In this document: positions 1-64,000 of the stretch, in pieces | Layout of the letters: every line of letters begins with the position of its first letter | Position numbering within the stretch: the first letter of the stretch is position 1 | Assembly (NCBI RefSeq): GCF_013122565.1 | Contig: NZ_CP053258.1 | DNA: 64,000 nucleotides | Source of the DNA: Escherichia coli | GTDB lineage: Bacteria > Pseudomonadota > Gammaproteobacteria > Enterobacterales > Enterobacteriaceae | Strand: one strand, 5' to 3' | Made by a program: the position numbers and the translations under genes | The notes under the pieces: generated by a model | Databases searched by the model: none | What the model saw: the letters and a program-made list of their open reading frames with translations, nothing else | Told to the model about the DNA's origin: nothing

Positions 1-220
1 CGACCTGCCGCGTAATACCAAGTCAGGCTTGCGTCACGCCATCGAAGTGCTGGCCGATGTCGAAGAGATCAGCTTTAACTTCTTCCACAGCGAAGACGTG
101 GTTCGTCACCCGGTGGTGGCGCGTATCGTTAACGCTTATGAAGCCTGGGAAGAAGCAGAACAAAAACGTAAAGCGGCGCTGGCAGCAGAACGCAAGCGCG
201 AAGAACAGGAACAAAAATGA
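1..220 (+). CDS. ybeZ: PhoH-like ATPase YbeZ, C-terminal part (gene starts upstream of window)
   Basis: Open frame from window edge to TGA at 218-220; C-terminal sequence recognised; stop overlaps ybeY start (ATGA). Confidence 0.85.
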
Positions 221-684
221 GTCAGGTGATCCTCGATTTACAACTGGCATGTGAAGATAATTCCGGGTTACCGGAAGAGAGCCAGTTTCAGAAATGGCTG
301 AATGCGGTGATCCCGCAGTTTCAGGAAGAGTCGGAAGTGACGATTCGCGTGGTCGATACCGCCGAAAGCCACAGTCTGAATCTGACCTATCGCGGTAAGG
401 ATAAGCCGACCAACGTGCTCTCCTTCCCGTTTGAAGTGCCGCCTGGCATGGAGATGTCGCTACTGGGCGATCTGGTTATCTGCCGTCAGGTGGTTGAGAA
501 GGAAGCACAGGAGCAAGGCAAACCACTGGAGGCGCACTGGGCGCATATGGTGGTGCACGGCAGTCTGCATTTGTTAGGTTACGATCACATCGAAGATGAC
601 GAAGCAGAAGAAATGGAAGCCCTCGAAACAGAGATTATGCTTGCTCTGGGCTATGAGGATCCGTACATTGCCGAGAAAGAATAA
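217..684 (+). CDS. ybeY: Endoribonuclease YbeY (16S rRNA maturation), 155 aa
   Basis: ORF 217..684; zinc-binding [11 protein letters not shown] motif in translation. Confidence 0.95.
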
Positions 685-773
685 TTTGCCAGGCATTTGA
701 CTGGCAGACGTCCCCGCCGTTGGTGATTAACGACGGCGTTTTGATTAACTAACATGAGAACCCATACGACGCC

Positions 774-1652
774 ATGAGCGACGACAATTCACACAGTAGT
801 GACACGATAAGCAACAAGAAGGGATTTTTCTCCCTGTTACTCAGCCAACTTTTCCACGGTGAACCGAAAAACCGTGACGAACTGCTGGCGCTGATCCGTG
901 ATTCCGGGCAGAACGACCTTATCGACGAAGATACGCGCGATATGCTCGAAGGGGTGATGGACATCGCAGACCAACGCGTCCGCGACATCATGATCCCCCG
1001 CTCCCAGATGATTACCCTGAAACGCAACCAGACGCTGGACGAATGCCTTGATGTCATCATCGAGTCCGCCCACTCACGTTTCCCGGTGATTAGCGAAGAC
1101 AAAGATCACATTGAAGGGATTCTGATGGCGAAAGACTTGCTGCCGTTTATGCGCAGCGATGCTGAAGCCTTCAGCATGGACAAAGTGTTACGTCAGGCGG
1201 TTGTCGTTCCTGAAAGTAAGCGCGTAGACCGGATGCTGAAAGAGTTTCGCTCTCAGCGTTACCACATGGCGATCGTTATTGACGAATTCGGTGGGGTTTC
1301 CGGTCTGGTGACCATTGAAGACATCCTGGAACTGATTGTTGGTGAGATTGAAGACGAATATGACGAAGAAGATGATATCGACTTCCGTCAGCTGAGTCGT
1401 CATACCTGGACCGTGCGCGCACTGGCTTCCATTGAAGACTTCAACGAAGCGTTCGGCACCCACTTTAGCGATGAAGAAGTCGACACCATCGGTGGTCTGG
1501 TGATGCAGGCATTTGGGCATCTTCCGGCGCGTGGCGAAACCATCGACATCGACGGTTACCAGTTCAAAGTGGCGATGGCCGATAGTCGGCGTATTATTCA
1601 GGTTCATGTCAAAATCCCGGATGACTCACCCCAGCCGAAGCTGGATGAATAA
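774..1652 (+). CDS. corC: CorC/YbeX CBS-domain Mg/Co transport accessory protein, 292 aa
   Basis: ORF 774..1652; length and sequence match CorC family (CBS pair plus CorC_HlyC C-terminus). Confidence 0.9.
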
Positions 1653-1676
1653 AACCGAAACTGGATAGATAACTAC

Positions 1677-3215
1677 ATGGCTTTTGCCTCATTAATTGAA
1701 CGCCAGCGCATTCGCCTGCTGCTGGCGTTATTATTCGGTGCCTGCGGAACGCTGGCCTTCTCTCCTTACGATGTCTGGCCTGCGGCGATTATTTCGCTGA
1801 TGGGGCTTCAGGCGTTGACCTTTAACCGTCGTCCACTCCAGTCTGCCGCTATTGGCTTTTGCTGGGGATTTGGCCTCTTTGGCAGCGGTATTAACTGGGT
1901 CTATGTCAGCATCGCGACCTTTGGCGGAATGCCTGGCCCGGTTAACATCTTCCTGGTGGTGCTGCTGGCGGCGTATTTGTCGCTGTATACCGGACTGTTT
2001 GCTGGCGTGCTGTCGCGCCTGTGGCCGAAAACCACCTGGCTGCGCGTGGCGATTGCCGCCCCTGCTCTCTGGCAAGTGACCGAGTTTCTGCGCGGTTGGG
2101 TACTGACCGGCTTCCCGTGGTTACAGTTCGGCTATAGCCAGATTGATGGCCCGTTAAAAGGGCTGGCACCGATAATGGGCGTGGAAGCCATTAACTTCCT
2201 GCTGATGATGGTTAGTGGCCTGCTGGCACTGGCGTTGGTCAAACGCAACTGGCGTCCGCTGGTGGTGGCCGTCGTGCTGTTTGCCCTACCCTTCCCGCTG
2301 CGTTACATCCAATGGTTTACCCCGCAACCGGAGAAAACCATTCAGGTTTCGATGGTTCAGGGCGATATTCCGCAATCGCTGAAATGGGACGAAGGCCAGC
2401 TTCTTAATACGCTGAAGATTTACTACAACGCAACGGCACCGCTGATGGGCAAATCATCGTTGATTATCTGGCCGGAGTCGGCGATAACCGATCTGGAAAT
2501 TAATCAGCAACCGTTCCTCAAAGCACTGGACGGTGAGTTGCGCGAGAAAGGGAGCTCGCTGGTAACCGGGATTGTTGACGCGCGTCTCAATAAGCAGAAC
2601 CGCTACGATACCTACAACACCATCATCACGCTGGGTAAAGGTGCACCGTACAGCTACGAATCAGCCGATCGCTATAACAAAAACCATCTGGTGCCGTTTG
2701 GCGAGTTTGTCCCGCTCGAGTCGATTCTGCGTCCGTTAGCACCGTTCTTTGATCTGCCGATGTCGTCGTTCAGCCGTGGGCCATATATCCAGCCGCCGCT
2801 GTCGGCAAATGGTATTGAGCTTACTGCGGCTATTTGCTATGAGATCATTCTTGGCGAGCAAGTGCGTGATAACTTCCGCCCGGATACCGACTACCTGCTG
2901 ACTATCTCCAATGATGCATGGTTTGGTAAGTCTATTGGTCCATGGCAGCACTTCCAGATGGCGCGTATGCGTGCGTTGGAGCTGGCGCGCCCATTGCTGC
3001 GTAGTACCAACAACGGCATTACGGCGGTGATTGGCCCGCAGGGTGAGATTCAGGCGATGATCCCGCAGTTCACCCGCGAGGTGCTAACCACTAATGTGAC
3101 ACCGACCACCGGACTCACACCGTATGCACGTACCGGCAACTGGCCGCTGTGGGTGCTGACGGTGCTATTTGGTTTTGCCGCTGTGTTGATGAGTCTGCGT
3201 CAACGACGTAAATAA
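1677..3215 (+). CDS. lnt: Apolipoprotein N-acyltransferase, 512 aa
   Basis: ORF 1677..3215; N-terminal TM segments; C-terminal CN-hydrolase domain with E (WPESA), K ([10 protein letters not shown]), C (AAICYEI) triad. Confidence 0.95.
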
Positions 3216-3314
3216 TCCCTTCTTATCGTGCCGGAATACATCCCGTATTTCGGCACGCTCACCGGATGCGGCATCAGTGCATTATCCGGATAACAATATT
3301 CTCCTATCCAACTT

Positions 3315-3330
3315 TGGCACATCTATTGCT
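3315..3330 (+). promoter_or_regulatory. Candidate sigma-54 (-24/-12) promoter element TGGCAC-N5-TTGCT upstream of gltI
   Basis: Exact consensus-spaced GG/GC element read at 3315-3330, about 280 nt upstream of gltI ATG. Confidence 0.4.
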
Positions 3331-3611
3331 TTGTTATACAAGGCAAAGCTTGAACCAGCATCAGTACAACCCGGTTGCACCACAGCAATCCACCGGTAGC
3401 ACCAAAAGAGTGCATTTTAAGAATTTTGCTTCGGAATGGTGCGGCGCACCTCGCAAAAACAAACAATAAAACATCAATATCTTTACATTTAGCCAAACTA
3501 AATGTTACCTAACAGGCACAACACTGCACAATAAAGTTGCAGACGATAACAACACAAACACTCACAACGGGTATCCATGCGTTCTTAACGCAGAAGATAA
3601 AGGAGTTGGAT

Positions 3612-4520
3612 ATGCAATTACGTAAACCTGCCACAGCAATCCTGGCCCTGGCGCTTTCCGCAGGACTGGCACAGGCAGATGACGCCGCCCCGGTAGCGGG
3701 CAGTACGCTGGACAAAATCGCCAAAAACGGCGTGATTGTCGTCGGTCACCGTGAATCTTCAGTACCTTTCTCTTATTACGACAATCAGCAAAAAGTGGTG
3801 GGTTACTCGCAGGATTACTCCAACGCCATTGTTGAAGCAGTGAAAAAGAAACTCAACAAACCGGACTTGCAGGTAAAACTGATTCCGATTACCTCACAAA
3901 ACCGTATTCCGCTGCTGCAAAACGGCACTTTTGATTTTGAATGTGGTTCTACCACCAACAACGTCGAACGCCAAAAACAGGCGGCTTTCTCTGACACTAT
4001 TTTCGTGGTCGGTACGCGCCTGTTGACCAAAAAGGGTGGTGATATCAAAGATTTTGCCGATCTGAAAGGCAAAGCCGTAGTCGTTACTTCCGGCACTACC
4101 TCTGAAGTTTTGCTCAACAAACTGAATGAAGAGCAAAAAATGAATATGCGCATCATCAGCGCCAAAGATCACGGAGACTCTTTCCGTACCCTGGAAAGTG
4201 GTCGTGCTGTTGCCTTTATGATGGATGACGCTCTGCTGGCTGGTGAACGTGCGAAAGCGAAGAAACCAGACAACTGGGATATCGTCGGCAAGCCGCAGTC
4301 TCAGGAAGCCTACGGTTGTATGTTGCGTAAAGACGATCCGCAGTTCAAAAAGCTGATGGATGACACCATCGCGCAGGTGCAGACCTCCGGTGAAGCGGAA
4401 AAATGGTTTGATAAATGGTTCAAAAATCCAATTCCGCCGAAAAACCTGAACATGAATTTCGAACTGTCAGACGAAATGAAAGCACTGTTCAAAGAACCGA
4501 ATGACAAGGCACTGAACTAA
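3612..4520 (+). CDS. gltI: Glutamate/aspartate ABC transporter periplasmic binding protein, 302 aa
   Basis: Internal ATG at 3612 preceded by AGGAG (3601-3605); signal peptide MQLRKPATAILALALSAGLAQA; longer ORF from 3537 rejected. Confidence 0.9.
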   Translation: MQLRKPATAILALALSAGLAQADDAAPVAGSTLDKIAKNGVIVVGHRESSVPFSYYDNQQKVVGYSQDYSNAIVEAVKKKLNKPDLQVKLIPITSQNRIPLLQNGTFDFECGSTTNNVERQKQAAFSDTIFVVGTRLLTKKGGDIKDFADLKGKAVVVTSGTTSEVLLNKLNEEQKMNMRIISAKDHGDSFRTLESGRAVAFMMDDALLAGERAKAKKPDNWDIVGKPQSQEAYGCMLRKDDPQFKKLMDDTIAQVQTSGEAEKWFDKWFKNPIPPKNLNMNFELSDEMKALFKEPNDKALN

Positions 4521-4676
4521 TTACAAGAACCAGGGGCGGAAATTCCAGCCCTCTCAATTGTTACGTAGCACGGACAGACTATACGCCTGATGGTCGTTCC
4601 CCATCGGGCCTGAAAACCGCAATACGCTGGGTAACAATCTTCGAGGGTAGCAGTTAACGCTGCTACCCTCTTTTTT
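4514..4676 (+). ncRNA. sroC: SroC-like sRNA derived from gltI-gltJ spacer (3' end at intrinsic terminator)
   Basis: Position between gltI and gltJ matches known SroC locus; 3' end defined by hairpin plus T-tract; 5' end approximate. Confidence 0.5.
4643..4676 (+). terminator. Intrinsic terminator/attenuator between gltI and gltJ
   Basis: GAGGGTAGCAG-TTAAC-GCTGCTACCCTC perfect stem followed by TTTTTT, 14 nt before gltJ ATG. Confidence 0.7.
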
Positions 4677-4689
4677 CTGGAGTAGATTT

Positions 4690-5430
4690 ATGTCTATAGA
4701 CTGGAACTGGGGTATTTTTTTACAACAAGCCCCGTTCGGCAACACCACCTATCTTGGTTGGATCTGGAGTGGTTTTCAGGTGACGATCGCTTTGTCGATC
4801 TGCGCCTGGATTATCGCTTTCCTCGTCGGTTCATTTTTCGGCATTTTACGTACCGTTCCAAACCGTTTTCTCTCCGGTCTGGGTACGTTGTATGTCGAAC
4901 TGTTCCGCAACGTGCCGTTGATTGTGCAATTCTTTACCTGGTATCTGGTGATCCCGGAGCTGCTGCCGGAGAAAATCGGCATGTGGTTTAAGGCCGAGCT
5001 GGATCCCAATATTCAGTTTTTCCTTTCATCCATGCTCTGCCTTGGGCTGTTTACCGCCGCCCGTGTTTGCGAACAGGTACGCGCCGCTATTCAGTCGCTG
5101 CCGCGTGGGCAGAAGAATGCCGCGCTGGCGATGGGTCTGACGCTACCGCAGGCTTACCGCTACGTACTGCTGCCTAATGCTTATCGCGTTATCGTCCCGC
5201 CGATGACCTCAGAGATGATGAACCTGGTGAAAAACTCCGCCATCGCCTCGACCATCGGTCTGGTAGATATGGCAGCGCAGGCAGGTAAATTGCTCGACTA
5301 CTCGGCTCACGCTTGGGAGTCGTTTACCGCCATTACGCTGGCGTATGTATTGATTAACGCTTTTATCATGCTGGTGATGACGCTGGTTGAACGTAAAGTT
5401 CGCCTGCCCGGCAACATGGGGGGCAAATAA
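4690..5430 (+). CDS. gltJ: Glutamate/aspartate ABC transporter permease, 246 aa
   Basis: ORF 4690..5430; polytopic membrane protein; position after gltI. Confidence 0.9.
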
Positions 5431-6104
5431 TGTACGAGTTTGACTGGAGTTCCATTGTTCCTTCCCTGCCATATCTGCTCGACGGGCTGGTGATCACCCT
5501 GAAAATCACCGTCACGGCAGTCGTGATTGGTATTTTGTGGGGCACCATGCTGGCGGTGATGCGCTTGTCCAGCTTTGCGCCCGTAGCATGGTTTGCCAAA
5601 GCCTACGTTAACGTATTCCGCTCGATTCCTTTAGTTATGGTTTTGCTGTGGTTTTACCTGATCGTGCCGGGTTTTCTGCAAAACGTGCTGGGATTATCAC
5701 CAAAAAATGATATCCGTTTAATTTCGGCGATGGTGGCGTTTTCGATGTTTGAAGCGGCCTACTATTCAGAGATTATCCGTGCCGGTATTCAAAGTATTTC
5801 TCGTGGTCAATCGAGCGCCGCGCTGGCGTTGGGGATGACTCACTGGCAGTCGATGAAACTGATTATTCTGCCGCAGGCGTTCCGCGCGATGGTGCCGCTG
5901 CTGCTCACTCAGGGCATCGTACTGTTCCAGGATACCTCACTGGTGTATGTGTTATCTCTGGCCGATTTCTTCCGTACCGCCTCAACCATTGGTGAGCGTG
6001 ATGGTACGCAGGTTGAGATGATCCTGTTTGCCGGATTTGTTTATTTCGTTATTAGCCTTAGCGCGTCGTTGTTGGTCAGCTACTTGAAAAGAAGGACAGC
6101 ATAA
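5430..6104 (+). CDS. gltK: Glutamate/aspartate ABC transporter permease, 224 aa
   Basis: ORF 5430..6104; start overlaps gltJ stop; permease-like hydrophobic sequence. Confidence 0.9.
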
Positions 6105-6829
6105 TGATTACCCTGAAAAATGTTTCAAAATGGTATGGTCACTTTCAGGTGCTGACCGACTGCTCAACCGAAGTGAAAAAAGGCGAAGTGGTGGTGGTTT
6201 GTGGCCCGTCTGGTTCCGGCAAATCAACGCTGATTAAAACCGTCAACGGCCTCGAACCGGTGCAGCAAGGTGAAATCACCGTCGATGGTATCGTGGTTAA
6301 CGACAAGAAAACCGATCTGGCAAAGCTGCGTTCCCGCGTCGGGATGGTGTTCCAGCATTTTGAGTTGTTCCCCCATTTGTCGATTATTGAAAACCTGACT
6401 CTGGCGCAGGTTAAAGTGCTTAAACGCGATAAAGCACCCGCTCGTGAAAAAGCATTGAAATTGCTGGAGCGCGTGGGACTTTCCGCACATGCCAATAAAT
6501 TTCCGGCACAGCTTTCCGGCGGTCAGCAGCAGCGTGTGGCGATCGCTCGCGCATTATGTATGGATCCTATTGCCATGCTGTTCGACGAACCGACATCGGC
6601 GCTGGATCCGGAGATGATCAACGAAGTGCTGGACGTAATGGTCGAACTGGCGAATGAAGGAATGACCATGATGGTGGTGACCCACGAAATGGGCTTTGCC
6701 CGTAAAGTGGCGAATCGGGTGATCTTTATGGATGAGGGTAAAATTGTCGAAGACTCGCCGAAAGATGCGTTCTTCGATGATCCGAAATCGGACCGCGCAA
6801 AAGACTTCCTCGCGAAAATCCTGCATTAA
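6104..6829 (+). CDS. gltL: Glutamate/aspartate ABC transporter ATP-binding protein, 241 aa
   Basis: Walker [10 protein letters not shown] and ABC signature LSGGQQQR in translation; start overlaps gltK stop. Confidence 0.95.
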
Positions 6830-6835
6830 TCATTC

Positions 6836-6875
6836 TGGCGCGCATACCCAAGTGCGCGCCATCTCACGCTTTATC
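6836..6875 (+). terminator. Candidate terminator hairpin after gltL
   Basis: TGGCGCGCA / TGCGCGCCA 9-bp stem 7 nt after gltL stop, followed by moderately T-rich tract. Confidence 0.45.
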
Positions 6876-6946
6876 GTTTCGCTCCTCGTATCTGTTATAT
6901 CCTGGCGTTACCCTTGTCGCAAAGAAGCACACAACAAGGAGCAACA

Positions 6947-7882
6947 ATGGCACTGCCAATTCTGTTAGATTGCGACCCAGGTCATGACGATGCTATCGCA
7001 ATAGTTCTCGCCCTCGCCTCACCAGAGCTTGATGTCAAAGCAATTACGTCTTCCGCCGGAAACCAGACACCAGAAAAAACCTTACGCAATGTTCTGCGTA
7101 TGCTGACCTTGCTTAATCGCACCGATATTCCGGTAGCCGGCGGCGCGGTAAAACCGTTAATGCGTGAGTTGATTATCGCGGACAATGTGCACGGCGAAAG
7201 CGGTCTGGATGGCCCGGCATTACCGGAACCGACGTTTGCACCGCAAAACTGTACGGCGGTGGAGCTGATGGCGAAAACGCTACGTGAAAGTGCGGAACCT
7301 GTCACAATTGTGTCTACCGGACCGCAAACTAACGTTGCCTTGCTGCTCAATAGCCTCCCGGAACTGCATAGCAAAATTGCCCGTATCGTGATTATGGGCG
7401 GCGCAATGGGGCTTGGTAACTGGACGCCTGCGGCTGAATTTAATATTTACGTTGACCCGGAAGCGGCAGAAATTGTCTTCCAGTCAGGGATCCCGGTGGT
7501 GATGGCCGGTCTGGATGTTACTCACAAAGCACAAATCCACGTTGAAGACACCGAGCGTTTCCGCGCGATTGGCAACCCTGTTTCAACCATTGTTGCCGAA
7601 CTGCTGGATTTCTTCCTCGAATATCATAAAGACGAAAAATGGGGTTTTGTCGGCGCACCGCTGCATGACCCATGCACCATCGCCTGGTTGTTGAAACCGG
7701 AGTTGTTTACCACTGTTGAGCGCTGGGTTGGCGTGGAAACACAGGGGAAATATACCCAGGGTATGACGGTTGTTGATTATTATTATCTGACTGGCAATAA
7801 ACCGAATGCCACCGTAATGGTCGATGTTGATCGTCAGGGCTTTGTTGATTTACTGGCTGATCGTCTGAAATTTTACGCTTAA
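6947..7882 (+). CDS. rihA: Pyrimidine-specific ribonucleoside hydrolase, 311 aa
   Basis: ATG at 6947 with AAGGAG upstream; N-terminal DCDPGHDDA nucleoside-hydrolase aspartate motif. Confidence 0.9.
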
Positions 7883-7965
7883 CACACGTCATTGATTAAG
7901 ATCACCACGCGTTACCTGGGTGGTCTTAATCTGTTTATCTCTTTTTCTTTCAAGATATAAATGCA

Positions 7966-9636
7966 ATGGATAATGCAGAACTCGCCATTGGTATCGATCT
8001 CGGTACTACCAATAGTTTAATTGCCGTCTGGAAAGACGGTGCCGCGCAATTAATTCCAAATAAGTTCGGTGAATATTTAACACCATCCATAATTAGCATG
8101 GATGAAAATAATCATATTTTAGTCGGAAAACCGGCTGTATCACGGCGTACTTCGCATCCGGATAAAACGGCAGCGTTATTTAAACGTGCAATGGGCAGTA
8201 ATACCAACTGGCGGTTAGGCAGCGACACATTTAACGCGCCAGAACTGTCCTCTTTGGTATTACGCTCATTAAAAGAAGATGCCGAAGAATTTCTGCAACG
8301 TCCAATTAAAGATGTGGTGATCTCCGTTCCGGCTTATTTCAGCGATGAACAACGCAAGCATACCCGTTTAGCAGCGGAGTTAGCCGGGTTAAATGCGGTA
8401 CGCTTAATTAATGAACCCACAGCAGCTGCAATGGCGTATGGCCTGCATACCCAACAAAATACCCGTTCGCTGGTGTTTGATCTCGGTGGCGGCACGTTTG
8501 ACGTTACGGTGCTTGAGTACGCCACGCCGGTGATTGAAGTTCACGCCTCCGCTGGCGACAACTTTCTTGGTGGCGAAGATTTTACCCATATGCTGGTCGA
8601 TGACGTTTTAAAGCGCGCGGATGTCGCCAGGAACACGCTTAACGAGAGTGAACTGGCAGCCTTGTACGCCTGCGTAGAAGCGGCAAAATGTAGTAATCAA
8701 TCGCCAATGCACATTCGCTGGCAGTACCAGGATGAAACGCGGGAGTGCGAATTTTACGAGAACGAACTGGAAGATTTGTGGTTGCCGCTGCTCAATCGCT
8801 TGCGAGTGCCGATTGAACAGGCGTTGCGCGATGCGCGTCTGAAGCCGAGTCAAATCGACAGTCTGGTGCTGGTTGGCGGCGCGTCACAAATGCCGCTGGT
8901 GCAGCGAATCGCCGTGCGTCTGTTTGGCAAATTACCGTATCAAAGTTACGATCCGAGCACCATTGTCGCGCTGGGCGCAGCAATCCAGGCCGCCTGCCGC
9001 TTACGCAGTGAAGATATTGAAGAAGTGATCCTCACTGATATTTGCCCTTACTCGTTGGGTGTTGAAGTTAACCGTCAGGGCGTATCCGGCATTTTCTCGC
9101 CGATTATTGAACGAAACACCACAGTACCGGTGTCGCGTGTAGAAACGTACTCGACCATGCACCCGGAGCAGGATTCAATTACGGTTAACGTCTATCAGGG
9201 AGAAAACCACAAAGTTAAAAATAACATTCTGGTGGAATCCTTCGATGTGCCGTTGAAGAAAACCGGGGCTTATCAGTCGATTGATATTCGTTTTAGTTAT
9301 GATATCAACGGCTTGCTTGAAGTTGACGTACTTCTGGAAGACGGCAGCGTTAAGTCCAGAGTCATTAATCATAGCCCGGTAACATTGAGCGCGCAGCAGA
9401 TCGAAGAGAGTCGGACGCGGTTATCCGCATTGAAAATTTATCCGCGCGATATGCTCATCAATCGCACCTTTAAAGCCAAACTGGAAGAGTTGTGGGCGCG
9501 AGCGCTGGGTGACGAGCGAGAAGAGATTGGCCGGGTGATCACCGATTTTGATGCGGCGTTGCAGTCAAACGATATGGCCCGCGTCGATGAGGTCAGGCGG
9601 CGGGCGAGCGATTATTTAGCCATTGAGATCCCATAA
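7966..9636 (+). CDS. hscC: Hsp70-family chaperone HscC, 556 aa
   Basis: Hsp70 signatures IDLGTTNS and DLGGGTFD in translation; shorter than DnaK; AT-rich codon usage. Confidence 0.9.
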   Translation: MDNAELAIGIDLGTTNSLIAVWKDGAAQLIPNKFGEYLTPSIISMDENNHILVGKPAVSRRTSHPDKTAALFKRAMGSNTNWRLGSDTFNAPELSSLVLRSLKEDAEEFLQRPIKDVVISVPAYFSDEQRKHTRLAAELAGLNAVRLINEPTAAAMAYGLHTQQNTRSLVFDLGGGTFDVTVLEYATPVIEVHASAGDNFLGGEDFTHMLVDDVLKRADVARNTLNESELAALYACVEAAKCSNQSPMHIRWQYQDETRECEFYENELEDLWLPLLNRLRVPIEQALRDARLKPSQIDSLVLVGGASQMPLVQRIAVRLFGKLPYQSYDPSTIVALGAAIQAACRLRSEDIEEVILTDICPYSLGVEVNRQGVSGIFSPIIERNTTVPVSRVETYSTMHPEQDSITVNVYQGENHKVKNNILVESFDVPLKKTGAYQSIDIRFSYDINGLLEVDVLLEDGSVKSRVINHSPVTLSAQQIEESRTRLSALKIYPRDMLINRTFKAKLEELWARALGDEREEIGRVITDFDAALQSNDMARVDEVRRRASDYLAIEIP

Positions 9637-9644
9637 ACACGGCT

Positions 9645-9676
9645 GCCGGATGCGGCGTAAACGCTGCATCCGGCAT
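9645..9676. repeat. REP-like palindromic unit between convergent hscC and djlC
   Basis: GCCGGATGCGGCGTAAACGCTGCATCCGGC with GCCGGATGC/GCATCCGGC arms. Confidence 0.6.
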
Positions 9677-9694
9677 CGGCGCCAAAACACATCG

Positions 9695-11146
9695 TCAACT
9701 AAACAACATCGCGATTTTGCCGAGAGCATAACCTATCACCAGCACCGTTAAACTGATTTTGATAATGCCGGTAATGCTCTGTGGTTTTTCATCCTCATCA
9801 TTTTTTTCTTCATGGTTTTCAGGTGTTGGCTCATCGACATCTTCATCCTCCGGCTCGAGTTTCACTTTCGTCAACAGCATCCGGGTGATGATGGCCTCTA
9901 ATGGATGAGCATCTCCACCTTCCAGCCTTGTATTAAGACGGGCCAGCATCTCTTGTTTCGGAAACGCTTCAAGTACTACCTGTTCCGCTACCCGATACAA
10001 ATCCAGTAACGGTGAATCTTGCTCTGTCTCGCTACCGACTCTCGATTTCCACCACGCCCATGCTTTGCGCTTGAAAAATAACGATTCAATAAACGATTGA
10101 CCTAACGGCGATAATTTTCCGCTATGTAAAATTTCCGCCCATAACAGCCGCGTCCGGGCGCTCTCACCAGGAACATATTTCAACGGTTTACCTTGCACAT
10201 CAACCATGCTCTGCGCTTCGATAACCATCACTAACAGCGCGAAATAATCCGGGCAATGTTGTGCGCTCCACTGCAACAACAAATTATCGGCTTGTGTAGA
10301 TGGGTAACTCTCCCGGTATGCGCAGAGATCGGCAAGCAGGCTTTCCCCCTCGCCGCAGTACAAACGTTGTGCACACTGGTAATACCGGGCATCTTCGCTT
10401 TCTGGTTCTTCCATTTGCCACTGTTGGGCAACAGGAATGAGTTCCGCCATACCTGTTTGCACCGAGCTGTACCAGCGCAACAGTTTGCGATGTAACTTTG
10501 CATCATCAGGAATGAACCACGGACCTTCCATCGCCAAAAACGCAGTGACATAGTCAGGATGGTAACGGCAGCAACGTTCCAGCGCGAAGTAATACTCAAC
10601 AGTCTGGTTCTGCAACGCAACAGGATATTCCAGAAGGCTAAGGAAATCGAAACAATCACCAGCCTGAATGGCCTCAAGAAAAGCCTCCCTTTCTTCCTCA
10701 TCCATTCCTTCGCTGTCATTAAACGAATGCCAGTTCAAACGCTCTGCCAGCAAAGAAGCACAATTTAATGAAAGATATCGCGCTTCTATAGCGATTGCAC
10801 ACAGCGGCCAGCGTAATTGATCGACATCCTCCATGTTCCAGGTATTTAATTGCTGAATAAATTTCTGCCAGGCGGAGGGCTGAAAACGATCACTTTCTGA
10901 ATCCAGTAATGCCCTGAATGCACATAGTATTTCATGTTCAGCGGCAGCATCTTTTTCTTCATCATCTGCTTCCTCGACAGGATTTACCGCCAATCGCAAG
11001 GCCTCTTCATAGGCCTGGCGTAATGCTTTAAACCCCTGCGGATCGGTTTCGGGATGACACAACGGTAAGCGAGCAAGATAAGCCTGGCGGATAATGTCTA
11101 TTTGCGTCGTGCTTTCAATTTCGAGGATTTGCCAACATGTTTTCAT
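9695..11146 (-). CDS. djlC: J-domain co-chaperone DjlC (HscC partner), 483 aa, C-terminal membrane anchor
   Basis: N-terminal J-like domain (…[18 protein letters not shown]…); hydrophobic C-terminal tail; overlaps ybeU stop by 4 nt. Confidence 0.85.
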
Positions 11147-11850
11147 AGGTCGCTCACATCCTTAAGCGTTACCGGGCATTCAGGCTGGACAGTCAATGGC
11201 TGCCAGGGAAGCGTGGCATAGAAACGATCGCTTCCCGCTGCCAGCTCTTCGAACATCCGACTCCCGGCGCTATCGTATTTGTACAGGGTTAGCGCCTCGC
11301 GTAACGAAGCGTTGTCTTCGCATTGAGAAGATTGCCAGTAGAGACGCCCTAGTGAATAGGCAGAAAAATAGTGCATCCAGCTGTGATAGTAATGGTGTGC
11401 TCGGACGTAGACGCGCGATTGCAGCCATAAACTCTCGTCTTCCGTCAGCCACTTGTTGAGCACACCGACCCGTGACAGAAACCCCATTCGAACATAATCC
11501 CAGGCTTTGATTCCACCTTCTCCACAGCACATAGCGGTTTGGGCAACGAATTGGGTATAAATCAACCCTCTCTCCGAGCCACCAGCAATTAATGCTTTCC
11601 ACTCTTCAGGGGAAGAGCGATGCCATGTCAGATATAAGCCAGCTAAATCATTAGCATGACCATCATCAGTCATCTGATAAATAGTCTGAATTAAATCATC
11701 ACGATTATTTATTCCCCAGGATGATGAGAGATCGAATTCTTTTATCCCAGTATACATTTTCGGCGAGTCATGCGCGGGTTTGCAACCCTGATTAAGTATT
11801 TCCATTGGCGCAGAAAGCGCAAAAAGAAGATATTGTTCTTCCTTATTCAT
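11143..11850 (-). CDS. ybeU: DUF1266-family protein YbeU, 235 aa
   Basis: ORF 11143..11850; paralogous to ybeR in this window; translationally coupled to djlC. Confidence 0.85.
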
Positions 11851-11951
11851 TTGTTAATAATCCCTTAAGTGCATTAACTGACTACTTTTTTATTATTGAT
11901 GAGTATAAACTTGACGCTTTCAAAATAAAAAGAAAATCGAATCATTCACAG

Positions 11952-12506
11952 ATGAATAAAAAATTAATGTATATATTCGCAATATTTATAGTTGCAGCAA
12001 TTACCTGTATTAGCCAACCCAAGAAAACGACGTTGCGTGATAAAGCCATGGCGAATTATGCCTTTGATTATTTAAGCTCACCAGGCAGTCTTCCATTCAC
12101 CACGGCAGCCACGGAGCTTTCCGCGATTCATGGTCACTCAACGTCGCAATATCGCCTTGGCGAATTTTATCTTCATGGTAGCGACGGGAAACCACTGGAT
12201 TATACACAGGCGAGATACTGGTATGAGCAATCAGCAGAACAGGAAAATCCACGCGCGCAAAGTAAACTGGGGTGGATCTACCTCAAAGGTCTGGGGGTCA
12301 AACCCGACACCCGTAAAGCAATTCTCTGGTATAAGGAAGCAGCTGAACAAGGGTATGCTCATGCTCAATATACTTTAGGTTTGATCTACAGAAATGGCTC
12401 AGGTATTAATGTTAACCATTATGAATCTCAAAAATGGTTAAAACTGGCCGCCAAACAACATTACAAAAATGCGGAAAGATTACTTGCCGGGCTTCCCGCA
12501 CATTAA
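11952..12506 (+). CDS. ybeT: Sel1-repeat protein YbeT, 184 aa
   Basis: Internal ATG at 11952 (MNKKLMYIF..., signal/TM-like N-terminus); Sel1-type repeats; longer ORF from 11805 rejected. Confidence 0.75.
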
Positions 12507-12515
12507 CGTCGACGG

Positions 12516-13943
12516 TCACCCGAACAGATGGAGTATTTTCCCTATCAAACCAGCAAAGATAAAAATATAGAAAATAATTTTGATGACGCCCAGACAGCCC
12601 GGCCCACCATCATCAACGGGCATTGGTTGCGGTTGCGGCTCCGGTTCGACGGTTTGCTTCTCGGCAAAATTCGCCGACTGAATTAATAACCGTCGAATAA
12701 TTAATGCCTCCAGAGGACAACGATCTTCTGCATCAAGGCGGCTCACAATCGGCATTAATGATTCTTCTGTAGGTTGGCTGGCCTGCACTAATTGTTTGGC
12801 AACTAGATATAATGGCCATAAGGTATGTTCTGTATCACGCGTGAGTGAGATCCGCGGCTTACGTCCTTTGTGCAAAACCATCTCGACCAGTGAACGCCCC
12901 AGAGCAGAGAGTTTTTCATCGCTGAGTATTTCGTATAAATGAAAACGCGTACGGGCGCTGTCGCCGGGGACATAAAGTAGCGGTTTTCCCTGGTCGTTAA
13001 CCAGTTCACGAGCTTCAATCATCATCACCACTAACGGGTAATAATCGACCCGATGCTGACGACACCATTGCAACATTAAAGCATCCGCCTGGGTGGAGGG
13101 ATACTCGCGCCAGTAGTCACAAAGTTCTGCCAGCAGGCTTTCGCCTTCTCCACAATAGACGCGTTGCGCGTATTCATAATAACGCGCATCTTCATTATCA
13201 GGTTCAGCTTCCCGCCACGACCGGGCGTAATCCAGGAGTTCGGGGATATCCAGGCGACCTGCGCTATACCAGCGGAGTAAATTTCTGTGCAGTTTTGCAT
13301 CATCGGGGATAATCACTGCGCGATGTTGCGATAAATACAATGTCAGCCATTCTGGATGCGATGACCAAATCCGGGCGAACATTTGGTAAAAATCGATGGT
13401 GTCATTTTGCACGGCAACGGGCAGATGCAGAATGGTCTGGAAGTTAAAAACATTTCCCTTCGCAATGGCATATAAAAAGGATTCCAGTTCTTCTTCGTCT
13501 ATTTCCCCGGTGTTTTCCTCCTGCAACCACCGCAATCTTTCTGCTAATAACACCACACACTCGAAGGATAAATGGGCAGTGTTCATGGCGATTGTGCACA
13601 GCGACCAGCGTAATTCATCAATCTCTTCCATTGAGCAATAATTTAATTGCTGAATGAATCGCTGCCAGGCGGAAGGCAGAAAACGTTCGCTATCAGAAGC
13701 AAGTAAAGCACGAAAGGCGAGCAGAATTTCATGTTCTGCTACCTCATATTCTTCTGGTTGCCAAACAGATTTAGCAGGCGACTGCGCAATCCGTAGCGCC
13801 TCCTCATACGCCTGACGAAGTTGTTTAAAACCCTGCGGATCGGTTTCTGGATGAAAGGACGGTAACAGCGCCAGATAAGCGCGGCGGATAATATCGACGT
13901 CAGTCGTTTCCTCTATGTTGAGGATCTTCCAGCAATTTTTCAT
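12516..13943 (-). CDS. djlB: J-domain co-chaperone DjlB, 475 aa, C-terminal membrane anchor
   Basis: Paralog of djlC (N-terminal [39 protein letters not shown]); hydrophobic C-terminus. Confidence 0.85.
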
Positions 13944-14647
13944 AGGTCGCTCATATCCTTAAGCGTTTCAGGGCATGCAGAATAGTAAGCCAATGGTTGC
14001 CAGGACAAGGTAGGGTAATACGCATCATCACTGGCAAATAATTGATAAAACATATCATTGCCGGAATCGTCGTATTCTTTACGCGCTAAGAATTCACGTA
14101 ATAACTGAAGATTATCATCTTCGGGAGACTGCCAATATTGCCGACCAAAGGTATAACCGGCAAAGTATTGCTGCCAGTTACTATAATAACGTAGCGCCCG
14201 TAGATGAATGCGCGACTGGATCCATAGACTTTCTTCTTCGCTCAACCAGTTATTAAGTACGCCCATTCGGCTTAAAAAACCCATCCGGACATAATCCCAG
14301 GCTTTGATTCCCCCTTCGCCACAGCATTCGGCGGTGCTGGCGACAAATTGCGCATAAGCCTGACCTTGCTCATTTAGTTCAGCAAGATAGTCACGCCATT
14401 CACACGGAGAATAACGAAACCAGCGGTGATAAAACCCTGCCAACCGAGCGGCATGACCGTTATCGATCATTCGGTGAATTGTGCGCAGCAGGTCATCACG
14501 GTCATCAATTCCCCATGAGGAAGAAAGGTCAAAAAAGCATGTACCTAAATACATTTTGGGAGATGAATGCGAAGGTAAACAGCATTCATTGCGTATTTCC
14601 ATCGGAGTGGAAAGTGCAAACAATATTTTTTGCGACCCCATGTCCAT
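13940..14647 (-). CDS. ybeR: DUF1266-family protein YbeR, 235 aa
   Basis: ORF 13940..14647; paralog of ybeU; 4-nt overlap with djlB start. Confidence 0.85.
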
Positions 14648-14804
14648 ATAATTTATCCTTAAACATTCATTTAATGAATGTAAACTACATTTCGAGACTC
14701 AGTTATTTATACTTTTCTGACGCAACATAATACGCATAAAATAAGGCTTACGCAAAAATGGAACACATAAAAATATAATATGTTTTATCTACAACCATAA
14801 GGAA

Positions 14805-15788
14805 ATGATAATGATTTTTACGTCAAGTTGCTGCGATAATTTATCAATAGATGAGATTATCGAACGTGCTGAAAAAGGCGATTGCGAGGCTCAATATATT
14901 GTTGGGTTTTATTATAATCGCGATAGCGCAATTGACTCTCCGGACGACGAAAAGGCCTTTTACTGGCTGAAGCTGGCCGCTGAGCAAGGTCATTGTGAAG
15001 CACAATATTCCTTAGGGCAAAAGTATACCGAGGATAAAAGCCGTCATAAAGATAATGAGCAAGCCATCTTTTGGCTGAAAAAAGCTGCCCTACAAGGCCA
15101 TACTTTCGCTTCCAACGCCCTTGGCTGGATACTGGATCGTGGAGAAGACCCCAACTATAAAGAAGCGGTTGCCTGGTATCAGATAGCCGCGGAGAGCGGA
15201 ATGTCTTATGCGCAAAATAATCTTGGGTGGATGTACAGAAATGGCAACGGAGTCGCACAAGACTATACGCTGGCATTTTTCTGGTACAAACAAGCTGCAT
15301 TACAAGGCCATAGTGACGCGCAAAACAATCTGGCCGATCTTTATGAAGACGGAAAAGGCGTTGCTCAAAACGAGACACTCGCCGCATTCTGGTATTTGAA
15401 AAGCGCACAGCAGGGTAATCGGCATGCTCAGTTTCAAATTGCATGGGATTATAACGCTGGCGAAGGGGTGGACCAGGACTATAAGCAAGCGATGTACTGG
15501 TATCTGAAGGCTGCCGCTCAGGGGAGCGTCGGCGCTTACGTCAACATCGGTTATATGTATAAACACGGACAAGGCGTTGAGAAAGATTATCAGGCCGCCT
15601 TTGAATGGTTTACGAAAGCCGCTGAATGCAATGACGCCACAGCCTGGTATAACCTGGCCATTATGTATCACTACGGAGAAGGAAGACCTGTCGATCTCCG
15701 ACAGGCTCTCGACCTGTATCGTAAAGTTCAGTCATCCGGAACCAGAGATGTCAGTCAAGAAATTCGTGAGATTGAAGATTTACTGTAG
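14805..15788 (+). CDS. ybeQ: Sel1-repeat (TPR-like) protein YbeQ, about 325 aa
   Basis: Multiple Sel1 repeats (…A.WY.KAA.QG… pattern) in translation; start may be the ATG at 14811. Confidence 0.85.
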   Translation: MIMIFTSSCCDNLSIDEIIERAEKGDCEAQYIVGFYYNRDSAIDSPDDEKAFYWLKLAAEQGHCEAQYSLGQKYTEDKSRHKDNEQAIFWLKKAALQGHTFASNALGWILDRGEDPNYKEAVAWYQIAAESGMSYAQNNLGWMYRNGNGVAQDYTLAFFWYKQAALQGHSDAQNNLADLYEDGKGVAQNETLAAFWYLKSAQQGNRHAQFQIAWDYNAGEGVDQDYKQAMYWYLKAAAQGSVGAYVNIGYMYKHGQGVEKDYQAAFEWFTKAAECNDATAWYNLAIMYHYGEGRPVDLRQALDLYRKVQSSGTRDVSQEIREIEDLL

Positions 15789-15857
15789 AGATAAAAACAA
15801 GGGCCGGGGAATTTCATTCGGCCCATATTCTATTTATTACTCTGCGTAATCAGACTA

Positions 15858-16340
15858 TTACGGCTCAAACGGGCGTCTCTGGAACTGATCATGACCACAT
15901 TTCGGGCATAGCGTCAGCACTTCCGGTGTGTAGATCGGGAGATGGAAGTGACATTTCTCGCAGACCAGATTCCCCAGCCCTACCACTTCTCCGCTGTGAT
16001 AAACCCCATGATGATTGAGGTCCTGGAAAACTTCGCGCCATTCAAGCTGCGTTTTATCGGTGATGTCTGCCAGCTCCTGCCATAAGCTTTCTTTAATCAC
16101 CCGCATAAAGACGCTGTCAGATTCTTCTTTCAGGCTCTCTTCATAGCTCATGGCGAACTCTTCCAGGTCACGTCTGACAGCTCGCGTCAGCTCATCGACC
16201 TCGGTTCGCGTTAACTCCCCTGTTTTTATTACGCGCTCGCGCGCCTGTTCCACCAGTGCGTCGATATCACGTTCGCCATTGCGCAGACGTTCGCTCAGTG
16301 ACGCGACCAGTTCACGGTAATATTGAGCAACCTTGTTCAT
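15858..16340 (-). CDS. ybeL: Zinc-ribbon DUF1451 protein YbeL, 160 aa
   Basis: ORF 15858..16340; C-terminal CEKCHF…CPKCG zinc-ribbon. Confidence 0.85.
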   Translation of the reverse strand: MNKVAQYYRELVASLSERLRNGERDIDALVEQARERVIKTGELTRTEVDELTRAVRRDLEEFAMSYEESLKEESDSVFMRVIKESLWQELADITDKTQLEWREVFQDLNHHGVYHSGEVVGLGNLVCEKCHFHLPIYTPEVLTLCPKCGHDQFQRRPFEP

Positions 16341-16574
16341 CGTTTCATCTCCCGGGTCGTTAACTGACTATAATAATAGACGTTCTTTGTTCCTTGCTTT
16401 GCTAATACGCCCACAAACTCTGTAAATTAATGTATGAATAATCCGGGCATCATTTCAACGTCGAGTGCGCGAAAGGCTGTTTTGACGCGGACGTTTGGGC
16501 TATGCTATGCGGATCTGAAAAACCACCTCAACGCTACATTTGTAGCCGTATTGAAAACAGGACCACTGGCTGCC

Positions 16575-19157
16575 ATGCAAGAGCAATACCGCCCGGAAGA
16601 GATAGAATCCAAAGTACAGCTTCATTGGGATGAGAAGCGCACATTTGAAGTAACCGAAGACGAGAGCAAAGAGAAGTATTACTGCCTGTCTATGCTTCCC
16701 TATCCTTCTGGTCGACTACACATGGGCCACGTACGTAACTACACCATCGGTGACGTGATCGCCCGCTACCAGCGTATGCTGGGCAAAAACGTCCTGCAGC
16801 CGATCGGCTGGGACGCGTTTGGTCTGCCTGCGGAAGGCGCGGCGGTGAAAAACAACACTGCACCGGCACCGTGGACGTACGACAACATCGCGTATATGAA
16901 AAACCAGCTCAAAATGCTGGGCTTTGGTTATGACTGGAGCCGCGAGCTGGCAACCTGTACGCCGGAATACTACCGTTGGGAACAAAAATTCTTCACCGAG
17001 CTGTATAAAAAAGGCCTGGTATATAAAAAGACTTCTGCGGTCAACTGGTGCCCGAACGACCAGACCGTACTGGCGAACGAACAAGTTATCGACGGCTGCT
17101 GCTGGCGCTGCGATACCAAAGTTGAACGTAAAGAGATCCCGCAGTGGTTTATCAAAATCACCGCTTACGCTGACGAGCTACTCAACGATCTGGATAAACT
17201 GGATCACTGGCCAGACACCGTTAAAACCATGCAGCGTAACTGGATCGGTCGTTCCGAAGGCGTGGAAATCACCTTCAACGTTAACGACTATGACAACACG
17301 CTGACCGTTTACACTACCCGCCCGGACACCTTTATGGGTTGCACCTACCTGGCGGTAGCTGCGGGTCATCCGCTGGCGCAGAAAGCGGCGGAAAATAATC
17401 CTGAACTGGCGGCCTTTATTGACGAATGCCGTAACACCAAAGTTGCTGAAGCTGAAATGGCGACGATGGAGAAAAAAGGCGTCGATACTGGCTTTAAAGC
17501 TGTTCACCCATTAACGGGCGAAGAAATTCCCGTTTGGGCAGCAAACTTCGTATTGATGGAGTACGGCACGGGCGCAGTAATGGCGGTTCCGGGGCACGAC
17601 CAACGCGACTACGAGTTTGCCTCTAAATACGGCCTGAACATCAAACCGGTTATCCTGACGGCTGACGGCTCTGAGCCAGATCTTTCTCAGCAAGCCCTGA
17701 CTGAAAAAGGCGTGCTGTTCAACTCTGGCGAATTCAACGGTCTTGACCATGAAGCGGCCTTCAACGCCATCGCCGATAAACTGACTGCGATGGGCGTTGG
17801 CGAGCGTAAAGTGAACTACCGCCTGCGCGACTGGGGCGTTTCTCGTCAGCGTTACTGGGGCGCGCCAATTCCGATGGTAACGCTGGAAGACGGCACTGTG
17901 ATGCCGACCCCGGACGACCAGCTGCCTGTGATCCTGCCGGAAGATGTGGTGATGGACGGCATTACCAGCCCGATTAAAGCAGATCCTGAGTGGGCAAAAA
18001 CTACCGTTAACGGTATGCCAGCGCTGCGTGAAACCGACACTTTCGACACCTTTATGGAGTCCTCCTGGTACTATGCGCGCTACACTTGCCCGCAGTACAA
18101 AGAAGGTATGCTGGATTCCGAAGCGGCTAACTACTGGCTGCCGGTGGATATCTACATTGGTGGTATCGAACACGCCATTATGCACCTGCTCTACTTCCGC
18201 TTCTTCCACAAACTGATGCGTGATGCAGGCATGGTGAACTCTGACGAACCAGCGAAACAGTTGCTGTGTCAGGGTATGGTGCTGGCAGATGCCTTCTACT
18301 ATGTTGGCGAAAACGGCGAACGTAACTGGGTTTCCCCGGTTGATGCTATCGTTGAACGTGACGAGAAAGGCCGTATCGTGAAAGCGAAAGATGCGGCAGG
18401 CCATGAACTGGTTTATACCGGCATGAGCAAAATGTCCAAGTCGAAGAACAACGGTATCGACCCGCAGGTGATGGTTGAACGTTACGGCGCGGACACCGTT
18501 CGTCTGTTTATGATGTTTGCTTCTCCGGCTGATATGACTCTCGAATGGCAGGAATCCGGCGTAGAAGGGGCTAACCGCTTCCTGAAACGTGTCTGGAAAC
18601 TGGTGTACGAGCATACAGCAAAAGGAGATGTTGCGGCACTGAACGTTGATGCACTGACTGAAGATCAGAAAGCGCTGCGTCGTGATGTGCATAAAACTAT
18701 CGCTAAAGTGACCGATGATATCGGCCGTCGTCAGACCTTCAACACCGCAATTGCGGCGATTATGGAGCTGATGAACAAACTGGCGAAAGCACCGACCGAT
18801 GGCGAGCAGGATCGCGCTCTGATGCAGGAAGCTCTGCTGGCCGTTGTCCGTATGCTTAACCCGTTCACCCCGCACATCTGCTTCACGCTGTGGCAGGAAC
18901 TGAAAGGCGAAGGAGATATCGACAACGCGCCGTGGCCGGTTGCTGACGAAAAAGCGATGGTGGAAGACTCCACGCTGGTTGTGGTGCAGGTTAACGGTAA
19001 AGTCCGTGCCAAAATCACCGTTCCGGTGGACGCAACGGAAGAACAGGTTCGCGAACGTGCTGGCCAGGAACATCTGGTAGCAAAATATCTTGATGGCGTT
19101 ACCGTGCGTAAAGTGATTTACGTACCAGGTAAACTCCTCAATCTGGTCGTTGGCTAA
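16575..19157 (+). CDS. leuS: Leucyl-tRNA synthetase, 860 aa
   Basis: ATG at 16575; HMGH (HIGH) and KMSKS motifs in translation; upstream in-frame extension rejected. Confidence 0.97.
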
Positions 19158-19171
19158 GCGCGGGAGGAAGC

Positions 19172-19753
19172 GTGCGATATCTGGCAACATTGTTGTTATC
19201 TCTGGCGGTGTTAATCACCGCCGGGTGTGGCTGGCATCTGCGTGATACCACGCAGGTTCCTTCCACTATGAAGGTCATGATTCTGGACTCAGGCGATCCG
19301 AACGGGCCATTAAGCCGTGCGGTGCGTAACCAGTTACGTCTGAATGGTGTCGAGTTGCTTGATAAAGAAACCACGCGTAAGGACGTTCCATCCCTGCGTT
19401 TGGGTGCTGTATCAATCTCGCAGGATACCGCGTCGGTTTTCCGTAATGGTCAAACTGCGGAATATCAGATGGTGATGACTGTTAGCGCGTCGGTATTGAT
19501 TCCTGGACGAGATATCTACCCGATTAGCGCCAAAGTCTTCCGTTCGTTCTTCGATAACCCGCAAATGGCGTTAGCGAAAGATAACGAGCAGGAAATGATC
19601 ATTAAAGAGATGTACGACCGTGCTGCCGAACAGCTGATTCGTAAGCTACCAAGCATCCGTGCTGCGGATATTCGTTCCGACGAAGAACAGACGTCGACCA
19701 CAACGGATACTCCGGCAACGCCTGCACGCGTCTCCACCACGCTGGGTAACTGA
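19172..19753 (+). CDS. lptE: LPS assembly lipoprotein LptE, 193 aa
   Basis: GTG start at 19172; lipobox LITAGCG; 14 nt after leuS stop. Confidence 0.9.
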
Positions 19754-20784
19754 TGATTCGGTTGTACCCGGAACAACTCCGCGCGCAGCTCAATGAAGGG
19801 CTGCGCGCGGCGTATCTTTTACTTGGTAACGATCCTCTGTTATTGCAGGAAAGCCAGGACGCTATTCGTCAGGTAGCTGCGGCACAAGGATTCGAAGAAC
19901 ACCACACTTTTTCCATTGATCCCAATACTGACTGGAATGCGATCTTTTCGTTATGCCAGGCTATGAGTCTGTTTGCCAGTCGACAAACGCTATTGCTGTT
20001 GTTACCAGAAAACGGACCAAATGCGGCGATCAATGAACACCTCCTCACGCTCACCGGATTGCTGCATGACGACCTGCTGTTGATCGTCCGCGGTAATAAA
20101 TTAAGCAAAGCGCAAGAAAATGCCGCCTGGTTTACTGCTCTTGCGAATCGAAGCGTGCAGGTGACCTGTCAGACACCGGAGCAGGTTCAGCTTCCCCGCT
20201 GGGTTGCTGCGCGCGCAAAACAGCTCAACTTAGAACTGGATGACGCAGCAAATCAGGTGCTCTGCTACTGTTATGAAGGTAACCTGCTGGCGCTGGCCCA
20301 GGCACTGGAGCGTTTATCGCTGCTCTGGCCAGACGGCAAACTGACATTACCGCGCGTTGAACAGGCGGTGAATGATGCCGCGCATTTCACCCCTTTTCAT
20401 TGGGTTGATGCTTTGTTGATGGGAAAAAGTAAGCGCGCGTTGCATATTCTTCAGCAACTGCGTCTGGAAGGCAGCGAGCCGGTTATTTTGTTGCGCACAT
20501 TACAACGTGAACTGTTGTTACTGGTTAACCTGAAACGCCAGTCTGCCCATACGCCACTGCGTGCGTTGTTTGATAAGCATCGGGTATGGCAGAACCGCCG
20601 GGGCATGATGGGCGAGGCGTTAAATCGCTTAAGCCAGCCGCAGTTACGTCAGGCCGTGCAACTCCTGACACGAACGGAACTCACCCTCAAACAAGATTAC
20701 GGTCAGTCAGTGTGGGCAGAGCTGGAAGGGTTATCTCTTCTGTTGTGCCATAAACCCCTGGCGGACGTATTTATCGACGGTTGA
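19753..20784 (+). CDS. holA: DNA polymerase III delta subunit, 343 aa
   Basis: ORF 19753..20784; start overlaps lptE stop; recognised sequence. Confidence 0.9.
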
Positions 20785-20785
20785 T

Positions 20786-21427
20786 ATGAAATCTTTACAG
20801 GCTCTGTTTGGCGGCACCTTTGATCCGGTGCACTATGGTCATCTTAAACCCGTGGAAACGCTGGCGAATTTGATTGGTCTGACGCGGGTCACAATCATCC
20901 CTAATAATGTTCCTCCGCATCGTCCCCAGCCGGAAGCGAACAGCGTACAGCGTAAACACATGCTTGAACTGGCGATTGCCGACAAGCCATTATTTACTCT
21001 TGATGAACGCGAGCTAAAGCGCAATGCCCCCTCTTACACTGCGCAAACACTGAAAGAGTGGCGGCAGGAACAAGGGCCGGACGTGCCGCTGGCGTTTATT
21101 ATTGGTCAGGATTCATTGCTGACCTTTCCGACCTGGTACGAATACGAAACGATACTCGACAATGCACATTTGATTGTCTGTCGGCGTCCAGGCTACCCAC
21201 TTGAAATGGCGCAACCGCAATACCAACAATGGCTGGAAGATCATTTGACACATAACCCGGAAGATCTTCACCTTCAGCCTGCTGGTAAAATTTATCTGGC
21301 TGAAACGCCGTGGTTTAACATCTCGGCGACCATCATCCGCGAACGTTTGCAAAACGGTGAATCGTGTGAGGATTTATTGCCGGAACCGGTACTCACTTAC
21401 ATTAACCAACAAGGCTTGTATCGCTGA
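20786..21427 (+). CDS. nadD: Nicotinate-nucleotide adenylyltransferase, 213 aa
   Basis: [11 protein letters not shown] nucleotidyltransferase motif. Confidence 0.95.
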
Positions 21428-21450
21428 TACCTGTCGTTACGGAGGGCATC

Positions 21451-22062
21451 ATGCGACTGTGGTTAATTCGTCATGGCGAAACGCAAGCGAATGTCGATGG
21501 TCTGTACAGCGGTCATGCGCCCACTCCCCTGACCGCGCGCGGTATTGAGCAAGCGCAAAATCTGCATACACTGCTACATGATGTTTCCTTTGACCTGGTT
21601 TTATGCAGTGAACTGGAACGGGCACAGCATACCGCGCGACTGGTTCTCAGTGACCGCCAGCTCCCCGTGCAAATCATCCCTGAACTCAACGAAATGTTTT
21701 TTGGCGACTGGGAGATGCGACATCATCGCGACCTCATGCAAGAAGATGCCGAAAACTATAGCGCGTGGTGCAATGACTGGCAGCATGCTATCCCCACGAA
21801 CGGTGAAGGATTTCAGGCATTTTCGCAACGTGTGGAACGCTTTATCGCAAGGCTTAGTGAATATCAGCACTATCAGAATATTTTAATCGTCAGCCATCAG
21901 GGCGTACTGAGTCTGTTAATGGCTCGTTTAATTGGCATGCCTGCCGAGTCTATGTGGCATTTTCGCGTTGACCAGGGGTGTTGGAGCGCCATTGATATCA
22001 ACCAAAAATTCGCGACGCTACGCGTCCTCAATAGCCGTGCCATCGGGGTCGAGAATGCATGA
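21451..22062 (+). CDS. cobC: Alpha-ribazole phosphatase / histidine-phosphatase family protein, 203 aa
   Basis: RHGET catalytic motif (LIRHGETQAN) at N-terminus. Confidence 0.9.
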   Translation: MRLWLIRHGETQANVDGLYSGHAPTPLTARGIEQAQNLHTLLHDVSFDLVLCSELERAQHTARLVLSDRQLPVQIIPELNEMFFGDWEMRHHRDLMQEDAENYSAWCNDWQHAIPTNGEGFQAFSQRVERFIARLSEYQHYQNILIVSHQGVLSLLMARLIGMPAESMWHFRVDQGCWSAIDINQKFATLRVLNSRAIGVENA

Positions 22063-22098
22063 CTTTTCTGTTTTTTTACGGGTAAGCCGCAACGACCA

Positions 22099-22126
22099 TT
22101 GACAGCCCCGGGCAGGCTGATATTCT
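22099..22126 (+). promoter_or_regulatory. Candidate sigma-70 promoter (TTGACA-16-TATTCT) in cobC-rsfS spacer
   Basis: Consensus -35 hexamer at 22099-22104 and -10-like hexamer at 22121-22126. Confidence 0.35.
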
Positions 22127-22303
22127 CCGCAGCCAGACTTTTTCCGCCAGACACGACTTTGTAGAAATTGTTTTACAAAAATGGCGATGCAATCTGCGGC
22201 GCGGGGTGGGATGATAGCCCACTTTCGAAAGCCGATTCGGCGACAATTGTCCCGAAATCGCCTCTGGTTCAGGTATACTGACAGACCATTTTTATCTATT
22301 TGA

Positions 22304-22639
<336 letters not shown>

Positions 22640-22642
22640 TGC

Positions 22643-23110
22643 GTGAAGCTGCAACTTGTCGCCGTGGGAACGAAAATGCCGGACTGGGTACAAACCGGTT
22701 TTACCGAGTACCTGCGTCGTTTTCCGAAAGATATGCCCTTCGAGCTGATTGAAATTCCGGCCGGAAAACGCGGCAAGAATGCGGACATCAAGCGCATACT
22801 CGACAAAGAGGGTGAGCAGATGTTGGCGGCCGCAGGCAAAAACCGCATTGTCACCCTCGATATTCCAGGCAAGCCCTGGGATACGCCGCAGTTAGCCGCT
22901 GAGCTGGAACGCTGGAAGCTGGATGGTCGCGACGTCAGTCTACTGATTGGCGGGCCTGAAGGGTTGTCGCCTGCCTGTAAAGCGGCGGCTGAGCAGAGCT
23001 GGTCGCTGTCGGCGCTTACCCTCCCCCATCCGCTGGTTCGCGTGCTGGTCGCAGAGAGTCTGTACCGGGCGTGGAGCATCACCACCAACCATCCTTATCA
23101 CCGTGAGTGA
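22643..23110 (+). CDS. rlmH: 23S rRNA (pseudouridine1915-N3)-methyltransferase RlmH, 155 aa
   Basis: GTG start 3 nt after rsfS stop; SPOUT-family sequence. Confidence 0.9.
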
Positions 23111-23140
23111 TAAGGGAGCTTTGAGTAGAAAACGCAGCGG

Positions 23141-25042
23141 ATGAAACTACAGAACTCTTTTCGCGACTATACGGCAGAGTCCGCGCTGTTTGTGCGCCGG
23201 GCGCTGGTCGCCTTTTTGGGGATTTTGCTGCTGACCGGCGTGCTTATCGCCAACCTGTATAATCTGCAAATTGTTCGCTTTACCGATTACCAGACCCGCT
23301 CTAATGAAAACCGCATTAAGCTGGTGCCTATCGCGCCCAGCCGCGGCATTATCTATGACCGTAACGGTATCCCTCTGGCCCTCAACCGCACTATCTACCA
23401 GATAGAAATGATGCCGGAGAAAGTCGATAACGTGCAGCAAACGCTGGACGCTTTGCGCAGCGTGGTTGATCTGACCGATGACGATATTGCTGCATTCCGA
23501 AAAGAGCGCGCACGTTCACACCGTTTCACCTCTATTCCGGTGAAAACTAACCTGACCGAAGTACAAGTAGCTCGCTTTGCCGTCAATCAGTACCGTTTTC
23601 CGGGTGTTGAAGTTAAAGGCTATAAACGTCGTTACTATCCTTACGGTTCGGCGTTGACCCACGTCATCGGCTATGTGTCGAAAATCAACGATAAAGACGT
23701 CGAACGCCTGAATAATGACGGCAAACTGGCCAACTATGCGGCAACGCATGATATAGGTAAGCTCGGCATTGAGCGTTACTATGAAGATGTGCTGCACGGT
23801 CAGACTGGTTATGAAGAGGTTGAAGTTAACAACCGTGGGCGTGTTATCCGCCAGTTAAAAGAAGTCCCACCGCAAGCCGGACACGATATTTACCTGACGC
23901 TGGATCTCAAACTCCAGCAATATATTGAAACGCTGCTGGCGGGTAGCCGCGCAGCTGTGGTAGTCACCGATCCGCGTACAGGTGGGGTGCTGGCGCTGGT
24001 TTCCACGCCTAGTTATGACCCAAACCTATTTGTTGACGGTATCTCCAGCAAAGATTATTCCGCCTTGCTGAACGACCCGAATACACCGCTGGTGAACCGC
24101 GCCACACAGGGGGTTTATCCTCCTGCGTCTACAGTTAAACCCTATGTGGCGGTTTCGGCATTGAGCGCCGGGGTGATCACGCGCAATACGACGCTGTTTG
24201 ACCCAGGCTGGTGGCAACTGCCAGGTTCGGAAAAACGTTATCGTGACTGGAAAAAATGGGGCCACGGGCGTCTGAATGTCACAAGATCGCTGGAAGAATC
24301 TGCGGATACCTTCTTCTATCAGGTGGCCTACGATATGGGGATCGATCGCCTCTCCGAATGGATGGGTAAATTCGGTTATGGTCATTATACCGGTATCGAC
24401 CTGGCGGAAGAACGTTCCGGCAACATGCCTACCCGCGAATGGAAACAGAAACGCTTTAAAAAACCGTGGTATCAGGGTGACACCATTCCGGTTGGTATCG
24501 GTCAGGGTTACTGGACAGCGACCCCAATCCAGATGAGTAAGGCACTGATGATCCTGATTAATGACGGTATCGTGAAGGTTCCGCATTTGCTGATGAGCAC
24601 CGCCGAAGACGGCAAACAGGTGCCATGGGTACAGCCGCATGAACCGCCCGTCGGCGATATTCATTCCGGTTACTGGGAGCTGGCGAAAGACGGTATGTAC
24701 GGTGTTGCTAACCGCCCTAACGGTACGGCGCATAAATACTTTGCCAGCGCACCGTACAAAATTGCGGCGAAATCCGGTACCGCTCAGGTCTTCGGTCTGA
24801 AAGCGAACGAAACCTATAATGCGCACAAAATTGCCGAGCGTTTACGTGACCACAAACTGATGACCGCCTTTGCGCCATACAACAATCCGCAAGTGGCTGT
24901 CGCCATGATTCTGGAGAACGGTGGCGCGGGTCCGGCGGTTGGTACGCTGATGCGCCAGATCCTCGACCACATTATGCTGGGTGATAACAACACCGATCTG
25001 CCTGCGGAAAATCCAGCGGTTGCCGCAGCGGAGGACCATTAA
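23141..25042 (+). CDS. mrdA: Penicillin-binding protein 2 (elongasome transpeptidase), 633 aa
   Basis: STVK and KSGT active-site motifs; N-terminal TM anchor. Confidence 0.97.
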
Positions 25043-25044
25043 TC

Positions 25045-26157
25045 ATGACGGATAATCCGAATAAAAAAACATTCTGGGATAAAGTCCATCTCGATCCCAC
25101 AATGCTGCTGATCTTACTGGCATTGCTGGTTTACAGCGCCCTGGTTATCTGGAGCGCCAGCGGTCAGGATATTGGCATGATGGAGCGTAAAATCGGCCAA
25201 ATCGCGATGGGTCTGGTCATCATGGTGGTGATGGCGCAAATTCCTCCACGCGTTTATGAAGGCTGGGCCCCCTATCTCTATATCATCTGTATTATTTTGC
25301 TGGTGGCGGTAGATGCTTTCGGTGCCATCTCTAAAGGCGCTCAACGCTGGCTGGACCTCGGTATTGTTCGTTTTCAGCCGTCGGAAATTGCCAAAATAGC
25401 CGTACCACTGATGGTTGCGCGCTTTATCAACCGCGACGTTTGCCCGCCATCGTTGAAGAACACTGGCATCGCGCTGGTGCTGATATTTATGCCCACGCTG
25501 CTGGTGGCTGCACAGCCTGACCTGGGAACATCAATCCTCGTTGCGCTTTCCGGTCTGTTTGTACTGTTCCTCTCTGGCCTTAGCTGGCGTCTGATTGGCG
25601 TCGCAGTAGTGCTGGTAGCGGCGTTCATTCCGATTCTGTGGTTCTTCCTGATGCATGATTACCAGCGCCAGCGCGTAATGATGCTCCTGGACCCGGAATC
25701 AGACCCACTCGGCGCGGGCTATCACATTATTCAGTCTAAAATTGCTATTGGCTCCGGCGGATTACGCGGCAAAGGCTGGCTGCATGGCACTCAGTCACAG
25801 CTTGAATTTCTACCCGAACGCCATACCGACTTTATCTTCGCGGTACTGGCGGAAGAGCTGGGATTAGTGGGCATTTTGATTCTGCTCGCTCTCTACATTC
25901 TGCTGATCATGCGCGGGCTGTGGATAGCCGCCAGAGCGCAAACCACCTTTGGTCGCGTCATGGCTGGCGGCTTAATGCTGATATTATTCGTTTATGTCTT
26001 CGTAAATATTGGTATGGTAAGCGGTATTCTGCCGGTTGTAGGGGTTCCGCTCCCACTGGTCAGTTATGGAGGATCGGCGCTAATTGTGCTGATGGCTGGG
26101 TTCGGGATTGTAATGTCAATCCACACCCACAGGAAAATGTTGTCGAAAAGCGTGTAA
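25045..26157 (+). CDS. mrdB: SEDS-family peptidoglycan glycosyltransferase RodA, 370 aa
   Basis: Polytopic membrane protein immediately after mrdA. Confidence 0.95.
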
Positions 26158-26167
26158 GAGGTGCGCA

Positions 26168-27256
26168 ATGCGTAAGCAGTGGCTCGGGATCTGCATCGCG
26201 GCAGGAATGCTCGCGGCATGTACAAGCGATGATGGTCAGCAACAGACGGTAAGTGTACCGCAGCCTGCGGTATGTAACGGCCCCATAGTTGAAATTAGCG
26301 GGGCGGACCCGCGTTTCGAACCACTGAACGCGACGGCAAATCAGGATTACCAGCGCGACGGTAAAAGCTACAAAATCGTGCAGGATCCGTCTCGATTTAG
26401 CCAGGCGGGACTGGCGGCAATCTATGATGCCGAACCCGGCAGTAACCTGACGGCCTCTGGCGAAGCTTTCGATCCGACACAGCTGACGGCGGCCCATCCA
26501 ACGCTTCCGATCCCCAGCTACGCCAGAATCACTAACCTGGCTAACGGGCGAATGATCGTGGTGCGCATTAATGATCGCGGTCCTTACGGCAACGACCGCG
26601 TTATTTCGCTTTCTCGCGCAGCAGCTGACCGTCTTAACACATCAAACAACACCAAAGTTCGTATCGATCCGATTATTGTCGCCCAGGATGGTTCGCTTTC
26701 TGGTCCTGGTATGGCTTGTACCACAGTCGCCAAACAGACTTACGCCCTGCCTGCACCTCCCGATTTAAGCGGCGGCGCAGGAACAAGTTCAGTGTCTGGC
26801 CCGCAGGGTGACATTCTTCCGGTCAGTAATTCGACGCTAAAAAGCGAAGATCCGACCGGCGCGCCGGTAACCAGCAGCGGTTTCCTCGGCGCACCAACGA
26901 CCTTAGCGCCTGGTGTTCTGGAAGGCAGCGAACCACCGCCTGCTCCACAGCCCGTTGTTACAGCTCCGTCGACAACGCCTGCAACCTCGCCTGCAATGGT
27001 GACACCGCAAGCCGCCTCGCAAAGCGCCAGCGGCAACTTTATGGTGCAAGTCGGGGCCGTTAGCGATCAGGCTCGTGCGCAACAGTACCAACAGCAACTG
27101 GGACAGAAGTTCGGCGTCCCCGGTCGCGTAACTCAAAATGGCGCGGTCTGGCGGATCCAGCTTGGCCCATTCGCCAGCAAAGCCGAAGCCAGTACCTTGC
27201 AGCAACGTTTGCAAACCGAAGCCCAATTACAGTCATTTATTACCACCGCGCAGTAG
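26168..27256 (+). CDS. rlpA: Septal lytic transglycosylase-like lipoprotein RlpA, 362 aa
   Basis: Lipobox MLAACTS; Pro/Ala/Thr-rich linker; C-terminal SPOR-like domain. Confidence 0.9.
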   Translation: MRKQWLGICIAAGMLAACTSDDGQQQTVSVPQPAVCNGPIVEISGADPRFEPLNATANQDYQRDGKSYKIVQDPSRFSQAGLAAIYDAEPGSNLTASGEAFDPTQLTAAHPTLPIPSYARITNLANGRMIVVRINDRGPYGNDRVISLSRAAADRLNTSNNTKVRIDPIIVAQDGSLSGPGMACTTVAKQTYALPAPPDLSGGAGTSSVSGPQGDILPVSNSTLKSEDPTGAPVTSSGFLGAPTTLAPGVLEGSEPPPAPQPVVTAPSTTPATSPAMVTPQAASQSASGNFMVQVGAVSDQARAQQYQQQLGQKFGVPGRVTQNGAVWRIQLGPFASKAEASTLQQRLQTEAQLQSFITTAQ

Positions 27257-27395
27257 CGTAAAGCAGGCATCTGATGTGTCAATTTCTGTAAATGACGTTA
27301 ACAAAGTCACGCGGAAAGTCAGATGCCTGCCGGTAGTGCATTTGCTATAGTAGGGCACTTTTTTTAATTCCATCACGGATGTCGTAGTTCAGACC

Positions 27396-28607
27396 ATGAA
27401 TACCATTTTTTCCGCTCGTATCATGAAGCGCCTGGCGCTCACCACGGCTCTTTGCACAGCCTTTATCTCTGCTGCACATGCCGATGACCTGAATATCAAA
27501 ACTATGATCCCGGGTGTACCGCAGATCGACGCGGAGTCCTACATCCTGATTGACTATAACTCCGGCAAAGTGCTCGCCGAACAGAACGCAGATGTCCGCC
27601 GCGATCCTGCCAGCCTGACCAAAATGATGACCAGTTACGTTATCGGCCAGGCAATGAAAGCAGGTAAATTTAAAGAAACTGATTTAGTCACTATCGGCAA
27701 CGACGCATGGGCCACCGGTAACCCGGTGTTTAAAGGTTCTTCGCTGATGTTCCTCAAACCGGGCATGCAGGTTCCGGTTTCTCAGCTGATCCGCGGTATT
27801 AACCTGCAATCGGGTAACGATGCTTGTGTCGCCATGGCCGATTTTGCCGCTGGTAGCCAGGACGCTTTTGTTGGCTTGATGAACAGCTACGTTAACGCCC
27901 TGGGCCTGAAAAACACCCACTTCCAGACGGTACATGGTCTGGATGCTGATGGTCAGTACAGCTCCGCGCGCGATATGGCGCTGATCGGCCAGGCGTTGAT
28001 CCGTGACGTACCGAATGAATACTCGATCTATAAAGAAAAAGAATTTACGTTTAACGGTATTCGCCAGCTGAACCGTAACGGCCTGTTATGGGATAACAGC
28101 CTGAATGTCGACGGCATCAAAACCGGACACACTGACAAAGCAGGTTACAACCTTGTTGCTTCTGCGACTGAAGGCCAGATGCGCTTGATTTCTGCGGTGA
28201 TGGGCGGACGTACTTTTAAAGGCCGTGAAGCCGAAAGTAAAAAACTGTTAACCTGGGGCTTCCGTTTCTTCGAAACCGTTAACCCACTGAAAGTAGGTAA
28301 AGAGTTCGCCTCTGAACCGGTTTGGTTTGGTGATTCTGATCGCGCTTCGTTAGGGGTTGATAAAGACGTGTACCTGACCATTCCGCGTGGCCGCATGAAA
28401 GATCTGAAAGCCAGCTATGTGCTGAACAGCAGTGAATTGCATGCGCCGCTGCAAAAGAATCAGGTCGTCGGTACTATCAACTTCCAGCTTGATGGCAAAA
28501 CGATCGAACAACGCCCGCTGGTTGTACTGCAAGAAATCCCGGAAGGTAACTTCTTCGGCAAAATCATTGATTACATTAAATTAATGTTCCATCACTGGTT
28601 TGGTTAA
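27396..28607 (+). CDS. dacA: D-alanyl-D-alanine carboxypeptidase PBP5, 403 aa
   Basis: SLTK, SGN and KTG motifs; signal peptide. Confidence 0.97.
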
Positions 28608-28716
28608 AAATTGAACACTTGAAAGTGTAATTTCCGTCCCCATATACTAAGCATCAGTAAAAAACTCCCGCCTTCTGGCGGGAGTTGCTATTTAATTACG
28701 TTACGCCGGAGCTGAC

Positions 28717-28980
28717 ATGAAAACCAAACTTAACGAACTGCTTGAATTCCCTACTCCTTTTACTTACAAAGTTATGGGGCAGGCGTTACCTGAGCTGGTT
28801 GATCAGGTGGTTGAAGTGGTACAGCGCCATGCGCCAGGTGACTACACCCCAACGGTAAAACCAAGCAGCAAAGGCAACTACCACTCGGTATCTATCACTA
28901 TCAACGCCACTCATATCGAGCAGGTTGAAACACTGTATGAAGAACTGGGCAAAATCGATATTGTCCGCATGGTTCTGTAA
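28717..28980 (+). CDS. ybeD: UPF0250 protein YbeD, 87 aa
   Basis: ORF 28717..28980 upstream of lipB; recognised sequence. Confidence 0.9.
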
Positions 28981-29080
28981 CTCGCGTCTCCGTTACCCGG
29001 CTCCTGGTCGGGTAACTCCCCTCTCCTCGCTGTGATATACTTTTCCCCCACTTTTACTCATTCTCCACGGAGATGCCGTT

Positions 29081-29722
29081 TTGTATCAGGATAAAATTCT
29101 TGTCCGCCAGCTCGGTCTTCAGCCTTACGAGCCAATCTCCCAGGCTATGCATGAATTCACCGATACCCGCGATGATAGTACCCTTGATGAAATCTGGCTG
29201 GTCGAGCACTATCCTGTATTCACCCAAGGGCAGGCAGGAAAAGCGGAGCACATTTTAATGCCGGGTGATATTCCGGTGATCCAGAGCGATCGCGGTGGGC
29301 AGGTGACTTATCACGGGCCGGGACAACAGGTGATGTATGTGTTGCTTAACCTGAAACGCCGTAAACTCGGTGTGCGTGAACTGGTGACCTTGCTTGAGCA
29401 AACAGTGGTGAATACCCTGGCTGAACTGGGTATAGAAGCGCATCCTCGGGCTGACGCGCCTGGTGTCTATGTCGGGGAAAAGAAAATTTGCTCATTGGGT
29501 TTACGTATTCGACGCGGTTGTTCATTCCACGGTCTGGCATTAAACGTCAATATGGATCTTTCACCATTTTTACGTATTAATCCTTGTGGGTATGCCGGAA
29601 TGGAAATGGCTAAAATATCACAATGGCAACCCGAAGCGACGACTAATAATATTGCACCACGTTTACTGGAAAATATTTTAGCGCTACTAAACAATCCTGA
29701 CTTCGAATATATTACCGCTTAA
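29081..29722 (+). CDS. lipB: Octanoyltransferase LipB, 213 aa
   Basis: ORF 29081..29722 with TTG start; recognised sequence. Confidence 0.9.
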
Positions 29723-29981
29723 TTGCATACATCAATGGCCCAATTTACACTGGGTCATTACTCATAATACCTGCTAATGCTTTACATCTCCTTCGCGTTT
29801 GTATATTTTCTTTATCACTTGCAGAAATGCGGTGCTACGCCTTGCTCCGTAACTCACCCCATTGATTAACCTATTGAAATAGTTGATTATGGTGAGCAAA
29901 AGCGTTCCGTTCCAATTAGACATAAGATTATTGTAATTTTTTTAAATATTATTTTTCCATGAATAAAATTGGAGTAAGTGC

Positions 29982-30935
29982 GTGGATAGTAATAATCAAA
30001 TTGAACCCTGTTTAAGCAGAAAGTCGTCAGAAGGTAAACCACAAATATTTACAACCTTACGAAATATTGATCTTAACCTTCTGACTATTTTTGAAGCTGT
30101 ATATGTACATAAAGGGATCGTTAATGCAGCGAAAGTGCTTAATCTGACCCCCTCGGCAATCAGTCAGTCTATACAGAAACTGCGCGTTATATTCCCTGAC
30201 CCATTGTTTATTCGCAAAGGCCAGGGTGTTACTCCTACCGCATTTGCGATGCATCTACATGAGTATATCAGTCAGGGCCTTGAGTCCATTCTTGGCGCAC
30301 TGGATATCGAAGGAAGCTATGATAAGCAACGAACGATAACTATCGCGACCACCCCCTCGGTCGGAGCCCTGGTCCTTCCTGTCATCTATCGGGCGATTAA
30401 AACTCACTATCCGCAGCTTTTACTGCGCAACCCGCCCATCAGCGACGCGGAAAACCAACTCAGTCAGTTTCAAACTGATCTCATCATCGATAACATGTTT
30501 TGCACCAATCGAACGGTGCAACATCATGTTCTGTTCACCGACAATATGGTGTTAATTTGCCGCGAGGGAAATCCACTACTCTCTTTAGAAGATGACAGAG
30601 GGACTATCGACAACGCTGCGCATGTACTCCTGTTACCGGAAGGGCAAAATTTCAGCGGTCTACGGCAGAGAGTTCAAGAGATGTTTCCGGACCGGCAAAT
30701 CAGTTTCACCAGCTACAACATTTTGACAATCGCTGCACTGGTTGCCAACAGTGACATGTTAGCGATTATTCCCAGCCGTTTTTATAACCTGTTTCGCCGT
30801 TGCTGGCCGCTGGAAAAACTGCCTTTTCCGTCCTTAAATGAGGAGCAAATTGATTTCTCTATCCACTACAACAAATTCAGCCTGCGTGATCCCATCCTGC
30901 ACGGAGTAATAGATGTTATCCGTAATGCATTTTGA
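29982..30935 (+). CDS. ybeF: LysR-family transcriptional regulator YbeF, 317 aa
   Basis: GTG start at 29982; N-terminal HTH (…AAKVLNLTPSAISQSIQKLR…); AT-rich gene. Confidence 0.85.
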   Translation: MDSNNQIEPCLSRKSSEGKPQIFTTLRNIDLNLLTIFEAVYVHKGIVNAAKVLNLTPSAISQSIQKLRVIFPDPLFIRKGQGVTPTAFAMHLHEYISQGLESILGALDIEGSYDKQRTITIATTPSVGALVLPVIYRAIKTHYPQLLLRNPPISDAENQLSQFQTDLIIDNMFCTNRTVQHHVLFTDNMVLICREGNPLLSLEDDRGTIDNAAHVLLLPEGQNFSGLRQRVQEMFPDRQISFTSYNILTIAALVANSDMLAIIPSRFYNLFRRCWPLEKLPFPSLNEEQIDFSIHYNKFSLRDPILHGVIDVIRNAF

Positions 30936-31143
30936 AAAAGTATTGTTACAGCCAGATCACAGCGCAGAACGATAAAATGGCACAATCCAACAACAATTTT
31001 ACATTTTCGCGACCGCTTTGGCTGCTTTCAAGTCCGTTTCAATGATATACTGCCAGTCGTTAATTCAAAAATAGTTGATAATTACAACAATCTATTGAAT
31101 TGAAACGCTTTCCTTCGTAATTCGCAACTGGAACACGCACGCT

Positions 31144-32109
31144 ATGAGTAAACCCATTGTGATGGAACGCGGTGTAAAATACCGCGATGCCGATAAGATG
31201 GCCCTTATCCCGGTTAAAAACGTGGCAACAGAGCGCGAAGCCCTGCTGCGCAAGCCGGAATGGATGAAAATCAAGCTTCCAGCGGACTCTACACGTATCC
31301 AGGGCATCAAAGCCGCAATGCGCAAAAATGGCCTGCATTCTGTCTGCGAGGAAGCCTCCTGCCCTAACCTGGCGGAATGCTTCAACCACGGCACAGCAAC
31401 GTTTATGATCCTCGGCGCTATTTGTACCCGCCGTTGTCCGTTCTGTGACGTTGCCCATGGTCGCCCGGTAGCTCCTGATGCCAATGAACCAGTGAAACTG
31501 GCGCAGACCATTGCCGATATGGCGCTGCGTTATGTGGTTATCACCTCCGTTGACCGTGATGACCTGCGCGATGGCGGTGCCCAGCACTTTGCGGATTGCA
31601 TTACTGCCATTCGGGAAAAAAGCCCGCAAATCAAAATTGAAACTCTGGTGCCGGATTTCCGTGGTCGTATGGATCGTGCTCTGGATATTCTGACTGCAAC
31701 GCCACCAGATGTGTTCAACCATAACCTGGAAAACGTACCGCGTATTTACCGTCAGGTACGGCCTGGTGCAGATTACAACTGGTCGCTGAAGCTGCTGGAA
31801 CGCTTTAAAGAAGCACATCCGGAAATCCCGACCAAGTCTGGTCTGATGGTGGGACTGGGTGAAACCAATGAAGAAATTATTGAGGTAATGCGCGACCTGC
31901 GCCGCCATGGTGTGACGATGTTAACGCTGGGGCAATATTTGCAGCCAAGCCGCCATCACCTGCCGGTTCAACGTTACGTTAGCCCGGATGAGTTCGACGA
32001 AATGAAAGCCGAAGCGCTGGCGATGGGCTTTACCCATGCTGCATGCGGTCCGTTTGTCCGCTCTTCTTACCACGCCGATTTGCAGGCGAAAGGGATGGAA
32101 GTTAAGTAA
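31144..32109 (+). CDS. lipA: Lipoyl synthase (radical SAM), 321 aa
   Basis: CTRRCPFC radical-SAM cysteine motif plus second Cys cluster. Confidence 0.97.
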
Positions 32110-32140
32110 TCCTGTAATAATTACTTACATCTGTCTGATA

Positions 32141-32170
32141 AAAAACCCGCTTTTTGAAGCGGGTTTTTTG
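32141..32170. terminator. Bidirectional intrinsic terminator between convergent lipA and tatE
   Basis: AACCCGC-TTTTTGAA-GCGGGTT hairpin flanked by A-run and T-run. Confidence 0.7.
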
Positions 32171-32209
32171 TATCGAACAAGATATTGAGGGAGCGTCCTG
32201 CTCGCCACG

Positions 32210-32413
32210 TCACTCTTTATGAGAGAGCTTTTCAGCCTGAAGATCAACGTCTGCGCCTTTTTTCGCCGCAGCATCATCATCATTCATCGCCTTCTTGAAC
32301 CCTTTAATGGCCGCTCCAAGGTCTCCGCCCAGCGTACGTAACTTCTTAGTCCCAAACAGCAGAACGACCAGCGCCGCAACTACCAGCAGTTTGGTAATAC
32401 TAATCTCACCCAT
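32210..32413 (-). CDS. tatE: Twin-arginine translocase subunit TatE, 67 aa
   Basis: Start at internal ATG ([21 protein letters not shown]…); TatA/E family TM plus amphipathic helix. Confidence 0.9.
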
Positions 32414-32541
32414 AGATACCTTCTTGACATATAACCGGCAACAGAACACGCCTTAAAAACCAGAGAATATTAACGGTCATTCGACGCGCGCACACAATAG
32501 CAATCTGTAACAAGGTGAATCAAGCGCCGAGTAAAAAAACA

Positions 32542-33336
32542 TCATAATAATTGCGGCGGCGCAAAGCGACGGTTGTTTAAGACGGGCAGTTGCGCGCGCA
32601 CCTGACGCACACGTTCGGGCGTCACTTCCGCCATAATGAGTGCAGGCATTTCTGACGCTGCCGCAATGGTGACGCCAAAGGGATCTATAATCCGGCTTTG
32701 CCCGATATTTTTGTTCCCGCACTCCCCCGCCGCCACCATATAACAGGTGGTATCCAGCGCACGAGCGGCAAGCAACGTTGACCAGTGATGCTCTTTGAGC
32801 GGCCCGCGAACCCAGGCGGCAGGAAGTACCAGGATTTCAGCTCCCTGTAATGCCTGTGCCAGCGCCAGCTCTGGAAAGCGTAAGTCATAACAGGTCATCA
32901 GACCGACCTTCATCCCTTCCACCTCCAGTAATGGAGCTATTTCATTACCAGCATCAACATGGCGTGATTCCTGAATGGCAAATGCATCATAGAGATGAAG
33001 TTTGGCATAACGGGCAACGATGTTTCCTGCCTGTAGCGCCACCAGCATATTCCATGCGCGCCCCGGCGTTGAAGGAACATGAATCGTCAGAATTGTCGTC
33101 ATCATGTTACGTTTACTTTCTCGCCGTAAACGTCCGAGGAATTCGCCTTCCAGCAGCTGTGCTGATTTAACCGATAGATCTGCATCATGATCATCGCGCG
33201 CCAGCAATGCTTCCGGCAGGACAAACAGCGATACGTCGTTTTCCGCCGCCTGCGCCATCAACGAGGCACAAATCTCAGCGTTCTTTTCCCACACAGATGT
33301 AACAGCAAACTGTCCTGCAGCAACCAACATTGCCAC
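32542..33336 (-). CDS. ybeM: C-N hydrolase (nitrilase superfamily) amidase YbeM, 264 aa, reading frame intact
   Basis: Uninterrupted ORF; E (LPE), K (YAKLHLYD), C ([10 protein letters not shown]) catalytic-triad contexts present. Confidence 0.8.
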
Positions 33337-33422
33337 CTCCTGTCAGAGTCGTAAAATTCGCCAACGACGATTATTCGGCGTTACACTTATCACTCATACA
33401 AATCAAATAGCAGGATTTTGCA

Positions 33423-33806
33423 GTGTTACAACTTCTTTTAGCAGTTTTTATTGGCGGTGGTACGGGAAGCGTGGCGAGATGGCTGTTAAGTATGCGATTT
33501 AACCCGCTGCATCAGGCGATTCCGTTGGGGACGCTGGCTGCAAACCTGATTGGGGCATTCATCATAGGAATGGGATTCGCCTGGTTCAGCAGGATGACAA
33601 ACATTGATCCCGTGTGGAAAGTATTAATCACCACCGGATTTTGTGGCGGTCTAACAACCTTCTCAACATTTTCGGCAGAAGTGGTGTTTTTGTTACAAGA
33701 GGGTCGCTTTGGCTGGGCATTACTGAACGTTTTCGTCAACCTTCTGGGGTCTTTTGCCATGACCGCACTGGCATTCTGGCTGTTTTCGGCCTCAACCGCA
33801 CACTAA
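33423..33806 (+). CDS. crcB: Fluoride channel CrcB/FluC, 127 aa
   Basis: Small 4-TM protein; recognised sequence. Confidence 0.9.
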
Positions 33807-33811
33807 AGACC

Positions 33812-33840
33812 AAAAAAAACCCGCTGATTAAGCGGGTTTT
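33812..33840. terminator. Bidirectional intrinsic terminator between convergent crcB and cspE
   Basis: A8-CCCGCT-GATTA-AGCGGG-T4; reads as hairpin plus T-run on both strands. Confidence 0.7.
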
Positions 33841-33859
33841 GAATTCTTGCTGACGTATC

Positions 33860-34069
33860 TTACAGAGCGATTACGTTTGCAGCAGAAGGGCCTTTGGCAC
33901 CGTTAGTGATTTCGAACTCTACACGCTGACCTTCAGCAAGAGTTTTAAAACCATTAGTCTGGATTGCAGAGAAGTGTACGAACACGTCTTTGCTGCCGTC
34001 TTCCGGAGTAATGAAACCGAATCCTTTGGACTCATTAAACCACTTAACGTTACCTTTAATCTTAGACAT
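33860..34069 (-). CDS. cspE: Cold-shock-domain protein CspE, 69 aa
   Basis: Start at internal ATG ([20 protein letters not shown]…); RNP1 motif GFGFI. Confidence 0.95.
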
Positions 34070-34243
34070 CAAAATTACCTTTACATGAAAAATAGACACA
34101 AATGCTGTGTCGGTTACCAGTACACCAATTGTGGTACGCTTTGTCCAGTGCAACTTTACTAAAAAGTGATAAAAGTCGCGTTATTTTTGATGTTAATTAT
34201 TTTACTCATTGATTTTAAAGAGTTTACTAAAATTTCATTTGTC

Positions 34244-34804
34244 TCAAAACTGAAAGCGCATCCAGGCAAAGTACACATTGCCATTGTTGTAGGTACCCGG
34301 AATGTAGGTCATCTGAAAAGTCACTGGACCATAACCCACGGAGGCCAATGGCAGTAGAACCGGGAGAGGGATGTAATTCCAGTTATCGCGCGCCGTTACG
34401 CCGGCGGTGAATCCCAGACCTAAATGAAAATTTTCATCCGCCAGCGGTCGCCAGGTACTTTCCCATCCGTATCCGGCAATCGGTTCCCATTTGTTCCACG
34501 AGTCCTTAAATGCCATGGCATACAGGCCATGCCAGTTTCCTTTTTCATCCCAACGCGACTGACCAAAACCGCCACCCCACGGTCGCTCGTTATAGCGATC
34601 GGTTTTTTCTTTGTCGTAAGCGAAACGTGCATGCCAGGTGATGGCAGGAATATATAAATCATAATGTTCAGGCTGTTGCCAGGTTTGTGCAATATTTTCT
34701 CTAAACGTTGTCATCCACTCATCTGCGTTAGCAAAAACTTTACCAACGCTGATTAACTGAATAAAAACAAAGGAAAATATAGCGACATATTTACTCACGT
34801 TCAT
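34244..34804 (-). CDS. pagP: Lipid A palmitoyltransferase PagP, 186 aa
   Basis: Start at internal ATG ([14 protein letters not shown]…); signal peptide plus beta-barrel-like sequence. Confidence 0.9.
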
Positions 34805-35290
34805 TTGTGACCATAAAACATTTATCAAAAATCTACTACTAGCATAGCAAAGCTACAATTAACATAACCTTAATAGCTCCAACATAAAGAATAATCTGAA
34901 TAGCTGCTCTATTTATTTCCGCTTGTTTAAGTTAAATATTTCCGCGCATCGATTTAAAATGATACATCGTTTTCTGCGATGGGAATAGTCATAAAAGAAA
35001 AAGCAAGTTATTACTGATAACAAAATGCAATCAAGAAAAAAATGACTTATTTTTTAATAAGATACAAAAAATTATCTTAACAAAGAATATATTATATATC
35101 GTCAACCCACGCCCATTATAGATTATTTTTTGAGCACACAACCGCAGCTAACACCATTGCAATTAACAAATTTGCATCAATCTACCATCAATTTACACAC
35201 ATTATTATGTGATAATTGCCAACTGTTAAATATGCGTTTTGTTATCTATGTATAAAAACAGCAACTTCAATGTCTTAATGGCAGTTTTTC

Positions 35291-35304
35291 TTGATTTTAA
35301 TCAG
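35291..35304 (+). promoter_or_regulatory. FNR-like site TTGAT-N4-ATCAG upstream of dcuC
   Basis: One mismatch to TTGAT-N4-ATCAA; about 95 nt upstream of dcuC ATG. Confidence 0.45.
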
Positions 35305-35393
35305 CATTCACCGCCAATTTATTGGGCATATTTTTTCCTTAAGTTTTAGGAATTTTTTATTATTTACTTTGGGGCCTGGAGACAGGAAAAATT

Positions 35394-36779
35394 ATGCTGA
35401 CATTCATTGAACTCCTTATTGGGGTTGTGGTTATTGTGGGTGTAGCTCGCTACATCATTAAAGGGTATTCCGCCACTGGTGTGTTATTTGTCGGTGGCCT
35501 GTTATTGCTGATTATCAGTGCCATTATGGGGCACAAAGTGTTACCGTCCAGCCAGGCTTCAACAGGCTACAGCGCCACGGATATCGTTGAATACGTTAAA
35601 ATATTGCTAATGAGCCGCGGCGGCGACCTCGGCATGATGATTATGATGCTGTGTGGCTTTGCCGCTTACATGACCCATATCGGCGCGAATGATATGGTGG
35701 TCAAGCTGGCGTCAAAACCATTGCAGTATATTAACTCCCCTTACCTGCTGATGATTGCCGCCTATTTTGTTGCCTGTCTGATGTCTTTGGCCGTCTCTTC
35801 CGCAACCGGTCTGGGCGTTTTGCTGATGGCTACTCTGTTTCCGGTGATGGTAAACGTTGGTATCAGTCGTGGCGCAGCAGCTGCCATTTGTGCCTCCCCG
35901 GCGGCGATTATTCTCGCACCGACTTCAGGGGATGTGGTGCTGGCGGCACAGGCTTCCGAAATGTCGCTGATTGACTTCGCCTTCAAAACGACGCTGCCTA
36001 TCTCAATTGCTGCAATTATCGGCATGGCGATCGCCCACTTCTTCTGGCAACGTTATCTGGATAAAAAAGAGCACATTTCTCATGAAATGTTAGATGTCAG
36101 TGAAATCACCACCACTGCTCCTGCGTTTTATGCCATTTTGCCGTTCACGCCGATCATCGGTGTACTGATTTTTGACGGTAAATGGGGTCCGCAATTACAC
36201 ATCATCACTATTCTGGTGATTTGTATGCTGATTGCCTCCATTCTGGAGTTTCTCCGCAGCTTTAATACCCAGAAAGTTTTCTCTGGTCTGGAAGTGGCTT
36301 ATCGCGGGATGGCAGATGCGTTTGCTAACGTGGTGATGCTGCTGGTTGCCGCTGGGGTATTCGCTCAGGGGCTTAGCACCATCGGCTTTATTCAAAGTCT
36401 GATTTCTATCGCTACCTCGTTTGGTTCGGCGAGTATCATCCTGATGCTGGTATTGGTGATTCTGACAATGCTGGCGGCAGTCACGACCGGTTCAGGCAAT
36501 GCGCCGTTTTATGCGTTTGTTGAGATGATCCCGAAACTGGCGCACTCTTCCGGCATTAACCCGGCGTATTTGACTATCCCGATGCTGCAGGCGTCAAACC
36601 TGGGCCGTACCCTTTCGCCCGTTTCTGGCGTAGTCGTTGCGGTTGCCGGGATGGCGAAAATCTCACCATTTGAAGTCGTAAAACGCACCTCGGTGCCGGT
36701 GCTTGTTGGGCTGGTGATTGTTATCGTTGCTACAGAGCTGATGGTGCCAGGAACGGCAGCAGCGGTCACAGGCAAGTAA
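35394..36779 (+). CDS. dcuC: Anaerobic C4-dicarboxylate transporter DcuC, 461 aa
   Basis: Polytopic membrane protein; recognised sequence. Confidence 0.9.
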   Translation: MLTFIELLIGVVVIVGVARYIIKGYSATGVLFVGGLLLLIISAIMGHKVLPSSQASTGYSATDIVEYVKILLMSRGGDLGMMIMMLCGFAAYMTHIGANDMVVKLASKPLQYINSPYLLMIAAYFVACLMSLAVSSATGLGVLLMATLFPVMVNVGISRGAAAAICASPAAIILAPTSGDVVLAAQASEMSLIDFAFKTTLPISIAAIIGMAIAHFFWQRYLDKKEHISHEMLDVSEITTTAPAFYAILPFTPIIGVLIFDGKWGPQLHIITILVICMLIASILEFLRSFNTQKVFSGLEVAYRGMADAFANVVMLLVAAGVFAQGLSTIGFIQSLISIATSFGSASIILMLVLVILTMLAAVTTGSGNAPFYAFVEMIPKLAHSSGINPAYLTIPMLQASNLGRTLSPVSGVVVAVAGMAKISPFEVVKRTSVPVLVGLVIVIVATELMVPGTAAAVTGK

Positions 36780-36787
36780 ATAGTAAT

Positions 36788-36815
36788 GCCGGAGGCAAGT
36801 TTCCTCCGGCTTTAT
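36788..36815 (+). terminator. Hairpin after dcuC between convergent dcuC and dpiA
   Basis: GCCGGAGG-N7-CCTCCGGC stem then TTTAT. Confidence 0.45.
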
Positions 36816-36819
36816 CATG

Positions 36820-37500
36820 TCACCCACTGTGGTATATGCGTTGCGGTCTGCCAACTTTGCCGTGAACAATTTCAGCAATAATCAGATGGCGGCTGGCGCA
36901 ATATTCAAGATAACGCCTGGCAGTGGTGCGGCTGATGGTCAATGCCTGCGCCACCGTTTCTGCCGTATGTTGCACACCAGGCTCTTTGAACAATTTTCGC
37001 ACCGCGTTTAGCGTCAAGGGGTCAATGCCGGTCGGCAGTTCGTCTTTGGGTTCACCACGAGCATAGGCATTAAACATCTCATCAATTTGCTTCTGGCTGG
37101 CGCTATCAATACTTTCCAGCATATGTTTACGCTGGCGGAAACGGGTTAGCGTTTGCCCCAGCCGTTCATAGGCAATTGGCTTGATGAGATAATCAAATAC
37201 ACCACAACGTACGGCTTCAGACACCGTTTCCATATCGCTGGCTGCAGTGGTAAACACCACGTCGCCGGGATAATGCGCCTGCACCAGTTCATGCAGTAAA
37301 TTAATCCCTCTACCGTCAGGAAGATAGTTATCGAGCAAGATTAGCCCCGGCTTAAAACGCTCGATCATCATTCGGGCCTGCGCCAGGTTTCCCGCCAGTA
37401 ATATCTGACTGAATCCGGGAATGTGACGAATATATTCCGCATGCATCTCTGCCAGCGGCGTTTCGTCCTCAACGATCAATAGGGTTAATGGAGCTGTCAT
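36820..37500 (-). CDS. dpiA: Two-component response regulator DpiA (CitB), 226 aa
   Basis: Receiver domain (LIVEDE…, LLDNYLPDG) plus C-terminal HTH; overlaps dpiB 3' end. Confidence 0.9.
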   Translation of the reverse strand: MTAPLTLLIVEDETPLAEMHAEYIRHIPGFSQILLAGNLAQARMMIERFKPGLILLDNYLPDGRGINLLHELVQAHYPGDVVFTTAASDMETVSEAVRCGVFDYLIKPIAYERLGQTLTRFRQRKHMLESIDSASQKQIDEMFNAYARGEPKDELPTGIDPLTLNAVRKLFKEPGVQHTAETVAQALTISRTTARRYLEYCASRHLIIAEIVHGKVGRPQRIYHSG

Positions 37501-39127
37501 TAGGTTTCACTTTCGGAATATAGATTGAAAATAAGGTACCGCAGGGATCATTATCTTCGAGAGTGATAACACCACCGCAGCGCGTTACGTAGCTGGCAAT
37601 CAAGTACAACCCAATGCCATGTTCACCGGGCTCGTCAGCACGCGTACTGACCCCCTGCTCAAATATTTTGTCTCGTAGAGACTCTGGAACGCCGCAGCCC
37701 TGATCGGCGACTTCAATCACCACATCATCGCCTTCATCGCTGAGGAATAATTCAACGATCTTGTTTCCTTCATCGCTACGCAGGCTGGCTTCGAAGGCGT
37801 TATCAAGTAAATTGCCCACAATGGCGGCAAACTCGGTGCTATCCAGTCCTGGCGGCAGTTGCGAAAGCTGGCTACCGGGGACGATGATCATTTTTAGCCC
37901 CAGTTCCCGGGCGCGCTGCACTTTACCAAAAAGCAGCCCCGCCACCTGGCGATCGGCAAACGCCTCGCGCAGGCTGTCAATAAGCTGTTGCTGTGCCTGA
38001 GACTCCCCCTGCACCATCGCCAGCACGCGATCATACTCTTTCATCTGCAACAGACCATTGAGCGTCGACATCCAATTGAGATGCTCGTGTCGCAATGTAC
38101 GAAGGCTCTCGACGTATTGTTTTATTTGCGTCAGTTGCGCATTGAGGGTGGAAATTTCGTCTTTACTACGAAAGCTGATAATGGCCCCCAGCAAATCATC
38201 ACCTGAACGAATAGCTTCCCGATTGGCAATAACGCTCAGACCGTTAAAGTTAGCCACCACATCCTGACGTTTTTCATCAATCTGTTCGGTAAAGAAATCG
38301 GCGGGCCTGACCACTTCAGCAATGGGTTTACCCAACCATTGCCGTCCGGGGGAACTCAGCCCCAGCATCTTTCTTGCGTTACGATTGATGGCGGTAATGT
38401 AACCGTGCGGATCCACCGCAATCAGCCCTTCATAAACCGAACTAAATAGCGCCTCTTGCTGACGGACCACGCGTGCGATTTGCTTTGGCTCCATGCCCAT
38501 CATCTGCCGACGGATATGCGCGGCCAGGAACCACGACAGCAACATCAGAATCCCTAACAGCACGACAAACACACCTGCCATTGGTAATAAAAACTCAGCC
38601 CGCCAGCTATCGATTTTACTCACCAGGTAGCCAATCGACACCACGCCGATGACTTTTCCATCGTCATCAAAAATTGGCGTTTTGGCGCGCATCGCCATGC
38701 CCATTGACCCTTTCCCGGTAATGAAGTAGCTCTCCCCTTTCTCCAGCGCGCCCTGTTTGGTGAACTGCATAGGATGACCAATTTTCTCCGGATTAGGATG
38801 GTAAAGGCGGATCGAGTGCCGGTCGCCAATCACCACATAATCAAAATCGGTATCTCTTTGTAATTTGTTAGCGATGGTCGCCAGCCGTTTGTAGTCACGC
38901 GTTTTTACTGCGCTGATGATACTGTCATTAGAAGCAATAATTTTCGCCTGATTCATTGCCATGTCGCGTACATGAAGCGTTAAATAGTCCTCAAAACTGG
39001 CCGTAAAATATTGCGCCAGGGCTGCAATGACAAATATTGAGAACACCAGAATCAGCAAAAAGATACGCAGCGGAAATGCCAGTCTTTGGAAAAATGCAAA
39101 CTGTTTATTCTCGTTAAGCTGCAACAT
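37469..39127 (-). CDS. dpiB: Sensor histidine kinase DpiB (CitA), 552 aa
   Basis: Start at internal ATG 39127; two TM segments flanking periplasmic domain; H-box (RHEHLNWMSTL) and G-box (DQGCGVP). Confidence 0.9.
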   Translation of the reverse strand: MLQLNENKQFAFFQRLAFPLRIFLLILVFSIFVIAALAQYFTASFEDYLTLHVRDMAMNQAKIIASNDSIISAVKTRDYKRLATIANKLQRDTDFDYVVIGDRHSIRLYHPNPEKIGHPMQFTKQGALEKGESYFITGKGSMGMAMRAKTPIFDDDGKVIGVVSIGYLVSKIDSWRAEFLLPMAGVFVVLLGILMLLSWFLAAHIRRQMMGMEPKQIARVVRQQEALFSSVYEGLIAVDPHGYITAINRNARKMLGLSSPGRQWLGKPIAEVVRPADFFTEQIDEKRQDVVANFNGLSVIANREAIRSGDDLLGAIISFRSKDEISTLNAQLTQIKQYVESLRTLRHEHLNWMSTLNGLLQMKEYDRVLAMVQGESQAQQQLIDSLREAFADRQVAGLLFGKVQRARELGLKMIIVPGSQLSQLPPGLDSTEFAAIVGNLLDNAFEASLRSDEGNKIVELFLSDEGDDVVIEVADQGCGVPESLRDKIFEQGVSTRADEPGEHGIGLYLIASYVTRCGGVITLEDNDPCGTLFSIYIPKVKPNDSSINPIDR

Positions 39128-39507
39128 TGTTTTCCTTGCGGGTTGTCCCGAACCTCTTTGACGGATGTAATTAAAATGTTGAATCAAAATACATAGATAT
39201 TAATTATGATCGTGGCAAATTTTATTCATTAAATCAATTAAATCACTTAAACCTGCGGGTCATTTCGCAATTACATTAATTAAAAAACTTAAAACCATTA
39301 AATAAATAAAAAACCACTAACTCTATGTGAAATAAATCAAAATTTCACGCCGAAATACTCCTTAGGATGTATAGCGAAAGGAGAAAAAGATATACCTCGA
39401 TCGCCCTCCCTTTCTCCCAAGTGAAAATAAAAGGTTATCAGTTTGCAACATTGAACAACATTCGTTGCAAATCGATAACAATATGCACCTTCAGGATACT
39501 ATTTATT
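39128..39507. promoter_or_regulatory. Divergent dpiB / citC control region (AT-rich)
   Basis: 380-bp AT-rich spacer between divergent starts; contains palindrome at 39443-39470. Confidence 0.5.
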
Positions 39508-40566
39508 ATGTTCGGCAATGATATTTTCACCCGCGTAAAACGTTCAGAAAATAAAAAAATGGCGGAAATCGCCCAATTCCTGCATGAAAATGATTTGAGC
39601 GTTGACACCACAGTCGAAGTATTTATTACCGTAACCCGCGATGAAAAGCTTATCGCGTGCGGTGGAATTGCCGGAAATATTATTAAATGCGTTGCTATCA
39701 GTGAATCCGTTCGCGGTGAAGGACTGGCGCTAACATTAGCCACTGAATTGATAAACCTCGCCTATGAGCGGCACAGCACGCATCTGTTTATTTATACCAA
39801 AACCGAATACGAGGCGCTGTTCCGCCAGTGCGGTTTTTCCACGCTGACCAGCGTACCTGGCGTGATGGTGCTGATGGAAAACAGCGCCACGCGACTGAAA
39901 CGCTATGCCGAATCGCTGAAAAAATTTCGTCATCCAGGGAACAAGATTGGCTGCATTGTGATGAACGCCAATCCCTTTACGAATGGTCACCGTTATCTGA
40001 TTCAACAGGCTGCGGCACAGTGCGACTGGTTGCATCTGTTTTTAGTCAAAGAAGATTCTTCACGCTTCCCCTATGAAGACCGGCTGGATCTGGTGTTAAA
40101 AGGCACCGCCGATATTCCACGTCTGACTGTGCATCGCGGCTCCGAATACATCATCTCCCGCGCTACGTTCCCTTGCTACTTCATTAAAGAACAGAGCGTC
40201 ATTAACCATTGTTACACCGAAATTGATCTGAAGATTTTCCGTCAGTACCTCGCTCCCGCGCTGGGTGTAACTCACCGCTTTGTCGGTACTGAACCCTTTT
40301 GTCGCGTTACCGCCCAGTACAACCAGGATATGCGCTACTGGCTGGAAACGCCGACTATCTCCGCACCGCCCATCGAACTGGTTGAAATTGAGCGGCTGCG
40401 TTACCAGGAGATGCCGATATCCGCTTCCCGGGTACGTCAACTGCTGGCGAAAAACGATCTCACGGCTATCGCGCCGCTGGTCCCTGCAGTCACGCTGCAT
40501 TATTTGCAGAACCTGCTTGAGCACTCCCGCCAGGACGCGGCAGCTCGTCAAAAGACCCCCGCATGA
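39508..40566 (+). CDS. citC: [Citrate (pro-3S)-lyase] ligase CitC, 352 aa
   Basis: Start at internal ATG 39508; N-terminal GNAT-like plus nucleotidyltransferase-like region; first gene of cit operon. Confidence 0.85.
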   Translation: MFGNDIFTRVKRSENKKMAEIAQFLHENDLSVDTTVEVFITVTRDEKLIACGGIAGNIIKCVAISESVRGEGLALTLATELINLAYERHSTHLFIYTKTEYEALFRQCGFSTLTSVPGVMVLMENSATRLKRYAESLKKFRHPGNKIGCIVMNANPFTNGHRYLIQQAAAQCDWLHLFLVKEDSSRFPYEDRLDLVLKGTADIPRLTVHRGSEYIISRATFPCYFIKEQSVINHCYTEIDLKIFRQYLAPALGVTHRFVGTEPFCRVTAQYNQDMRYWLETPTISAPPIELVEIERLRYQEMPISASRVRQLLAKNDLTAIAPLVPAVTLHYLQNLLEHSRQDAAARQKTPA

Positions 40567-40580
40567 GAAACAGGTGAAAA

Positions 40581-40877
40581 ATGAAAATAAACCAGCCCGC
40601 CGTTGCAGGCACCCTTGAGTCTGGGGATGTGATGATACGCATCGCCCCACTCGATACGCAGGATATCGACCTGCAAATCAACAGCAGCGTTGAGAAACAG
40701 TTTGGCGATGCAATTCGCACCACCATTCTGGACGTTCTCGCCCGCTACAACGTGCGCGGCGTACAGCTGAATGTCGATGACAAAGGCGCACTGGACTGCA
40801 TTTTACGTGCACGACTGGAAGCCCTGCTGGCACGCGCCAGCGGTATCCCGGCTCTGCCATGGGAGGATTGCCAATGA
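40581..40877 (+). CDS. citD: Citrate lyase acyl carrier (gamma) subunit CitD, 98 aa
   Basis: ORF 40581..40877; recognised sequence. Confidence 0.9.
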
Positions 40878-41782
40878 TTTCCGCTTCGCTGCAACAACGT
40901 AAAACTCGCACCCGCCGCAGCATGTTGTTTGTGCCTGGTGCCAATGCCGCGATGGTCAGCAACTCCTTCATCTACCCGGCTGATGCCCTGATGTTTGACC
41001 TCGAAGACTCCGTGGCATTACGTGAAAAAGACACCGCCCGCCGCATGGTTTATCACGCGCTGCAACATCCGCTGTATCGCGATATTGAAACCATTGTGCG
41101 TGTCAACGCGCTGGATTCCGAATGGGGTGTTAACGACCTGGAAGCCGTCGTTCGCGGTGGTGCGGACGTTGTGCGTCTGCCGAAAACCGATACCGCTCAG
41201 GATGTTCTGGATATCGAAAAAGAGATCCTGCGTATCGAAAAAGCCTGTGGTCGTGAACCCGGCAGCACCGGCCTGCTGGCGGCGATTGAATCTCCGCTGG
41301 GCATTACCCGCGCAGTGGAAATCGCTCACGCTTCCGAGCGTTTGATCGGTATCGCCCTCGGTGCAGAAGACTATGTGCGCAACCTGCGTACAGAACGCTC
41401 CCCGGAAGGAACTGAACTGCTGTTCGCTCGCTGCTCCATTTTGCAGGCCGCGCGCTCTGCGGGTATTCAGGCGTTCGATACCGTCTATTCCGACGCTAAC
41501 AACGAAGCCGGATTCCTGCAAGAAGCCGCCCACATCAAACAGCTGGGATTTGACGGCAAATCGCTGATCAACCCGCGTCAGATTGATCTGCTGCACAACC
41601 TCTACGCACCAACCCAGAAAGAAGTGGATCACGCCCGCCGCGTCGTAGAAGCCGCTGAAGCCGCCGCTCGCGAAGGCCTCGGCGTGGTTTCCCTGAACGG
41701 CAAGATGGTGGACGGTCCGGTTATCGATCGCGCCCGTCTGGTGCTCTCCCGTGCAGAACTTTCCGGCATCCGCGAAGAATAA
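40874..41782 (+). CDS. citE: Citrate lyase beta subunit CitE, 302 aa
   Basis: ATG at 40874 overlapping citD stop (ATGA); HpcH/CitE aldolase-family sequence. Confidence 0.9.
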
Positions 41783-41792
41783 GGCAATCAAA

Positions 41793-43325
41793 ATGACGCA
41801 GAAAATTGAACAATCTCAACGACAAGAACGGGTAGCGGCCTGGAATCGTCGCGCTGAATGCGATCTTGCCGCTTTCCAGAACTCGCCAAAGCAAACCTAC
41901 CAGGCTGAAAAAGCGCGCGATCGCAAACTGTGCGCCAACCTGGAAGAAGCGATTCGTCGCTCTGGTTTACAGGACGGCATGACGGTTTCCTTCCATCACG
42001 CTTTCCGTGGCGGTGACCTGACCGTCAATATGGTGATGGACGTCATCGCAAAGATGGGCTTTAAAAACCTGACCCTGGCGTCCAGCTCCCTGAGTGATTG
42101 CCATGCGCCGCTGGTAGAACACATTCGCCAGGGCGTGGTTACCCGCATTTATACCTCCGGCCTGCGTGGTCCACTGGCGGAAGAGATCTCCCGTGGTCTG
42201 CTGGCAGAACCGGTGCAAATCCACTCTCACGGCGGACGTGTGCATCTGGTACAGAGCGGCGAATTGAATATCGACGTGGCTTTCCTCGGCGTCCCGTCCT
42301 GTGATGAATTCGGTAATGCCAACGGCTACACCGGTAAAGCCTGCTGCGGCTCCCTCGGTTATGCAATGGTTGATGCCGACAACGCAAAACAGGTCGTGAT
42401 GCTTACCGAAGAACTGCTGCCTTATCCGCATAATCCGGCAAGCATTGAGCAAGATCAGGTTGATTTGATCGTCAAAGTTGACCGCGTTGGCGATGCCGCG
42501 AAAATCGGCGCTGGCGCGACCCGTATGACCACTAACCCACGCGAACTGCTTATTGCCCGTAGCGCTGCGGATGTGATTGTCAACTCTGGCTACTTCAAAG
42601 AAGGTTTCTCCATGCAAACCGGTACCGGTGGCGCGTCGCTTGCGGTAACCCGTTTCCTGGAAGACAAAATGCGTAGCCGCGATATTCGCGCCGACTTCGC
42701 CCTCGGCGGTATTACCGCGACGATGGTTGATCTGCACGAAAAAGGTCTGATCCGCAAACTGCTGGATGTGCAGAGCTTTGACAGCCATGCTGCGCAATCG
42801 CTGGCCCGTAACCCCAATCACATCGAAATCAGCGCCAACCAGTACGCTAATTGGGGTTCGAAAGGCGCATCGGTTGATCGTCTCGACGTGGTGGTACTGA
42901 GCGCGCTGGAAATTGACACCCAGTTCAACGTTAACGTACTGACCGGCTCTGACGGCGTACTGCGCGGCGCTTCCGGTGGTCACTGCGATACCGCGATTGC
43001 CTCTGCGCTTTCCATCATCGTCGCGCCGCTGGTACGCGGTCGTATTCCGACTCTGGTGGATAACGTGCTGACCTGCATCACCCCGGGCTCCAGTGTCGAT
43101 ATTCTGGTCACAGACCACGGTATCGCAGTTAACCCGGCACGTCCGGAACTAGCAGAACGTCTGCAGGAAGCGGGCATTAAAGTGGTTTCCATTGAGTGGC
43201 TGCGCGAACGTGCGCGTCTGCTGACCGGTGAACCACAGCCGATTGAATTCACCGACCGCGTCGTTGCCGTTGTGCGTTACCGCGATGGCTCGGTGATCGA
43301 TGTTGTGCATCAGGTGAAGGAATAA
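41793..43325 (+). CDS. citF: Citrate lyase alpha subunit CitF, 510 aa
   Basis: ATG at 41793 with AAGG upstream; recognised sequence. Confidence 0.9.
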   Translation: MTQKIEQSQRQERVAAWNRRAECDLAAFQNSPKQTYQAEKARDRKLCANLEEAIRRSGLQDGMTVSFHHAFRGGDLTVNMVMDVIAKMGFKNLTLASSSLSDCHAPLVEHIRQGVVTRIYTSGLRGPLAEEISRGLLAEPVQIHSHGGRVHLVQSGELNIDVAFLGVPSCDEFGNANGYTGKACCGSLGYAMVDADNAKQVVMLTEELLPYPHNPASIEQDQVDLIVKVDRVGDAAKIGAGATRMTTNPRELLIARSAADVIVNSGYFKEGFSMQTGTGGASLAVTRFLEDKMRSRDIRADFALGGITATMVDLHEKGLIRKLLDVQSFDSHAAQSLARNPNHIEISANQYANWGSKGASVDRLDVVVLSALEIDTQFNVNVLTGSDGVLRGASGGHCDTAIASALSIIVAPLVRGRIPTLVDNVLTCITPGSSVDILVTDHGIAVNPARPELAERLQEAGIKVVSIEWLRERARLLTGEPQPIEFTDRVVAVVRYRDGSVIDVVHQVKE

Positions 43326-43328
43326 GCC

Positions 43329-44733
<1,405 letters not shown>

Positions 44734-44783
44734 TTATTTAAGCACTTGATAAATTTGGAAATATTAATTTTCGGAGAACCCGT

Positions 44784-46247
44784 ATGTCTTTAGCAAAAGA
44801 TAATATATGGAAACTATTGGCCCCACTGGTGGTGATGGGTGTCATGTTTCTTATCCCTGTCCCCGACGGTATGCCGCCGCAGGCATGGCATTACTTCGCT
44901 GTGTTTGTGGCAATGATTGTCGGCATGATCCTCGAGCCAATTCCGGCAACAGCGATCAGTTTTATTGCGGTTACTATTTGCGTTATTGGCAGTAATTACC
45001 TGCTCTTTGATGCCAAAGAATTAGCTGACCCAGCGTTTAATGCGCAAAAACAGGCACTGAAATGGGGTCTGGCTGGTTTTTCCAGCACCACGGTATGGCT
45101 GGTATTTGGCGCATTTATTTTTGCATTAGGGTATGAAGTTTCCGGGTTAGGTCGTCGCATTGCCCTTTTCCTGGTGAAATTCATGGGCAAACGCACGCTG
45201 ACGTTGGGTTATGCGATTGTCATTATCGACATTCTGCTGGCACCGTTTACACCGTCCAACACCGCGCGTACCGGGGGTACGGTTTTTCCGGTCATTAAAA
45301 ACCTGCCGCCGCTGTTTAAATCATTCCCGAACGATCCGTCCGCGCGTCGTATTGGCGGCTATTTAATGTGGATGATGGTCATTAGTACCAGTCTGAGTTC
45401 GTCTATGTTTGTCACCGGTGCGGCACCAAACGTGCTGGGTCTGGAGTTCGTCAGCAAAATTGCCGGTATCCAGATTAGCTGGTTGCAGTGGTTCCTCTGC
45501 TTCCTGCCGGTTGGGGTTATCTTGCTTATCATTGCGCCGTGGCTTTCCTACGTGCTGTACAAACCGGAAATCACACACAGTGAAGAAGTGGCAACCTGGG
45601 CGGGTGATGAACTAAAAACCATGGGGGCGCTGACACGCAGAGAGTGGACGCTGATTGGCCTTGTATTGCTCAGCTTAGGTTTGTGGGTATTTGGCAGTGA
45701 AGTCATTAATGCTACTGCGGTTGGTCTGCTGGCAGTTTCGCTAATGCTGGCCCTGCACGTTGTGCCGTGGAAAGACATTACCCGTTATAACAGCGCATGG
45801 AACACGCTGGTCAACCTGGCAACTCTGGTTGTGATGGCTAACGGCCTGACTCGTTCTGGTTTTATTGACTGGTTCGCCGGTACCATGAGTACGCACCTGG
45901 AAGGATTCTCACCAAACGCAACGGTGATTGTACTGGTTCTGGTGTTCTACTTTGCACACTACCTGTTTGCCAGCCTGTCTGCGCACACCGCAACCATGCT
46001 GCCGGTTATTCTGGCCGTCGGTAAAGGTATTCCGGGCGTACCAATGGAACAACTGTGTATCCTGCTGGTGCTGTCTATCGGTATCATGGGCTGTCTGACG
46101 CCGTATGCAACCGGTCCTGGGGTGATTATTTATGGCTGTGGCTATGTGAAATCAAAAGATTACTGGCGTCTTGGCGCAATCTTCGGGGTGATTTACATCT
46201 CTATGTTGCTGTTGGTTGGCTGGCCGATTCTCGCCATGTGGAACTAA
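44784..46247 (+). CDS. citT: Citrate/succinate antiporter CitT, 487 aa
   Basis: Polytopic membrane protein; follows citG. Confidence 0.9.
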   Translation: MSLAKDNIWKLLAPLVVMGVMFLIPVPDGMPPQAWHYFAVFVAMIVGMILEPIPATAISFIAVTICVIGSNYLLFDAKELADPAFNAQKQALKWGLAGFSSTTVWLVFGAFIFALGYEVSGLGRRIALFLVKFMGKRTLTLGYAIVIIDILLAPFTPSNTARTGGTVFPVIKNLPPLFKSFPNDPSARRIGGYLMWMMVISTSLSSSMFVTGAAPNVLGLEFVSKIAGIQISWLQWFLCFLPVGVILLIIAPWLSYVLYKPEITHSEEVATWAGDELKTMGALTRREWTLIGLVLLSLGLWVFGSEVINATAVGLLAVSLMLALHVVPWKDITRYNSAWNTLVNLATLVVMANGLTRSGFIDWFAGTMSTHLEGFSPNATVIVLVLVFYFAHYLFASLSAHTATMLPVILAVGKGIPGVPMEQLCILLVLSIGIMGCLTPYATGPGVIIYGCGYVKSKDYWRLGAIFGVIYISMLLLVGWPILAMWN

Positions 46248-46278
46248 TACGTTCGCCAAACGCTGAATAAATCATCAC

Positions 46279-46312
46279 GCCCGCCAGGTAAGCCCACCTG
46301 GCGGGCTTTTTT
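46279..46312 (+). terminator. Strong intrinsic terminator after citT
   Basis: GCCCGCCAGG-N8-CCTGGCGGGC perfect 10-bp stem followed by TTTTTT. Confidence 0.75.
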
Positions 46313-46360
46313 ATGATTTAATAGATAGTATTCAGTGTATGTATGAGTTCCACACCCATT

Positions 46361-47167
46361 ATGAAAGCATTCTGGCGTAACGCCGCGTTGCTCGCGGTTT
46401 CTCTGCTTCCCTTCTCTTCTGCCAACGCCGTGGCGTTGCAGGCAAAACAGTATGGCGATTTTGATCGCTATGTCCTTGCCCTCTCCTGGCAAACCGGATT
46501 TTGCCAGAGTCAACACGATCGAAATCGTAACGAACGAGATGAATGTCGCCTGCAAACCGAAACGACCAACAAAACTGATTTTCTGACCGTACATGGTCTG
46601 TGGCCAGGATTGCCTAAATCGGTTGCTGCCCGTGGTGTTGATGAACGCCGCTGGATGCGCTTCGGTTGCGCTACTCGCCCAATCCCAAATCTGCCAGAAG
46701 CGCGCGCCAGCCGGATGTGTTCATCGCCGGAAACCGGGTTATCACTGGAAACGGCAGCTAAACTAAGTGAAGTCATGCCAGGAGCTGGCGGACGTTCCTG
46801 CCTGGAACGCTACGAATATGCCAAACACGGTGCCTGCTTTGGTTTTGATCCGGACGCATACTTCGGTACGATGGTACGCCTGAATCAAGAAATTAAAGAG
46901 AGCGAAGCCGGAAAATTCCTTGCGGATAATTACGGTAAAACAGTGAGCCGCCGTGACTTTGACGCCGCCTTTGCCAAAAGCTGGGGAAAAGAGAACGTGA
47001 AAGCAGTTAAGCTAACGTGCCAGGGTAACCCTGCGTATTTGACTGAAATTCAGATCTCGATCAAAGCTGACGCCATCAACGCTCCGCTTTCTGCAAACTC
47101 ATTCTTGCCACAACCACACCCAGGCAACTGTGGCAAAACCTTTGTGATTGATAAAGTGGGTTATTAA
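46361..47167 (+). CDS. rna: Periplasmic RNase I (RNase T2 family), 268 aa
   Basis: Start at internal ATG 46361; signal peptide; CAS motifs (FTVHGLWPG, YAKHGACFG). Confidence 0.9.
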   Translation: MKAFWRNAALLAVSLLPFSSANAVALQAKQYGDFDRYVLALSWQTGFCQSQHDRNRNERDECRLQTETTNKTDFLTVHGLWPGLPKSVAARGVDERRWMRFGCATRPIPNLPEARASRMCSSPETGLSLETAAKLSEVMPGAGGRSCLERYEYAKHGACFGFDPDAYFGTMVRLNQEIKESEAGKFLADNYGKTVSRRDFDAAFAKSWGKENVKAVKLTCQGNPAYLTEIQISIKADAINAPLSANSFLPQPHPGNCGKTFVIDKVGY

Positions 47168-47396
47168 TCATCTGATTTACAAAACACGCTAATTCGTCTC
47201 CCATAAACCATGACGATTAAGATTTATACATAATGCGCTGCATTGAGGAATTCCCTGAATGTGACGCAAATCACTTCAAAGAGTGAGCAACAGTCAGTAT
47301 CATCATGTGAGTTAAACCCTCGCCGCCTGACGGTGAGGGTTTTCTTTTGGGTATGTTTATCTGCGACACTCGCAGTACCGACGACATGGAGTAAAA

Positions 47397-47807
47397 ATGT
47401 CCAGACCAACTATCATCATTAACGACCTGGATGCCGAACGCATCGATATTCTGCTGGAGCAACCCGCCTATGCTGGTTTGCCAATCGCCGACGCGTTAAA
47501 CGCAGAGTTGGATCGCGCCCAAATGTGTTCGCCAGAAGAGATGCCACACGACGTGGTGACAATGAACAGCCGGGTTAAATTCCGCAATCTTAGCGATGGC
47601 GAAGTGCGTGTGCGCACGCTGGTGTATCCGGCAAAAATGACCGATAGCAATACTCAGCTTTCCGTTATGGCTCCGGTAGGTGCCGCACTGCTGGGACTGC
47701 GCGTTGGCGATTCCATTCACTGGGAACTTCCGGGCGGCGTTGCAACCCACCTTGAAGTGCTGGAACTCGAATACCAGCCAGAAGCTGCTGGCGACTACCT
47801 GCTTTAA
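47397..47807 (+). CDS. rnk: Regulator of nucleoside diphosphate kinase Rnk (GreA/B-like), 136 aa
   Basis: ORF 47397..47807; recognised sequence. Confidence 0.9.
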
Positions 47808-47944
47808 TCCCATCTGCACAAGCGATAACTCGCTTTGCCCAGAGGATGCACTCGCATCCTCTTTACGCAAAATCAGCAATTTTTCCTGGTTCTCACTGTT
47901 CACTTTTGCTGCAAAATTATTCCGTTTCGTTTGTGGGAATAACC

Positions 47945-48034
47945 ATGGCAGAAGCATTTTACATCCTGATAGGATTCCTGATTATGGCGGCGATTATCGT
48001 CATGGCTGTCCTTTACCTCGAAAACCACTCCTGA
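47945..48034 (+). CDS. Candidate small membrane peptide ORF (29 aa, MAEAFYILIGFLIMAAIIVMAVLYLENHS)
   Basis: ATG at 47945 with GGGA 6 nt upstream; single hydrophobic helix; stop 3 nt from ybdR stop (tail-to-tail); unverified. Confidence 0.3.
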   Translation: MAEAFYILIGFLIMAAIIVMAVLYLENHS

Positions 48035-48037
48035 CGA

Positions 48038-49276
48038 TCATATTGTTCCCCCCGGCATCGCATTCACCAGACCTGAAACTGCCTTCTGCGCTGCCTCTGC
48101 GCTTTGTGCACCGGGTACCAGAATCACCTTACGGCACTCCTCTTCACGTTTTTCGAAAATCTCATATCCCCGGGCGGCCTCTTCAAACGGCATATAGTGG
48201 GTAACAATTTCTTCTGGTTTCAGTAATCCTTTCTCAATTAACGGTAATAATTCTCCCAGCCATGCGTGAACGTGGGTCTGTCCCATTTTAAACGTCAACC
48301 CTTTATCAAAGGCGTCGCCAAACAGGAAACCGTGAATAAATCCAGCGTAGACGCCCGGCACGCTAACAATGCCGCCACGCCTGACCGCCGCAATACACTG
48401 GCGCAACGCTTTACCGCTGCTGCCCTCCAGTTTCAGGTTAGTCAGCACCGTTTCCGTGGTGCTGCCTTTCGCTTCAAAACCGACGGCGTCTATTACTGCA
48501 TCCACGCCCCGGTGACCTGCCGTTTGTTCAATAATTGACTGTGCCGGATCGCTATCTTCATCAAAATTAATCGGGATCGCGCCGTAGCGGTCAGCGGCGA
48601 AACGCAAGCGGTAGGGATGATGATCAACAACAAAAATCTGTTCCGCACCGAGCAACCGTGCACAGGCGATTGTCAACAATCCCACAGGACCGGCACCATA
48701 GACTGCAACGCTTGAACCTTGTTGGATCTGCGCATTTTTTGCTGCCTGCCATGCCGTTGGCAGAATATCAGAAAGGAAAAGGGCTTTATCATCTGAAAGC
48801 AAAGGCGGTACTTTAAACGGCCCCACATTCCCTTTAGGGACGCGGACATATTCCGCCTGCCCGCCAGGAACGCCACCATACAGGTGACTATAACCAAACA
48901 ATGCCGCGGGAGCTGGTATCTGTTTTTTATTGAGCGCAGCGCCTTTACCCGCATTGGTATTTTCGCAGGCGGCATATTGCTGCAATCGACAGAAAAAACA
49001 GTCGCCACAAGCAATGACGAACGGAATTACCACCCGGTCGCCTTTTTGCAAATTTTTTACGTCCTTTCCGGTTTCAACGACTTCCCCCATAAATTCATGA
49101 CCAAAAATATCGCCATGTTTAACCTGGGGTATTTTGCCTCGATAAAGGTGGAGGTCAGAGCCACAGATCGCCGTTGCCGTAATACGCAGAATTATATCAT
49201 CTGCCTGTTCAATGCCCGGATCGGGAACATTTTCTACCTGAACGTGATGTGGGCCGTGATAAGTCAATGCTTTCAT
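48038..49276 (-). CDS. ybdR: Zn-dependent medium-chain dehydrogenase/reductase YbdR, 412 aa
   Basis: GHEFMGEV zinc motif and GAGPVG Rossmann motif. Confidence 0.9.
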
Positions 49277-49496
49277 GCAACCTCCAGAGACAGTTCAAAA
49301 AAGAGTCAGTCTTTAAGGGTAGCTATCACAGCGGGAAAACGGGCGGTACCGCAGGATTTGGGAGAATTCCTGGTGTTCAGTGAGAATATATTCATCACAG
49401 AAACAGTTCGTAAGGAAAAAGAACCAGACAAATATCAGGGATAAATATTATAATCATGGCGAATGATTTGTTCATGATTAACAGGGAGAAAGGGTT

Positions 49497-49925
49497 ATGT
49501 ATAAGACAATCATTATGCCAGTTGATGTATTTGAAATGGAATTGAGCGACAAAGCTGTTCGCCACGCTGAATTCCTCGCCCAGGATGACGGAGTTATTCA
49601 TCTACTTCACGTACTACCCGGGTCAGCCAGCCTGAGCCTGCACCGTTTTGCCGCTGATGTGCGTCGTTTTGAAGAGCATCTGCAACATGAAGCAGAAGAA
49701 CGTCTGCAAACGATGGTCAGCCACTTCACCATCGATCCTTCCCGCATTAAACAACATGTCCGTTTTGGTAGTGTGCGGGATGAAGTCAATGAGTTGGCAG
49801 AAGAACTGGGTGCTGATGTTGTTGTTATCGGTTCTCGCAACCCATCGATTTCGACCCATCTGTTAGGTTCTAACGCCTCGAGCGTGATCCGCCACGCCAA
49901 TCTGCCGGTGCTGGTTGTGCGTTAA
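49497..49925 (+). CDS. uspG: Universal stress protein UspG, 142 aa
   Basis: Usp-family C-terminal motif (GSRNPS…[18 protein letters not shown]). Confidence 0.9.
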
Positions 49926-49944
49926 TTGCCAGAATAAGTATCCC

Positions 49945-49980
49945 GCCCTGCCCGGAGTCATCCCGGCAGGGCTTTTTATT
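49945..49980 (+). terminator. Intrinsic terminator after uspG
   Basis: GCCCTGCCCGG…CCCGGCAGGGC stem (one mismatch) followed by TTTTTATT. Confidence 0.65.
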
Positions 49981-50045
49981 GCCATAAAAAAGCCGCCAGG
50001 TTTGACCCCGGCGGCTAAACAATTGCAGGTGAATCTTACTTCTTC

Positions 50046-51611
50046 TTATGCAGTTTTGGTGCGAATCAGGTAGTCAAAAGCACTCAGAGAGGCTTTGGCA
50101 CCTTCGCCAGTAGCGATGATGATCTGCTTGTACGGAACCGTCGTACAGTCACCCGCTGCGAACACGCCTTTGACGTTGGTTTCACATTTCGCATCAATGA
50201 TAATCTCACCCATGCGGTTACGCTCGACTGCGCCTTCCAGCCAGTTAGTGTTCGGCAGCAGACCAATCTGGACGAAAATACCGGCCAGTTCGATGTTGTG
50301 AATATCGCCGCTGACACGATCACGATATTCCAGACCAACGACTTTGCTGCCGTCGCCTTTCACTTCCGTAGTTTGCGCATTCAGAATGATGTCGACGTTT
50401 TTCAGGCTGCGCAGTTTGTCCTGCAGAACCTGGTCGGCTTTCATTTCTGGCGCAAATTCCAGCAGAGTAACGTGTTCAACGATACCCGCCAGGTCGATTG
50501 CCGCTTCCACGCCGGAGTTACCGCCGCCGATAACCGCTACGCGTTTGCCTTTAAACAGCGGGCCGTCGCAGTGCGGGCAGTAGGTCACGCCCTTGGTGCG
50601 ATACTGATCTTCGCCAGGAACGTTCATGTTGCGCCATTTTGCACCAGTCGCCACGATAATGCTGCGTGCTTTCAGTACCGCGCCAGAAGCTGTTTCAATC
50701 TGATGCAGGCCACCTTCAACCGCTGCCGGGATCAGTTTGCTGGCGCTCTGGCTGTCGATCACATCAACGTCGTATTCATCAACGTGAACTTTCAGCGCAC
50801 CTGCCAGTTTCTGGCCTTCGGTCTTCGGTACAGAAATGTAGTTTTCGATATCAACGGTATCGAGGATCTGACCACCAAAACGTTCGCCCATCAAACCAGT
50901 ACGGATACCTTTACGTGCGGAGTAAATTGCTGCCGCTGCACCCGCCGGGCCGGAACCGACGATTAATACGTCATAAGCATCACGCTTGTTCAGCTCTTCT
51001 GCCGCACGTTTTTCCGCGCCAGTATCAATTTTGGCGACGATTTCAGTCAACGTCATGCGGCCCTGACCAAACTCTTTCCCGTTTACGAACACTGCCGGAA
51101 CGCCCATCACGTTGCGATCGGTGATTTCGTTCTGGAAGGTGCCGCCGTCAATTGCAGTGTGCTTGATGCGCGGATTCAGTACGCTCATCAGGTTCAGCGC
51201 CTGCACCACGTCCGGGCAATTGTGGCAAGAGAGCGAGTAATAGGTTTCGAATTCAAAATCACCGTCAATATGGCGAATCTGCTCCAGCAGAGACTGCGCT
51301 TCTTTCGACGGATGACCACCGGTCCACAGCAGCGCCAGTACCAGCGAGGTGAACTCGTGGCCCAGCGGGGAGCCTGCAAAACGTGGCCCCTGGTTGGAAC
51401 CTGGGTTGGTGATCAGGAAAGACGGCTTACGCACCGGCAAGCTGTTATCTTCTTTAAAGGTGACTTTGTCTGACAGTTCTGCGATTTCAGCCAACAGTTC
51501 CTTGATTTCTGCCGATTTAGCGCTGTCATCCAGCGTGGCAATTAACTCAACAGGCTTGGTCAATTTCTCAAGGTAAGCCTTGAGTTGAGTTTTCATATTT
51601 GTGTCGAGCAT
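50046..51611 (-). CDS. ahpF: Alkyl hydroperoxide reductase flavoprotein subunit AhpF, 521 aa
   Basis: Start at internal ATG 51611 ([10 protein letters not shown]…); CHNC and CPHC redox centres. Confidence 0.95.
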
Positions 51612-51697
51612 GTTTATCTCCTGGGCTTTAAACATCATCATGCAAGCGGCCTCTGCGGCTACCTGGATGCAGCTTGCATCATGGTGCGGGGAAGAAA

Positions 51698-51719
51698 ATC
51701 GGGTGCCGCAGCACCCGAT
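51698..51719 (-). terminator. Hairpin (partial terminator/attenuator) between ahpC and ahpF
   Basis: ATCGGGTGC-CGCA-GCACCCGAT perfect 9-bp stem; minus-strand downstream tract TTTTCTTCCCC. Confidence 0.5.
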
Positions 51720-51781
51720 TAATTAGGTGAATTTCCGAAGTATTTCGCGCCGGAGTTGGTAGCGCGAAAGACGAAGGAAAT

Positions 51782-52345
51782 TTAGATTTTACCAACCAGG
51801 TCCAGAGACGGAGCCAGAGTTGCTTCACCTTCTTTCCATTTAGCCGGGCAAACTTCACCTGGGTGAGAAGCAACGTACTGGGCTGCTTTGATTTTGCGCA
51901 GCAGGTCAGACGCGTCACGGCCAATGCCTTCAGCGGTAACTTCGATAGCCTGGATGATACCCTGCGGGTCAACTACGAAGGTCGCACGGTCAGCCAGACC
52001 TTCTTCTTCACGCATGTTTTCGAAGTTACGGGTCAGGGCGCCAGTCGGGTCGCCGATCATCGCATATTTGATTTTAGCGATGGTTTCAGAGCTGCTGTGC
52101 CATGCTTTGTGGGTGAAGTGAGTATCAGTAGATACTGCGTATACGTCTACGCCCAGTTTCTGCAGTTCTTCGTAGTGGTCAGCAACGTCACCCAGTTCGG
52201 TCGGGCATACGAAAGTAAAGTCAGCCGGGTAGAAGAAGAAGACGCTCCAGCGGCCTTCGGTATCTTTTTCGGTGATTTCGATGAATTCGCCGTTTTTGAA
52301 TGCCTGGTTTTTAAAAGGTTTGATTTTGGTGTTAATCAAGGACAT
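51782..52345 (-). CDS. ahpC: Alkyl hydroperoxide reductase peroxiredoxin AhpC, 187 aa
   Basis: Peroxidatic Cys in FTFVCPTEL. Confidence 0.97.
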
Positions 52346-52718
52346 CTATACTTCCTCCGTGTTTTCGATGGGATGTAAGGTAACGAATTTTTTTCGATTC
52401 CGCTAATGTGTTTCCATTATCGAATCGATAAGTTTTACCTTACAACCTTCGTAAGACAACTTTGTGAACTTTGCACCGCCGGCGGCGATAAAAAGTAAAA
52501 TGGGCCCCCTTTCCAGGTGACCGTGTAATCTGAACTACCCTTTGGTATCTTCAGCGCCTGTTCAGCAGGCTGCGTTGTTGCCCTTACAAATGCAACAACG
52601 ATAAGGATTACAACACCCTCATAAACAAAGGGCAATCACCTGATCTAAGCTCTTACCTATGACAGTGATAGGTTATGCCTTTTGCCCCATTTTTGCACTG
52701 ACTGAAAAGGATAAATAA
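52346..52718. promoter_or_regulatory. Divergent ahpC / dsbG control region
   Basis: 373-bp spacer between divergent starts; both genes are OxyR-regulated in E. coli per literature; exact site not mapped here. Confidence 0.5.
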
Positions 52719-53465
52719 ATGCTAAAAAAGTCACTTTTAATGACAATGCTACCTGCCATTGCCTTCGCAGAGGAACTTCCTGCTCCAGTAAAAGCGATTG
52801 AAAAACAGGGCATTACAATCATCAAAACGTTCGATGCCCCCGGAGGAATGAAAGGTTATCTCGGAAAGTATCAGGATATGGGCGTCACCATCTACCTGAC
52901 TCCAGATGGTAAGCACGCTATCTCTGGTTACATGTACAACGAGAAAGGTGAAAACCTGAGTAACACACTTATCGAAAAAGAAATTTACGCACCAGCCGGA
53001 CGCGAAATGTGGCAACGGATGGAACAATCCCACTGGCTCCTCGACGGTAAAAAAGACGCGCCGGTCATTGTCTACGTCTTCGCCGATCCGTTCTGCCCAT
53101 ATTGTAAACAGTTCTGGCAGCAGGCGCGCCCGTGGGTAGATTCTGGCAAAGTGCAGTTGAGAACATTGTTGGTTGGGGTTATCAAACCAGAAAGTCCGGC
53201 GACAGCCGCGGCAATTCTTGCCTCCAAAGATCCCGCAAAAACCTGGCAAGAATATGAAGCCTCTGGTGGCAAGCTTAAGCTAAACGTGCCTGCAAACGTA
53301 AGTACAGAGCAAATGAAAGTGTTAAGCGATAACGAGCAACTCATGGACGATCTGGGGGCAAATGTCACACCCGCTATCTATTACATGAGTAAGGAAAATA
53401 CGTTGCAACAAGCCGTGGGGTTGCCCGATCAGAAAACGCTTAATATCATTATGGGAAATAAATAA
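52719..53465 (+). CDS. dsbG: Periplasmic disulfide isomerase DsbG, 248 aa
   Basis: Signal peptide; CPYC thioredoxin-fold active site. Confidence 0.95.
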
Positions 53466-53477
53466 AAGATAATTCAT

Positions 53478-53513
53478 GGATGGTTGAAATATACCCCTGC
53501 TTTTCAACCATCC
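53478..53513 (+). terminator. Stem-loop 12 nt after dsbG stop
   Basis: GGATGGTTGAAA / TTTCAACCATCC perfect 12-bp stem, 12-nt loop; weak T-tract. Confidence 0.45.
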
Positions 53514-53672
53514 TTAAAACGCATGAATTGCTCGCTCTGTGCCAGATGGCTGTGCTATTTTAGAAAAACTTAATCCTGAGTTAAGCAAAAAAACATAATC
53601 AATAAAAATATATACGCAAAAACATTGATTAAGTGAATACTTCATGGAAGAAAAATATAACCGGAGTACTGT

Positions 53673-54575
53673 ATGGCCAATCTCTACGACCTGAAAAAGT
53701 TCGACTTAAATCTTCTTGTCATCTTTGAGTGCATTTATAAACACTTAAGCATAAGCAAGGCTGCTGAGTCATTATATATCACTCCATCAGCAGTGAGTCA
53801 GTCGTTACAACGCTTACGTGCGCAATTTAATGACCCTTTATTCATTCGCTCAGGAAAAGGTATCACGCCAACTACGACAGGGTTAAATTTACACAATCAC
53901 CTTGAGAAAAACCTCAGAGGTCTTGAGCAAACAATCAATCTTGTTAATAAATCGGAAGTAAAGAAAAATTTTATTATCTACGGTCCTCAGCTCATCTCCT
54001 GTTCTCATAACCGCATGCTGATCCGCTGCCTACGGCAAGATACCTCGGTCGAGATTGAGTGCCATGACACACTTATTTCAGCCGAGAATGCTGAAGAACT
54101 GTTGGTTCATCGCAAAGCCGATCTGGTGATCACTCAAATGCCAGTGATCAGTCGTTCCGTCATTTGTATGCCATTGCATACGATTCGTAATACCCTAATT
54201 TGTAGTAATAAACATCCCCGGATTACAGATACCAGTACTTACGAACAAATTATGGAAGAAGAGTTCACCCAATTAATTTCCAAATCATCGGGGCTTGATG
54301 ACATTCAAATGGAAATAGACGAGAGGTTTATAAATCGTAAAATTGCCTTTCGTGGCTCCTCTTTATTGGCGATCATAAATAGCATTGCGATTACAGATTT
54401 GCTAGGAATAGTTCCCTTTGAACTTTATGAATCCCACCAAGAATCTCTTAATTTAAAGGAAATAAAACTAGAGCACCCCCTACCCTTGGTTAAGCTTTAC
54501 ATTTGTTACAACAAGACTTCTCTAAACAACCTGGCATTCTCACGATTCATTGACAGATTGAATGATAATTCTTGA
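53673..54575 (+). CDS. ybdO: LysR-family transcriptional regulator YbdO, 300 aa
   Basis: N-terminal HTH (ISKAAESLYITPSAVSQSLQRLR); AT-rich gene. Confidence 0.85.
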   Translation: MANLYDLKKFDLNLLVIFECIYKHLSISKAAESLYITPSAVSQSLQRLRAQFNDPLFIRSGKGITPTTTGLNLHNHLEKNLRGLEQTINLVNKSEVKKNFIIYGPQLISCSHNRMLIRCLRQDTSVEIECHDTLISAENAEELLVHRKADLVITQMPVISRSVICMPLHTIRNTLICSNKHPRITDTSTYEQIMEEEFTQLISKSSGLDDIQMEIDERFINRKIAFRGSSLLAIINSIAITDLLGIVPFELYESHQESLNLKEIKLEHPLPLVKLYICYNKTSLNNLAFSRFIDRLNDNS

Positions 54576-54720
54576 TATATAGATTCAGAGAGAGGCTACA
54601 TCCTTTCATTTCTATTCATTTCATCAATAAAAAATAAAATACTCTACCTTACAGGACTTACTTTATAATTAACGACCTTATCTCACTGATCACCCTGTAA
54701 CGTTCAGAGAGCGTATTTAG

Positions 54721-55941
54721 ATGTCTATTTATAAAATTCCTCTTCCACTCAATATTCTGGAAGCTGCACGAGAGCGTATTACCTGGACACTCAATACCCT
54801 ACCCCGCGTTTGTGTCTCATTTTCTGGCGGCAAAGACTCTGGTTTAATGCTGCATCTGACAGCCGACCTTGCCCGACAAATGGGCAAAAAAATCTGCGTT
54901 TTGTTTATCGACTGGGAAGCGCAGTTCTCATGCACTATCAACTATGTTCAGTCACTACGCGAGTTTTACGCCGATGTCATCGAAGAGTTTTACTGGGTTG
55001 CGCTCCCGCTTACGACGCAAAATTCCCTTTCACAATACCAACCCGAATGGCAGTGCTGGGAACCTGATGTCGAATGGGTGCGTCAGCCCCCGCAAGATGC
55101 GATAACCGATCCTGACTTTTTCTCCTTTTACCAGCCAGGCATGACCTTCGAACAATTTGTACGTGAGTTTGCCGAATGGTTTTCACAAAAACGTCCGGCG
55201 GCGATGATGATCGGCATCCGTGCGGATGAGTCCTACAATCGTTTTGTCGCCATCGCCAGTTTAAATAAACAACGTTTTGCCGACGATAAACCCTGGACTA
55301 CGGCCGCGCCAGGCGGTCATAGCTGGTACATATACCCCATCTACGACTGGAAAGTCGCCGATATCTGGACCTGGTATGCTAAAAACCAAAGCCTCTGTAA
55401 CCCACTGTATAATCTGATGTATCAGGCAGGTGTCCCTCTGCGTCATATGCGAATTTGCGAACCTTTTGGCCCGGAGCAACGGCAAGGATTATGGCTCTAT
55501 CACGTCATCGAACCGGATCGCTGGGCGGCCATGTGCGCACGAGTCAGCGGAGTAAAAAGTGGCGGCATTTACGCCGGACATGACAACCATTTTTATGGTC
55601 ATCGTAAAATCCTCAAGCCGGAACATTTAGACTGGCAGGAGTATGCATTATTGCTACTCAGCAGCATGCCGGTGAAAACAGCTGAACATTACCGTAATAA
55701 AATCGCCATTTATTTGCACTGGTATCAGAAAAAAGGCATCGAGGTTCCACAAACCCAACAAGGGGACATTGGCGCGAAAGATATCCCCTCCTGGCGGCGA
55801 ATATGCAAAGTTTTACTCAACAACGATTACTGGTGCCGGGCATTATCATTTAGCCCCACAAAAGCGAAGAATTATCAGCGTTATAACGAACGGATAAAAG
55901 GAAAACGTCAGGAATGGGGGATACTATGCAACAACGATTAA
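54721..55941 (+). CDS. ybdN: PP-loop / PAPS-reductase-like protein YbdN, 406 aa
   Basis: N-terminal PP-loop SFSGGKDS; ORF 54721..55941. Confidence 0.85.
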   Translation: MSIYKIPLPLNILEAARERITWTLNTLPRVCVSFSGGKDSGLMLHLTADLARQMGKKICVLFIDWEAQFSCTINYVQSLREFYADVIEEFYWVALPLTTQNSLSQYQPEWQCWEPDVEWVRQPPQDAITDPDFFSFYQPGMTFEQFVREFAEWFSQKRPAAMMIGIRADESYNRFVAIASLNKQRFADDKPWTTAAPGGHSWYIYPIYDWKVADIWTWYAKNQSLCNPLYNLMYQAGVPLRHMRICEPFGPEQRQGLWLYHVIEPDRWAAMCARVSGVKSGGIYAGHDNHFYGHRKILKPEHLDWQEYALLLLSSMPVKTAEHYRNKIAIYLHWYQKKGIEVPQTQQGDIGAKDIPSWRRICKVLLNNDYWCRALSFSPTKAKNYQRYNERIKGKRQEWGILCNND

Positions 55942-56543
55942 CGCAGGATTTAACGCAATTTCTCGCCAGCTTGCCGGAAGACGATCGCATCAAAGCGATT
56001 AATGAAATCCGCATGGCGATCCATCAGGTAAGTCCTTTTCGGGAAGAGCCGGTGGATTGTGTTTTGTGGGTCAAAAATGATCAGCTTGTGCCAAATGATT
56101 ACAACCCAAACAACGTGGCACCGCCCGAGAAAAAATTGCTGAAAAAATCCATTGAAACTGATGGTTTTACCCAACCCATTGTGGTGACCAACACGACAGC
56201 CAATTCACTTGAAATCGTTGATGGTTTTCACCGCCATGAAATCGGTAAAGGATCATCATCATTAAAACTACGCTTAAAAGGTTATTTACCGGTGACCTGC
56301 CTGGAGGGGACGCGTAATCAGCGCATCGCCGCGACTATTCGTCATAATCGCGCTCGTGGACGCCATCAAATCACCGCCATGTCGGAAATCGTCCGTGAAC
56401 TTAGCCTGTTGGGATGGGACGATAATAAAATTGGCAAAGAGCTGGGAATGGACAGCGACGAAGTGCTGCGCCTGAAGCAAATTAACGGCCTGCAAGAGTT
56501 GTTTGCCGACCGTCAATATTCCCGCGCCTGGACTGTCAAATAA
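55914..56543 (+). CDS. ybdM: ParB/sulfiredoxin-like domain protein YbdM, 209 aa
   Basis: DGFHR motif; 28-nt overlap with ybdN. Confidence 0.85.
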   Translation: MGDTMQQRLTQDLTQFLASLPEDDRIKAINEIRMAIHQVSPFREEPVDCVLWVKNDQLVPNDYNPNNVAPPEKKLLKKSIETDGFTQPIVVTNTTANSLEIVDGFHRHEIGKGSSSLKLRLKGYLPVTCLEGTRNQRIAATIRHNRARGRHQITAMSEIVRELSLLGWDDNKIGKELGMDSDEVLRLKQINGLQELFADRQYSRAWTVK

Positions 56544-57704
56544 CTACAGCTGGCGCAGGCGTTCAGCTGCTGCCAGCAACGTCGATTCCTTCTTGGCAAA
56601 ACAGAGACGAATCAGTTTATGTGGGAAGGGATCGGCGCAAAACACCGATAGCGGAATCGCCGCTACGCCGTGCTCCTGCGTCAGCCACTGGCAAAACTCA
56701 ACATCATCCAGGGTAGATACGGCGCTGTAATCCACCAGCAAAAAGTATGTGCCTTCGCACGGTAAAATCTCCAGCCGACTTTCATTTAAGGCGTTAACCA
56801 GAATATCGCGCTTCTGGCGATAAAAGTCCGGTAACGCAAGATAATGCTCAGGTTCTGCACGTAGCATATCGGCAAGCGCCAGCTGTGCCGGGGTATTTAC
56901 CGAAAAGGTCAGATACTGATGTACCTTGCGAATTTCGGCACTGATGGGCGCTGGCGCAACGCAATAACCCACTTTCCAGCCGGTCATATGATAGGTCTTG
57001 CCAAACGATGACACCGCCACCGCCCGCTCACGCAACTGCGGATGCGCCAGCACACTGGCATGGCCCTGTTGTGAAAAGTTGATGTGCTCGTAGACTTCAT
57101 CGCTAATGACAAAAATCTCGTGCCCGGCGATCGCCTGCCACAAAGCGGCGAAATCAGCCTGCTGCCAGACAGTTGCACTGGGGTTATGCGGAGTGTTGAG
57201 GATCACCAGTCGGGTGCGCTCGCTTAACAATGCGGCAAATTCCTGCCAGTCAACGCGAAAATGCGGTGGTTGCAGTGCCATACGCTTCACTATTCCCCCA
57301 GAAAGCGCGATGGCGGGGGCGTAACTGTCATAGCTGGGATCAAAACAAATCACTTCATCGCCATTGCGCACCAATGCGGTAATCGCCGCGTATAACGCCT
57401 CCGTCGCCCCTGCCGTTACGGTGATATCGCTGTCGGCATCCGGTTGATAGCCATACAGACGTTCCGTTTTCTGAGCAATCGCCTCGCGCAAGGCCTGCAC
57501 GCCGCTCATGGGCGCGTATTGGTTTGCCCCCTGGGCAACGTGGTACGCCAGTCGCTCTTGTAAATAGCGCGGACCATCAAAATCAGGAAAGCCTTGCGAA
57601 AGGTTAATCGCCTGGTGTTGCTGCGCCAGCGCGCTCATCTGGGTGAAAATAGTGGTGCCAAGTTGTGGAAGTTTGCTTTGTGGAATCAGAGGGTTATTTG
57701 TCAT
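56544..57704 (-). CDS. ybdL: PLP-dependent methionine aminotransferase YbdL, 386 aa
   Basis: Class I aminotransferase; PLP lysine in SFGKTYHMTGWKVGY. Confidence 0.9.
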   Translation of the reverse strand: MTNNPLIPQSKLPQLGTTIFTQMSALAQQHQAINLSQGFPDFDGPRYLQERLAYHVAQGANQYAPMSGVQALREAIAQKTERLYGYQPDADSDITVTAGATEALYAAITALVRNGDEVICFDPSYDSYAPAIALSGGIVKRMALQPPHFRVDWQEFAALLSERTRLVILNTPHNPSATVWQQADFAALWQAIAGHEIFVISDEVYEHINFSQQGHASVLAHPQLRERAVAVSSFGKTYHMTGWKVGYCVAPAPISAEIRKVHQYLTFSVNTPAQLALADMLRAEPEHYLALPDFYRQKRDILVNALNESRLEILPCEGTYFLLVDYSAVSTLDDVEFCQWLTQEHGVAAIPLSVFCADPFPHKLIRLCFAKKESTLLAAAERLRQL

Positions 57705-57812
57705 TTTTATTGTACCTGACGAAGTTGCGTGTTGAAGGCACTATAACACGATGCTAGTATTTGGCAATCAAGACGTTTAGATGTCTAAATAAAACAATAA
57801 GGACAACACAAC

Positions 57813-58901
57813 ATGCCTCACAATCCTATCCGCGTGGTCGTCGGCCCGGCTAACTACTTTTCACATCCAGGAAGTTTCAATCACCTGCACGATTTTTTCA
57901 CTGATGAACAGCTTTCTCGCGCGGTGTGGATCTACGGCGAACGCGCCATTGCTGCGGCGCAAACCAAACTTCCGCCAGCGTTTGAACTGCCAGGGGCAAA
58001 GCATATTTTGTTTCGCGGTCATTGCAGCGAAAGCGATGTACAACAACTGGCGGCTGAGTCCGGTGACGATCGCAGCGTGGTGATTGGCATCGGCGGCGGC
58101 GCACTGCTCGACACCGCGAAAGCCCTCGCCCGCCGTCTCGGTCTGCCGTTTGTTGCCGTTCCGACGATCGCCGCCACCTGCGCCGCCTGGACACCGCTCT
58201 CCGTCTGGTATAACGATGCCGGACAGGCGCTGCATTATGAGATTTTCGACGACGCCAATTTTATGGTGCTGGTGGAGCCAGAGATTATCCTCAATGCGCC
58301 GCAACGATATCTGCTGGCGGGGATCGGTGACACGCTGGCGAAATGGTATGAAGCGGTGGTGCTGGCCCCGCAACCAGAAACGTTGCCGCTAACCGTGCGG
58401 CTAGGGATCAATAATGCGCTGGCTATTCGCGACGTCTTGTTAAACAGTAGCGAACAGGCGCTTGCCGATCAGCAAAATCACCAGTTAACGCAATCATTTT
58501 GCGATGTGGTGGATGCCATTATTGCTGGTGGTGGGATGGTTGGTGGTCTGGGCGATCGTTTTACGCGTGTGGCGGCAGCTCATGCCGTGCATAACGGTCT
58601 GACCGTGCTGCCGCAAACCGAGAAGTTTCTCCACGGCACCAAAGTCGCCTACGGAATTCTGGTGCAAAGCGCCTTGCTGGGTCAGGATGATGTGCTGGCG
58701 CAATTAACTGGAGCGTATCAGCGTTTTCATCTGCCGACTACGCTGGCGGAGCTGGAAGTGGATATCAATAATCAGGCGGAGATCGACAAAGTGATTGCCC
58801 ACACCTTGCGCCCGGTGGAATCCATTCATTACCTGCCGGTCACGCTGACACCGGATACGTTGCGTGCAGCGTTCGAAAAAGTGGAATCGTTTAAAGCCTG
58901 A
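57813..58901 (+). CDS. ybdH: Iron-type (glycerol-dehydrogenase-like) hydroxycarboxylate dehydrogenase YbdH, 362 aa
   Basis: GGGALLDTAK NAD-binding motif; family III ADH-like. Confidence 0.9.
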   Translation: MPHNPIRVVVGPANYFSHPGSFNHLHDFFTDEQLSRAVWIYGERAIAAAQTKLPPAFELPGAKHILFRGHCSESDVQQLAAESGDDRSVVIGIGGGALLDTAKALARRLGLPFVAVPTIAATCAAWTPLSVWYNDAGQALHYEIFDDANFMVLVEPEIILNAPQRYLLAGIGDTLAKWYEAVVLAPQPETLPLTVRLGINNALAIRDVLLNSSEQALADQQNHQLTQSFCDVVDAIIAGGGMVGGLGDRFTRVAAAHAVHNGLTVLPQTEKFLHGTKVAYGILVQSALLGQDDVLAQLTGAYQRFHLPTTLAELEVDINNQAEIDKVIAHTLRPVESIHYLPVTLTPDTLRAAFEKVESFKA

Positions 58902-58910
58902 CGTACACAT

Positions 58911-59108
58911 TTAGCAGCAGCGCGCGCCGCCTTTTCCACCGTAGCGCGCGTCCTGCCGCTCACGGAAAAACTCCTCGTAGGTCATCGGCGTCTGATCGGG
59001 ATGGTTAACCCGCATATGTTCGACATAGTTGTCGTAATCAGGCATACCAATCATCAGTTTCGCCGCCTGACCTAAATATTTTCCGGCTTTTGCCAGTGAA
59101 TCAAACAT
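58911..59108 (-). CDS. ybdD: DUF466 small protein YbdD (CstA partner), 65 aa
   Basis: ORF 58911..59108 downstream of cstA on same strand. Confidence 0.85.
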
Positions 59109-59141
59109 TAATACCTCCGGTAATCAGGTTGCCAGGAGAGT

Positions 59142-59175
59142 GCCGGATGCGGCGTGAACGCCTTATCCGGCCTAC
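59142..59175. repeat. REP palindromic unit in cstA-ybdD spacer
   Basis: GCCGGATGCGGCGTGAACGCCTTATCCGGCCTAC, canonical REP-like sequence. Confidence 0.7.
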
Positions 59176-59201
59176 AAATGCTATCAACGTGCTCGGTCAG
59201 T

Positions 59202-59246
59202 CCCCTCGCCCCACCGGGGAGAGGGTTAGGGTGAGGGGAAACCCTC
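59202..59246. repeat. G/C-rich palindromic repeat adjacent to REP
   Basis: CCCCTCGCCCCACCGGGGAGAGGGTTAGGGTGAGGGGAAACCCTC with internal inverted symmetry. Confidence 0.5.
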
Positions 59247-59289
59247 GGCGCCATGCCAACATTCGCCAACATTCCCCCTCACTCTGACT

Positions 59290-61395
59290 TTAGTGCGCGC
59301 CTTTTGCCTGCGCCACGATCTCCTCGACATTTTCCGGCATCGGCTCATACGGCGTTTCTTTCGCCGTTGGCTTCGGATCTTTCAATGCCGCAAGTGCCGT
59401 CTTAATCGAGAACAGTGCCAGAACCACCACGACCACCATAAAGAAGATGGTTAACCCGGCATCCAGACGGTTGTTGAACACCAGTTGCGCCAGCTGTGAC
59501 TCAGTATACTGCGACGGAATATTGCCGCTGTCGATCATTGCCTGGAACTTGTTAGCAATCGCCAGGAAGCCGACTTTCGCATCCGGGCTAAACGCTTTCT
59601 GCCAGCCTGCGGTCAGGGTACAAATCAGCAGCCAGGCCGTTGGTACCAGCGCCACCCAGGCGTAACGTTGACGTTTCATTTTGAACAGCACTACGGCACA
59701 GAGCATCAGCGCCATCCCTGCCAGCATCTGGTTGGCAATACCAAACAGCGGCCACAGAGTGTTAATACCGCCCAGCGGATCGACCACGCCCTGATGGAGG
59801 AAGTAGCCCCACGCCAGTACGCACAGCGCCGTTGCCAGCAGGTTAGCAGGCAGTGAATCGGTCCGTTTCAGACCCGGAGACACCACGCCCAGCAGATCCT
59901 GCAACATAAAGCGCGCAGCACGCGTACCTGCATCCACCGCCGTCAGAATAAACAGTGCTTCAAACAAAATGGCGAAGTGATACCAGAACGCCACATCCAT
60001 CATGCCGCCCAGCGCGCCGTGCAGAATGTAGGCCATCCCCACCGCCAGCGTCGGCGCACCGCCCGCACGGGAAATGATCGACTGTTCACCCACTTCGCTG
60101 GCAATCTGGTTTAGCGTATCCGGGGTAATCGCAAAGCCCCAGCTACTCACCACCTGCGCGGCAGAAGCGACCACATCCGCCGTCCCTGCCGGAGCCAGCA
60201 CCGCCATCGGGCTGTTCATGGCGAAGTACACACCCGGATCGATGATACAGGCGGAAACCAGCGCCATAATCGCTACGAAGGATTCCATCAACATCCCGCC
60301 GTAGCCGATAAAGCACGCCTGCCCTTCGTTCGCCAGCATCTTCGGCGTGGTGCCGGAAGAGATCAGCGCATGGAAGCCAGACACCGCGCCACAGGCGATG
60401 GTGATAAACAGGAACGGGAACAGGTTACCGGTCCATACCGGGCCAGTGCCATCGACAAATTTGGTCAGCGCAGGCATGGTCAGCGTCGGGCGCATAATCA
60501 AAATGCCTACCGCCAGACCGACGATAGTCCCGATTTTCAGGAAGGTAGAAAGGTAGTCACGCGGAGCCAGCAGCAACCACACCGGCAGCACCGCCGCCAC
60601 AAAACCGTAACCCACCAGCATCCAGGTCAGCTGCACGCCGGTAAAGTCAAAGTACGGTGCCCAGGTCGGGCTTTCTGCCACCCAGCCGCCAGAGATAATG
60701 GCGAAAATCAGGAATACCAGACCGATGACCGACACTTCACCAATACGCCCCGGACGCAGATAGCGCAGGTAGATCCCCATAAACAGCGCCAGCGGAATGG
60801 TGAACGCAACGGTATACGTTCCCCACGGGCTATGAGTCAGGGCTTTCACCACGATCATCGCCAGTACTGCAAGGATAATGACCATGATCATAAAGCAGGC
60901 CACCAGCGCTATCACCCCGGCGGTTGGCCCCATCTCTTCTTTGACCAGCTCACCCAGCGATCGACCGTCACGGCGCGTAGAAACAAACAGCACCATGAAA
61001 TCCTGCACCGCACCGGCGAGAACCACCCCGGCGAGCAGCCAGATCATCCCTGGCAGGTAACCCATTTGCGCCGCCAGTACCGGCCCAACCAACGGACCTG
61101 CTCCGGCAATGGCCGCAAAATGGTGACCGAACAGCACTTTCTTGTCCGTCGGCACATAGTCCAGCCCGTCGTTATGCCGCACCGCTGGCGTCATACGCGT
61201 CGGGTCAACCGCCAGCACATTTTTGGCGATATACAGACCATAAAAACGGTAAGCGATCAGATAGATACAGACCGACGCCACCACAATCCACAGTGCGTTG
61301 ATCTGTTCCCCACGATTTAAAGCAATGTATCCCAGAGCAAATGCTCCCATTACAGAGAGCACTGTCCAGACGAGGTATTTCCCTGATTTGTTCAT
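59290..61395 (-). CDS. cstA: Carbon-starvation / pyruvate-peptide transporter CstA, 701 aa
   Basis: Large polytopic membrane protein; recognised sequence. Confidence 0.9.
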   Translation of the reverse strand: MNKSGKYLVWTVLSVMGAFALGYIALNRGEQINALWIVVASVCIYLIAYRFYGLYIAKNVLAVDPTRMTPAVRHNDGLDYVPTDKKVLFGHHFAAIAGAGPLVGPVLAAQMGYLPGMIWLLAGVVLAGAVQDFMVLFVSTRRDGRSLGELVKEEMGPTAGVIALVACFMIMVIILAVLAMIVVKALTHSPWGTYTVAFTIPLALFMGIYLRYLRPGRIGEVSVIGLVFLIFAIISGGWVAESPTWAPYFDFTGVQLTWMLVGYGFVAAVLPVWLLLAPRDYLSTFLKIGTIVGLAVGILIMRPTLTMPALTKFVDGTGPVWTGNLFPFLFITIACGAVSGFHALISSGTTPKMLANEGQACFIGYGGMLMESFVAIMALVSACIIDPGVYFAMNSPMAVLAPAGTADVVASAAQVVSSWGFAITPDTLNQIASEVGEQSIISRAGGAPTLAVGMAYILHGALGGMMDVAFWYHFAILFEALFILTAVDAGTRAARFMLQDLLGVVSPGLKRTDSLPANLLATALCVLAWGYFLHQGVVDPLGGINTLWPLFGIANQMLAGMALMLCAVVLFKMKRQRYAWVALVPTAWLLICTLTAGWQKAFSPDAKVGFLAIANKFQAMIDSGNIPSQYTESQLAQLVFNNRLDAGLTIFFMVVVVVLALFSIKTALAALKDPKPTAKETPYEPMPENVEEIVAQAKGAH

Positions 61396-61575
61396 AGTTG
61401 TTATCCGTGTGCGTGTCCATAGAGATGTTACATTTTGTTTCTATAACATCTTTGTACGATTTAACAACACGGCAACCATGTAAATCGGAGTTGAAACCAA
61501 TATTTAACTTAACAATGTTAACTCGATCACTCCGTTAACCGAGTTTTCCTGCAATCTCATTTAATTCTGTCGGGC

Positions 61576-62737
<1,162 letters not shown>

Positions 62738-62738
<1 letters not shown>

Positions 62739-63595
62739 TATTTCACCTCGCGGGAGAGTAGCTTCCACCAGGCGTCGATGGTCGGGTTTTTCGCCAGCAT
62801 GACAAAGTCGATATCGCCATGCACTTTGCGCCAGCGCGCCGCCAGCGCCATCATGCGCACCGAATCCAGACCGTAGTCGATCAGGTTGTCGTCATCGAAC
62901 GGTTCATCGGACTCGTCCAGCAACGGCAGGATAACCTCACGCAGCGCCGCTTTGCTGGCGGGGACAGGTGCTGGCAGTAATTCTTCAGTCATCACCACCC
63001 GGCCAGACCGTCCGGCCACATATTTCAGCGACATCAAATGCTCGTCACGGCTGAAATCGGCCAGCGCATCCGCCACCATAAACGGTTTAATATCGCGCAT
63101 AAATGCGTCGGTTGCGGTAGTCATACAGCCAATGTGGGCATATACCCCGGTAATAATCAGCTGGTTACGTCCACTCTCTTTGAGCATTTGCTCCAGCGGA
63201 GAACGATGAAACGCGCTGTAGCGCCACTTCACCAGCACCGTGTCGTCGGCATCTGGCGTCAGGCGATCCACCACCTTTTGCTGTTCCGGCGAACGGGTCA
63301 GGCCCGGCCCCCACATATCATTCAACAGCGCCCGATCTTCATCGCTCTGCTCTTTCGGCTGGGCGGTGTAATAAACCGGAATATTGTGCTGTTTGCAGTA
63401 GTCGCGCAGCGCAGCAATATTCGCGATCACCTGCTCCATCATCGGGCAGTTCTCGCCCCAGAAGCTGACAAAATAGTCCTGCATATCATGGATTAACAAC
63501 GCGGCACGTTGCGGTTCAAAGGCCCAGTCGACTTTATTCTTAGGGATATCGTGAGACTCCGGCAGTGCGTAAGCCTGTAATTTTGGAATAGCCAT
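62738..63595 (-). CDS. entB: Isochorismatase / aryl carrier protein EntB, 285 aa
   Basis: Isochorismatase N-domain plus C-terminal carrier domain with GLDSVR serine motif. Confidence 0.95.
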
Positions 63596-63608
63596 CGTGT
63601 TCTCTCCT

Positions 63609-64000
63609 TCAGGCTGATGCGCGTGACGCCAGCCACTGACGTAATTGTTTTTTATCGACTTTCCCGACCGCCGTCAGCGGAAGTGAATCCACACACTCCA
63701 CGCGATCCGGTAATTTAAATTCGGCAATACCCTGTTCACGCAGGAAACGACGCACCTGCACCGCGCGCAGCGGCTCTTTTACCACCAGATAAGCACAGCT
63801 TTTTTCGCCCATCAGCTCATCTTCCATACTGACCAGTGCGGCGTAGATCACCGCCGGATGGCGCAGCAGCAGGTTTTCGATCTCTTCGGCAGCGATCTTC
63901 TCACCGCCACGGTTGATCTGATCTTTCTCGCGCCCCTGCACGGTGATGTACCCCTCTGGATCAATAGAGATCAGATCGCCGGAACAGTAAAAACCGTTGG
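63609..64000 (-). CDS. entE: 2,3-dihydroxybenzoate-AMP ligase EntE, C-terminal part (gene continues beyond window)
   Basis: Open frame to window edge; adenylation-enzyme C-terminal sequence; stop at 63609. Confidence 0.9.

Follow-up and report, generated by a model that had tools for sequence, protein, structure and literature searches.

Where does the transcript of one cell-wall operon end, and where does that of the next gene begin, when the two genes read in the same direction and are separated by a short spacer? The question is raised by the mrdA-mrdB-rlpA-dacA region of Escherichia coli, which we examined in a 64-kb stretch of genomic DNA (hereafter, the window; all coordinates refer to it). 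The rlpA gene (26168..27256, + strand; 362 amino acids; stop codon TAG at 27254-27256) is separated by a 139-nt spacer from dacA, which encodes PBP5 (27396..28607, + strand). Both genes were assigned from the list of open reading frames and RefSeq annotation, which for rlpA is that of identical E. coli sequence. rlpA is the final gene of the mrdA-mrdB-rlpA transcription unit. It also has a mapped transcription start site (TSS; 88 reads) 142 nt 5' of its start codon (Kim et al., 2012; PMC3415461). This site falls at about position 26026, inside mrdB, so that a promoter within mrdB contributes to rlpA transcription as well. A sequence-only reading of the spacer had noticed a perfect 12-bp inverted repeat followed by a GC clamp and a run of seven Ts, and had proposed a terminator or attenuator, a processing site or a protein-binding site. 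The evidence presented below leads us to conclude that the repeat forms a conserved sense-strand RNA stem-loop, which probably sets and protects the 3' end of the rlpA (mrd operon) transcripts.

An inverted repeat in the rlpA-dacA spacer is predicted to fold into a stable RNA hairpin

We confirmed the 12-bp repeat. Its 5' arm, GCAGGCATCTGA (27263..27274, + strand), starts 6 nt past the rlpA stop codon and is the exact reverse complement of the 3' arm, TCAGATGCCTGC (27319..27330, + strand), so that the two arms are 100% complementary and lie 44 nt apart. Counting only perfect inverted repeats with arms of at least 12 bp and loops of 3-100 nt, we found three in the 64-kb window versus 0.41 +/- 0.71 in 100 dinucleotide shuffles. 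With three present against 0.41 expected per shuffled window, a single repeat is suggestive but not decisive alone. The other two repeats, both with short loops, lie at 32140-32169 and 53478-53513. The former (AAAAAACCCGCTT/AAGCGGGTTTTTT) forms a hairpin with a symmetric A run and T run and agrees in sequence with the cspE terminator; the latter (GGATGGTTGAAA/TTTCAACCATCC) is located 13 nt past the end of an open reading frame at 53465 and carries no T run.

As RNA of the + strand, the 68 nt from arm to arm fold into one long hairpin with an energy of -31.4 kcal/mol (z = -7.7), and the folding calculation that had been suggested as a check on the repeat thus returned a strong stem-loop. RNA of the - strand folds more weakly (-23.5 kcal/mol, z = -4.0). 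The hairpin survives in a 201-nt folding context that includes 120 nt of rlpA coding sequence. In the predicted fold, the basal helix has 13 pairs, including a U.G closing pair (27275/27318). The 44-nt interior or 'loop' (27275..27318, + strand, delimited by fold and alignment) contains an inner 7-bp helix (27283-27289 with 27311-27317) and an apical 4-bp helix (27293-27296 with 27306-27309). A scan of Rfam (E <= 10) returned only noise over the element, the best overlapping match being MIR477 with 16.4 bits versus a threshold of 65 (E = 7.6). A simple promoter and terminator scan made no call in the rlpA-dacA spacer either, because the -35 hexamer of the promoter described below is poor and the loop of the stem is large. 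Outside this spacer, positions 28663-28686 between dacA and ybeD gave sub-threshold partial Rfam matches to the rnk leader (19.6 bits) and the cspA thermoregulator (12.5 bits), which are probably just a hairpin.

The dacA promoter overlaps the repeat and the T run lies in the dacA mRNA

The published TSS of dacA (NC_000913.2 663224(-), 336 reads) gives a 5' untranslated region (UTR) of 38 nt in K-12 (Kim et al., 2012; PMC3415461). It corresponds to A27357 on the + strand of the window, the A of GGGCA/C, where the upstream sequence ends in ...TGCTATAGTAGGGCA, and the 5' UTR here is 39 nt long. Near-invariance and the correct distance from the mapped TSS identify TGCTATAGT (27343..27351, + strand) as the extended -10 element of this promoter; its majority frequency is 0.99 in 49 Enterobacteriaceae and it is kept in most other Enterobacterales loci. 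The hexamer at the -35 position, as deduced from the mapped TSS and the invariant spacing, is ATGCCT (27323..27328, + strand), which matches TTGACA at 3 of 6 positions and is separated from TATAGT by a 17-nt spacer. Among the loci that have both, the distance between GATGCC of the 3' arm and TATAGT is near-constant, at 19 nt (20 nt in three Rahnella loci). So placed, the hexamer lies within the 3' arm of the stem, and this arm has a second role as the dacA -35 region.

This start site also settles what the T run is. The motif GGGCAC followed by T7 occupies 27353-27365, and the run itself (27359..27365, + strand) begins 29 nt past the 3' arm. The run is polymorphic, with T7 in this genome and the majority of E. 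coli, T6 in K-12 MG1655 and DH5alpha, and T4 to T8 in other genera. The sequence-only reading took the GC clamp and T7 as a terminator tail. Because the dacA TSS is A27357, the run is instead +3 to +9 of the dacA mRNA, and the published Term-seq catalogue lists no curated 3' end at it in three growth conditions (Adams et al., 2021). Attenuation of dacA falls for a related reason: the hairpin is upstream of the TSS, which lies 27 nt downstream of the stem, and thus is outside the dacA leader and cannot be a dacA attenuator or riboswitch. We also considered, and rejected, attenuation by pairing of TGCC in the 3' arm with the downstream GGCA, because in most species the two hairpins occupy separate stretches of sequence and can form side by side.

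The dacA leader has features of its own. The entire 5' UTR, ACTTTTTTTAATTCCATCACGGATGTCGTAGTTCAGACC (27357-27395), is near-invariant across Enterobacteriaceae, and CACGGATGT within it is retained even in Serratia, Yersinia, Erwinia and Edwardsiella. Such conservation is well above what is usual for a 5' UTR and comes without a well-spaced Shine-Dalgarno sequence. This suggests an unrecognised post-transcriptional element or the target of a small RNA (sRNA).

Transcripts from the rlpA side end a few nucleotides past the stem

Mapping of 3' ends was another proposed check on the repeat, and the published Term-seq data for MG1655 contain a strong end 10-11 nt past the stem, at 664018(-) with a score of 91306 and, in a second condition, at 664017(-) with a score of 41794; both are classed as 'orphan' / 'upstream ORF -54 dacA' (Adams et al., 2021; PMC7815308). 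We checked how the table counts coordinates against the cspE terminator and the MG1655 sequence, and on this basis placed these ends at 27340..27341 on the + strand (...GCCUGCCGGUAGUGCA(U)-3'), positions -17/-16 relative to the dacA TSS. The scores are of the same order as that of the cspE terminator peak in the same table, although identical values turn up repeatedly there, which shows that the scores do not rise linearly with reads, and abundance should not be over-read from them. There are no other curated 3' ends within about 40 nt. Because the dacA TSS (27357) is downstream of it, the end belongs to the upstream, rlpA-side transcripts. The stem is followed by CGGUAGUGCAU, which has only 3 Us in its first 11 nt and no U-tract. 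On the opposite strand, a weak antisense 3' end (GCCUGCUUUACG-3') maps to 27257 (- strand; MG1655 664101(+)), 6 nt beyond the hairpin, and is listed three times in the three-condition table, with scores of 1166 and 1788 among them (Adams et al., 2021). Low-level antisense transcripts are thus also ended by the hairpin.

How the primary end arises is a separate matter from its position. A stem that forms in the RNA exit channel could act directly, with RNA polymerase pausing 10-11 nt downstream and releasing the transcript there in spite of the missing uridines. The distance from stem to end is that of the classical hairpin-pause geometry, and the antisense 3' end 6 nt past the hairpin, followed by UUUAC, would be in keeping with such an activity. 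However, the last 9 nt of the sense transcript, GGUAGUGCA, are not U-rich and hence do not form a weak RNA:DNA hybrid. The sequence also lacks the U-tract by which intrinsic terminators are defined, and the terminator scan found no match. We regard direct release at this site as highly unlikely. The available data show no sign of Rho. The table of Rho regions has no entry for rlpA or dacA, no LB 0.4 Rho score is given for this exact site (Adams et al., 2021; PMC7815308), and the C/G ratio is 1.0-1.3 downstream of the stem and 1.0 over the 54 untranslated nt, the latter arguing against any rut-like bias. A roadblock by promoter-bound RNA polymerase was rejected as well, as we would expect collision ends some 60-70 nt upstream of the TSS rather than at -17.

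Cleavage provides another route. An RNase E cut of mrd-rlpA-dacA read-through RNA in the single-stranded segment GCA/U/UUGC would directly yield 27340/27341, and would be a possible first step of the protective stem-loop model rather than a competitor to it. In favor of such a cut, the sequence around the end is single-stranded and A/U-rich and adjoins a stable stem, and the data show no Rho signal, either in the Rho-region table or in the C/G ratio. RNase E reportedly prefers RN/WUU (Chao et al., 2017), which the Us at +1 to +3 fit in part, but the match to the motif is only partial. As the source of the end, we consider this cut possible yet rather doubtful.

A third route involves a second, weak hairpin, AGUGCAUUUGCUAUAGUAGGGCACU (27335..27359, + strand), which encloses the -10 element and extends up to the T run. 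Read-through RNA from rlpA could undergo intrinsic termination at this hairpin and the T7 run (27335-27365) and then be trimmed back to the large stem, a sequence of events that is also compatible with the protective stem-loop and would specify its first step. In favor of it, only 0-2 nt separate the second hairpin from a perfect T7, and the folding energy of this hairpin is -7.7 kcal/mol in E. coli (z = -2.9) and -11 to -13 kcal/mol in Enterobacter, Kosakonia and Leclercia versus -4 +/- 2 kcal/mol for shuffles. Yet the hairpin of the Cedecea/Buttiauxella group folds no better than shuffles despite an invariant T run, and the simple terminator scan does not call the second hairpin. Furthermore, the catalogue has no 3' end at the T run in any of the three growth conditions, and the T run and GGCAC are already accounted for as the start of the dacA mRNA. 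Termination followed by trimming is, on balance, an improbable though coherent origin for the end. In Enterobacter, Kosakonia and Leclercia (loci L004, L015, L017, L020, L021, L023, L027, L028 and L031, about 2938-2968), the second hairpin reads TGCCT-G-TATAGC-TTTT-GCTATA-GTA-AGGCA and stops 1 nt short of the T7 run. The dacA promoter of this group has a terminator-like structure laid over it; in E. coli and Cedecea, this structure is either much weaker or missing.

The stem is conserved as RNA across Enterobacteriaceae

Of 5426 complete E. coli genomes, 5424 carry the element, where it overlaps no annotated feature and is single-copy (median of one place per genome by both megablast and blastn). 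To follow it further, 80 Enterobacterales loci were gathered via DacA and their rlpA-dacA spacers aligned; covariation was analysed in the alignment of 49 Enterobacteriaceae species, in which the stem occupies the same place. The stem cells are paired in 82.5% of cases versus 32-44% with slid partners, compensatory double changes occur in 7 of the 12 stem pairs, and none of 500 shuffles reached the covariation score. The pair 27272/27321, for example, is UA in 23 species, CG in 20, UG in 3 and AU in 1, and at 27270/27323, 42 species have UA and 4 have CG. The inner helix is 78% paired, with a G-C/C-G exchange at one pair, whereas the apical helix is merely 49% paired. RNAalifold independently recovered 6 core base pairs. 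A covariance model built from 44 sequences detected held-out Enterobacteriaceae (E from 1e-8 to 1e-12) and gave marginal matches in Erwiniaceae at the same position; in the 64-kb window, it matched one site only, with 87.6 bits on the + strand and 27.4 bits on the - strand. Conservation in relatives had been named as a check on the repeat, and the covarying stem found across Enterobacteriaceae shows that the repeat is not a chance occurrence.

The pattern of substitutions also identifies the strand and the molecule under selection. Among non-Watson-Crick cells at the 9 core pairs, G.U outnumbers A.C by 35 to 7. Allowing G.U on the + strand lengthens the helices greatly in many species (e.g., from 4 to 16-17 bp), an effect that A.C pairs rarely have. 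This excess of G.U, together with the G.U-lengthened + strand helices, argues for selection on the sense-strand RNA rather than on a DNA palindrome or an antisense RNA. A DNA-level element, such as a palindromic operator or a cruciform for a regulator of the dacA promoter, would fit the overlap between the 3' arm and the -35 position, and BolA has been reported as a regulator of dacA. Palindromic operators have fixed spacing and two conserved half-sites. Here, in contrast, the distance between the arms ranges from 30 to 61 nt across species and only one arm is conserved in sequence: in the 49 Enterobacteriaceae, the 5' arm has a majority frequency of 0.69 and an entropy of 1.07 bits, compared to 0.87 and 0.47 bits for the 3' arm. 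The less conserved 5' arm varies so that pairing stays, and its G.U-tolerant drift is conservation of an RNA type. The protein-binding site of the sequence-only reading is therefore weakly supported at best, and we hold an operator or cruciform to be exceedingly improbable.

The loop is fairly well conserved too (majority frequency, 0.79), and part of this conservation may operate at the DNA level, as sequence upstream of a promoter. Conserved interior motifs (TGTCA..TGTAA..TTAACAAAGTCA, 27278-27310) lie at about -80 to -48 of the dacA TSS and exceed what pairing needs. They could be a transcription factor or UP-type site for the dacA promoter; a by-eye comparison of the loop with CRP, CpxR, LexA and PhoP-type sites gave poor matches.

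The same conserved loop, along with the strong Term-seq peak, might instead point to a hairpin-ended fragment that functions as a stable RNA without a U-tail, possibly a ProQ-bound 3'-UTR-derived sRNA or a sponge linking the elongasome genes with PBP5 or other targets. But the element matches no Rfam family, our literature search found no paper joining rlpA, ProQ and 3' UTR, and the conservation of the loop is explained equally well by its place in the upstream part of a strong promoter, from about -82 to -40. There is little likelihood, in our estimation, of such a role.

Outside the Enterobacteriaceae, Rahnella, Hafnia, Yersinia, Edwardsiella, Serratia and some Erwinia are without this hairpin and have another compact GC-rich hairpin directly after rlpA. 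We considered those of Rahnella and Hafnia as canonical terminators and rejected the assignment, as they fall short of the T-run requirement of the simple terminator scan. In Serratia plymuthica (locus L053, ~2760-3000), which does not have the Enterobacteriaceae hairpin, ATGCCTGCCGG is kept at the -35 position and pairs in the minimum free energy fold with CCGGCGGGC ~90 nt upstream, which hints that the present stem may have been preceded by an older pairing with the -35 region. The spacer of one Enterobacterales MAG (locus L058, 2653-3000) is 348 nt long and has an apparent insertion of ~200 nt between a GGATGCC/TTTGTTATA segment and a second copy of ...GAGTATAGTAAGGCAC, as if into the -10 region.

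A proposed protective 3' stem-loop that shares its DNA with the next promoter

Stable stem-loops that lack a U-tract have been described at the precise steady-state 3' ends of E. coli mRNAs, which they protect from PNPase and RNase II, as a class tied to Rho-dependent termination (Dar and Sorek, 2018; PMC6061677). The rlpA element reproduces this pattern, with a stable stem, no U-tract and a precise end downstream, and it is on this ground that we read the repeat as a protective stem-loop. It resembles the members of this class in its location at an operon end, in the Term-seq 3' end a few nucleotides downstream and in the reduced uridine content after the stem (3 in 11 nt). It differs from them in that no Rho dependence is apparent in the available data, in its unusually long-range stem with a 44-nt interior containing sub-helices, in the 10-11 nt tail and in the use of the 3' arm as the -35 region of the next promoter.

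Other known systems share fewer of these traits. Like an intrinsic terminator, the element has a stable stem (-31.4 kcal/mol) that immediately follows a stop codon and precedes an RNA 3' end, and it occupies the site of compact GC-rich hairpins in related bacteria. Unlike one, it has a large loop and no U-rich tract of ~7-8 nt right after the stem, and its end is 10-11 nt away in non-U sequence rather than ~7-9 nt away within a U-tract. REP/BIME elements are likewise intergenic palindromes that end upstream transcripts and stabilise them as 3' hairpins, as the rlpA element probably does. They are, however, dispersed repeats, while the rlpA hairpin has no REP consensus and owes its conserved position across Enterobacteriaceae to descent. 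An origin from a REP-like repeat family was rejected, as the element is single-copy in the 5424 E. coli genomes and the covariance model has one match in the window. Intercistronic hairpins processed by RNase E or RNase III are similar in lying between co-directional genes, with a 3' end in an adjacent single-stranded A/U-rich segment. They differ in that dacA has its own strong promoter, and most dacA mRNA should consequently not derive from processing.

In the model that we favor, the inverted repeat would be transcribed as the 3' untranslated end of rlpA and fold into a stem-loop without a U-tract, composed of a 12-13 bp basal helix, a 7-bp inner helix and a small apical helix. RNA past the stem would be removed by 3'->5' exonucleases, cut in the single-stranded GCA/UUUGC, or both. 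The stable stem would then halt further decay and leave the 10-11 nt tail that ends at 27340/27341, stabilising the mRNA. The primary 3' end could be generated by cleavage of read-through RNA, weak termination or trimming. A tail of this length is somewhat long for an end 'immediately downstream' of a stem, and it fits the distance at which RNase II stalls. The same DNA would serve dacA, with the 3' arm at the -35 position and the 3' end of the upstream RNA within the spacer of the extended -10 promoter. The double constraint on the 3' arm, as stem and as promoter, would leave it to the 5' arm to evolve so as to remain complementary. From the original proposal of a terminator or attenuator between mrd-rlpA and dacA, what survives is the separation of the two transcripts by a stem-loop, marked by the Term-seq end; the T7 tail and the attenuator do not.

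Although the 3' end was in the published catalogue, it had not been characterised; the element is a well-supported, newly assigned case of a known kind of mRNA 3'-end structure, which adds no new mechanism. It explains an 'orphan' Term-seq end of a published catalogue as the end of rlpA-side transcripts rather than an event in the dacA leader. A more ambitious reading would have the hairpin and its 10-nt tail be an abundant, independently functional 3'-UTR-derived RNA without a U-tail (e.g., bound by ProQ), or have the overlap between the 3' arm and the -35 region couple transcription of mrdA-mrdB-rlpA to firing of the PBP5 promoter. We think this quite a long shot; if it holds, the element would do more than end a transcript, namely coordinate the enzymes that build and trim the cell wall. 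The favored model fixes the transcript map of a well-studied cell-wall locus, with PBP2, RodA and RlpA on one side and PBP5 on the other. It also provides a covariation-supported example of dual-use sequence in which one arm of a hairpin serves as the -35 region of the next promoter and the other arm alone is free to evolve.

Follow-up and report, generated by a model that had tools for sequence, protein, structure and literature searches.

We describe a copy of the gene ybeM in a 64,000-nucleotide stretch of an Escherichia coli chromosome (contig NZ_CP053258.1 of NCBI RefSeq assembly GCF_013122565.1; hereafter the window) that is very probably an intact, functional allele. It would encode deaminated glutathione (dGSH) amidase, which corresponds in bacteria to eukaryotic Nit1. 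Standard annotation already covers the gene, its family and its assigned function as well as the pseudogene status of its K-12 counterpart, and the sole mildly new detail of our analysis is quantitative, namely that the K-12 lesion has a frequency of about 16% among complete E. coli genomes. We infer the substrate and the chemistry of the product from its family assignment and from published work on Nit1 and YbeM; its expression in the source strain is also presumed.

Reading frame and catalytic residues of ybeM

The open reading frame listing of the window contains an uninterrupted frame at 32542-33336 on the minus strand, which amounts to 264 amino acids when counted from a GTG codon. Given the base composition of the window, the chance of a stop-free run of 264 codons is about 4e-6 per frame position. 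The GTG (33334-33336) is located in frame two codons upstream of an ATG (33328-33330) and is probably unused. Because it overlaps a Shine-Dalgarno sequence, GGAGG at 33336-33340, which precedes the ATG by 5 nt and can be read in TGACAGGAGGTGGCAATG, and because the RefSeq orthologues of ybeM are 789 bp long (i.e., 262 amino acids and a stop codon) and begin at ATG, the true start is almost certainly the ATG at 33330, with a predicted product of 262 rather than 264 amino acids. The coding sequence would then extend over 32542-33330 on the minus strand and consist of 262 codons followed by a TGA stop codon at 32542-32544, the predicted product being a deaminated glutathione amidase of the Nit1 branch of the nitrilase superfamily.

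Several residues that are characteristic of the superfamily were located in this translation by alignment with the Nit domain of C. elegans NitFhit (1ems) and with yeast Nit2 (4h5u). In the numbering of the 262-residue product, the relevant motifs are LPE at 38-40, YAKLH at 108-112 and MTCYD at 145-149. Glu40 (GAA, 33211-33213, minus strand as are all codons that follow) is the last residue of LPE and is aligned with the conserved LPE glutamate of both structures. Lys110 (AAA, 33001-33003), found in the segment YAKLHLYD, is aligned with the lysine of KLHLFD in NitFhit and yeast Nit2, and the putative nucleophile Cys147 (TGT, 32890-32892) is aligned with the cysteine of CYD in the same two proteins; this column of the structure alignment contains Cys in 4h5u and Ser in 4hgd. 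A further glutamate, Glu121 (GAA, 32968-32970) in the motif QES, is aligned with ES of lmESE in NitFhit and of lkESK in yeast Nit2. In keeping with what is published on the superfamily, we take it to be the second catalytic glutamate, which is the fourth member of the Glu-Lys-Glu-Cys tetrad of the superfamily. The Glu-Lys-Cys triad and the second glutamate are thus all present, in the correct order and at positions homologous to those in 1ems and 4h5u.

A preliminary description of this DNA had claimed an intact ybeM of 264 codons with a complete Glu-Lys-Cys triad in the expected order. Both claims hold; the coordinates and the length were exact, the strand is minus, the codons of E40, K110 and C147 are those given above, and the likely start moves so that 262 residues are left. 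The preliminary description had also allowed for a frameshift missed in the window copy, and there is none, as the translation is identical to a common public protein and is fitted from end to end by the family model NF033621.

The same segment of DNA contains a 47-residue out-of-frame open reading frame (32937-33080, minus strand) whose N-terminus reads MFLQRRGAH. In PMC6206680, where ybeM of strain UTI89 is otherwise handled as a normal gene, a 29-bp ybeM fragment encoding the MFLQRRGAH peptide led to filamentation when over-expressed, an effect that the authors deem artificial. The peptide at the start of the out-of-frame reading frame in the window is the same as that in the UTI89 fragment.

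Family assignment and proposed reaction

The NCBIfam model for deaminated glutathione amidase, NF033621, assigns YbeM a score of 451.5 bits, well in excess of its curated whole-protein cut-off of 355 bits, with residues 3-261 of the protein aligned to positions 2-260 of the 260-position profile. The next best family model scores 82.7 bits, and the models for nitrilase, AguB and formamidase all give scores far under their cut-offs, which leaves NF033621 as the sole model above its own cut-off. The Pfam domain CN_hydrolase (PF00795) is detected with E = 4.7e-41, residues 3-245 being aligned to positions 2-255 of 256. Among the solved structures, the nearest ones by sequence are NitFhit (1ems, E = 1.7e-29) and yeast Nit2 (4h5u, E = 1.1e-26), with mouse Nit2 ranked behind them. 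YbeM is a member of the nitrilase or carbon-nitrogen hydrolase superfamily and would adopt the alpha-beta-beta-alpha sandwich fold, as judged from homology to the solved structures. All E. coli genomes among the matches listed carry "deaminated glutathione amidase" as the RefSeq product name of the ybeM orthologue, and the order of genes in the window (lipA, tatE, ybeM, crcB, cspE, pagP) matches that in K-12, in strain AR_0013 and in eight public contigs, with ybeM placed between crcB and tatE in each.

The window protein closely resembles the E. coli YbeM proteins already on record (NF033621; WP_001330455.1 and relatives), with which it shares the locus crcB-ybeM-tatE-lipA and the length of 262 amino acids. 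It differs from WP_001330455.1 of strain AR_0013 by one residue, A230S, and no functional difference from known YbeM alleles is apparent. At the DNA level, a few synonymous SNPs are private to the window gene, such as the one that makes codon 2 TTG in place of CTG, and the best identity of the gene to complete E. coli genomes is 99.4%; a 57-mer at the start of ybeM that includes a window-private SNP is absent from the GTDB species-representative genomes. Proteins of the eukaryotic Nit1 branch (NitFhit, 1ems; yeast Nit2, 4h5u and 4hgd) have the aligned Glu-Lys-Glu-Cys residues in common with YbeM and belong to the same branch of the superfamily, but they are distant in sequence, and YbeM is shorter, lacks the loop insertions and is not fused to Fhit.

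The nitrilase superfamily shares a standard chemistry, which may be applied to YbeM as follows. Cys147 would attack the carbonyl of the amide to form a thioester acyl-enzyme, with Glu40 acting as the general base and Lys110 as the stabiliser of the tetrahedral intermediate or oxyanion, while Glu121 would aid the positioning of the substrate and of water; reaction of the acyl-enzyme with water would then set free 2-oxoglutarate. In cellular terms, transaminases would now and then act on glutathione and produce dGSH, the 2-oxo analogue N-(4-oxoglutaryl)-L-cysteinylglycine, and YbeM would cleave the amide bond of dGSH to yield 2-oxoglutarate and cysteinylglycine, which would make it a metabolite-repair enzyme. 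The Nit1 homologues of E. coli and of other glutathione-producing bacteria are reportedly excellent dGSH amidases. PMC5714238 and PMC10452834, both of which cite Peracchi et al. 2017, describe hydrolysis of dGSH by Nit1 as metabolite repair, and PMC5714238 gives dGSH as the published substrate for mammalian Nit1 as well as for yeast Nit2 and names transaminases as its proposed source.

One alternative is that the intact protein acts on another substrate, for instance as an omega-amidase on 2-oxoglutaramate in the manner of YafV and Nit2, or as a nitrilase. The catalytic residues alone do not reveal specificity within the nitrilase superfamily, and several further models of the superfamily do match YbeM, although weakly. 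YafV and mammalian Nit2 (omega-amidase, or 2-oxoglutaramate amidase) resemble YbeM in the CN_hydrolase fold family, in the catalytic residues and in being metabolite-repair amidases. However, they are paralogues that form a separate family. The PRK10438 amidohydrolase model (NF007757), taken here as that of YafV, gives YbeM 61.5 bits, covers residues 88-252 only and does not reach its cut-off of 249 bits, in contrast to the dGSH amidase model, which alone exceeds its cut-off; moreover, structures of the Nit1 branch outrank mouse Nit2 in the sequence comparison. The same division is drawn in PMC8788347, where YbeM is NIT1/dGSH amidase and YafV is NIT2/omega-amidase. A different substrate is consequently very improbable in our estimate, and dGSH is the substrate that we adopt for YbeM.

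Intact and frameshifted alleles in E. coli

Across the public assembly collection, 38,604 indexed blocks contain the exact 262-residue YbeM of the window, and ten intact ybeM alleles (that of the window and nine others) differ at 21 synonymous sites as opposed to one non-synonymous codon. By these two observations, intact ybeM is the norm in E. coli, and purifying selection acts on it. A 62-mer probe taken from the intact window sequence matches 3,622 complete genomes with at least 99% identity and the other 1,802 with 95-99% identity, the latter band being a mixture of frameshift carriers and SNP-bearing intact alleles; the frameshift itself is tallied below by a separate 61-mer probe only. 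A class of 974-bp ybeM matches was considered as a further disrupted allele and rejected, since its 789-bp coding sequence is intact and the extra 3 bp are intergenic. A class of 970-bp matches is consistent with the K-12-type deletion haplotype.

An open reading frame could in principle still belong to a gene that is silent or decaying, i.e., an intact-looking pseudogene. The gene is evidently dispensable, given that null alleles are present in about 16% of the complete E. coli genomes, and a simple and crude scan of the minus strand directly upstream of ybeM found no strong match to a promoter and no convincing sigma-70 site, which amounts to weak negative evidence. On the other hand, the ratio of 21 synonymous to one non-synonymous difference among intact alleles is not that of a decaying gene, and the window protein is the commonest allele; it is the frameshift haplotype, by contrast, that carries H124R, with V33A and V37A in addition in K-12. 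The gene also has a strong Shine-Dalgarno sequence and an ATG, and its orthologue in strain CFT073 is transcribed and NO-responsive (PMC5320621). We therefore regard a silent or decaying window gene as very improbable, and treat the window ybeM as a functional allele.

The K-12 reference strain MG1655 has its copy (b4581) at 658031-658818, where the annotation gives a 788-bp pseudogene, and in older K-12 annotations this copy was presumably split into ybeH (b0625) and ybeM (b0626). The locus is orthologous to that of the window, and the surrounding 6.9 kb are 98.2% identical. In a pairwise alignment, MG1655 ybeM differs from the window gene by one missing G in codon 67 and by 13 substitutions. 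The missing base is present in the window at 33131 (minus strand), where it is the coding-strand G in the middle of CGT, the codon for Arg67; its position follows from the pairwise alignment, from an alignment of 12 alleles and from the population probes. The K-12 translation consists of 66 correct residues and nine wrong ones and then stops, which yields a stub of 75 amino acids that contains E40 only. Because the frameshift parts E40 from K110, E121 and C147, all of which fall in another frame, the K-12 gene cannot give rise to an assembled active site.

Apart from the deletion, the frameshift haplotype carries one non-synonymous substitution, H124R, to which K-12 adds V33A and V37A for a total of three in K-12, as seen in the alignment of 12 alleles. 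The natural carrier that we examined, strain 300709, has neither V33A nor V37A. Both substitutions, being gained in K-12, fit a presumed relaxation of constraint, or drift, after inactivation. Within the loci compared, the frameshifted gene occupies 3032-3819 of the MG1655 locus and 1333-2120 of the strain 300709 locus.

The exact K-12 61-mer that spans the deletion is found in 860 of 5,424 complete E. coli genomes (~16%), including C600, DH5alpha and J53 as well as wild isolates. A probe for the K-12-specific segment with V33A and V37A matched 365 genomes, which divides the carriers into ~365 that resemble K-12 derivatives and ~495 natural isolates (~10%). Frameshift carriers among the matches listed come from human stool, chicken, dog, river water and bovine mastitis, and ybeM of strain 300709 (human stool, Mozambique) is flagged "frameshifted" in its PGAP/RefSeq annotation. 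The frameshift of K-12 is hence a natural allele that many wild isolates share, and no peculiarity of the laboratory strain.

The preliminary description had given the K-12 reference gene as a disrupted pseudogene, which is correct, and had left two explanations for the difference: 1) the strain from which the DNA derives has a functional copy or 2) the reference annotation merits re-examination. The first is the right one. The second is rejected: that the K-12 pseudogene is an artefact of annotation or sequencing and the reference copy truly intact is hardly credible when MG1655 has 788 bp against the 789 bp of intact alleles with one G gone in codon 67, when its translation stops after residue 75, when 860 complete genomes, assembled independently in many laboratories, contain the exact 61-mer, and when PGAP marked the copy in strain 300709 independently.

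On a broader reading of these counts, K-12 would have inherited its frameshift as a natural null allele that became fixed in a sizeable wild clade, and both K-12 and this clade would naturally lack a metabolite-repair enzyme. We put this forward as a tentative possibility and consider it rather unlikely as stated. If it is true, losing the enzyme may have been neutral, with dGSH being tolerated or taken by another amidase, or it may have been adaptive.

Independently of that reading, K-12 is a natural dGSH amidase null, whereas most E. coli, the window sequence included, have the enzyme, and experiments on glutathione damage and metabolite repair in K-12 are therefore unrepresentative of the species. 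The single-base lesion in codon 67, common to ~16% of complete genomes, is also a handy lineage marker.

The surrounding chromosome

The window is colinear with positions 627,289-692,557 of the K-12 chromosome in reverse orientation and contains no added insertions. All 63 of the 63 K-12 genes that are complete in this stretch are intact, and the identity to K-12, ~98.2%, decreases to 95.6% at the ent-ahpC end. A Shigella origin is unlikely in view of the intact genes and of the colinearity with K-12. The closest of 5,426 complete E. coli genomes reaches 98.8% identity over 20 kb of the window. In a sliding comparison the divergence is uniform, with private SNPs, and is not mosaic. Judging from these comparisons, the window comes from a natural, undecayed, non-K-12 chromosome of the E. 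coli type, whose lineage is absent from the complete RefSeq genomes compared.

Several local features of the window were recorded in addition. The gap between gltI and lnt contains an empty site at ~3505-3512, where the K-12 element IS5D (687,851-689,045) is missing from the window. The segment 52600-56600, which includes dsbG, citR, ybdN and ybdM, has a rare haplotype that is found with at least 99% identity in 8 of 5,422 complete genomes, while 5,351 genomes have less than 95% identity. Within it, the nucleotide identity to K-12 is 85.8% for citR, in which 80 of the codon differences are synonymous and 33 non-synonymous, and 92.5% for ybdM. This suggests that the segment may be an old recombinant or imported piece. 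The gene for methionine transaminase, ybdL, is located at 56544-57704 on the minus strand, ~23 kb from ybeM, and there is no evidence in the window tying the two genes to each other.

The intergenic region between pagP and dcuC (34903-35400) is a SNP hot spot with 27-40 differences per 500 bp in comparison with nine E. coli genomes, against 1-16 in the neighbouring bins. Two further genes are less similar to K-12 than the ~98-99% that is typical of the region: lptE (19172-19753) is 94.0% identical, with two gaps in the alignment, and gltL (6104-6829) is 95.3% identical, with all 34 of its 34 differences being synonymous.

Follow-up and report, generated by a model that had tools for sequence, protein, structure and literature searches.

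The AT-rich spacer between the divergent genes pagP and dcuC of Escherichia coli: a multi-input, H-NS-bound control region known from K-12, with a hypervariable core

Results

The pagP–dcuC locus

The window, that is, the whole 64-kb stretch of DNA analysed here, is an E. coli chromosome segment collinear with 627-692 kb of K-12. At the locus under study, two genes are transcribed away from each other and from a common spacer:

34244..34804, minus strand: pagP coding sequence (lipid A palmitoyltransferase), 186 aa, ATG at 34804
35394..36779, plus strand: dcuC coding sequence (anaerobic C4-dicarboxylate transporter), 461 aa, ATG at 35394
34805..35393, no strand: whole pagP–dcuC divergent spacer, 589 bp, 29.4% G+C

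The encoded proteins are 99.5% (PagP) and 100% (DcuC) identical to those of K-12, and the K-12 orthologue of the spacer (655,969-656,556) contains no annotated feature. An earlier sequence-only reading of this DNA had described the spacer as a divergent, AT-rich and unusually long region. This description stands except for the length, which is 589 bp and not 565 bp; the smaller figure derives from a longer TTG-started open reading frame (ORF) ending at 34828, while the RefSeq annotation uses the ATG.

With a G+C content of 29.4%, against 50.5% for the window, the spacer is the lowest-G+C 589-bp stretch in the 64 kb. An equally low G+C was found in 0.11% of the 589-bp segments, every one of them overlapping the spacer, and the 100-bp block 35005-35104 goes down to 18%. 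In the collinear 65 kb of K-12, the spacer (588 bp) is the longest feature-free gap, being the next ones of 378 and 371 bp. AT content far above the average is maintained across the 589 bp, which is the property looked for in an H-NS region.

H-NS occupancy and regulatory inputs reported in K-12

The existence of an H-NS-coated, multi-input control region between pagP and dcuC is already published for E. coli K-12. All the experimental occupancy and genetics that we refer to come from this strain, whose version of the central part of the spacer (the core described below) differs from that of the window by 16%. Part of the published coordinates correspond to U00096.2, which are 778 lower than those of NC_000913.3. 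This offset was checked twice: the position predicted from the window for the FNR motif agrees to within 1 bp with the published one (655,281), and the insH/lnt SELEX peak is also consistent with it.

In U00096.2 coordinates the spacer corresponds to 655,191-655,778, and the two H-NS ChIP-chip peaks described in K-12 (654,590-655,558 and 655,584-656,283; Myers et al. 2013, PMC3688515 Table S3) together span all of it. In agreement, a genomic SELEX table of K-12 marks the spacer for HNS and RpoD holoenzyme (Shimada et al. 2014, PMC3946193), and deletion of hns derepresses a pagP-lacZ fusion in K-12 (Chalabaev et al. 2014, PMC4147861). The candidate H-NS-type binding region proposed from the sequence is thus borne out by ChIP-chip, SELEX and genetics. 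Genomic SELEX data of K-12 also place RpoN holoenzyme and NtrC peaks in the spacer; a sigma-54 promoter, sought by eye near pagP because of this RpoN/NtrC peak, gave no GG-N10-GC arrangement.

The proposal of a multi-input control region is equally supported by the published K-12 inputs, which comprise FNR, ArcA, PhoP, EvgA, SlyA and RcsB/GadE. Biofilm induction of pagP requires SlyA (PMC4147861), and control of pagP by RcsB/GadE has been described without a mapped site (Szczesny et al. 2018, PMC6106083). Control by PhoP and EvgA is mentioned as a result of others in PMC4147861 and PMC6106083. In an arcA mutant, pagP is down 2.8-fold and dcuC 4.1-fold, and an ArcA site was predicted in the spacer, without ChIP signal (Park et al. 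2013, PMC3798270). Taking into account composition, occupancy and genetics, we assign a probability of about 0.8 to the spacer being a shared upstream control region of the two divergently transcribed genes.

Consensus scans of the spacer for SlyA, ArcA, IHF, CRP, NarL, GAD box, EvgA and the H-NS motif gave the same counts as shuffled sequences. For the high-affinity H-NS consensus (tCGATAAATT-like, up to 2 mismatches) there were 2 matches vs 2.0 in shuffles. Binding of H-NS does not oblige a high-affinity motif of this type. RcsAB-like boxes (6 vs 1.5) and loose PhoP-like strings (35 vs 24) were somewhat enriched, as expected because of the T/A-rich repeats.

The dcuC-proximal end

Four features were considered at this end of the spacer:

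35291..35304, plus strand: FNR box TTGATTTTAATCAG, 9/10 consensus bases, 90 bp upstream of the dcuC ATG
35327..35332, plus strand: predicted dcuC -10 hexamer CATATT, with a predicted start at about 35339-35342
35335..35352, no strand: palindrome TTCCTTAAGTTTTAGGAA, at the predicted dcuC start / 5' leader
35159..35219, no strand: repeat element, a 13-nt inverted repeat (35159-35171 / 35207-35219) around an 11-bp tandem repeat

The FNR-like site had been noticed near dcuC from the sequence, and both its conservation and published K-12 ChIP data establish that it is real. By count the box is not improbable, since one-mismatch matches number 8 in the 64-kb window vs 2.7 expected. The TTGAT and ATCAG cores are invariant in an alignment of 10 genomes from five genera, with the exception of GTGAT in S. 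arizonae, and, of 45 enterobacterial spacers, 41 contain TTGAT-N4-ATCAN, which in 40 of them is located 85-99 nt away from the dcuC ATG. The FNR ChIP-seq/ChIP-chip peak assigned to dcuC/pagP in K-12 carries the motif CTGATTAAAATCAA at 655,281 (PMC3688515 Tables S5, S6), which is the reverse complement of 35291-35304 in the window. The height of this FNR peak is equal in wild type and Δhns ΔstpA K-12 strains (PMC3688515), so that H-NS does not gate FNR here. The same study classes dcuC as directly activated by FNR and reports that, anaerobically, expression in K-12 is 20-fold higher for dcuC and 3.4-fold higher for crcA (pagP) (PMC3688515).

After the FNR box, the alignment shows a block (TTTATTnGGCAyATTTT) that is conserved across genera. 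In class II activation, the FNR box is centred near -41.5 from the transcription start. If CATATT is the -10 of dcuC, the centre of the box (35297.5) would be near -41.5 and would have the class II position. The palindrome TTCCTTAAGTTTTAGGAA is kept in E. coli, with one polymorphic base in the loop, and is not conserved in Citrobacter; it has 3 mismatches to an EvgA-box consensus. The repeat element, whose tandem repeat is CATCAATCTAC / CATCAATTTAC (35175-35196), is about 150 bp upstream of the predicted dcuC start. It hardly varies among 9 E. coli genomes, is recognisable in E. whittamii, Escherichia sp. E1V33 and C. braakii, and may be related to the ArcA site predicted in PMC3798270.

The core of the spacer

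Between the sites near each gene, the sequence-only reading had left a stretch of unexplained sequence. It carries no ORF, RNA-structure or motif signal, and in this respect the description holds; we found, in addition, that it is specific to Escherichia and hypervariable:

34955..35145, no strand: Escherichia-specific, hypervariable, extremely AT-rich core, about 190 bp, 18-30% G+C

In the alignment, Citrobacter, Salmonella, Enterobacter and Klebsiella have gaps opposite the core. Spacers of other genera are typically of 284-470 bp with 29-39% G+C, and those of Escherichia are the longest and most AT-rich among the spacers without large inserts. Variable columns among 9 E. coli genomes amount to 27.7% in the core, where mean pairwise identity is 87%, compared with 9.3% in the pagP-proximal part (34805-34954), 6.8% in the dcuC-proximal part (35146-35393), and 3.7% and 2.3% in 300 bp of pagP and dcuC coding sequence, respectively. 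Among complete genomes, 4916 of 5376 have a core with 80-90% identity to that of the window and none reaches 95%, whereas identity of the dcuC-proximal part is 95-99% in 5,377 of 5,378. Divergence from K-12 is 16.2% in the core vs 2.3% in the window, which places it in the top 0.7% of 190-bp segments.

Several searches gave a negative outcome. None of the ORFs of the core survives intact in all 9 genomes, and an Rfam scan of 33800-35800 (E <= 1) gave no match inside the spacer and returned only the cspA-type leader of cspE. Sliding RNA folds on both strands showed z-scores of -2.6 to -3.1 only on the plus strand at 35005-35174, which we attribute to short AT palindromes. The promoter scan of the spacer yielded fewer promoter-like sites than shuffles, and the terminator scan one weak hairpin per strain, which was not common between strains. 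The core is single-copy in E. coli genomes, which rules out a repeat family or mobile element. The possibility of a gene remnant, or of a relative of the inserts present in longer spacers of other genera, was also discarded, as tblastn/blastn against these inserts matched the shared FNR/promoter block alone, without similarity to the core.

Most likely, the core is either an H-NS binding platform or a drifting spacer, and present data cannot separate a compositional role from neutral AT-biased drift. In its strict form, the second option says that the core is functionless filler, an old Escherichia insertion or expansion that drifts under AT-biased mutation and is bound by H-NS merely as AT-rich DNA, while the two gene-proximal modules do all the regulation. 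We consider this possible, although on balance unlikely. Other genera, with their 284-470-bp spacers, do without the core, and no motif, ORF or structure is kept in it. Its variability is 3-4 times that of the flanking modules and 8-12 times that of the adjacent coding sequence; despite this high substitution rate, core length is constant to within 1-3 bp among the 9 E. coli genomes. Drift would also have to account for a core (18-30% G+C) far more AT-rich than the other intergenic DNA of the window, in a region where H-NS is bound and pagP is H-NS-silenced in K-12 (PMC3688515, PMC4147861). Insertion sequences speak in both directions: IS1, IS3-family and IS5-like insertions in the spacer are tolerated by natural isolates, but recurrent insertion of IS5 in the spacer under kanamycin selection suggests that disruption alters expression.

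A different possibility, to which we give little credit, is that the core constitutes a rapidly diversifying regulatory module, where lineage versions set H-NS silencing thresholds or encode a variable short transcript (e.g. Ssr31). If this were true, thresholds for pagP, and perhaps dcuC, would differ among lineages via distinct recombining versions, and hypervariability and recurrent IS insertions would reflect selection on lipid A palmitoylation levels.

A small RNA or other short transcript read from the pagP strand in the central part, equivalent to Ssr31 (about 295 nt, predicted in Shigella flexneri), is very improbable. Ssr31 was assigned to the pagP strand of the pagP–dcuC interval and scored 'Yes' in RT-PCR (PMC4782007 Table 1); this evidence is limited to RT-PCR, with neither a Northern blot nor a 5' end, and the same signal would be obtained from read-through or spurious AT-rich transcripts. 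RNA polymerase holoenzymes bind the spacer in vitro, and the pagP strand of the window has a single promoter-like site (35229→35201) together with a single weak terminator-like hairpin (34981→34965); however, this weak pair is lost in K-12, where the -35 is degraded (TTAGCG) and the hairpin gains an A·C mismatch. The fold energy of the candidate transcript is unremarkable (z = -1.3 and +0.6), and Rfam gave no match inside the spacer at E <= 1. Furthermore, within E. coli no other part of the spacer is less conserved than this segment, which is absent outside Escherichia, and the Term-seq tables consulted list no dcuC or pagP 3' ends.

The pagP-proximal end

The following features were considered upstream of pagP:

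34859..34875, minus strand: likely PhoP box TATTAAGGTTATGTTAA, 3 mismatches to (T/G)GTTTA-N5-(T/G)GTTTA
34841..34846, minus strand: predicted pagP -10 hexamer TATGCT, with a predicted start near 34834
34886..34899, no strand: RcsB-box-like candidate AAAGAATAATCTGA, one mismatch to TNRGAN4TCYNA, at about -60 from the predicted pagP start
34924..34940, plus strand: PhoP-like pair TGTTTA-N5-AATATT, TGTTTAAGTTAAATATT, a chance match 120-136 bp upstream of the pagP ATG

The pair at 34924-34940 had been proposed in the sequence-only reading as a weak PhoP-box-like element about 120 bp upstream of pagP, a proposal that we abandon. With a matrix that we derived from 38 PhoP boxes footprinted in Salmonella (PMC3335776 Table 1), the pair scored 0.5 bit against local background, a value equalled or exceeded at 37 spacer positions, vs 29 in shuffles. 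Its second half-site has 4/6 mismatches and its orientation is away from pagP. The first half-site is a strain polymorphism: position 34929 is T in the window, giving a perfect TGTTTA, and C in K-12, and 7 of the 9 E. coli genomes, K-12 included, carry TGTTCA instead of TGTTTA. The two lowest-identity genomes (L087 and L088) have further base changes in the pair, and the alignment shows no conservation of the pair in E. whittamii or Escherichia sp. E1V33. At Salmonella pagP, two PhoP boxes have been footprinted, the second of them listed with a box-to-+1 distance of 126 (PMC3335776), but in view of this score, orientation, polymorphism and lack of conservation we find it hardly credible that 34924-34940 is a functional second, distal box of that kind, even with a perfect first half-site in the window and overlapping registers TTATTTCCGCTTGTTTA at 5-7 bits.

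The PhoP box is likely to be TATTAAGGTTATGTTAA, about 50 bp nearer pagP, an assignment made on position, conservation and agreement with the literature. This is the best pagP-oriented matrix match in the spacer, with 10 bits, a score that alone is not significant because of the AT-rich background, in which 22% of shuffles reach it. All 9 E. coli genomes retain it, L087 and L088 with a single A>G substitution, and its counterpart in E. whittamii is TGTTAAGGTTGTATTTA. When the pagP box was left out of the matrix and the 160 bp upstream of pagP were scanned in 45 enterobacterial species, the best match was at about 51-52 nt from the pagP ATG in most of the spacers, with the form (T/C)GTTAAG-N4-(C/T)ATT(C/A)A. 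In this sense, the crcA PhoP box has been described with 3 mismatches (PMC7667037) and at 32 bp from the start site (PMC2908699), and the centre of TATTAAGGTTATGTTAA is 33 bp from the predicted pagP start at 34834. PhoP binding and PhoP-dependent transcription of K-12 crcA appear as reported results, with reference to other work, in PMC4147861, PMC2908699 and PMC7667037.

The position of the -10 also fits. Between the end of the box (34859) and TATGCT (34846) there are 12 nt, the same spacing as in footprinted promoters of architectures I and II, e.g. phoP and mgtA (PMC3335776 Table 1). TATTAAGGTTATGTTAA has, then, a direct orientation and one of the characteristic box-to--10 distances (11-12 nt or 21-23 nt), as measured to a predicted -10. 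In the alignment, the S. arizonae counterpart of TATGCT is TATTAT, identical in sequence to the -10 mapped for Salmonella pagP. Moreover, the K-12 sigma-70 ChIP-seq peak at 655,742 (U00096.2), ten-fold higher anaerobically (PMC3688515), maps to about 34841 in the window, on the predicted pagP -10.

Regarding other regulators, the alignment shows a block, CATAAAGAATAATC(T/C)GA, kept in Escherichia in the region of the RcsB-like candidate. A loose SlyA-like candidate, TAGCAAAGCTA, was spotted by eye near 34847-34857.

Discussion

Regulators do occupy the pagP–dcuC spacer, as expected for a control region. The sequence-specific sites and the sigma-70 signal, however, lie close to the genes, and the middle is without a conserved site. 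We propose a spacer of three parts: pagP-proximal (34805-34954), core (34955-35145) and dcuC-proximal (35146-35393). The two gene-proximal modules very probably carry the sequence-specific inputs. In this scheme, which we infer as regards both start sites, the class II geometry, the half-sites contacted by PhoP and the role of the core, the pagP-proximal module (about 150 bp) would contain a weak sigma-70 promoter whose -35 position is taken by a degenerate PhoP box. Since the box occupies the -35 position, phosphorylated PhoP could activate pagP in low Mg2+. Candidate sites for counter-silencers would lie upstream (RcsB-like, 34886-34899) and near 34847-34857 (SlyA-like), and the inputs of this module would be PhoP and, probably, RcsB and SlyA. 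The dcuC-proximal module (about 250 bp), with an FNR box placed for class II activation and CATATT as -10, would provide anaerobic induction of dcuC through FNR and, possibly, ArcA. The core together with its AT-rich flanks would offer a long tract for nucleation and spreading of H-NS, which would silence pagP and any spurious AT-rich promoters until SlyA, RcsB/GadE or PhoP counteract it. The contribution of the core would be compositional, extending the H-NS tract, and it would also separate the pagP and dcuC promoters.

The closest system for comparison is K-12 dcuC–pagP (crcA), which represents this very locus: the flanking genes are the same, and the spacer measures 588 bp vs 589 bp in the window. 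The FNR box, the candidate PhoP box, the -10 regions and the 35159-35219 element are identical or nearly so in both. K-12 alone presents a hairpin, GCGCATCGATTAAAGATGATGCGT, and an ATGACA-17-AATTAT promoter-like site, neither of them kept in the window. The pagP promoter of Salmonella enterica (PhoP architecture IV; Zwir et al. 2012, PMC3335776) belongs to an orthologous gene with the same dcuC<>pagP synteny and an AT-rich spacer. They have in common a TGTTAA/TATTAA half-site, and the aligned -10 is TATTAT in Salmonella vs TATGCT in the window. The footprinted Salmonella box, TGTTTA-TAGTT-TGTTAA, is 23 nt from the -10, compared with 12 nt in E. coli; it was previously noted that the best E. 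coli box is one helical turn closer than that of Salmonella (PMC2908699). In S. arizonae the spacer is of 403 bp and lacks the Escherichia core.

The region also resembles the H-NS-silenced class formed by the 750-bp sensory integration region of gadE, bgl, and Salmonella pagC/ugtL, which likewise present a long AT-rich tract occupied by H-NS, SlyA/RcsB-type relief and several converging regulators. Activation of bgl by IS insertion can be likened to the IS insertions found in the pagP–dcuC spacer. Unlike in that class, the tract is common to two divergent core-genome genes, FNR binds one end of the spacer with or without H-NS in K-12, and the consensus predicts no H-NS nucleation site.

Palmitoylation of lipid A by pagP alters antimicrobial peptide resistance, innate immune recognition and biofilm survival, and dcuC exports succinate in fermentation. 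The biology of the region is established, and it serves as a good small-scale example of counter-silencing within the core genome, where H-NS silencing is combined with PhoP, SlyA, RcsB/GadE, FNR and ArcA signals. What is new here is modest. On the one hand, conservation of position across genera makes it possible to pin down the likely PhoP box. On the other hand, the middle of the spacer is lineage-specific, hypervariable and AT-rich, and attracts IS elements. This hypervariable, IS-prone core is the sole part of the region that might repay more study, and its variation could explain strain-to-strain differences in pagP expression.

Variation within the pagP–dcuC spacer

The spacer between the divergent genes pagP (minus strand) and dcuC (plus strand) holds an AT-rich core, 34955-35145, that differs from K-12 by 16%, compared with 2.3% window-wide; only 0.7% of all 190-bp windows diverge this strongly. 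Among E. coli genomes several distinct versions of this core are found, partly mosaic, and both its length and its AT-richness are retained despite the divergence.

Downstream of the core, towards dcuC, we found a repeat element and a palindrome:

35159-35219: 13-nt inverted repeat, GCAATTAACAAAT / ATGTGATAATTGC, flanking an 11-bp tandem repeat, CATCAATCTAC CATCAATTTAC
35335-35352: palindrome TTCCTTAAGTTTTAGGAA, at the inferred dcuC start and 5' leader

The repeat element is almost invariant across E. coli and is still discernible in C. braakii as well as other Escherichia species; it may be the ArcA site that others have predicted. The palindrome has three mismatches to an EvgA-box consensus, and it was not found in the non-Escherichia genera of the alignment.

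Upstream of pagP, the following were observed:

34886-34899: RcsB-box-like string AAAGAATAATCTGA, candidate
34980-34993: RcsB-box-like string TGGGAATAGTCATA, candidate
34864-34878 and 34891-34905: 15-nt direct repeat, ATAACCTTAATAGCT / ATAATCTGAATAGCT, copies 27 bp apart

The direct repeat constitutes a duplication of the upstream half of the candidate PhoP box region. Control of pagP by RcsB/GadE has been published, without a mapped site (PMC6106083).

Other features of the window

Identity to K-12 is 95.6% in the final 12 kb of the window and 98.2% in the remainder. Local divergence peaks occur at 19400-19590 (15% near 19.5 kb) and at 53900-56200 (up to 28% around 54.5 kb), the latter near the citR/ybdN region as placed by collinearity with K-12. 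IS5D, which in K-12 occupies the gltI–lnt interval, is missing from this strain (window about 3505-3512), as read from the K-12 alignment, which jumps across the element of about 1.19 kb. ybeM (deaminated glutathione amidase; 32542-33336, minus strand) is an intact ORF of 264 codons in the window, whereas the K-12 annotation lists it as a pseudogene. A match to the Rfam cspA thermoregulator (33812-34170, minus strand, 126 bits, E = 2e-33) spans cspE together with its leader.

Insertion sequences in the spacer

In some complete E. coli genomes the pagP–dcuC spacer is interrupted by insertion sequences, as in the locus DNA of two natural isolates:

L091 (strain 873.10), spacer at 1492-4206: IS1 and an IS3-family element
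L092 (strain CUPF09), spacer at 1253-3040: ISKpn26 (IS5-like), near pagP

These insertions in natural isolates agree with laboratory evolution under kanamycin, where IS5 inserted recurrently in the same spacer (PMC6307192).

Follow-up and report, generated by a model that had tools for sequence, protein, structure and literature searches.

The FNR palindrome upstream of dcuC in an Escherichia coli strain corresponds to the documented K-12 site and is followed by a predicted class II core promoter

The closest described counterpart of the element studied here is the FNR site of the dcuC promoter in E. coli K-12, where FNR was mapped genome-wide by Myers et al. 2013 (PLoS Genet, PMC3688515). Table 1 of that study assigns an FNR ChIP-seq peak with its summit at 655,298 (U00096.2) and one FNR site to dcuC, which falls in Category 1, "directly activated by FNR," and carries a "+" in both the anaerobic sigma-70 and the expression columns. 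The available part of Table S6 places a predicted FNR site at U00096.2 655281, CTGATTAAAATCAA (PatSer, 12.38; ln p, -10.96), which lies under an FNR ChIP-seq peak and does not overlap enrichment for Fis, H-NS, or IHF (PMC3688515). By RNA-seq, dcuC was scored as "Activated" by FNR, with an aerobic/anaerobic expression ratio of 0.05, a ratio whose direction we took from the values given there for the sdh genes (PMC3688515). Myers et al. cite Zientz et al. 1999 (J Bacteriol 181:3716) for the earlier, and first, report of FNR regulation of dcuC, and they list no earlier evidence of FNR binding to dcuC (PMC3688515). In addition, a single-copy dcuC::lacZ fusion was induced anaerobically in an FNR-dependent manner (Oberto et al. 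2009, PMC2634741), and FNR activation of dcuC is also stated at review level. FNR control of dcuC belongs to an established picture, in which DcuC is made anaerobically for C4-dicarboxylate exchange and succinate efflux.

Two sets of related promoters provide further comparison. At class II FNR promoters (for example, dmsA, narG, nirB, and nrfA), a 14-bp FNR palindrome centered at -41.5 replaces the -35 hexamer, and 19 of 23 directly FNR-activated promoters with a known start have their site at -41.5 ± 4 (PMC3688515). For dcuC, the same study gives the position of the site as "TSS not in peak region." The dcuC site shares the class II palindrome but is weaker than the nirB or narK sites (PatSer, 12.38 versus 17.06 in the available part of the site table; PMC3688515). 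The dcuB promoter likewise drives an FNR-activated gene for an anaerobic C4-dicarboxylate carrier. Its top FNR site, however, is at -132.5, whereas dcuC has a single proximal site, and dcuB is also DcuSR dependent and nitrate repressed through NarXL.

We analyzed a 64,000-nt stretch of an E. coli genome (contig NZ_CP053258.1), referred to here as the window, in which the dcuC locus contains the following features.

34244 to 34804, minus strand: pagP, the divergent neighbor that shares the spacer (from annotation; given as context only)
35291 to 35304, no strand assigned: FNR binding site TTGAT-TTTA-ATCAG, matching 9 of 10 consensus bases and predicted to occupy -48 to -35 of the dcuC promoter
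35384 to 35387, plus strand: Shine-Dalgarno sequence AGGA, read from the sequence, 6 nt ahead of the dcuC ATG
35394 to 36779, plus strand: dcuC coding sequence (open reading frame, 461 amino acids), the regulated gene, annotated as anaerobic C4-dicarboxylate transporter DcuC

The order of genes (tatE, ybeM [deaminated glutathione amidase], crcB, cspE, pagP, divergent dcuC, dpiA, and dpiB) matches that of annotated E. coli genomes. A 7.6-kb stretch of the window is 98.1% identical to K-12 MG1655, and DcuC is identical to b0621 of K-12 at 462 of 462 positions, stop included. Ahead of the dcuC ATG, the sequence ACAGG(G)GAAA recurs in most other genera. The original prediction described a 565-bp AT-rich divergent region shared with pagP. 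Its base composition and divergent arrangement hold, since the spacer has a G+C content of 29.4% (versus 50.5% for the window). Its length depends on the pagP start chosen: it comes to 589 bp (34805 to 35393) with the ATG at 34804 (MNVSKY...) that the K-12 and PGAP annotations use and to 565 bp only with the upstream TTG at 34828.

The palindrome itself is the 14-mer TTGATTTTAATCAG on the plus strand, which differs at one base from the FNR consensus TTGATNNNNATCAA. Nine of the 10 specified bases agree with TTGAT-N4-ATCAA, and the mismatch is the last base, a G in place of A, just as had been claimed for an FNR-type palindrome with one mismatch. The claimed distance of about 95 nt from the dcuC start is also fair, as the center of the site (35297.5) is 96.5 nt upstream of the ATG (35394) and 89 nt separate its last base from the ATG. 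FNR sites are told apart from CRP sites by the first T of the half-site. The left half-site, TTGAT, has this T at the first position of its TTGA core (GTGA in CRP sites), and the right half-site core, TCAG, ends in a base that is nonconsensus for both FNR (TCAA) and CRP (TCAC). A scan of the whole dcuC-pagP spacer revealed no FNR match with fewer than three mismatches other than TTGATTTTAATCAG.

Alignment with K-12 showed that the 14-mer is identical in that strain, and CTGATTAAAATCAA is its reverse complement. The K-12 site spans 656,058 to 656,071 of NC_000913.3, where the dcuC ATG is at 655,968; subtraction of the 777-bp offset gives 655,281 to 655,294, in agreement with Table S6. The K-12 ChIP-seq summit at 655,298 is about 10 bp from the center of this site (655,287.5), and the PatSer score of 12.38 for the identical K-12 sequence passes the genome-wide threshold of Myers et al. 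2013. The two strains have in common the 14-mer, the gene it precedes, its placement relative to the ATG, and the promoter sequence around it, and nothing differs in the element. The palindrome is therefore the already documented FNR site of the dcuC promoter, found in another E. coli strain, and both the observation and its interpretation were already known. For the identical K-12 sequence, the literature shows that FNR occupies the site in vivo and that anaerobic expression depends on FNR. The proposal that FNR induces a C4-dicarboxylate carrier anaerobically from this site is thus supported by the identity of DcuC and by the K-12 ChIP-seq, RNA-seq, and lacZ fusion results, and it has little significance beyond correct annotation. 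What we add is small, namely, a comparative placement of the core promoter (-10 element at 35327 to 35332, start at about 35339) that constitutes a specific prediction for the "TSS not in peak region" gap left by Myers et al.

Conservation within the species differs along the spacer. Compared with 5,381 complete E. coli genomes, the spacer of the window is only 92 to 97% identical to that of most strains (best, 97.2%), with 4,903 genomes in the 90 to 95% identity band, making it unusually polymorphic. This ceiling of 97.2% raised the possibility that the window comes from an Escherichia species other than E. coli, a reading rejected on the strength of the 98.1% identity to K-12 across 7.6 kb and the identical DcuC. 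The differences lie upstream of the core promoter. In the K-12 alignment, they are concentrated mid-spacer, and the approximately 170 bp adjoining dcuC, palindrome included, is almost invariant. A 68-bp query comprising the site and the proposed -10 element was found at an identity of at least 95% in 5,376 of 5,426 complete E. coli genomes. The mid-spacer segment from 34950 to 35140 is highly polymorphic among E. coli strains, and the flanking genes are about 98 to 99% identical.

We also compared 80 dcuC loci (protein identity, 86 to 99%) from about 20 enterobacterial genera, among them Escherichia, Citrobacter, Salmonella, Enterobacter, Klebsiella, Raoultella, Lelliottia, Leclercia, Buttiauxella, Pluralibacter, Yokenella, Atlantibacter, Mangrovibacter, and Phytobacter. 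A related palindrome is present upstream of dcuC in all 80, in an ungapped alignment for which the site pattern itself served as the anchor and which draws on phylogenetically related loci. The left half-site is TTGAT in 78 loci, with one instance each of GTGAT and TTGAC. The right half-site is ATCAG in 59, GTCAG in 16, ATCAT in 4, and GTCAT in 1, so that [AG]TCA[GT] describes 80 of 80. The 4 nt between the half-sites, on the other hand, take 13 forms, and this combination is the pattern expected with selection on the half-sites and not on the spacer between them. In the information profile, near-maximal values are reached in two blocks only, TTTa-TTGAT....aTCAG-CA and TTcGGCAcATT; the approximately 16 nt separating these blocks and the DNA flanking them are barely conserved. 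The distance from the palindrome center to the dcuC ATG ranges from 61.5 to 334.5 nt (median, 100.5).

The second conserved block contains a candidate -10 element, from which we placed the dcuC core promoter as follows.

35327 to 35332, plus strand: predicted -10 hexamer CATATT, matching TATAAT at 4 of 6 bases, including A2 and T6, and preceded by a conserved GG
35338 to 35342, plus strand: predicted dcuC transcription start, nominally 35339 (NC_000913.3 656,023, minus strand), 6 to 10 nt past the -10 hexamer

CATATT begins exactly 22 bp after the FNR site, and a CA-N-ATT hexamer is found exactly 22 bp 3' of the palindrome in 77 of the 80 loci. The exceptions are TACATT in one locus (Salmonella enterica subsp. 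arizonae) and a hexamer shifted one base toward the site, CACAAT, in two divergent loci; A2 and T6 of the hexamer are accordingly kept at the same offset in 78 of 80 and one base nearer the site in the remaining 2. At the position of a -35 hexamer with 17-bp spacing, GCATTC shares none of its six bases with TTGACA. The region combines a predicted -10 element, which would place A at -11 and T at -7, with a poor or absent -35 hexamer. The fixed 22-bp spacing points to class II geometry, with the site at -48 to -35, the hexamer at -12 to -7, and the site center at about -41.5 (± 2 to 3), the same center that a weak -10 element 22 bp downstream would predict by analogy with the known class II FNR promoters. 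Over the full predicted start range, the site center would fall between -40.5 and -44.5. The nominal +1 is a pyrimidine, and initiation at the nearest purines (A at 35341 and 35342) would move the site center to -43.5 or -44.5. A generic sigma-70 scan of the spacer returned no plus-strand promoter, which is expected for an activator-dependent promoter yet is not positive evidence for one. The accessible parts of the supplements of Ettwiller 2016, Federowicz 2014, Kim 2012, and Srikumar 2015 contain no mapped dcuC start.

Taken together, it is very probable that the palindrome serves [4Fe-4S]-FNR as the operator for anaerobic activation of the dcuC promoter in a class II arrangement, with the -10 element at CATATT and the start at about 35339. 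An FNR dimer would bind TTGAT-N4-ATCAG, and its site would stand in for the -35 hexamer, centered about 41.5 bp upstream of the start. FNR would then recruit sigma-70 RNA polymerase to the weak -10 element, and transcription from about 35339 would yield a leader of about 55 nt ahead of dcuC. The -10 element, the start site, and hence the class II mechanism are what we infer from family-wide conservation.

The alternative that survives best is that FNR binds the site but does not act as a class II activator there, the real dcuC start belonging to some other position, such as an FNR-independent promoter farther upstream, with FNR working in a class I or more distant manner or the site lying in a long leader. 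The entry "TSS not in peak region" is compatible with this, as is an anaerobically enriched sigma-70 peak about 455 bp from the FNR site, near pagP (PMC3688515). Genomic SELEX with RpoD holoenzyme (Shimada et al. 2014) also identified a "constitutive" promoter in the dcuC direction in the K-12 spacer, ATGACA-17-AATTAT, which, as read from the alignment, precedes the dcuC ATG by about 350 bp in K-12. The -10 element of that promoter, however, reads AAATGA in the window, and it belongs to the most polymorphic part of the spacer. Furthermore, an FNR site within the transcribed leader would repress dcuC, whereas FNR activates it, and the 22-bp spacing between the site and the -10 element is constant across genera despite leaders of 61 to 334 nt, which would otherwise be hard to explain. 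We therefore regard a start elsewhere as unlikely, and class II activation from the predicted core promoter as the preferred reading.

The sigma-70 peak near pagP bears on a second alternative, in which the site serves the divergent pagP gene, or both genes, and so explains the anaerobic rise in pagP expression and sigma-70 occupancy. This peak (U00096.2 655,742; Table S2) has a signal of 37 aerobically and 366 anaerobically, an approximately 10-fold rise, and is the only sigma-70 peak with a significant aerobic/anaerobic change that is labeled for this spacer (PMC3688515). It maps to about position 34843 of the window, a point that precedes the pagP ATG by approximately 39 bp and does not coincide with the proposed dcuC core promoter. 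Because the aerobic/anaerobic expression ratio of pagP (crcA) is 0.29 (PMC3688515), the peak probably reflects the pagP promoter, and its location at the pagP end means that the published polymerase signal is absent at the proposed dcuC core promoter. We found no mapped regulator site that explains the anaerobic gain in sigma-70 at this end. The expression ratio of pagP and the adjoining peak would both fit control of pagP by the palindrome. The center of the site, however, is separated from the pagP ATG by 493.5 bp and from the peak by about 455 bp, and the predicted -10 element that is conserved together with the site belongs to the dcuC strand. Moreover, in the rows listed of the FNR-dependent operon table, which is ordered by b number, b0621 is followed by b0763, and b0622 is absent (PMC3688515). 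Control of pagP from this site is thus very unlikely, and dcuC is better supported as its target.

It is more improbable still that the palindrome is recognized mainly by CRP, or by another regulator of the CRP/FNR family, and not by FNR. Such recognition could account for a right half-site whose TCAG core fits neither TCAA nor TCAC and for the CRP-like GTGAT left half-site in Salmonella enterica subsp. arizonae. Against it, 79 of 80 loci have TTGA[TC] as the left half-site, the site taken as a 16-mer is not within three mismatches of TGTGA-N6-TCACA, and the dcuC-pagP spacer contains no CRP-like site with fewer than three mismatches. In 1999, Zientz and colleagues reportedly saw no glucose repression of dcuC, which counts against CRP as well. 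Both FNR ChIP-seq occupancy and FNR-dependent expression are documented in K-12, and an fnr mutant that retains crp has already been reported to lose anaerobic induction.

The number of FNR-like matches is not by itself informative about the site. With at most one mismatch, the window contains 8 matches, 5 of them inside long open reading frames and 3 intergenic, versus 2.68 ± 1.85 in shuffled sequences, of which 2 of 100 reached 8; the chance expectation for the dcuC-pagP spacer is about 0.025 matches. Since 8 matches were found where 2.68 were expected, a single match is not significant alone, and what raises the dcuC site above chance is published in vivo binding and conservation, not match count. 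That the palindrome lacks function and resembles a short, degenerate consensus only by chance, in DNA that is AT-rich, the least likely of the readings, would sit well with this excess and with a good match at position 7892 (the hscC site) that is unbound in vivo in K-12, according to the available part of Table S6 (PMC3688515), but the published ChIP-seq and expression results on the identical K-12 sequence refute it, and conservation across about 20 genera contradicts it.

Among the 80 loci, the last base of the FNR site is G in 75 and T in 5, and the consensus A does not occur. In this respect dcuC differs from consensus class II sites, as the base is never A in the 80 loci or in the window. 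From this and the fixed 22-bp spacing to the -10 element, we tentatively consider that the site may be kept suboptimal, so that dcuC would fire only at full FNR activity, or that the base might be constrained by RNA polymerase contact at the -35 position and not by contact with FNR; we hold these ideas to be unlikely.

Other regulators have been assigned to the spacer. Park et al. 2013 predicted an ArcA site of more than 15 bits in the dcuC/crcA spacer, where there was no ArcA ChIP signal, and SELEX work lists dcuC among the targets of ArcA and SdiA. H-NS binding was assigned to the dcuC-pagP spacer by genomic SELEX (Shimada et al. 2014). The sequence TGTTAA at position 35225 of the window is not present in K-12. 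On the plus strand at 34924 to 34940, about 125 bp upstream of the pagP ATG, we observed TGTTTA-AGTTA-AATATT. The first half of this element matches what we take to be the PhoP-box repeat, (T/G)GTTTA, and pagP is a PhoP-activated gene. A minus-strand sigma-70 match from 35229 to 35201 (TTAACA-17-AATAAT) was set aside, since one such site compares with 4.3 expected from shuffles and provides no evidence for a promoter. A terminator-like hairpin on the minus strand (34981 to 34965) was dropped because it is not kept in K-12. No Rfam family matched the spacer at an E value of ≤1.

Two of the intergenic FNR-like matches elsewhere in the window were compared with the K-12 sites. At 7892 to 7905, TTGATTAAGATCAC lies 61 bp upstream of an open reading frame at 7966 to 9636 (plus strand) and is the reverse complement of the K-12 "hscC" site at 682677, GTGATCTTAATCAA, in the available part of Table S6 of Myers et al. 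2013 (PMC3688515). There, the hscC site has a PatSer score of 14.56, above that of the dcuC site, is FNR-unbound in ChIP-seq, and overlaps H-NS enrichment (PMC3688515). At 11896 to 11909, TTGATGAGTATAAA is a one-mismatch match between divergent open reading frames at 11143 to 11850 (minus strand) and 11952 to 12506 (plus strand), and it was not found among the Table S6 sites listed in the available part of that table (PMC3688515). In addition, the cspE mRNA region (33812 to 34170, minus strand) matches the Rfam cspA thermoregulator RF01766 with 126 bits, versus a gathering score of 78. This match probably reflects the paralogy of cspE and cspA rather than a demonstrated thermosensor.

Several variants were observed among the compared loci. 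In Salmonella enterica subsp. arizonae (L043), the CRP-like GTGAT left half belongs to a site 103 to 90 nt upstream of the dcuC ATG, and the -10 element, TACATT, is nearer to consensus. The annotated dcuC of S. Typhimurium is only 1,254 nt long and, in the accessible part of Srikumar 2015, is barely expressed under the conditions of that study. A weakly conserved A-tract lies about 35 bp, and TTAAT or TTAGT about 14 bp, upstream of the FNR site at 35255 to 35290 of the window and in the equivalent segments of L004 to L083; these positions correspond to about -83 and -62 of the proposed promoter and might represent an UP-like element or an element for an architectural protein. Finally, Citrobacter amalonaticus S646 (L048:1160-1500) carries about 235 bp of extra DNA between the FNR/-10 block and the dcuC ATG, giving the center-to-ATG distance of 334.5 nt, and this insert (…TCATACTTCAAGTTGCTGGTGCGTTGGC…) resembles an enterobacterial intergenic repeat of the ERIC/IRU type.

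Follow-up and report, generated by a model that had tools for sequence, protein, structure and literature searches.

Nine genes occupy positions 36820-46247 of the window, the 64,000-nucleotide stretch of Escherichia coli DNA that was analysed. As seen in the open reading frame listing and in a gene-by-gene comparison with K-12 MG1655, dpiA and dpiB lie on the minus strand, divergent from citC-citD-citE-citF-citX-citG-citT on the plus strand, and the two edges of the locus are the exact stop codons of dpiA and citT (Table 1). All nine genes start with ATG, have the K-12 length and contain no internal stop, and the locus sits between dcuC (35394-36779) and rna (46361-47167). The gene identities, order and divergent arrangement proposed in an earlier sequence-only reading match what we obtained from the K-12 comparison, NCBIfam and Pfam. 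The ligase, three lyase subunits, both prosthetic-group enzymes and antiporter that it named are all encoded, and a check for frameshifts or missing subunits, which it had listed as grounds for refutation, found none. It also rightly called the locus well described: this is an already known, ordinary, intact and well-studied E. coli core-genome cluster of textbook standing.

Table 1. Genes and regulatory features at the cit locus, in positions of the window. Model scores are in bits, followed by the model cut-off.
Feature	Description	Position	Strand	Family models	Remarks
Hairpin	Bidirectional terminator-like hairpin	36788..36810	.		Between convergent dcuC and dpiA; left edge of the dpiBA unit
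dpiA (citB)	Response regulator, 226 aa	36820..37500	-	NCBIfam equivalog NF007467, 520 vs 264	100% amino-acid identity to K-12 DpiA
dpiB (citA)	Citrate sensor histidine kinase, 552 aa	37469..39127	-	NCBIfam NF011627, 1226 vs 656	
Control region	dpiB-citC divergent control region, 380 bp, A+T-rich	39128..39507	.		GC 0.35
citC	[Citrate (pro-3S)-lyase] ligase, acetylating activator, 352 aa	39508..40566	+	TIGR00124, 594 vs 262; Pfam Citrate_ly_lig	100% identity to K-12
citD	Citrate lyase gamma subunit / acyl carrier protein, 98 aa	40581..40877	+	TIGR01608, 100 vs 63.5; NF009726	100% identity to K-12
citE	Citrate lyase beta subunit (citryl-ACP lyase), 302 aa	40874..41782	+	TIGR01588, 452 vs 443	ATG overlaps citD TGA (ATGA); 100% identity to K-12
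citF	Citrate lyase alpha subunit (citrate:acetyl-ACP transferase), 510 aa	41793..43325	+	TIGR01584, 816 vs 501; Pfam CitF, 938	1 aa difference from K-12
citX	Holo-ACP synthase (apo-citrate lyase phosphoribosyl-dephospho-CoA transferase), 183 aa	43329..43880	+	NF002383; TIGR03124	
citG	Triphosphoribosyl-dephospho-CoA synthase, 292 aa	43855..44733	+	NF007503, 647 vs 477	Overlaps citX by 26 nt; 1 aa difference from K-12
citT	Citrate:succinate antiporter, DASS family, 487 aa	44784..46247	+	TIGR00785, 573; Pfam Na_sulph_symp	100% identity to K-12 CitT
Terminator	Intrinsic terminator ending citCDEFXGT	46279..46312	+		Predicted; hairpin 46279-46306, then TTTTTT

Eight of the nine proteins score above the curated cut-off of a function-named NCBIfam model, with E-values from 1e-42 to 0, so that chance is no issue, and the Pfam architectures are consistent with these assignments. 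CitT exceeds the cut-off of a general DASS subfamily model only, and it is named CitT because it is identical to the K-12 protein. The protein-similarity check suggested in the earlier reading thus confirmed the gene identities through both the K-12 comparison and the profile models. Relative to K-12, DpiA, CitC, CitD, CitE and CitT carry no amino-acid difference, CitF and CitG one each, CitX two and DpiB three; DpiB is identical to that of strain GF3-3.

The genes are tightly packed. The 32-nt overlap claimed for dpiBA is seen in the junction sequence, and the citD/citE and citX/citG overlaps are likewise real (4 nt, as ATGA, and 26 nt). Elsewhere, gaps of 14 nt (citC-citD), 10 nt (citE-citF), 3 nt (citF-citX) and 50 nt (citG-citT) separate the genes. 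Stop and start codons overlap or abut at dpiB/dpiA, citD/citE and citX/citG, with citF and citX close behind, and these overlapping or abutting pairs suggest that their translation may be coupled.

DpiB and DpiA hold the complete domain set of a CitA/DcuS-family kinase and a CitB-family regulator: periplasmic sCache/PAS, cytoplasmic PAS, DHp and HATPase_c domains for the former, a receiver and a DpiA-type HTH for the latter. In Pfam, DpiB comprises sCache_3_2, PAS_4, SPOB_a and HATPase_c, and DpiA comprises Response_reg and a DpiA-like HTH_64. The periplasmic domain of DpiB aligns to the K. pneumoniae CitA structure 1P0Z (E = 2e-21) and retains the R-x-x-H and R-x-K motifs as R107/H110 (RLYH) and R147/K149, which match the K. 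pneumoniae residues. In the CitA structure these four basic residues are reported to contact citrate. CitA/CitB regulate citCDEFXGT (PMC3694859). The hairpin at the left edge of the dpiBA unit has an 8-bp stem with seven G-C pairs and was called on both strands in a terminator scan.

On the other side of the control region, the alpha (CitF), beta (CitE) and gamma/ACP (CitD) subunits of the lyase all reach their curated family scores, and the maturation enzymes CitG (cofactor synthase), CitX and CitC are all above their model cut-offs. CitD has a serine at position 14, in the motif GTLESGD, presumably the residue that receives the prosthetic group. The two substitutions in CitX are A107V and E131A, and a single recorded E. 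coli chromosome has precisely this allele; A107 is nearly invariant in the aligned Escherichia sequences, and A107V is a conservative change. Scanning for terminators on the plus strand between citG and citT (44733-44784) gave none, nor was there one within the cit operon. The strong terminator that had been claimed after citT is borne out: its hairpin begins 31 nt past the stop codon and has an 11-bp stem with nine G-C pairs and a 6-nt loop, followed by six Ts, and the 78 nt 3' of the citT stop have a fold energy of -30.4 kcal/mol (z = -5.4 relative to shuffles).

The spacer between dpiB and citC has a core of about 100 bp (39269-39372) that is nearly invariant across seven Escherichia lineages, with three invariant runs of 26-27 columns. 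The genes flanking it have a dS of about 0.5, and conservation of the control region exceeds that of synonymous sites. An inverted-repeat search found two palindromes in it, at 39326-39349 and 39434-39479, and the locus differs from K-12 and GF3-3 by indels nowhere but here, at 39406-39407 (a 2-nt insertion relative to K-12). A promoter scan of 39128-39507 found no consensus sigma-70 promoter, which fits activator-dependent promoters. The view that the locus has its own two-component system holds in that dpiBA is present, but dpiBA is not the sole reported local regulator: a further one, CitR (YbdO), is encoded 7.4 kb from the locus by citR (ybdO; 53673-54575). Among E. coli strains CitR falls into three or more deeply diverged classes of allele, and the window has a rare, strongly divergent one. 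We mention as a speculative and rather unlikely idea that the conserved core and the two palindromes may include operators for regulators unmapped there (for example CitR/YbdO), and that lineages might set citrate lyase expression differently.

The cit locus is found in 5407 of 5426 complete E. coli genomes (99.6%) at a coverage of at least 80%. In E. albertii, E. whittamii and three other Escherichia lineages the covered parts are intact and syntenic and have no gaps, E. albertii being the only one of the compared loci that spans all nine genes. Differences from K-12 are almost all synonymous, and pooled dN/dS against E. albertii is 0.034 (0.009-0.087 per gene); the locus is under strong purifying selection across Escherichia. 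The window as a whole is collinear with K-12 627289-692557, with two larger differences, the absence of IS5D and of about 80 bp from the ahpC-ahpF spacer, and otherwise indels of 1-3 nt. As a separate observation, the 3' end of citG, citT, rna, the rnk leader and rnk (43855-47807) show the ancestral single-copy arrangement.

We are highly confident that the locus is a canonical E. coli-type ("locus I") anaerobic citrate co-fermentation module. On established knowledge of these protein families, the nine intact genes in their K-12 arrangement would act as follows. The PAS/sCache domain of DpiB (CitA) would bind periplasmic citrate, leading to autophosphorylation and transfer of the phosphate to DpiA (CitB), and phosphorylated DpiA would, under anoxic conditions, activate the divergent promoters in the 380-bp A+T-rich spacer, with citCDEFXGT probably forming a single transcription unit that ends at the hairpin 3' of citT. 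CitG would produce 2'-(5''-triphosphoribosyl)-3'-dephospho-CoA, CitX would attach it to the acyl carrier protein CitD at Ser14, and CitC would acetylate the thiol. [quoted passage not shown] The locus lacks an oxaloacetate decarboxylase, and therefore the oxaloacetate must be reduced to succinate; this would proceed via malate dehydrogenase, fumarase and fumarate reductase, encoded elsewhere, with reducing power expected to come from a co-substrate such as glucose. In wild-type E. coli, citrate use is restricted to anaerobic conditions and depends on a fermentable co-substrate (PMC5918244, citing Lutgens and Gottschalk 1980). Expression of CitT is limited to anaerobic conditions, and the succinate formed by reduction of oxaloacetate is exchanged by CitT (PMC5918244). 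The module would support co-fermentation, not growth on citrate alone.

The sequence-only reading had called the locus complete and self-contained. This stands for the full E. coli cit locus, which covers sensing, uptake, the lyase, and prosthetic-group synthesis and activation, but not beyond it, as oadGAB and CitS are missing. In its strong sense the claim would describe a Klebsiella-type self-sufficient cluster allowing anaerobic growth on citrate alone, a reading that we consider very improbable. A sensor, a regulator, a carrier, three lyase subunits and three maturation enzymes are all present, and the locus behaves as a genomic unit: E. coli and Salmonella have it between rna and dcuC, and in K. 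pneumoniae these two genes are adjacent, without the locus (PMC2735749). However, citS-oadGAB belong to the Klebsiella cluster and to Salmonella locus II (PMC2735749), and E. coli requires a co-substrate (PMC5918244). Neither oadGAB nor citS occurs within the 64-kb window, as checked in the K-12 annotation of the collinear stretch, and the carrier here is CitT.

Still less credible is a cryptic or decaying locus whose formally intact reading frames are no longer used. E. coli is classically citrate-negative with cit genes silent in air, and the uniqueness of this strain's CitX allele among sequences on record and the divergent citR allele nearby would agree with decay; yet there are no frameshifts and no stops in 9.4 kb, changes from K-12 are almost all synonymous (dpiA has 13 nucleotide and no amino-acid changes), and the low per-gene dN/dS, the conservation of the control region beyond synonymous sites and the retention of the locus in nearly all complete E. 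coli genomes argue against it. We find it least probable of all that DpiBA acts mainly outside citrate metabolism, with DpiA binding A+T-rich replication origins, destabilising plasmids and inducing SOS after PBP3 inhibition, and that its linkage to the cit genes is secondary. The literature does tie DpiBA to beta-lactam-induced SOS and plasmid inheritance (PMC6591824 and, as far as its reference list indicates, PMC9456408). Nevertheless, all Escherichia lineages examined have dpiBA divergent from citC, the citrate-receptor motifs are kept in the periplasmic domain, and CitA/CitB are reported as an activator of the cit genes (PMC3694859 and, again from its reference list, PMC9456408); moreover, the two roles are not mutually exclusive. 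The co-fermentation module carries little weight as a discovery, and its wider interest is historical and contextual. What is useful is the correction that the cit locus is not a stand-alone fermentation pathway.

The closest known system is that of E. coli K-12 MG1655 (b0612-b0620), which has the same nine genes, order, strands, lengths, overlaps, flanks and terminator position. Its proteins are 99-100% identical and its nucleotide identity is about 98-99%, so that the differences amount to about 1-2% nucleotide divergence, seven amino-acid substitutions in total and the 2-nt insertion in the spacer. Gene order, orientation, lengths and flanks (dcuC; rna-rnk) are identical in K-12 b0612-b0621 and in strain GF3-3. 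Compared by description, locus I of Salmonella enterica LT2 has the same gene set, arrangement and rna-dcuC position (PMC2735749), and locus I, in E. coli as in Salmonella, is flanked by these two genes and lacks citS-oadGAB (PMC2735749). Salmonella also has a second locus, II, with citS-oadGAB, which gives it autonomous citrate fermentation. The 13-kb island of Klebsiella pneumoniae (citS-oadGAB-citAB / citCDEFG) shares the divergent lyase operon, CitA/CitB and the lyase chemistry, but has CitS and OadGAB in the sensor operon, no citT, and citX elsewhere, whereas the window has CitT and CitX and no Oad or CitS.

Two further systems are related by family. The malonate decarboxylase (mdc) system follows the same 2'-(5''-phosphoribosyl)-3'-dephospho-CoA cofactor logic; CitG cross-matches MdcB at 254 bits, under the model cut-off, and Pfam assigns CitD to its ACP/MdcD family. 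However, CitG, CitX and CitD pass citrate-specific equivalogs rather than malonate ones, and genes for an mdc carboxyltransferase or decarboxylase are absent here. DcuS/DcuR belong to the same kinase and regulator families, and DpiB reaches 343 bits with the DcuS/MalK model and DpiA 135 bits with the DcuR one; both scores are under the DcuS and DcuR cut-offs, whereas the DpiB and DpiA equivalogs are fully passed.

We mapped open reading frames over 34-49 kb of the window and compared them with the annotated chromosomes of GF3-3 and K-12 MG1655, which placed the nine genes of the citrate-fermentation locus, the dpiBA pair and the divergent citCDEFXGT unit. All nine genes start with ATG, equal their K-12 counterparts exactly in length and contain no internal stop codons. 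DpiA, CitC, CitD, CitE and CitT showed no residue differences from the K-12 proteins; CitF and CitG each carry a single substitution, CitX two (A107V and E131A) and DpiB three. The only indels over these 9.4 kb, relative to both K-12 and GF3-3, affect two intergenic bases at 39406-39407. Given these K-12 lengths, intact frames and purely intergenic indels, we found neither the frameshifts nor the missing subunits that the sequence-only reading had named as grounds for doubting a complete locus, and its parts list and integrity are established by direct observation. Longer mechanical reading frames for dpiB (from a TTG at 39187), citC (from 39367), citE (from 40859) and citF (from a GTG at 41751) were dropped in favor of the K-12/RefSeq starts. 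The longer citC frame is broken by 1-2-nt indels between lineages at 39406-39407, and the match to the family model starts at the seventh residue of the shorter product.

Coordinates of the citrate-locus genes, the spacer palindromes and the citR-ybdNM genes within the window
Feature	Position	Strand	Basis or description
dpiA	36820-37500	-	ORF map and GF3-3/K-12 comparison
dpiB	37469-39127	-	ORF map and GF3-3/K-12 comparison
Palindrome 1	39326-39349		TGTGAAAT-N8-ATTTCACG
Palindrome 2	39434-39449 / 39464-39479		16-nt inverted repeat directly upstream of citC
citC	39508-40566	+	ORF map and GF3-3/K-12 comparison
citD	40581-40877	+	ORF map and GF3-3/K-12 comparison
citE	40874-41782	+	ORF map and GF3-3/K-12 comparison
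citF	41793-43325	+	ORF map and GF3-3/K-12 comparison
citX	43329-43880	+	ORF map and GF3-3/K-12 comparison
citG	43855-44733	+	ORF map and GF3-3/K-12 comparison
citT	44784-46247	+	ORF map and GF3-3/K-12 comparison
citR/ybdO	53673-54575
ybdN	54721-55941
ybdM	55914-56543

The architecture of the unit also bore out the earlier description. The overlaps between dpiB and dpiA (32 nt), citD and citE (4 nt, ATGA) and citX and citG (26 nt) are real; the remaining cit junctions are gaps of 14, 10, 3 and 50 nt, with a Shine-Dalgarno-like purine run at each. The strong terminator claimed after citT was recovered as an 11-bp stem with nine G-C pairs (46279-46306) followed by TTTTTT, in a region with a fold of -30.4 kcal/mol (z = -5.4 relative to shuffled sequences). 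Another hairpin, at 36788-36810 between dpiA and the convergent dcuC, scores on both strands.

The gene identities were likewise upheld. Eight of the nine proteins (DpiA, DpiB, CitC, CitD, CitE, CitF, CitX and CitG) passed the curated NCBIfam cut-off of a function-named model; CitT reached only the cut-off of the general DASS subfamily and is 100% identical to the characterized K-12 CitT. Pfam architectures were consistent with these assignments. The periplasmic domain of DpiB aligns to the structure of the K. pneumoniae CitA citrate-receptor domain (1P0Z, E = 2e-21) and keeps the RxxH and RxK motifs, whose residues R107, H110, R147 and K149 are presumably those that contact citrate. CitD has Ser14, the known site of prosthetic-group attachment, within the motif GTLESGD.

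At a larger scale, the whole window runs collinear with K-12 627289-692557, in the opposite orientation and at ~98% identity. Indels between the two are of 1-3 nt, with two exceptions: IS5D (K-12 687851-689045, between gltI and lnt) is absent at about 3505-3512 of the window, and ~80 bp (K-12 639529-639608) are missing from the ahpC-ahpF spacer at 51755-51762. Rfam matches elsewhere in the window comprised the rnk leader (47243-47351, + strand, 125 bits) upstream of rnk (47397-47807), in the ancestral single-copy arrangement; a cspA-type thermoregulator 5' UTR over cspE and its leader (33812-34170, - strand, 126 bits); and the sroC small RNA in the gltI-gltJ spacer (4516-4678, + strand, 168 bits). 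The latter two are expected in E. coli, and the same scan returned no RNA family inside the cit locus. Segments 10788-11560 and 13585-14620 cross-match a paralogous K-12 neighbor (ybeR/ybeU and djlB/djlC) at 67-69%, reflecting the known tandem paralog pairs beside hscC.

Of 5426 complete E. coli genomes, 5407 carry the cit locus with a coverage of at least 80%, which places it in the core genome. No complete RefSeq E. coli genome exceeded 99.0% identity to the window across the locus, and the exact CitX and RNase I (rna, 46361-47167) alleles (proteins QJU25090.1 and QJU27899.1) are recorded for a single E. coli chromosome, which together indicate that the window represents an E. coli lineage with sparse sampling. 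By scanning species-representative genomes with a 30-mer from citD, we obtained five relatives for conservation analysis (E. albertii, E. whittamii and three other Escherichia lineages), with 89-95% DNA identity to the window. In all five, the covered genes are intact, lack gaps and keep the order seen in the window, and the E. albertii locus spans all nine genes together with dcuC, rna and rnk. Against E. albertii, dN/dS was 0.009-0.087 per gene and 0.034 when pooled over the nine genes; selection therefore maintains the cit genes, and it is unlikely that the locus is cryptic or decaying. The G+C content of citC-citG is 0.53-0.58 over most of the segment (39500-44500), compared with ~0.50 in dpiBA, citT and the surrounding genes, possibly because the lyase genes were acquired horizontally long ago.

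Between dpiB and citC lies a 380-bp A+T-rich spacer (39128-39507) with a G+C content of 0.35. A promoter scan detected no consensus sigma-70 promoter here, the outcome expected where promoters depend on an activator. The core of the spacer (39269-39372) is nearly invariant in seven Escherichia lineages, with three runs of 26-27 invariant columns, whereas synonymous sites of the flanking genes have diverged by ~0.5 substitutions per site. The spacer holds two palindromes. We considered palindrome 1 as a CRP site because it resembles CRP half-sites, but rejected this reading since the spacing from TGTGA to TCAC is 14 nt rather than 6. Palindrome 2 may be a DNA operator or a leader hairpin. As RNA, it folds at -16.5 kcal/mol (z = -4.5); across the seven lineages some of its pairs are broken and no compensatory substitutions occur, so that the comparison does not favor a conserved RNA hairpin over a DNA operator.

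The sequence-only reading had given the locus its own two-component system. The dpiBA pair is indeed present, but it is not the only local regulator reported: for CitR (YbdO), a LysR-type protein encoded within the window, repression of ybdNM and an effect on citCDEF have been reported (PMC9068703). DpiBA has also been reported to act outside citrate metabolism, inducing the SOS response when PBP3 is inhibited (PMC6591824). The citR-ybdNM segment (53400-56600) diverges more than any other part of the window, with identity to K-12 falling to 86.7% at 54001-55000. The CitR protein is 89.3% identical to that of K-12, and its allele class, taken as identity of at least 95%, occurs in only 14 of 5422 complete E. 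coli genomes (nine at 99% or more, five at 95-99%); alleles at 90-95% and at 80-90% identity occur in 3630 and 1778 of the 5422, respectively. Beside a cit locus that is 98-99% conserved, CitR thus exists in no fewer than three deeply separated allele classes, and the class in the window is rare.

From established knowledge and the literature, we infer that DpiB would detect citrate and phosphorylate DpiA, which under anoxia would activate citCDEFXGT (PMC3694859, PMC9456408). [quoted passage not shown] In wild-type E. coli, CitT expression is confined to anaerobic conditions, citrate assimilation requires a fermentable co-substrate, and oxaloacetate is reduced to succinate through reverse TCA reactions (PMC5918244). 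The locus is already known and ordinary, and its interpretation as a citrate-fermentation module is supported, qualified by this co-substrate dependence and by the absence of oxaloacetate decarboxylase. The description of a complete, self-contained metabolic module is thus accurate as regards sensing, uptake, cleavage and the maturation of the enzyme, but not for the whole pathway, as no citS (citrate carrier) or oadGAB (oxaloacetate decarboxylase) genes lie within the 64-kb window. The K. pneumoniae cluster and Salmonella locus II are autonomous and carry citS-oadGAB, whereas locus I of E. coli and Salmonella, between rna and dcuC, lacks these genes (PMC2735749). In K. pneumoniae, rna adjoins dcuC with nothing intervening (PMC2735749), and therefore the cit locus behaves as a genomic unit.

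Follow-up and report, generated by a model that had tools for sequence, protein, structure and literature searches.

A predicted stem-loop found only in Escherichia appears to overlie an older conserved block in the citC leader

The spacer between the divergent genes dpiB and citC of Escherichia coli carries a perfect palindrome a short distance upstream of the citC start codon, which raises the question of whether this element acts as an operator in the DNA, as a structure in RNA, or not at all. The locus is a well-studied one: the citC (citrate-lyase) operon supplies a promoter used as a gut biosensor and has a central part in the Cit+ story of E. coli B. Positions 39050-39600 of the window (by which we mean the whole 64,000-nucleotide stretch analysed, from contig NZ_CP053258.1) are matched at 95-99% identity in 5419 of the 5426 complete E. 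coli genomes, with dpiB annotated there on the minus strand and citC on the plus strand. An earlier note on this DNA had described the arrangement as divergent, as the RefSeq annotation of near-identical E. coli genomes confirms, and had offered two explanations for the palindrome, namely an operator for the response regulator DpiA or a leader RNA structure. Its description of the repeat is accurate: a pattern search returns TTGCAAC (39443-39449) and GTTGCAA (39464-39470) around a 14-nt spacer with 0 mismatches, and with the citC ATG at 39508 the element does lie 38-65 nt upstream of it. The same note had seen a direct repeat, CAACATT-GAA-CAACATT, inside the spacer; both copies are present (39446-52 and 39456-62), but the first shares 4 nt with the left arm, so that the direct repeat is not wholly contained in the spacer. 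Since TTGCAA is its own reverse complement, the core inverted repeat is equally a direct repeat of TTGCAA at a distance of 22 bp.

The 7-bp core alone is no rarer than chance and represents a common kind of repeat: perfect 7-bp inverted repeats with spacers of 3-30 nt occur 232 times in the window, five of them within the 376-bp dpiB-citC spacer. A repeat search shows that the complementarity continues outward, to 16-nt arms (39434-49 and 39464-79) that pair at 14 of 16 positions (88%), and at 15 of 16 in B2-type E. coli, which carry the change G39441A. This extended 46-bp repeat is rarer than chance. Repeats of 16 nt with at least 14 of 16 positions complementary are matched six times in the 64 kb (at 5 distinct sites), against 0-1 times when the window is shuffled, and when the intergenic region is dinucleotide-shuffled, only 12 of 2000 versions reach this quality; both figures are somewhat flattering, because the arm length of 16 was picked after inspection of the data. 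The four other such sites in the window are a REP-like element, a canonical terminator hairpin, a GC-rich hairpin, and an unexplained intergenic palindrome. An origin of the palindrome from a repeat element was rejected, since the sequence is single-copy, the median E. coli genome having it in one place. The coordinates of the palindrome and of the features around it are collected in Table 1.

Table 1. Features of the dpiB-citC intergenic region and the overlapping antisense frame, in window coordinates.
Feature	Position	Strand	Sequence or remarks	Basis
A+T-rich TTAAA-type repeats	39229..39311	+	9-bp register	repeat search, conservation
CRP-like site	39326..39341 (centre 39333.5)	+	TGTGAAATAAATCAAA	site search, conservation
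NarL-like 7-2-7 site	39356..39371	+	TACTCCT-TA-GGATGTA; overlaps putative -10 TAGGAT (39363-68)	
Leader block	39421..39449	+	TGAAAAYAAAAnGTTATCAnnTTGCAAC; includes left arm	alignments
Extended imperfect inverted repeat and predicted stem-loop	39434..39479		GTTATCAGTTTGCAAC, 14-nt spacer, GTTGCAAATCGATAAC	repeat search, folding, shuffles
Core inverted repeat	39443..39470		TTGCAAC-N14-GTTGCAA; perfect 7 bp, 8 bp with flanking T/A	
Direct repeat	39446..39462	+	CAACATT-GAA-CAACATT; within conserved GCAAC-N5-RCAAC boxes, 10-bp spacing	
Right arm	39464..39479	+	complement of left arm in Escherichia only; outer GATAAC overlaps conserved box 3 (GYAACAA, 39474-81)	
citC Shine-Dalgarno sequence and start codon	39491..39495 and 39508..39510	+	CAGGA and ATG; both outside the stem-loop	
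nog1	39438..39743	-	antisense overlapping ORF, 101 codons, GTG start	ORF list; Fellner et al. 2015 (PMC4683798)

The region upstream of citC was aligned in 18 sequences (the window and 17 others) from Escherichia, Citrobacter, Salmonella, Intestinirhabdus, and an Enterobacter. Between the dpiB start codon, near 39131, and citC, the CRP-like site is identical in most of these sequences, two of them carrying one change each, and a conserved block, AAATACTCCTTA(C/G)GATGTAT at 39353-72, spans the NarL-like site and the putative -10 hexamer. The first base of this hexamer, TAGGAT, lies 29.5 bp from the centre of the CRP site, which is class II geometry; from this spacing we infer a citC transcription start at about 39375. 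The palindrome would thus lie at about +60 to +105 from a class II CRP promoter and be transcribed, within the 5' UTR of citC. The layout agrees with the regulation of citC by DpiA, CRP, and NarL described in PMC12405535. A sigma-70 promoter scan of 39050-39650 found none, and inspection by eye of the leader gave no conserved -10/-35 pair that could form a second promoter within it. A sigma-54 promoter was also set aside: the GG-N10-GC spacing fits K-12-type E. coli, but the GG is unconserved (column 20 holds G, A, C, or T). So was a longer CitC that would begin with the GTG at 39421, as in the EHEC annotation; this N-terminal extension is in frame in E. coli and C. koseri and, by a 1-nt indel, out of frame in Salmonella, and it is further disfavoured by variable sites at first and second codon positions.

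Comparison across genera separates two components within the element. The first is a block that aligns without gaps in 22 sequences from 39421 to 39481, between flanks that carry indels. Beyond the part given in Table 1 it continues as -N5-RCAACA-N15-GYAACAA, to a length of roughly 60 bp, with RCAACA exactly 10 bp after the first GCAAC and GYAACAA 20 bp further on; the spacing of these boxes is free of indels, and CAACA at 39456-60 is invariant in all 22 sequences. The block is found in Escherichia, Citrobacter, Salmonella, Intestinirhabdus, Hafnia, Buttiauxella, and Edwardsiella. Its core, GTTAT(C/T)A..TTGCAAC followed 10 bp on by RCAAC, recurs in Hafnia and Buttiauxella, and in a more diverged form in Edwardsiella, at variable distances from the ATG and the CRP site. 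With one exception (L044), it is seen only where a dpiB orthologue with 72% identity or more lies divergent. An unrelated lineage (L034/L035) carries a different perfect palindrome made from the same box, GCGTTGCAAAT-GTTATTA-ATTTGCAACGC, with a spacer of 7 nt. The block shows partial resemblance to several consensus motifs, failing at critical positions, and gave no match to a regulator. Sites for FNR, IHF, Fis, PurR, ArcA, PhoP, OmpR, TorR, and MalI-type LacI proteins, sought by eye with consensus sequences, were rejected as partial matches only, several of them varying at critical positions (the central CG of the LacI-type site, the G of the ArcA motif TGTTA); in the literature, nothing relevant was found linking citC to ArcA, Fur, Cra, or OmpR.

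The second component is the palindrome. When orthologues are folded separately, every one of the six Escherichia lineages has a significant hairpin (z between -2.0 and -5.5); in Citrobacter, Salmonella, Intestinirhabdus, and Enterobacter it is mostly non-significant, the few sequences that reach significance doing so marginally and on one strand. As judged from these alignments, the palindrome is a young, Escherichia-only stem-loop laid over an older conserved element: the CAACATT direct repeat is part of the old conserved feature, and the palindrome is a recent overlay. The left arm (GTTATCA-N2-TTGCAAC) and the CAACA box in the loop come from the older block, and it is only in Escherichia that the poorly conserved stretch to the right has become complementary to it. 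Within Escherichia, variable columns number 3 of 16 in the left arm, 6 of 16 in the right arm, and 6 of 14 in the loop, compared with 19 of 45 in the unconstrained 5' part of the leader and 5 of 58 in the CRP/-10 block. The right arm and the loop thus vary about as fast as unconstrained sequence, so that selection on pairing is weak at best. In a genome of the E. coli B lineage, the whole citC promoter and part of the left arm have been lost to IS1, the junction falling inside the palindrome.

Of the two explanations in the earlier note, the RNA structure fares better, in part. The 46-nt element lies within the putative 5' UTR and folds stably on either strand (-15.1 kcal/mol on the plus strand, -15.6 to -16.4 kcal/mol on the minus strand; z about -4.4 to -5). 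What is missing is evolutionary support for a regulatory structure. Covariation is absent across the 22 enterobacterial sequences, where 66.1% of cells pair as compared with 65.0% in shuffles, a value matched or exceeded in 115 of 500 shuffles; RNAalifold finds neither a consensus structure nor any pairs in the same alignment; and an Rfam search of 39000-39800 on both strands returns only a chance tmRNA fragment (E = 0.78). In the leader fold, the Shine-Dalgarno sequence and the AUG are free of the hairpin, the plus strand has no U-tract 3' of it, and a search for an alternative fold that would make it a switch found none. The marks of a conserved structured leader RNA, namely covariation, membership in an RNA family, and control of the Shine-Dalgarno sequence and AUG or of a downstream terminator, are therefore lacking, and a role as a leader RNA structure is plausible but weak.

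The minus strand offers a more specific role. The open reading frame at 39438-39743 on this strand is nog1, as its length and its position relative to citC match the published 306 bp and placement exactly; by the published offsets, nog1 ends 17 nt inside citC as annotated in EHEC, where the GTG at 39421 is the citC start. The palindrome takes in the final 14 codons of nog1 and the TGA stop (39440-38). For nog1, an antisense transcript whose start was placed by 5'-RACE 40 nt ahead of the GTG, promoter-GFP activity, and a predicted rho-independent terminator after the gene have been reported, as has an intact frame in Escherichia and Shigella only (PMC4683798). The distribution of the hairpin is the same as that of the intact nog1 frame. 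Read on the minus strand, the hairpin (-16.4 kcal/mol) is followed directly by C-UUUUAUUUU, with CUUUUAUUUUC as its 3' flank; the U-tract there is the plus-strand A-tract of the leader block. This U-tract is conserved in genera with neither the hairpin nor nog1, and thus exists for some other reason. The stem has G/C at only 6 of 16 positions and the loop is 14 nt long, so that the canonical geometry of a terminator, a G+C-rich stem with a loop of 3-8 nt, is not seen, and a consensus terminator scan of 39050-39650 on both strands gave no terminator-like site. Mapped RNA 3' ends for the locus were not found in the literature or in Term-seq supplements; citC and dpiB go unmentioned in the searched supplements of two Term-seq papers, in which the growth conditions may not express nog1.

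The best reading of these observations, to which we give a probability of about one in three, is a young RNA stem-loop that for nog1 would act as a weak terminator or help to form the 3' end, and in the citC leader would be a passive hairpin. If the element is active at all, it would most likely act as RNA and not as a DpiA operator. In the antisense RNA it may form a weak, non-canonical intrinsic terminator or a hairpin stabilising the 3' end at the nog1 stop codon, in which case that transcript would end before reaching the citC promoter and dpiB; in the citC mRNA it would be carried along as a hairpin in the 5' UTR that leaves the ribosome-binding site free.

Nearly as likely is that the repeat is a neutral quasi-palindrome, in which the left half is constrained as leader block and the right half either drifted into complementarity or was converted once, by a templated mutation in the Escherichia ancestor, without acquiring a selected function. 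Between the Escherichia lineages the tally of substitutions is six transitions to three transversions, as drift would give; four of these events leave a wobble pair in the minus-strand RNA, two in the plus-strand RNA, and three break the pair in both, so that there is no clear strand preference for a selected RNA. On the other hand, the sole change in an arm among sampled E. coli variants is G39441A, by which a G.U pair becomes A-U; the other polymorphisms affect the loop (at 39452 and 39463) or lie beyond the repeat (at 39482). Three to four substitutions restore Watson-Crick pairs at earlier mismatches (for example G39441A in B2-type E. coli and arm positions 7-8 in E. albertii), where fewer than one would be expected by our estimate. 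Taken together, the Escherichia substitutions fit drift, with weak selection for pairing as the most that could be added. A neutral origin further fits the variability of the right arm and loop, which within Escherichia equals that of the unconstrained flanks, the lack of covariation, the absence of the hairpin from all other genera though the regulation of citC is otherwise conserved, and the IS1 event in the B-lineage genome, which removed the promoter and part of the left arm. It fits less well with the rarity of the repeat in shuffled sequence (12 of 2000), with the persistence of a significant hairpin in all six Escherichia lineages, and with the company that the repeat keeps, since one of the four other window sites of like quality is REP-like and another is a canonical terminator.

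A third explanation moves the function from the palindrome to the DNA of the leader block. The array of GTTATCA, TTGCAAC, and CAACA boxes might be an operator in the early transcribed region for a protein other than DpiA, acting as a roadblock or looping repressor, of which Escherichia would have gained an inverted copy; we regard this as unlikely, though a real minority possibility. In its favour are the freedom of 39421-39481 from indels in 22 sequences with flanks that have them, the placement of GCAAC boxes at 0, +10, and +30 bp and thus on one helical face, the match of the block to its own opposite strand at 39464-84 with three mismatches, which in Escherichia amounts to two inverted copies, and the second perfect palindrome, GCGTTGCAAAT-N7-ATTTGCAACGC, that the lineage L034/L035 has built from the same box. 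Among known motifs, the palindrome comes closest to the operator of CytR, a LacI-family protein that works with CRP, with its TGCAA/TTGCA half-sites and flexible spacing. For CytR, the published consensus is given as TGCAA-N2-3-TTGCA, as TTGCAA (a palindrome), or as octamers arranged ..TGCAAC-N10-13-GTTRCATT; SELEX favours spacers of 10-13, and experiments show tolerance of spacing up to three helical turns, of which no natural case has been seen (PMC3454398). Compared with octamers of the GTTGCATT type, the half-sites TTTGCAAC and GTTGCAAA contain the TGCAAC/GTTGCA core exactly, but each matches at only 6 of 8 positions, and their spacer of 14 is outside the SELEX range. In addition, CytR operators sit between or beside CRP sites, while the sole CRP-like site here (39326-41) is about 123 bp upstream; the right half-site is unconserved outside Escherichia, against the high conservation in orthologues stressed in PMC3454398; and citC is unmentioned in one supplementary file of that comparative-genomics study of CytR.

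Less likely again is a post-transcriptional element of citC, in which the hairpin would present C/A-rich boxes (ACAACAU, AACAA), together with an upstream A-rich (ARN)n tract, to Hfq and an sRNA or to the ribosome, and so tune translation or mRNA stability. C/A-rich boxes upstream of ribosome-binding sites are known as enhancers and as targets of the sRNA GcvB, the element lies inside the putative 5' UTR, and the invariant CAACA box is placed in the loop. The R1 region of GcvB pairs with 39442-39474 at -23.4 kcal/mol, compared with -18.7 +/- 2.5 kcal/mol in shuffled leaders (p about 0.05); this energy is nevertheless not distinctive, ranking 408th of 1638 window tiles, and pairing of GcvB with the citC leader was dropped on that ground. 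The want of an Rfam family and of a conserved structure, and the open Shine-Dalgarno sequence and AUG, tell against this explanation as well, and a literature search found no report of sRNA control of citC.

The remaining proposal, that phosphorylated DpiA (CitB) binds the palindrome or the adjacent A-tract and thereby modulates citC, is highly improbable: the composition is wrong, the site is downstream of the putative start, a Citrobacter rodentium construct that keeps the leader does not respond to citrate, and the palindrome is absent alongside conserved dpiBA. What speaks for it is a loose likeness of the A-tract, GAAAAYAAAAY, to the (T/A)TAAAAC units of the upstream A+T-rich region, and the confinement of the leader block, L044 excepted, to loci with a divergent dpiB orthologue (at least 72% identity). 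Meyer et al. 1997 (cited in PMC2735749) describe CitB targets in their title as A+T-rich, and the 28-bp core, with a counted G+C content of 36%, is unlike the TTAAA-type 9-bp repeats at 39229-39311. Conservation of these repeats extends to Citrobacter, Salmonella, and other genera, and that of the palindrome does not; dpiB, too, lies divergent from citC in Citrobacter, Salmonella, and Intestinirhabdus, at 80-87% identity, with the hairpin mostly non-significant there. A position downstream of the putative transcription start would moreover be the wrong place for an activator. Experimental evidence comes from Citrobacter rodentium, where the "DpiA operator sites" (taken from an EcoCyc alignment) were cut from PcitC and the response to citrate was lost with the leader kept (PMC12405535). 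In window coordinates, the primer used for the truncation begins at about 39316, immediately 5' of the CRP site; as the truncated promoter with its leader is unresponsive to citrate, the DpiA sites as annotated lie upstream, in the TTAAA repeats. C. rodentium is probably without the full palindrome, so that its truncation tests the leader block and not the palindrome.

The palindrome is, in sum, an ordinary lineage-specific hairpin in a well-studied locus, partly overlapping the published work on nog1, and the main practical value of its analysis is a warning that the DpiA sites are elsewhere. If the stem-loop does end the nog1 antisense RNA, a disputed young overlapping gene gains a defined transcript, and the hairpin shows by what means an antisense unit stays separate from the citC promoter. 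The more interesting object is the conserved leader block. It could serve an as yet unassigned regulator of citrate fermentation, either as an array of operators or as a target in the RNA, and its TTGCAAC box would then have been duplicated in inverted orientation in Escherichia and, independently, in a Pluralibacter-like lineage; we consider this a doubtful possibility. Were the block regulatory, citrate fermentation would have a layer of control beyond DpiA, CRP, and NarL.

Among known systems, the element shares with the CitB/DpiA sites of E. coli citC-dpiB and Klebsiella pneumoniae citS-citC the intergenic region and the operon; those sites, however, are A+T-rich and upstream of the promoter (39229-39311 here), whereas the palindrome is downstream of the putative start, 36% G+C, and confined to one genus. 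With CytR operators it has in common the inverted TGCAAC...GTTGCA core and a centre-to-centre distance of about two helical turns, but these operators occur between -40 and -95 and are flanked by CRP, whereas the palindrome lies in the putative transcribed leader and its octamer flanks differ. The paper on nog1 (PMC4683798) covers the same DNA and contains in its text no discussion of the palindrome; under the longer EHEC annotation used there, the region is citC coding sequence, where it is leader here. To intrinsic terminators, finally, the likeness is a stable minus-strand hairpin followed by the U-tract UUUUAUUUU, and the difference an A/U-rich stem, especially at its base, a 14-nt loop, and a low folding energy per nucleotide.

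The leader of citC carries a conserved, indel-free block in which the GCAAC boxes are spaced at 0, +10 and +30 bp. Escherichia, Salmonella and Citrobacter all keep it, while Hafnia, Buttiauxella and Edwardsiella share the core; upstream of citC, the compared loci that carry the block or its core are L001-L027, L036, L044, L045, L060, L063, L065 and L066. Neither a regulator nor an RNA family was found to match the block. Immediately downstream, at position 39482, the window has T (CAATATG) vs C (CAACATG) in nearly all E. coli genomes, including K-12, and its 86-nt leader segment is matched exactly in only one of 5419 genomes.

Features of the dpiB-citC region and a further repeat in the window
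Feature	Position	Strand	Description
Second copy of TGCAACATTG	39120-39129		across the dpiB start codon
TGTAATTAAAATGTTG	39165-39180		conserved direct repeat near the dpiB promoter side
TCGTGGCAAAT	39210-39220		about 80 bp upstream of the dpiB start
Leader block	39421-39481		TGAAAAYAAAAnGTTATCAnnTTGCAAC-N5-RCAACA-N15-GYAACAA; citC leader
nog1	39438-39743	-	antisense overlap with citC
TCGTTGCAAAT	39462-39472		right arm of the palindrome
L034/L035 palindrome	about 65-95 nt upstream of citC		other genomes
Inverted repeat	53473-53518		TTCATGGATGGTTGAA-N14-TTCAACCATCCTTAAA

The open reading frame on the opposite strand is the published 101-codon gene nog1 (Fellner et al., 2015; PMC4683798). At this locus the RefSeq annotation of the sampled genomes holds only citC and dpiB, with the citC start at 39508; the last 70 nt of nog1 thus lie in the citC leader, outside citC itself.

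In two further loci, L034 and L035, from Enterobacter sp. CC120223-11 and a Pluralibacter MAG, the same TTTGCAAC box forms the basis of a different palindrome; the L034 version is a perfect repeat with 11-bp arms, GCGTTGCAAAT-GTTATTA-ATTTGCAACGC. This points to a separate origin of the symmetry around the box.

Coverage of the dpiB-citC region is incomplete in 46 of the 5419 genomes. In the LB19b genome, 233 bp of the spacer (window-equivalent 39205-39437) are replaced by an IS1A element (L087, 833-1600). The replacement removes the TTAAA (DpiA) repeats together with the CRP site and the -10 hexamer, and it also takes away the leader's first ~60 nt; its right junction falls at exactly 39438, within the left arm of the palindrome. 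One BL21(DE3) assembly, CP081489, has the identical right junction, from which we take LB19b to be a relative of E. coli B. In CP081489 the junction adjoins a collapsed ~110-bp IS1 remnant beside sgcR (L082, about 2390-2500), an arrangement that may reflect an inversion or an assembly artefact. The cit operon of these strains would be without its native promoter.

Elsewhere in the window, an inverted repeat with 16-nt arms and a 14-nt spacer, lying in the gap between one ORF ending at 53465 and another starting at 53673, looks operator-like.

On the dpiB side, TCGTGGCAAAT resembles the right arm TCGTTGCAAAT (10 of 11 positions identical, 252 bp apart); the upstream block of other genera has the sequence GATCGTTACAGATT, similar to the leader sequence AACGTTATCAGGTT. 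The likeness may reflect two related sites, or it may be chance. An exact second copy of the 10-mer TGCAACATTG, which spans part of the left arm and loop, lies 324 bp away, probably by chance. The direct repeat TGTAATTAAAATGTTG consists of two TGT(A/T)(A/G) units 11 bp apart, in what we take to be a candidate likeness to the ArcA box.

Follow-up and report, generated by a model that had tools for sequence, protein, structure and literature searches.

The rnk-linked open reading frame yldA encodes a conserved single-helix membrane peptide with probable distant kinship to YoaI

The 29-codon open reading frame at 47945..48034 (+) of the window, by which we mean the whole stretch of 64,000 nucleotides of Escherichia coli DNA analysed here (contig NZ_CP053258.1), is almost certainly yldA, a real gene that is translated into a single-pass inner-membrane peptide of 29 residues, as judged from a published experiment and from the conservation measured in this work. 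The overall best explanation of the data, to which we give a probability of roughly 0.85, is that yldA is a real membrane-peptide gene whose product is a distant paralogue of YoaI and acts on a larger inner-membrane protein. As a gene, yldA is already known, since it has been named, annotated and experimentally detected. The sole new element is the link to YoaI with its critical glutamate retained, which provides a concrete and cheaply testable functional lead for an uncharacterised small protein.

The frame runs from an ATG at 47945 to a TGA at 48032-48034 and encodes MAEAFYILIGFLIMAAIIVMAVLYLENHS (29 aa), exactly as the preliminary description of this DNA had claimed. A single transmembrane helix is predicted at about residues 4-25, between Glu3 and Glu26, followed by the four-residue tail ENHS, and of the 211 peptides of 25-35 aa that run from ATG to stop anywhere in the window, it has the highest hydropathy. 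It matches the YldA equivalog model of NCBIfam (NF041476) over its full length, residues 1-29 on model positions 1-29, with 57.9 bits against a curated cutoff of 45 (E 7e-16). The counterpart in MG1655 is b4734 (YP_009518757, 643330-643419), which is located between ybdR and rnk. The window strain differs from MG1655, with 98.7% identity over the 3.5-kb locus, and the only difference within yldA lies at 47977 and is synonymous; the window peptide is the same sequence as the MG1655 YldA printed in Table 1 of VanOrsdel et al. (2018). When the spacer was compared by megablast with 5,426 complete E. coli genomes, the position of the frame bore the RefSeq/PGAP label "yldA: small membrane protein YldA", and PGAP annotates the gene in thousands of genomes.

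The gene name yldA (b4734) has been in use since VanOrsdel et al. (2018), who fitted the chromosomal gene with a C-terminal SPA tag and detected a unique immunoblot band in LB cultures in both exponential and stationary phase. Thirteen of the new small proteins of that study also appeared in the tetracycline ribosome-profiling screen, but not YldA, and the study gives mass-spectrometry peptides for none of its proteins (VanOrsdel et al., 2018). The SPA-tagged band is evidence of translation; it says nothing on the stability or function of untagged YldA, and our literature search, in which three relevant papers name YldA, found no functional experiment on the peptide.

Conservation was assessed in two samples. 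For the species sample, a degenerate DNA pattern for the IIVxAVLYLE motif common to both E. coli alleles was searched against a species-representative genome collection. It matched 32 loci, 24 of them from Enterobacteriaceae: Escherichia, Enterobacter, Lelliottia, Citrobacter, Kosakonia, Phytobacter, Huaxiibacter, an Enterobacteriaceae isolate that is not classified further and a MAG with no label finer than Proteobacteria. The remaining eight were unrelated chance matches without a comparable ORF and were set aside. In each of the 24 loci, which have 55-69% nucleotide identity to the window in yldA, the ATG lies exactly 16 codons before the pattern and begins an ORF of exactly 29 codons with the stop in the same place. 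The preliminary description had named frame conservation beforehand as a test that could refute its proposal; the yldA frame is open in all 24, while each of the five other frames is interrupted by stops in 9 to 24 of the 24. Over all codons the pN/pS ratio is 0.35, and it is 0.50 for those unconstrained by the pattern, with pS of about 0.6, near saturation. Glu3 is invariant, Ile7 and Ala16 are nearly invariant, and residues 4-16 vary yet stay hydrophobic. Conservation is strongest in the membrane-embedded C-terminal half, AIIVxAVLYLE, of which positions 17-26 were imposed by the search pattern in this set of 24 genomes, a sample biased to holders of the motif. A longer in-frame ORF beginning at the ATG at 47846 (62 aa) is not conserved, as several relatives carry an in-frame stop 8-13 codons before the shared ATG.

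The second sample was independent of the peptide and consisted of metagenome contigs located via the invariant hairpin downstream of rnk (described below), which gave 15 loci with both rnk and the hairpin. The same 29-codon ORF is present in 10 of these, starting 83-88 nt past the hairpin, and Glu3 and AVLYLE are invariant in all ten, including two variants that the first pattern would miss. The gene is missing from four of the 15 loci and frameshifted in one (L119), where the frameshift falls inside a run of eight T; this copy may be a pseudogene, or the shift may be an assembly error in the homopolymer. The YldA peptide is thus under purifying selection where it is present, and the gene is dispensable in some lineages.

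Nearly all complete E. coli genomes (5416 of 5426) carry one of two yldA alleles, at a median of one place per genome. The K-12-type allele together with ybdR is found in 3,600 genomes, and a diverged allele, MSEALGITAFYIFIAAIIVAAVLYLEQRW, lies between rnk and uspG without ybdR in 1,816 genomes including UTI89; the two proteins are 52% identical. Between the rnk hairpin and uspG, the species thus has two haplotypes that have diverged deeply (window 47868-49496 versus 3090-3383 of locus L002), and the flanking rnk and uspG genes of both are 97-99% identical. Since the K-12-type peptide is nearest to the Citrobacter amalonaticus form, the sequence comparison suggests that the haplotype was replaced by recombination in E. 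coli.

Upstream of yldA on the same strand lies rnk (nucleoside diphosphate kinase regulator, 47397..47807, +), and this is its conserved neighbour. The rnk-to-yldA spacer measures 137 bp in the window; in all 24 species loci rnk ends 135-154 bp before yldA (317 bp in one locus), and it also precedes yldA in the ten metagenomic loci, while uspG follows downstream in the species loci. The convergent gene ybdR (Zn-dependent alcohol dehydrogenase, 48038..49276, -) is a variable neighbour outside the yldA unit. It occurs in only seven of the 24 species loci and is absent from the 1816 E. coli genomes, about a third, that keep the diverged yldA allele. In the metagenomic sample, ybdR occurs without yldA in three loci (L054, L112 and L120), and loci with neither gene were also seen. 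Each of the four possible combinations of presence and absence is thus represented, which makes the stop-to-stop abutment incidental: with yldA and ybdR gained and lost independently, their adjoining stops carry no functional meaning. The preliminary description was right about the geometry, with 3 nt between the two stop codons (that of ybdR at 48038-40) and a rnk-ybdR spacer of 230 bp counted from the rnk stop at 47807. Its statement that this spacer is otherwise unassigned does not hold, as yldA is annotated there, and the abutment on ybdR that it pointed out gives way to the tie with rnk.

Because the stops of yldA and ybdR almost touch, their 3' ends must overlap, and ExcludonFinder lists the pair as one of the convergent excludons that it finds in 50% or more of the RNA-seq samples. 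In the arrangement lacking ybdR, the genes rnk, yldA and uspG are co-oriented and uspG starts 180-260 nt past the yldA start. The products of rnk, uspG and ybdR are all soluble, and none of these neighbours at the locus is a membrane-protein gene that could supply a partner for YldA.

A Shine-Dalgarno-like GGGA is read directly at 47935..47938 (+), 6 nt before the ATG and in the place given for it in the preliminary description. A purine-rich GGGGA, GGGA, GGA or AGG stands at an equal distance from the start in the orthologous loci, all 24 species loci having such an element, and we infer that the element would serve ribosome binding. Further upstream, at 47842..47861 (+) and 83 nt before the ATG, lies the rnk 3' hairpin, an 8-bp stem of the form GAGGATGC-N4-GCATCCTC followed by TTT. 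It is present in both the MFE and the centroid folds, and is unique within the window. Its stem does not differ in any of the 25 aligned spacers, which come from at least seven genera, while the loop (N4/5) and both flanks vary. The stem contains no compensatory changes at all, though nearby synonymous sites are near saturation; the sequence itself may be constrained, for instance as a protein or RNase site. Since the hairpin is kept in loci without yldA, it belongs to rnk. It is not called in the terminator scan, its T-run being too short, and it may act as a bidirectional terminator in the three loci where ybdR abuts it.

Consensus scans of both haplotypes yielded no sigma-70-like promoter upstream of yldA, the sole matches being chance-like and inside the ORF, and no canonical terminator for the gene. 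By eye, the aligned rnk-yldA spacer showed nothing convincing in the way of PhoP boxes, PhoB boxes or a conserved -10/-35 pair, and no Rfam family covers the yldA ORF or the spacer. Two conserved blocks stand within window positions 47870-47930 (+), namely AAAATCACC (TCACC) about 15 nt past the hairpin and TTAATC(C/T)GTTT, which precedes the ATG by about 25-35 nt; they fit no recognisable promoter consensus. As the U-tract of the hairpin is short and no yldA promoter was found, read-through from rnk is plausible; expression of yldA would probably be low, and driven either by transcripts that pass this weak hairpin or by a promoter that the scans did not recognise. Upstream of rnk, at 47243-47351 (+), is a complete Rfam rnk_leader (RF01771, 124.9 bits), and yldA would come under its control if it is read through from rnk. 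A transcriptome study of NaF treatment lists yldA among 100 transiently up-regulated genes, together with phoPQ, mgtA, mgtS, rstAB and osmotic-stress genes. This response fits a stress role of YldA loosely, and from this single study we would expect stress of the envelope, osmotic or Mg type to raise its expression.

The second-best of 18,950 NCBIfam families for the window peptide is the model of another small protein, YoaI (NF041475; 22.5 bits, E 8.7e-5), and YoaI holds this rank for all eight YldA variants examined (19-32 bits, E 9e-8 to 1e-3). These scores fall short of the curated YoaI cutoff of 45 bits, so YldA is not a YoaI orthologue. Residues 3-29 of YldA align to 8-34 of YoaI in seven of the eight variants, and the Lelliottia variant aligns 6-29 to 11-34 with an equal offset. 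The match is reciprocal, as YoaI also scores against the YldA model. When YoaI was shuffled 20,000 times with its composition kept, no shuffle reached its score against a custom YldA HMM. None of ten unrelated small hydrophobic E. coli peptides matches the YldA or the YoaI model. An exhaustive search of representatives with YoaI yielded 23 relatives, and 17 aligned cores of these made up a YoaI profile. In hhalign, 23 YldA against 17 YoaI cores gave a probability of 96.5% (P 9e-10) over 27 ungapped columns with a score of 38.2, compared with 8.7 +/- 2.1 (max 18.5) for column shuffles and 13.9 +/- 3.1 (max 24.5) for shuffles with the flanking Glu and Glu-Arg fixed; in either case, 0 of 300 reached the real score. 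The order-specific similarity of the two profiles thus exceeds what hydrophobic composition gives. Convergent similarity is a general risk with transmembrane helices, and the shuffle controls argue against it here. On this sequence evidence, YldA is probably a distant paralogue of YoaI, a relationship for which we found no report in the searchable literature.

The likeness extends to architecture. YldA and YoaI (b1788, 34 aa) share an ungapped register in which residue i of YldA corresponds to residue i+5 of YoaI, a 22-residue hydrophobic helix with a glutamate at each end, the two glutamates being 23 positions apart, and a C-terminal [A/S]-V-L-x-[LI]-E-[R/K/N] with a four-residue tail that ends at the equivalent aligned residue. 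The YoaI invariants E8, L10, I12, F16, S26, V27 and E31 align to E3, L5, I7, F/Y11, A21, V22 and E26 of YldA. Ser26, Val27 and Glu31 are the invariant YoaI residues given by Vellappan et al. (PMC11429745); at these positions YldA has invariant Ala21, Val22 and Glu26, two of the three being identical and the invariant serine of YoaI being replaced by alanine. In contrast to YoaI, YldA lacks a five-residue N-terminal extension (MNDxM) and is encoded at a separate locus, and neither a partner nor PhoB regulation is known for it. The window tail ENHS has no Arg or Lys after the glutamate, although such a residue follows it in most YldA sequences and in every YoaI sequence except one. Like yldA with ybdR, yoaI has a convergent neighbour with adjoining stops, yeaK; in MG1655 (yoaI at 14079-14183 of locus L036) the yeaK and yoaI stops are directly adjacent with a gap of 0 nt. 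This shared geometry is probably coincidence.

YoaI is membrane-associated with a C-terminal tail predicted to be cytoplasmic; it binds EnvZ and activates EnvZ-OmpR, and its E31A exchange weakens the two-hybrid signal with EnvZ (Vellappan et al., PMC11429745). By extension from YoaI, YldA would adopt an N-out/C-in orientation with a cytoplasmic tail and would use its helix and the invariant AVLYLE tail to dock on a larger inner-membrane protein. Tentatively, and by analogy with the YoaI-EnvZ pair, the single most likely class of partner is a sensor histidine kinase. More speculatively still, YldA and YoaI might form a two-member enterobacterial 'Glu-helix-Glu' family in which YldA tunes a sensor histidine kinase, EnvZ or another, via the tail with the invariant Glu26. 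If this is true, YldA would give two-component signalling a second small-protein input, one that connects it with envelope, Mg or osmotic stress. In size class, inner-membrane site and proposed action by direct binding, YldA resembles the single-pass sensor-kinase modulators of the MgrB-PhoQ, SafA-PhoQ and MzrA-EnvZ pairs. No sequence similarity to MgrB, SafA or MzrA was detected, and the functional periplasmic or cytoplasmic segments of these three are much longer than the 3-4 residue ends of YldA.

About equally possible, and just as tentative, is that YldA, instead of modulating a kinase, serves a transporter or enzyme complex as accessory subunit or stabiliser. Precedents are AcrZ with AcrB, MgtS with MgtA, CydX with cytochrome bd, and KdpF; they too are one-helix peptides, of about 30-50 aa, and work only via a larger partner. 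Most characterised enterobacterial single-pass small peptides, including those covered in a review, bind transporters or respiratory complexes. The conserved AIIVxAVLYLE half would suit helix-helix packing with any membrane partner, and the joint rise of yldA with mgtA and mgtS under NaF points the same way. Against this reading, YoaI, the sole detectable homologue of YldA, targets a kinase, and no gene for a transporter or complex keeps synteny with yldA in the 24 species loci; KdpF and CydX are encoded in the operon of their partner, whereas yldA has no membrane-protein neighbour. No sequence similarity of YldA to AcrZ, MgtS, KdpF or CydX was found.

The other alternatives are far less probable. 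A type I toxin-like peptide that damages membranes and is restrained by antisense transcription from convergent ybdR would be short and very hydrophobic, as YldA is, and would agree with the reported overlapping transcription of ybdR. We nevertheless consider it improbable: such toxins are multi-copy and patchy in distribution, whereas yldA is single-copy and syntenic across genera; tagged YldA accumulates from its native locus in ordinary LB cultures; yldA stands without ybdR in a third of the E. coli genomes and in most genera, which leaves no constant antisense partner; and no toxin family is among the NCBIfam matches of YldA. There is just as little to recommend the view that translation of yldA matters and the peptide does not, the frame being a regulatory ORF for rnk 3' end processing or uspG expression. 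The co-oriented rnk-yldA-uspG arrangement, in which no terminator is predicted between yldA and uspG, would accommodate it, but the amino-acid sequence is kept while third codon positions are near saturation, and the peptide features are retained where ybdR separates yldA from uspG. Nor does the window present the layout of a leader peptide or uORF, as its next gene, ybdR, is convergent and uspG follows only in genomes without ybdR. Least probable of all is a chance ORF in an intergenic spacer, which the preliminary description had kept as an option and which the conservation data refute. With 58 ORFs of at least 20 aa overlapping the 3.5-kb region, an ORF of such length alone is no evidence for a gene, and the missing consensus promoter would also agree with chance. 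Yet start, length, stop and frame are kept over at least seven genera in spite of the low nucleotide identity, and the peptide has been detected by immunoblot and matches a curated family model. A genuine gene for a single-helix small membrane peptide, as the preliminary description had proposed, is the reading that its identity as YldA and the conservation of the frame support.

Elsewhere in the window, the hydrophobic ATG-initiated ORFs of 26-35 aa that rank just under YldA, at 12623 (-), 58504/58513 (+) and 49475 (-), have no NCBIfam family match, and the one at 58504/58513 (+) lies out of frame within a larger ORF of 362 aa. A further hydrophobic mini-ORF at 6018 (+) proved to be the C-terminus of GltK and not a separate gene. 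Other Rfam elements that reach the gathering threshold in the window are the sroC sRNA at 4516-4678 (+), with 168 bits, and a cspA thermoregulator at 33812-34170 (-), with 126 bits.
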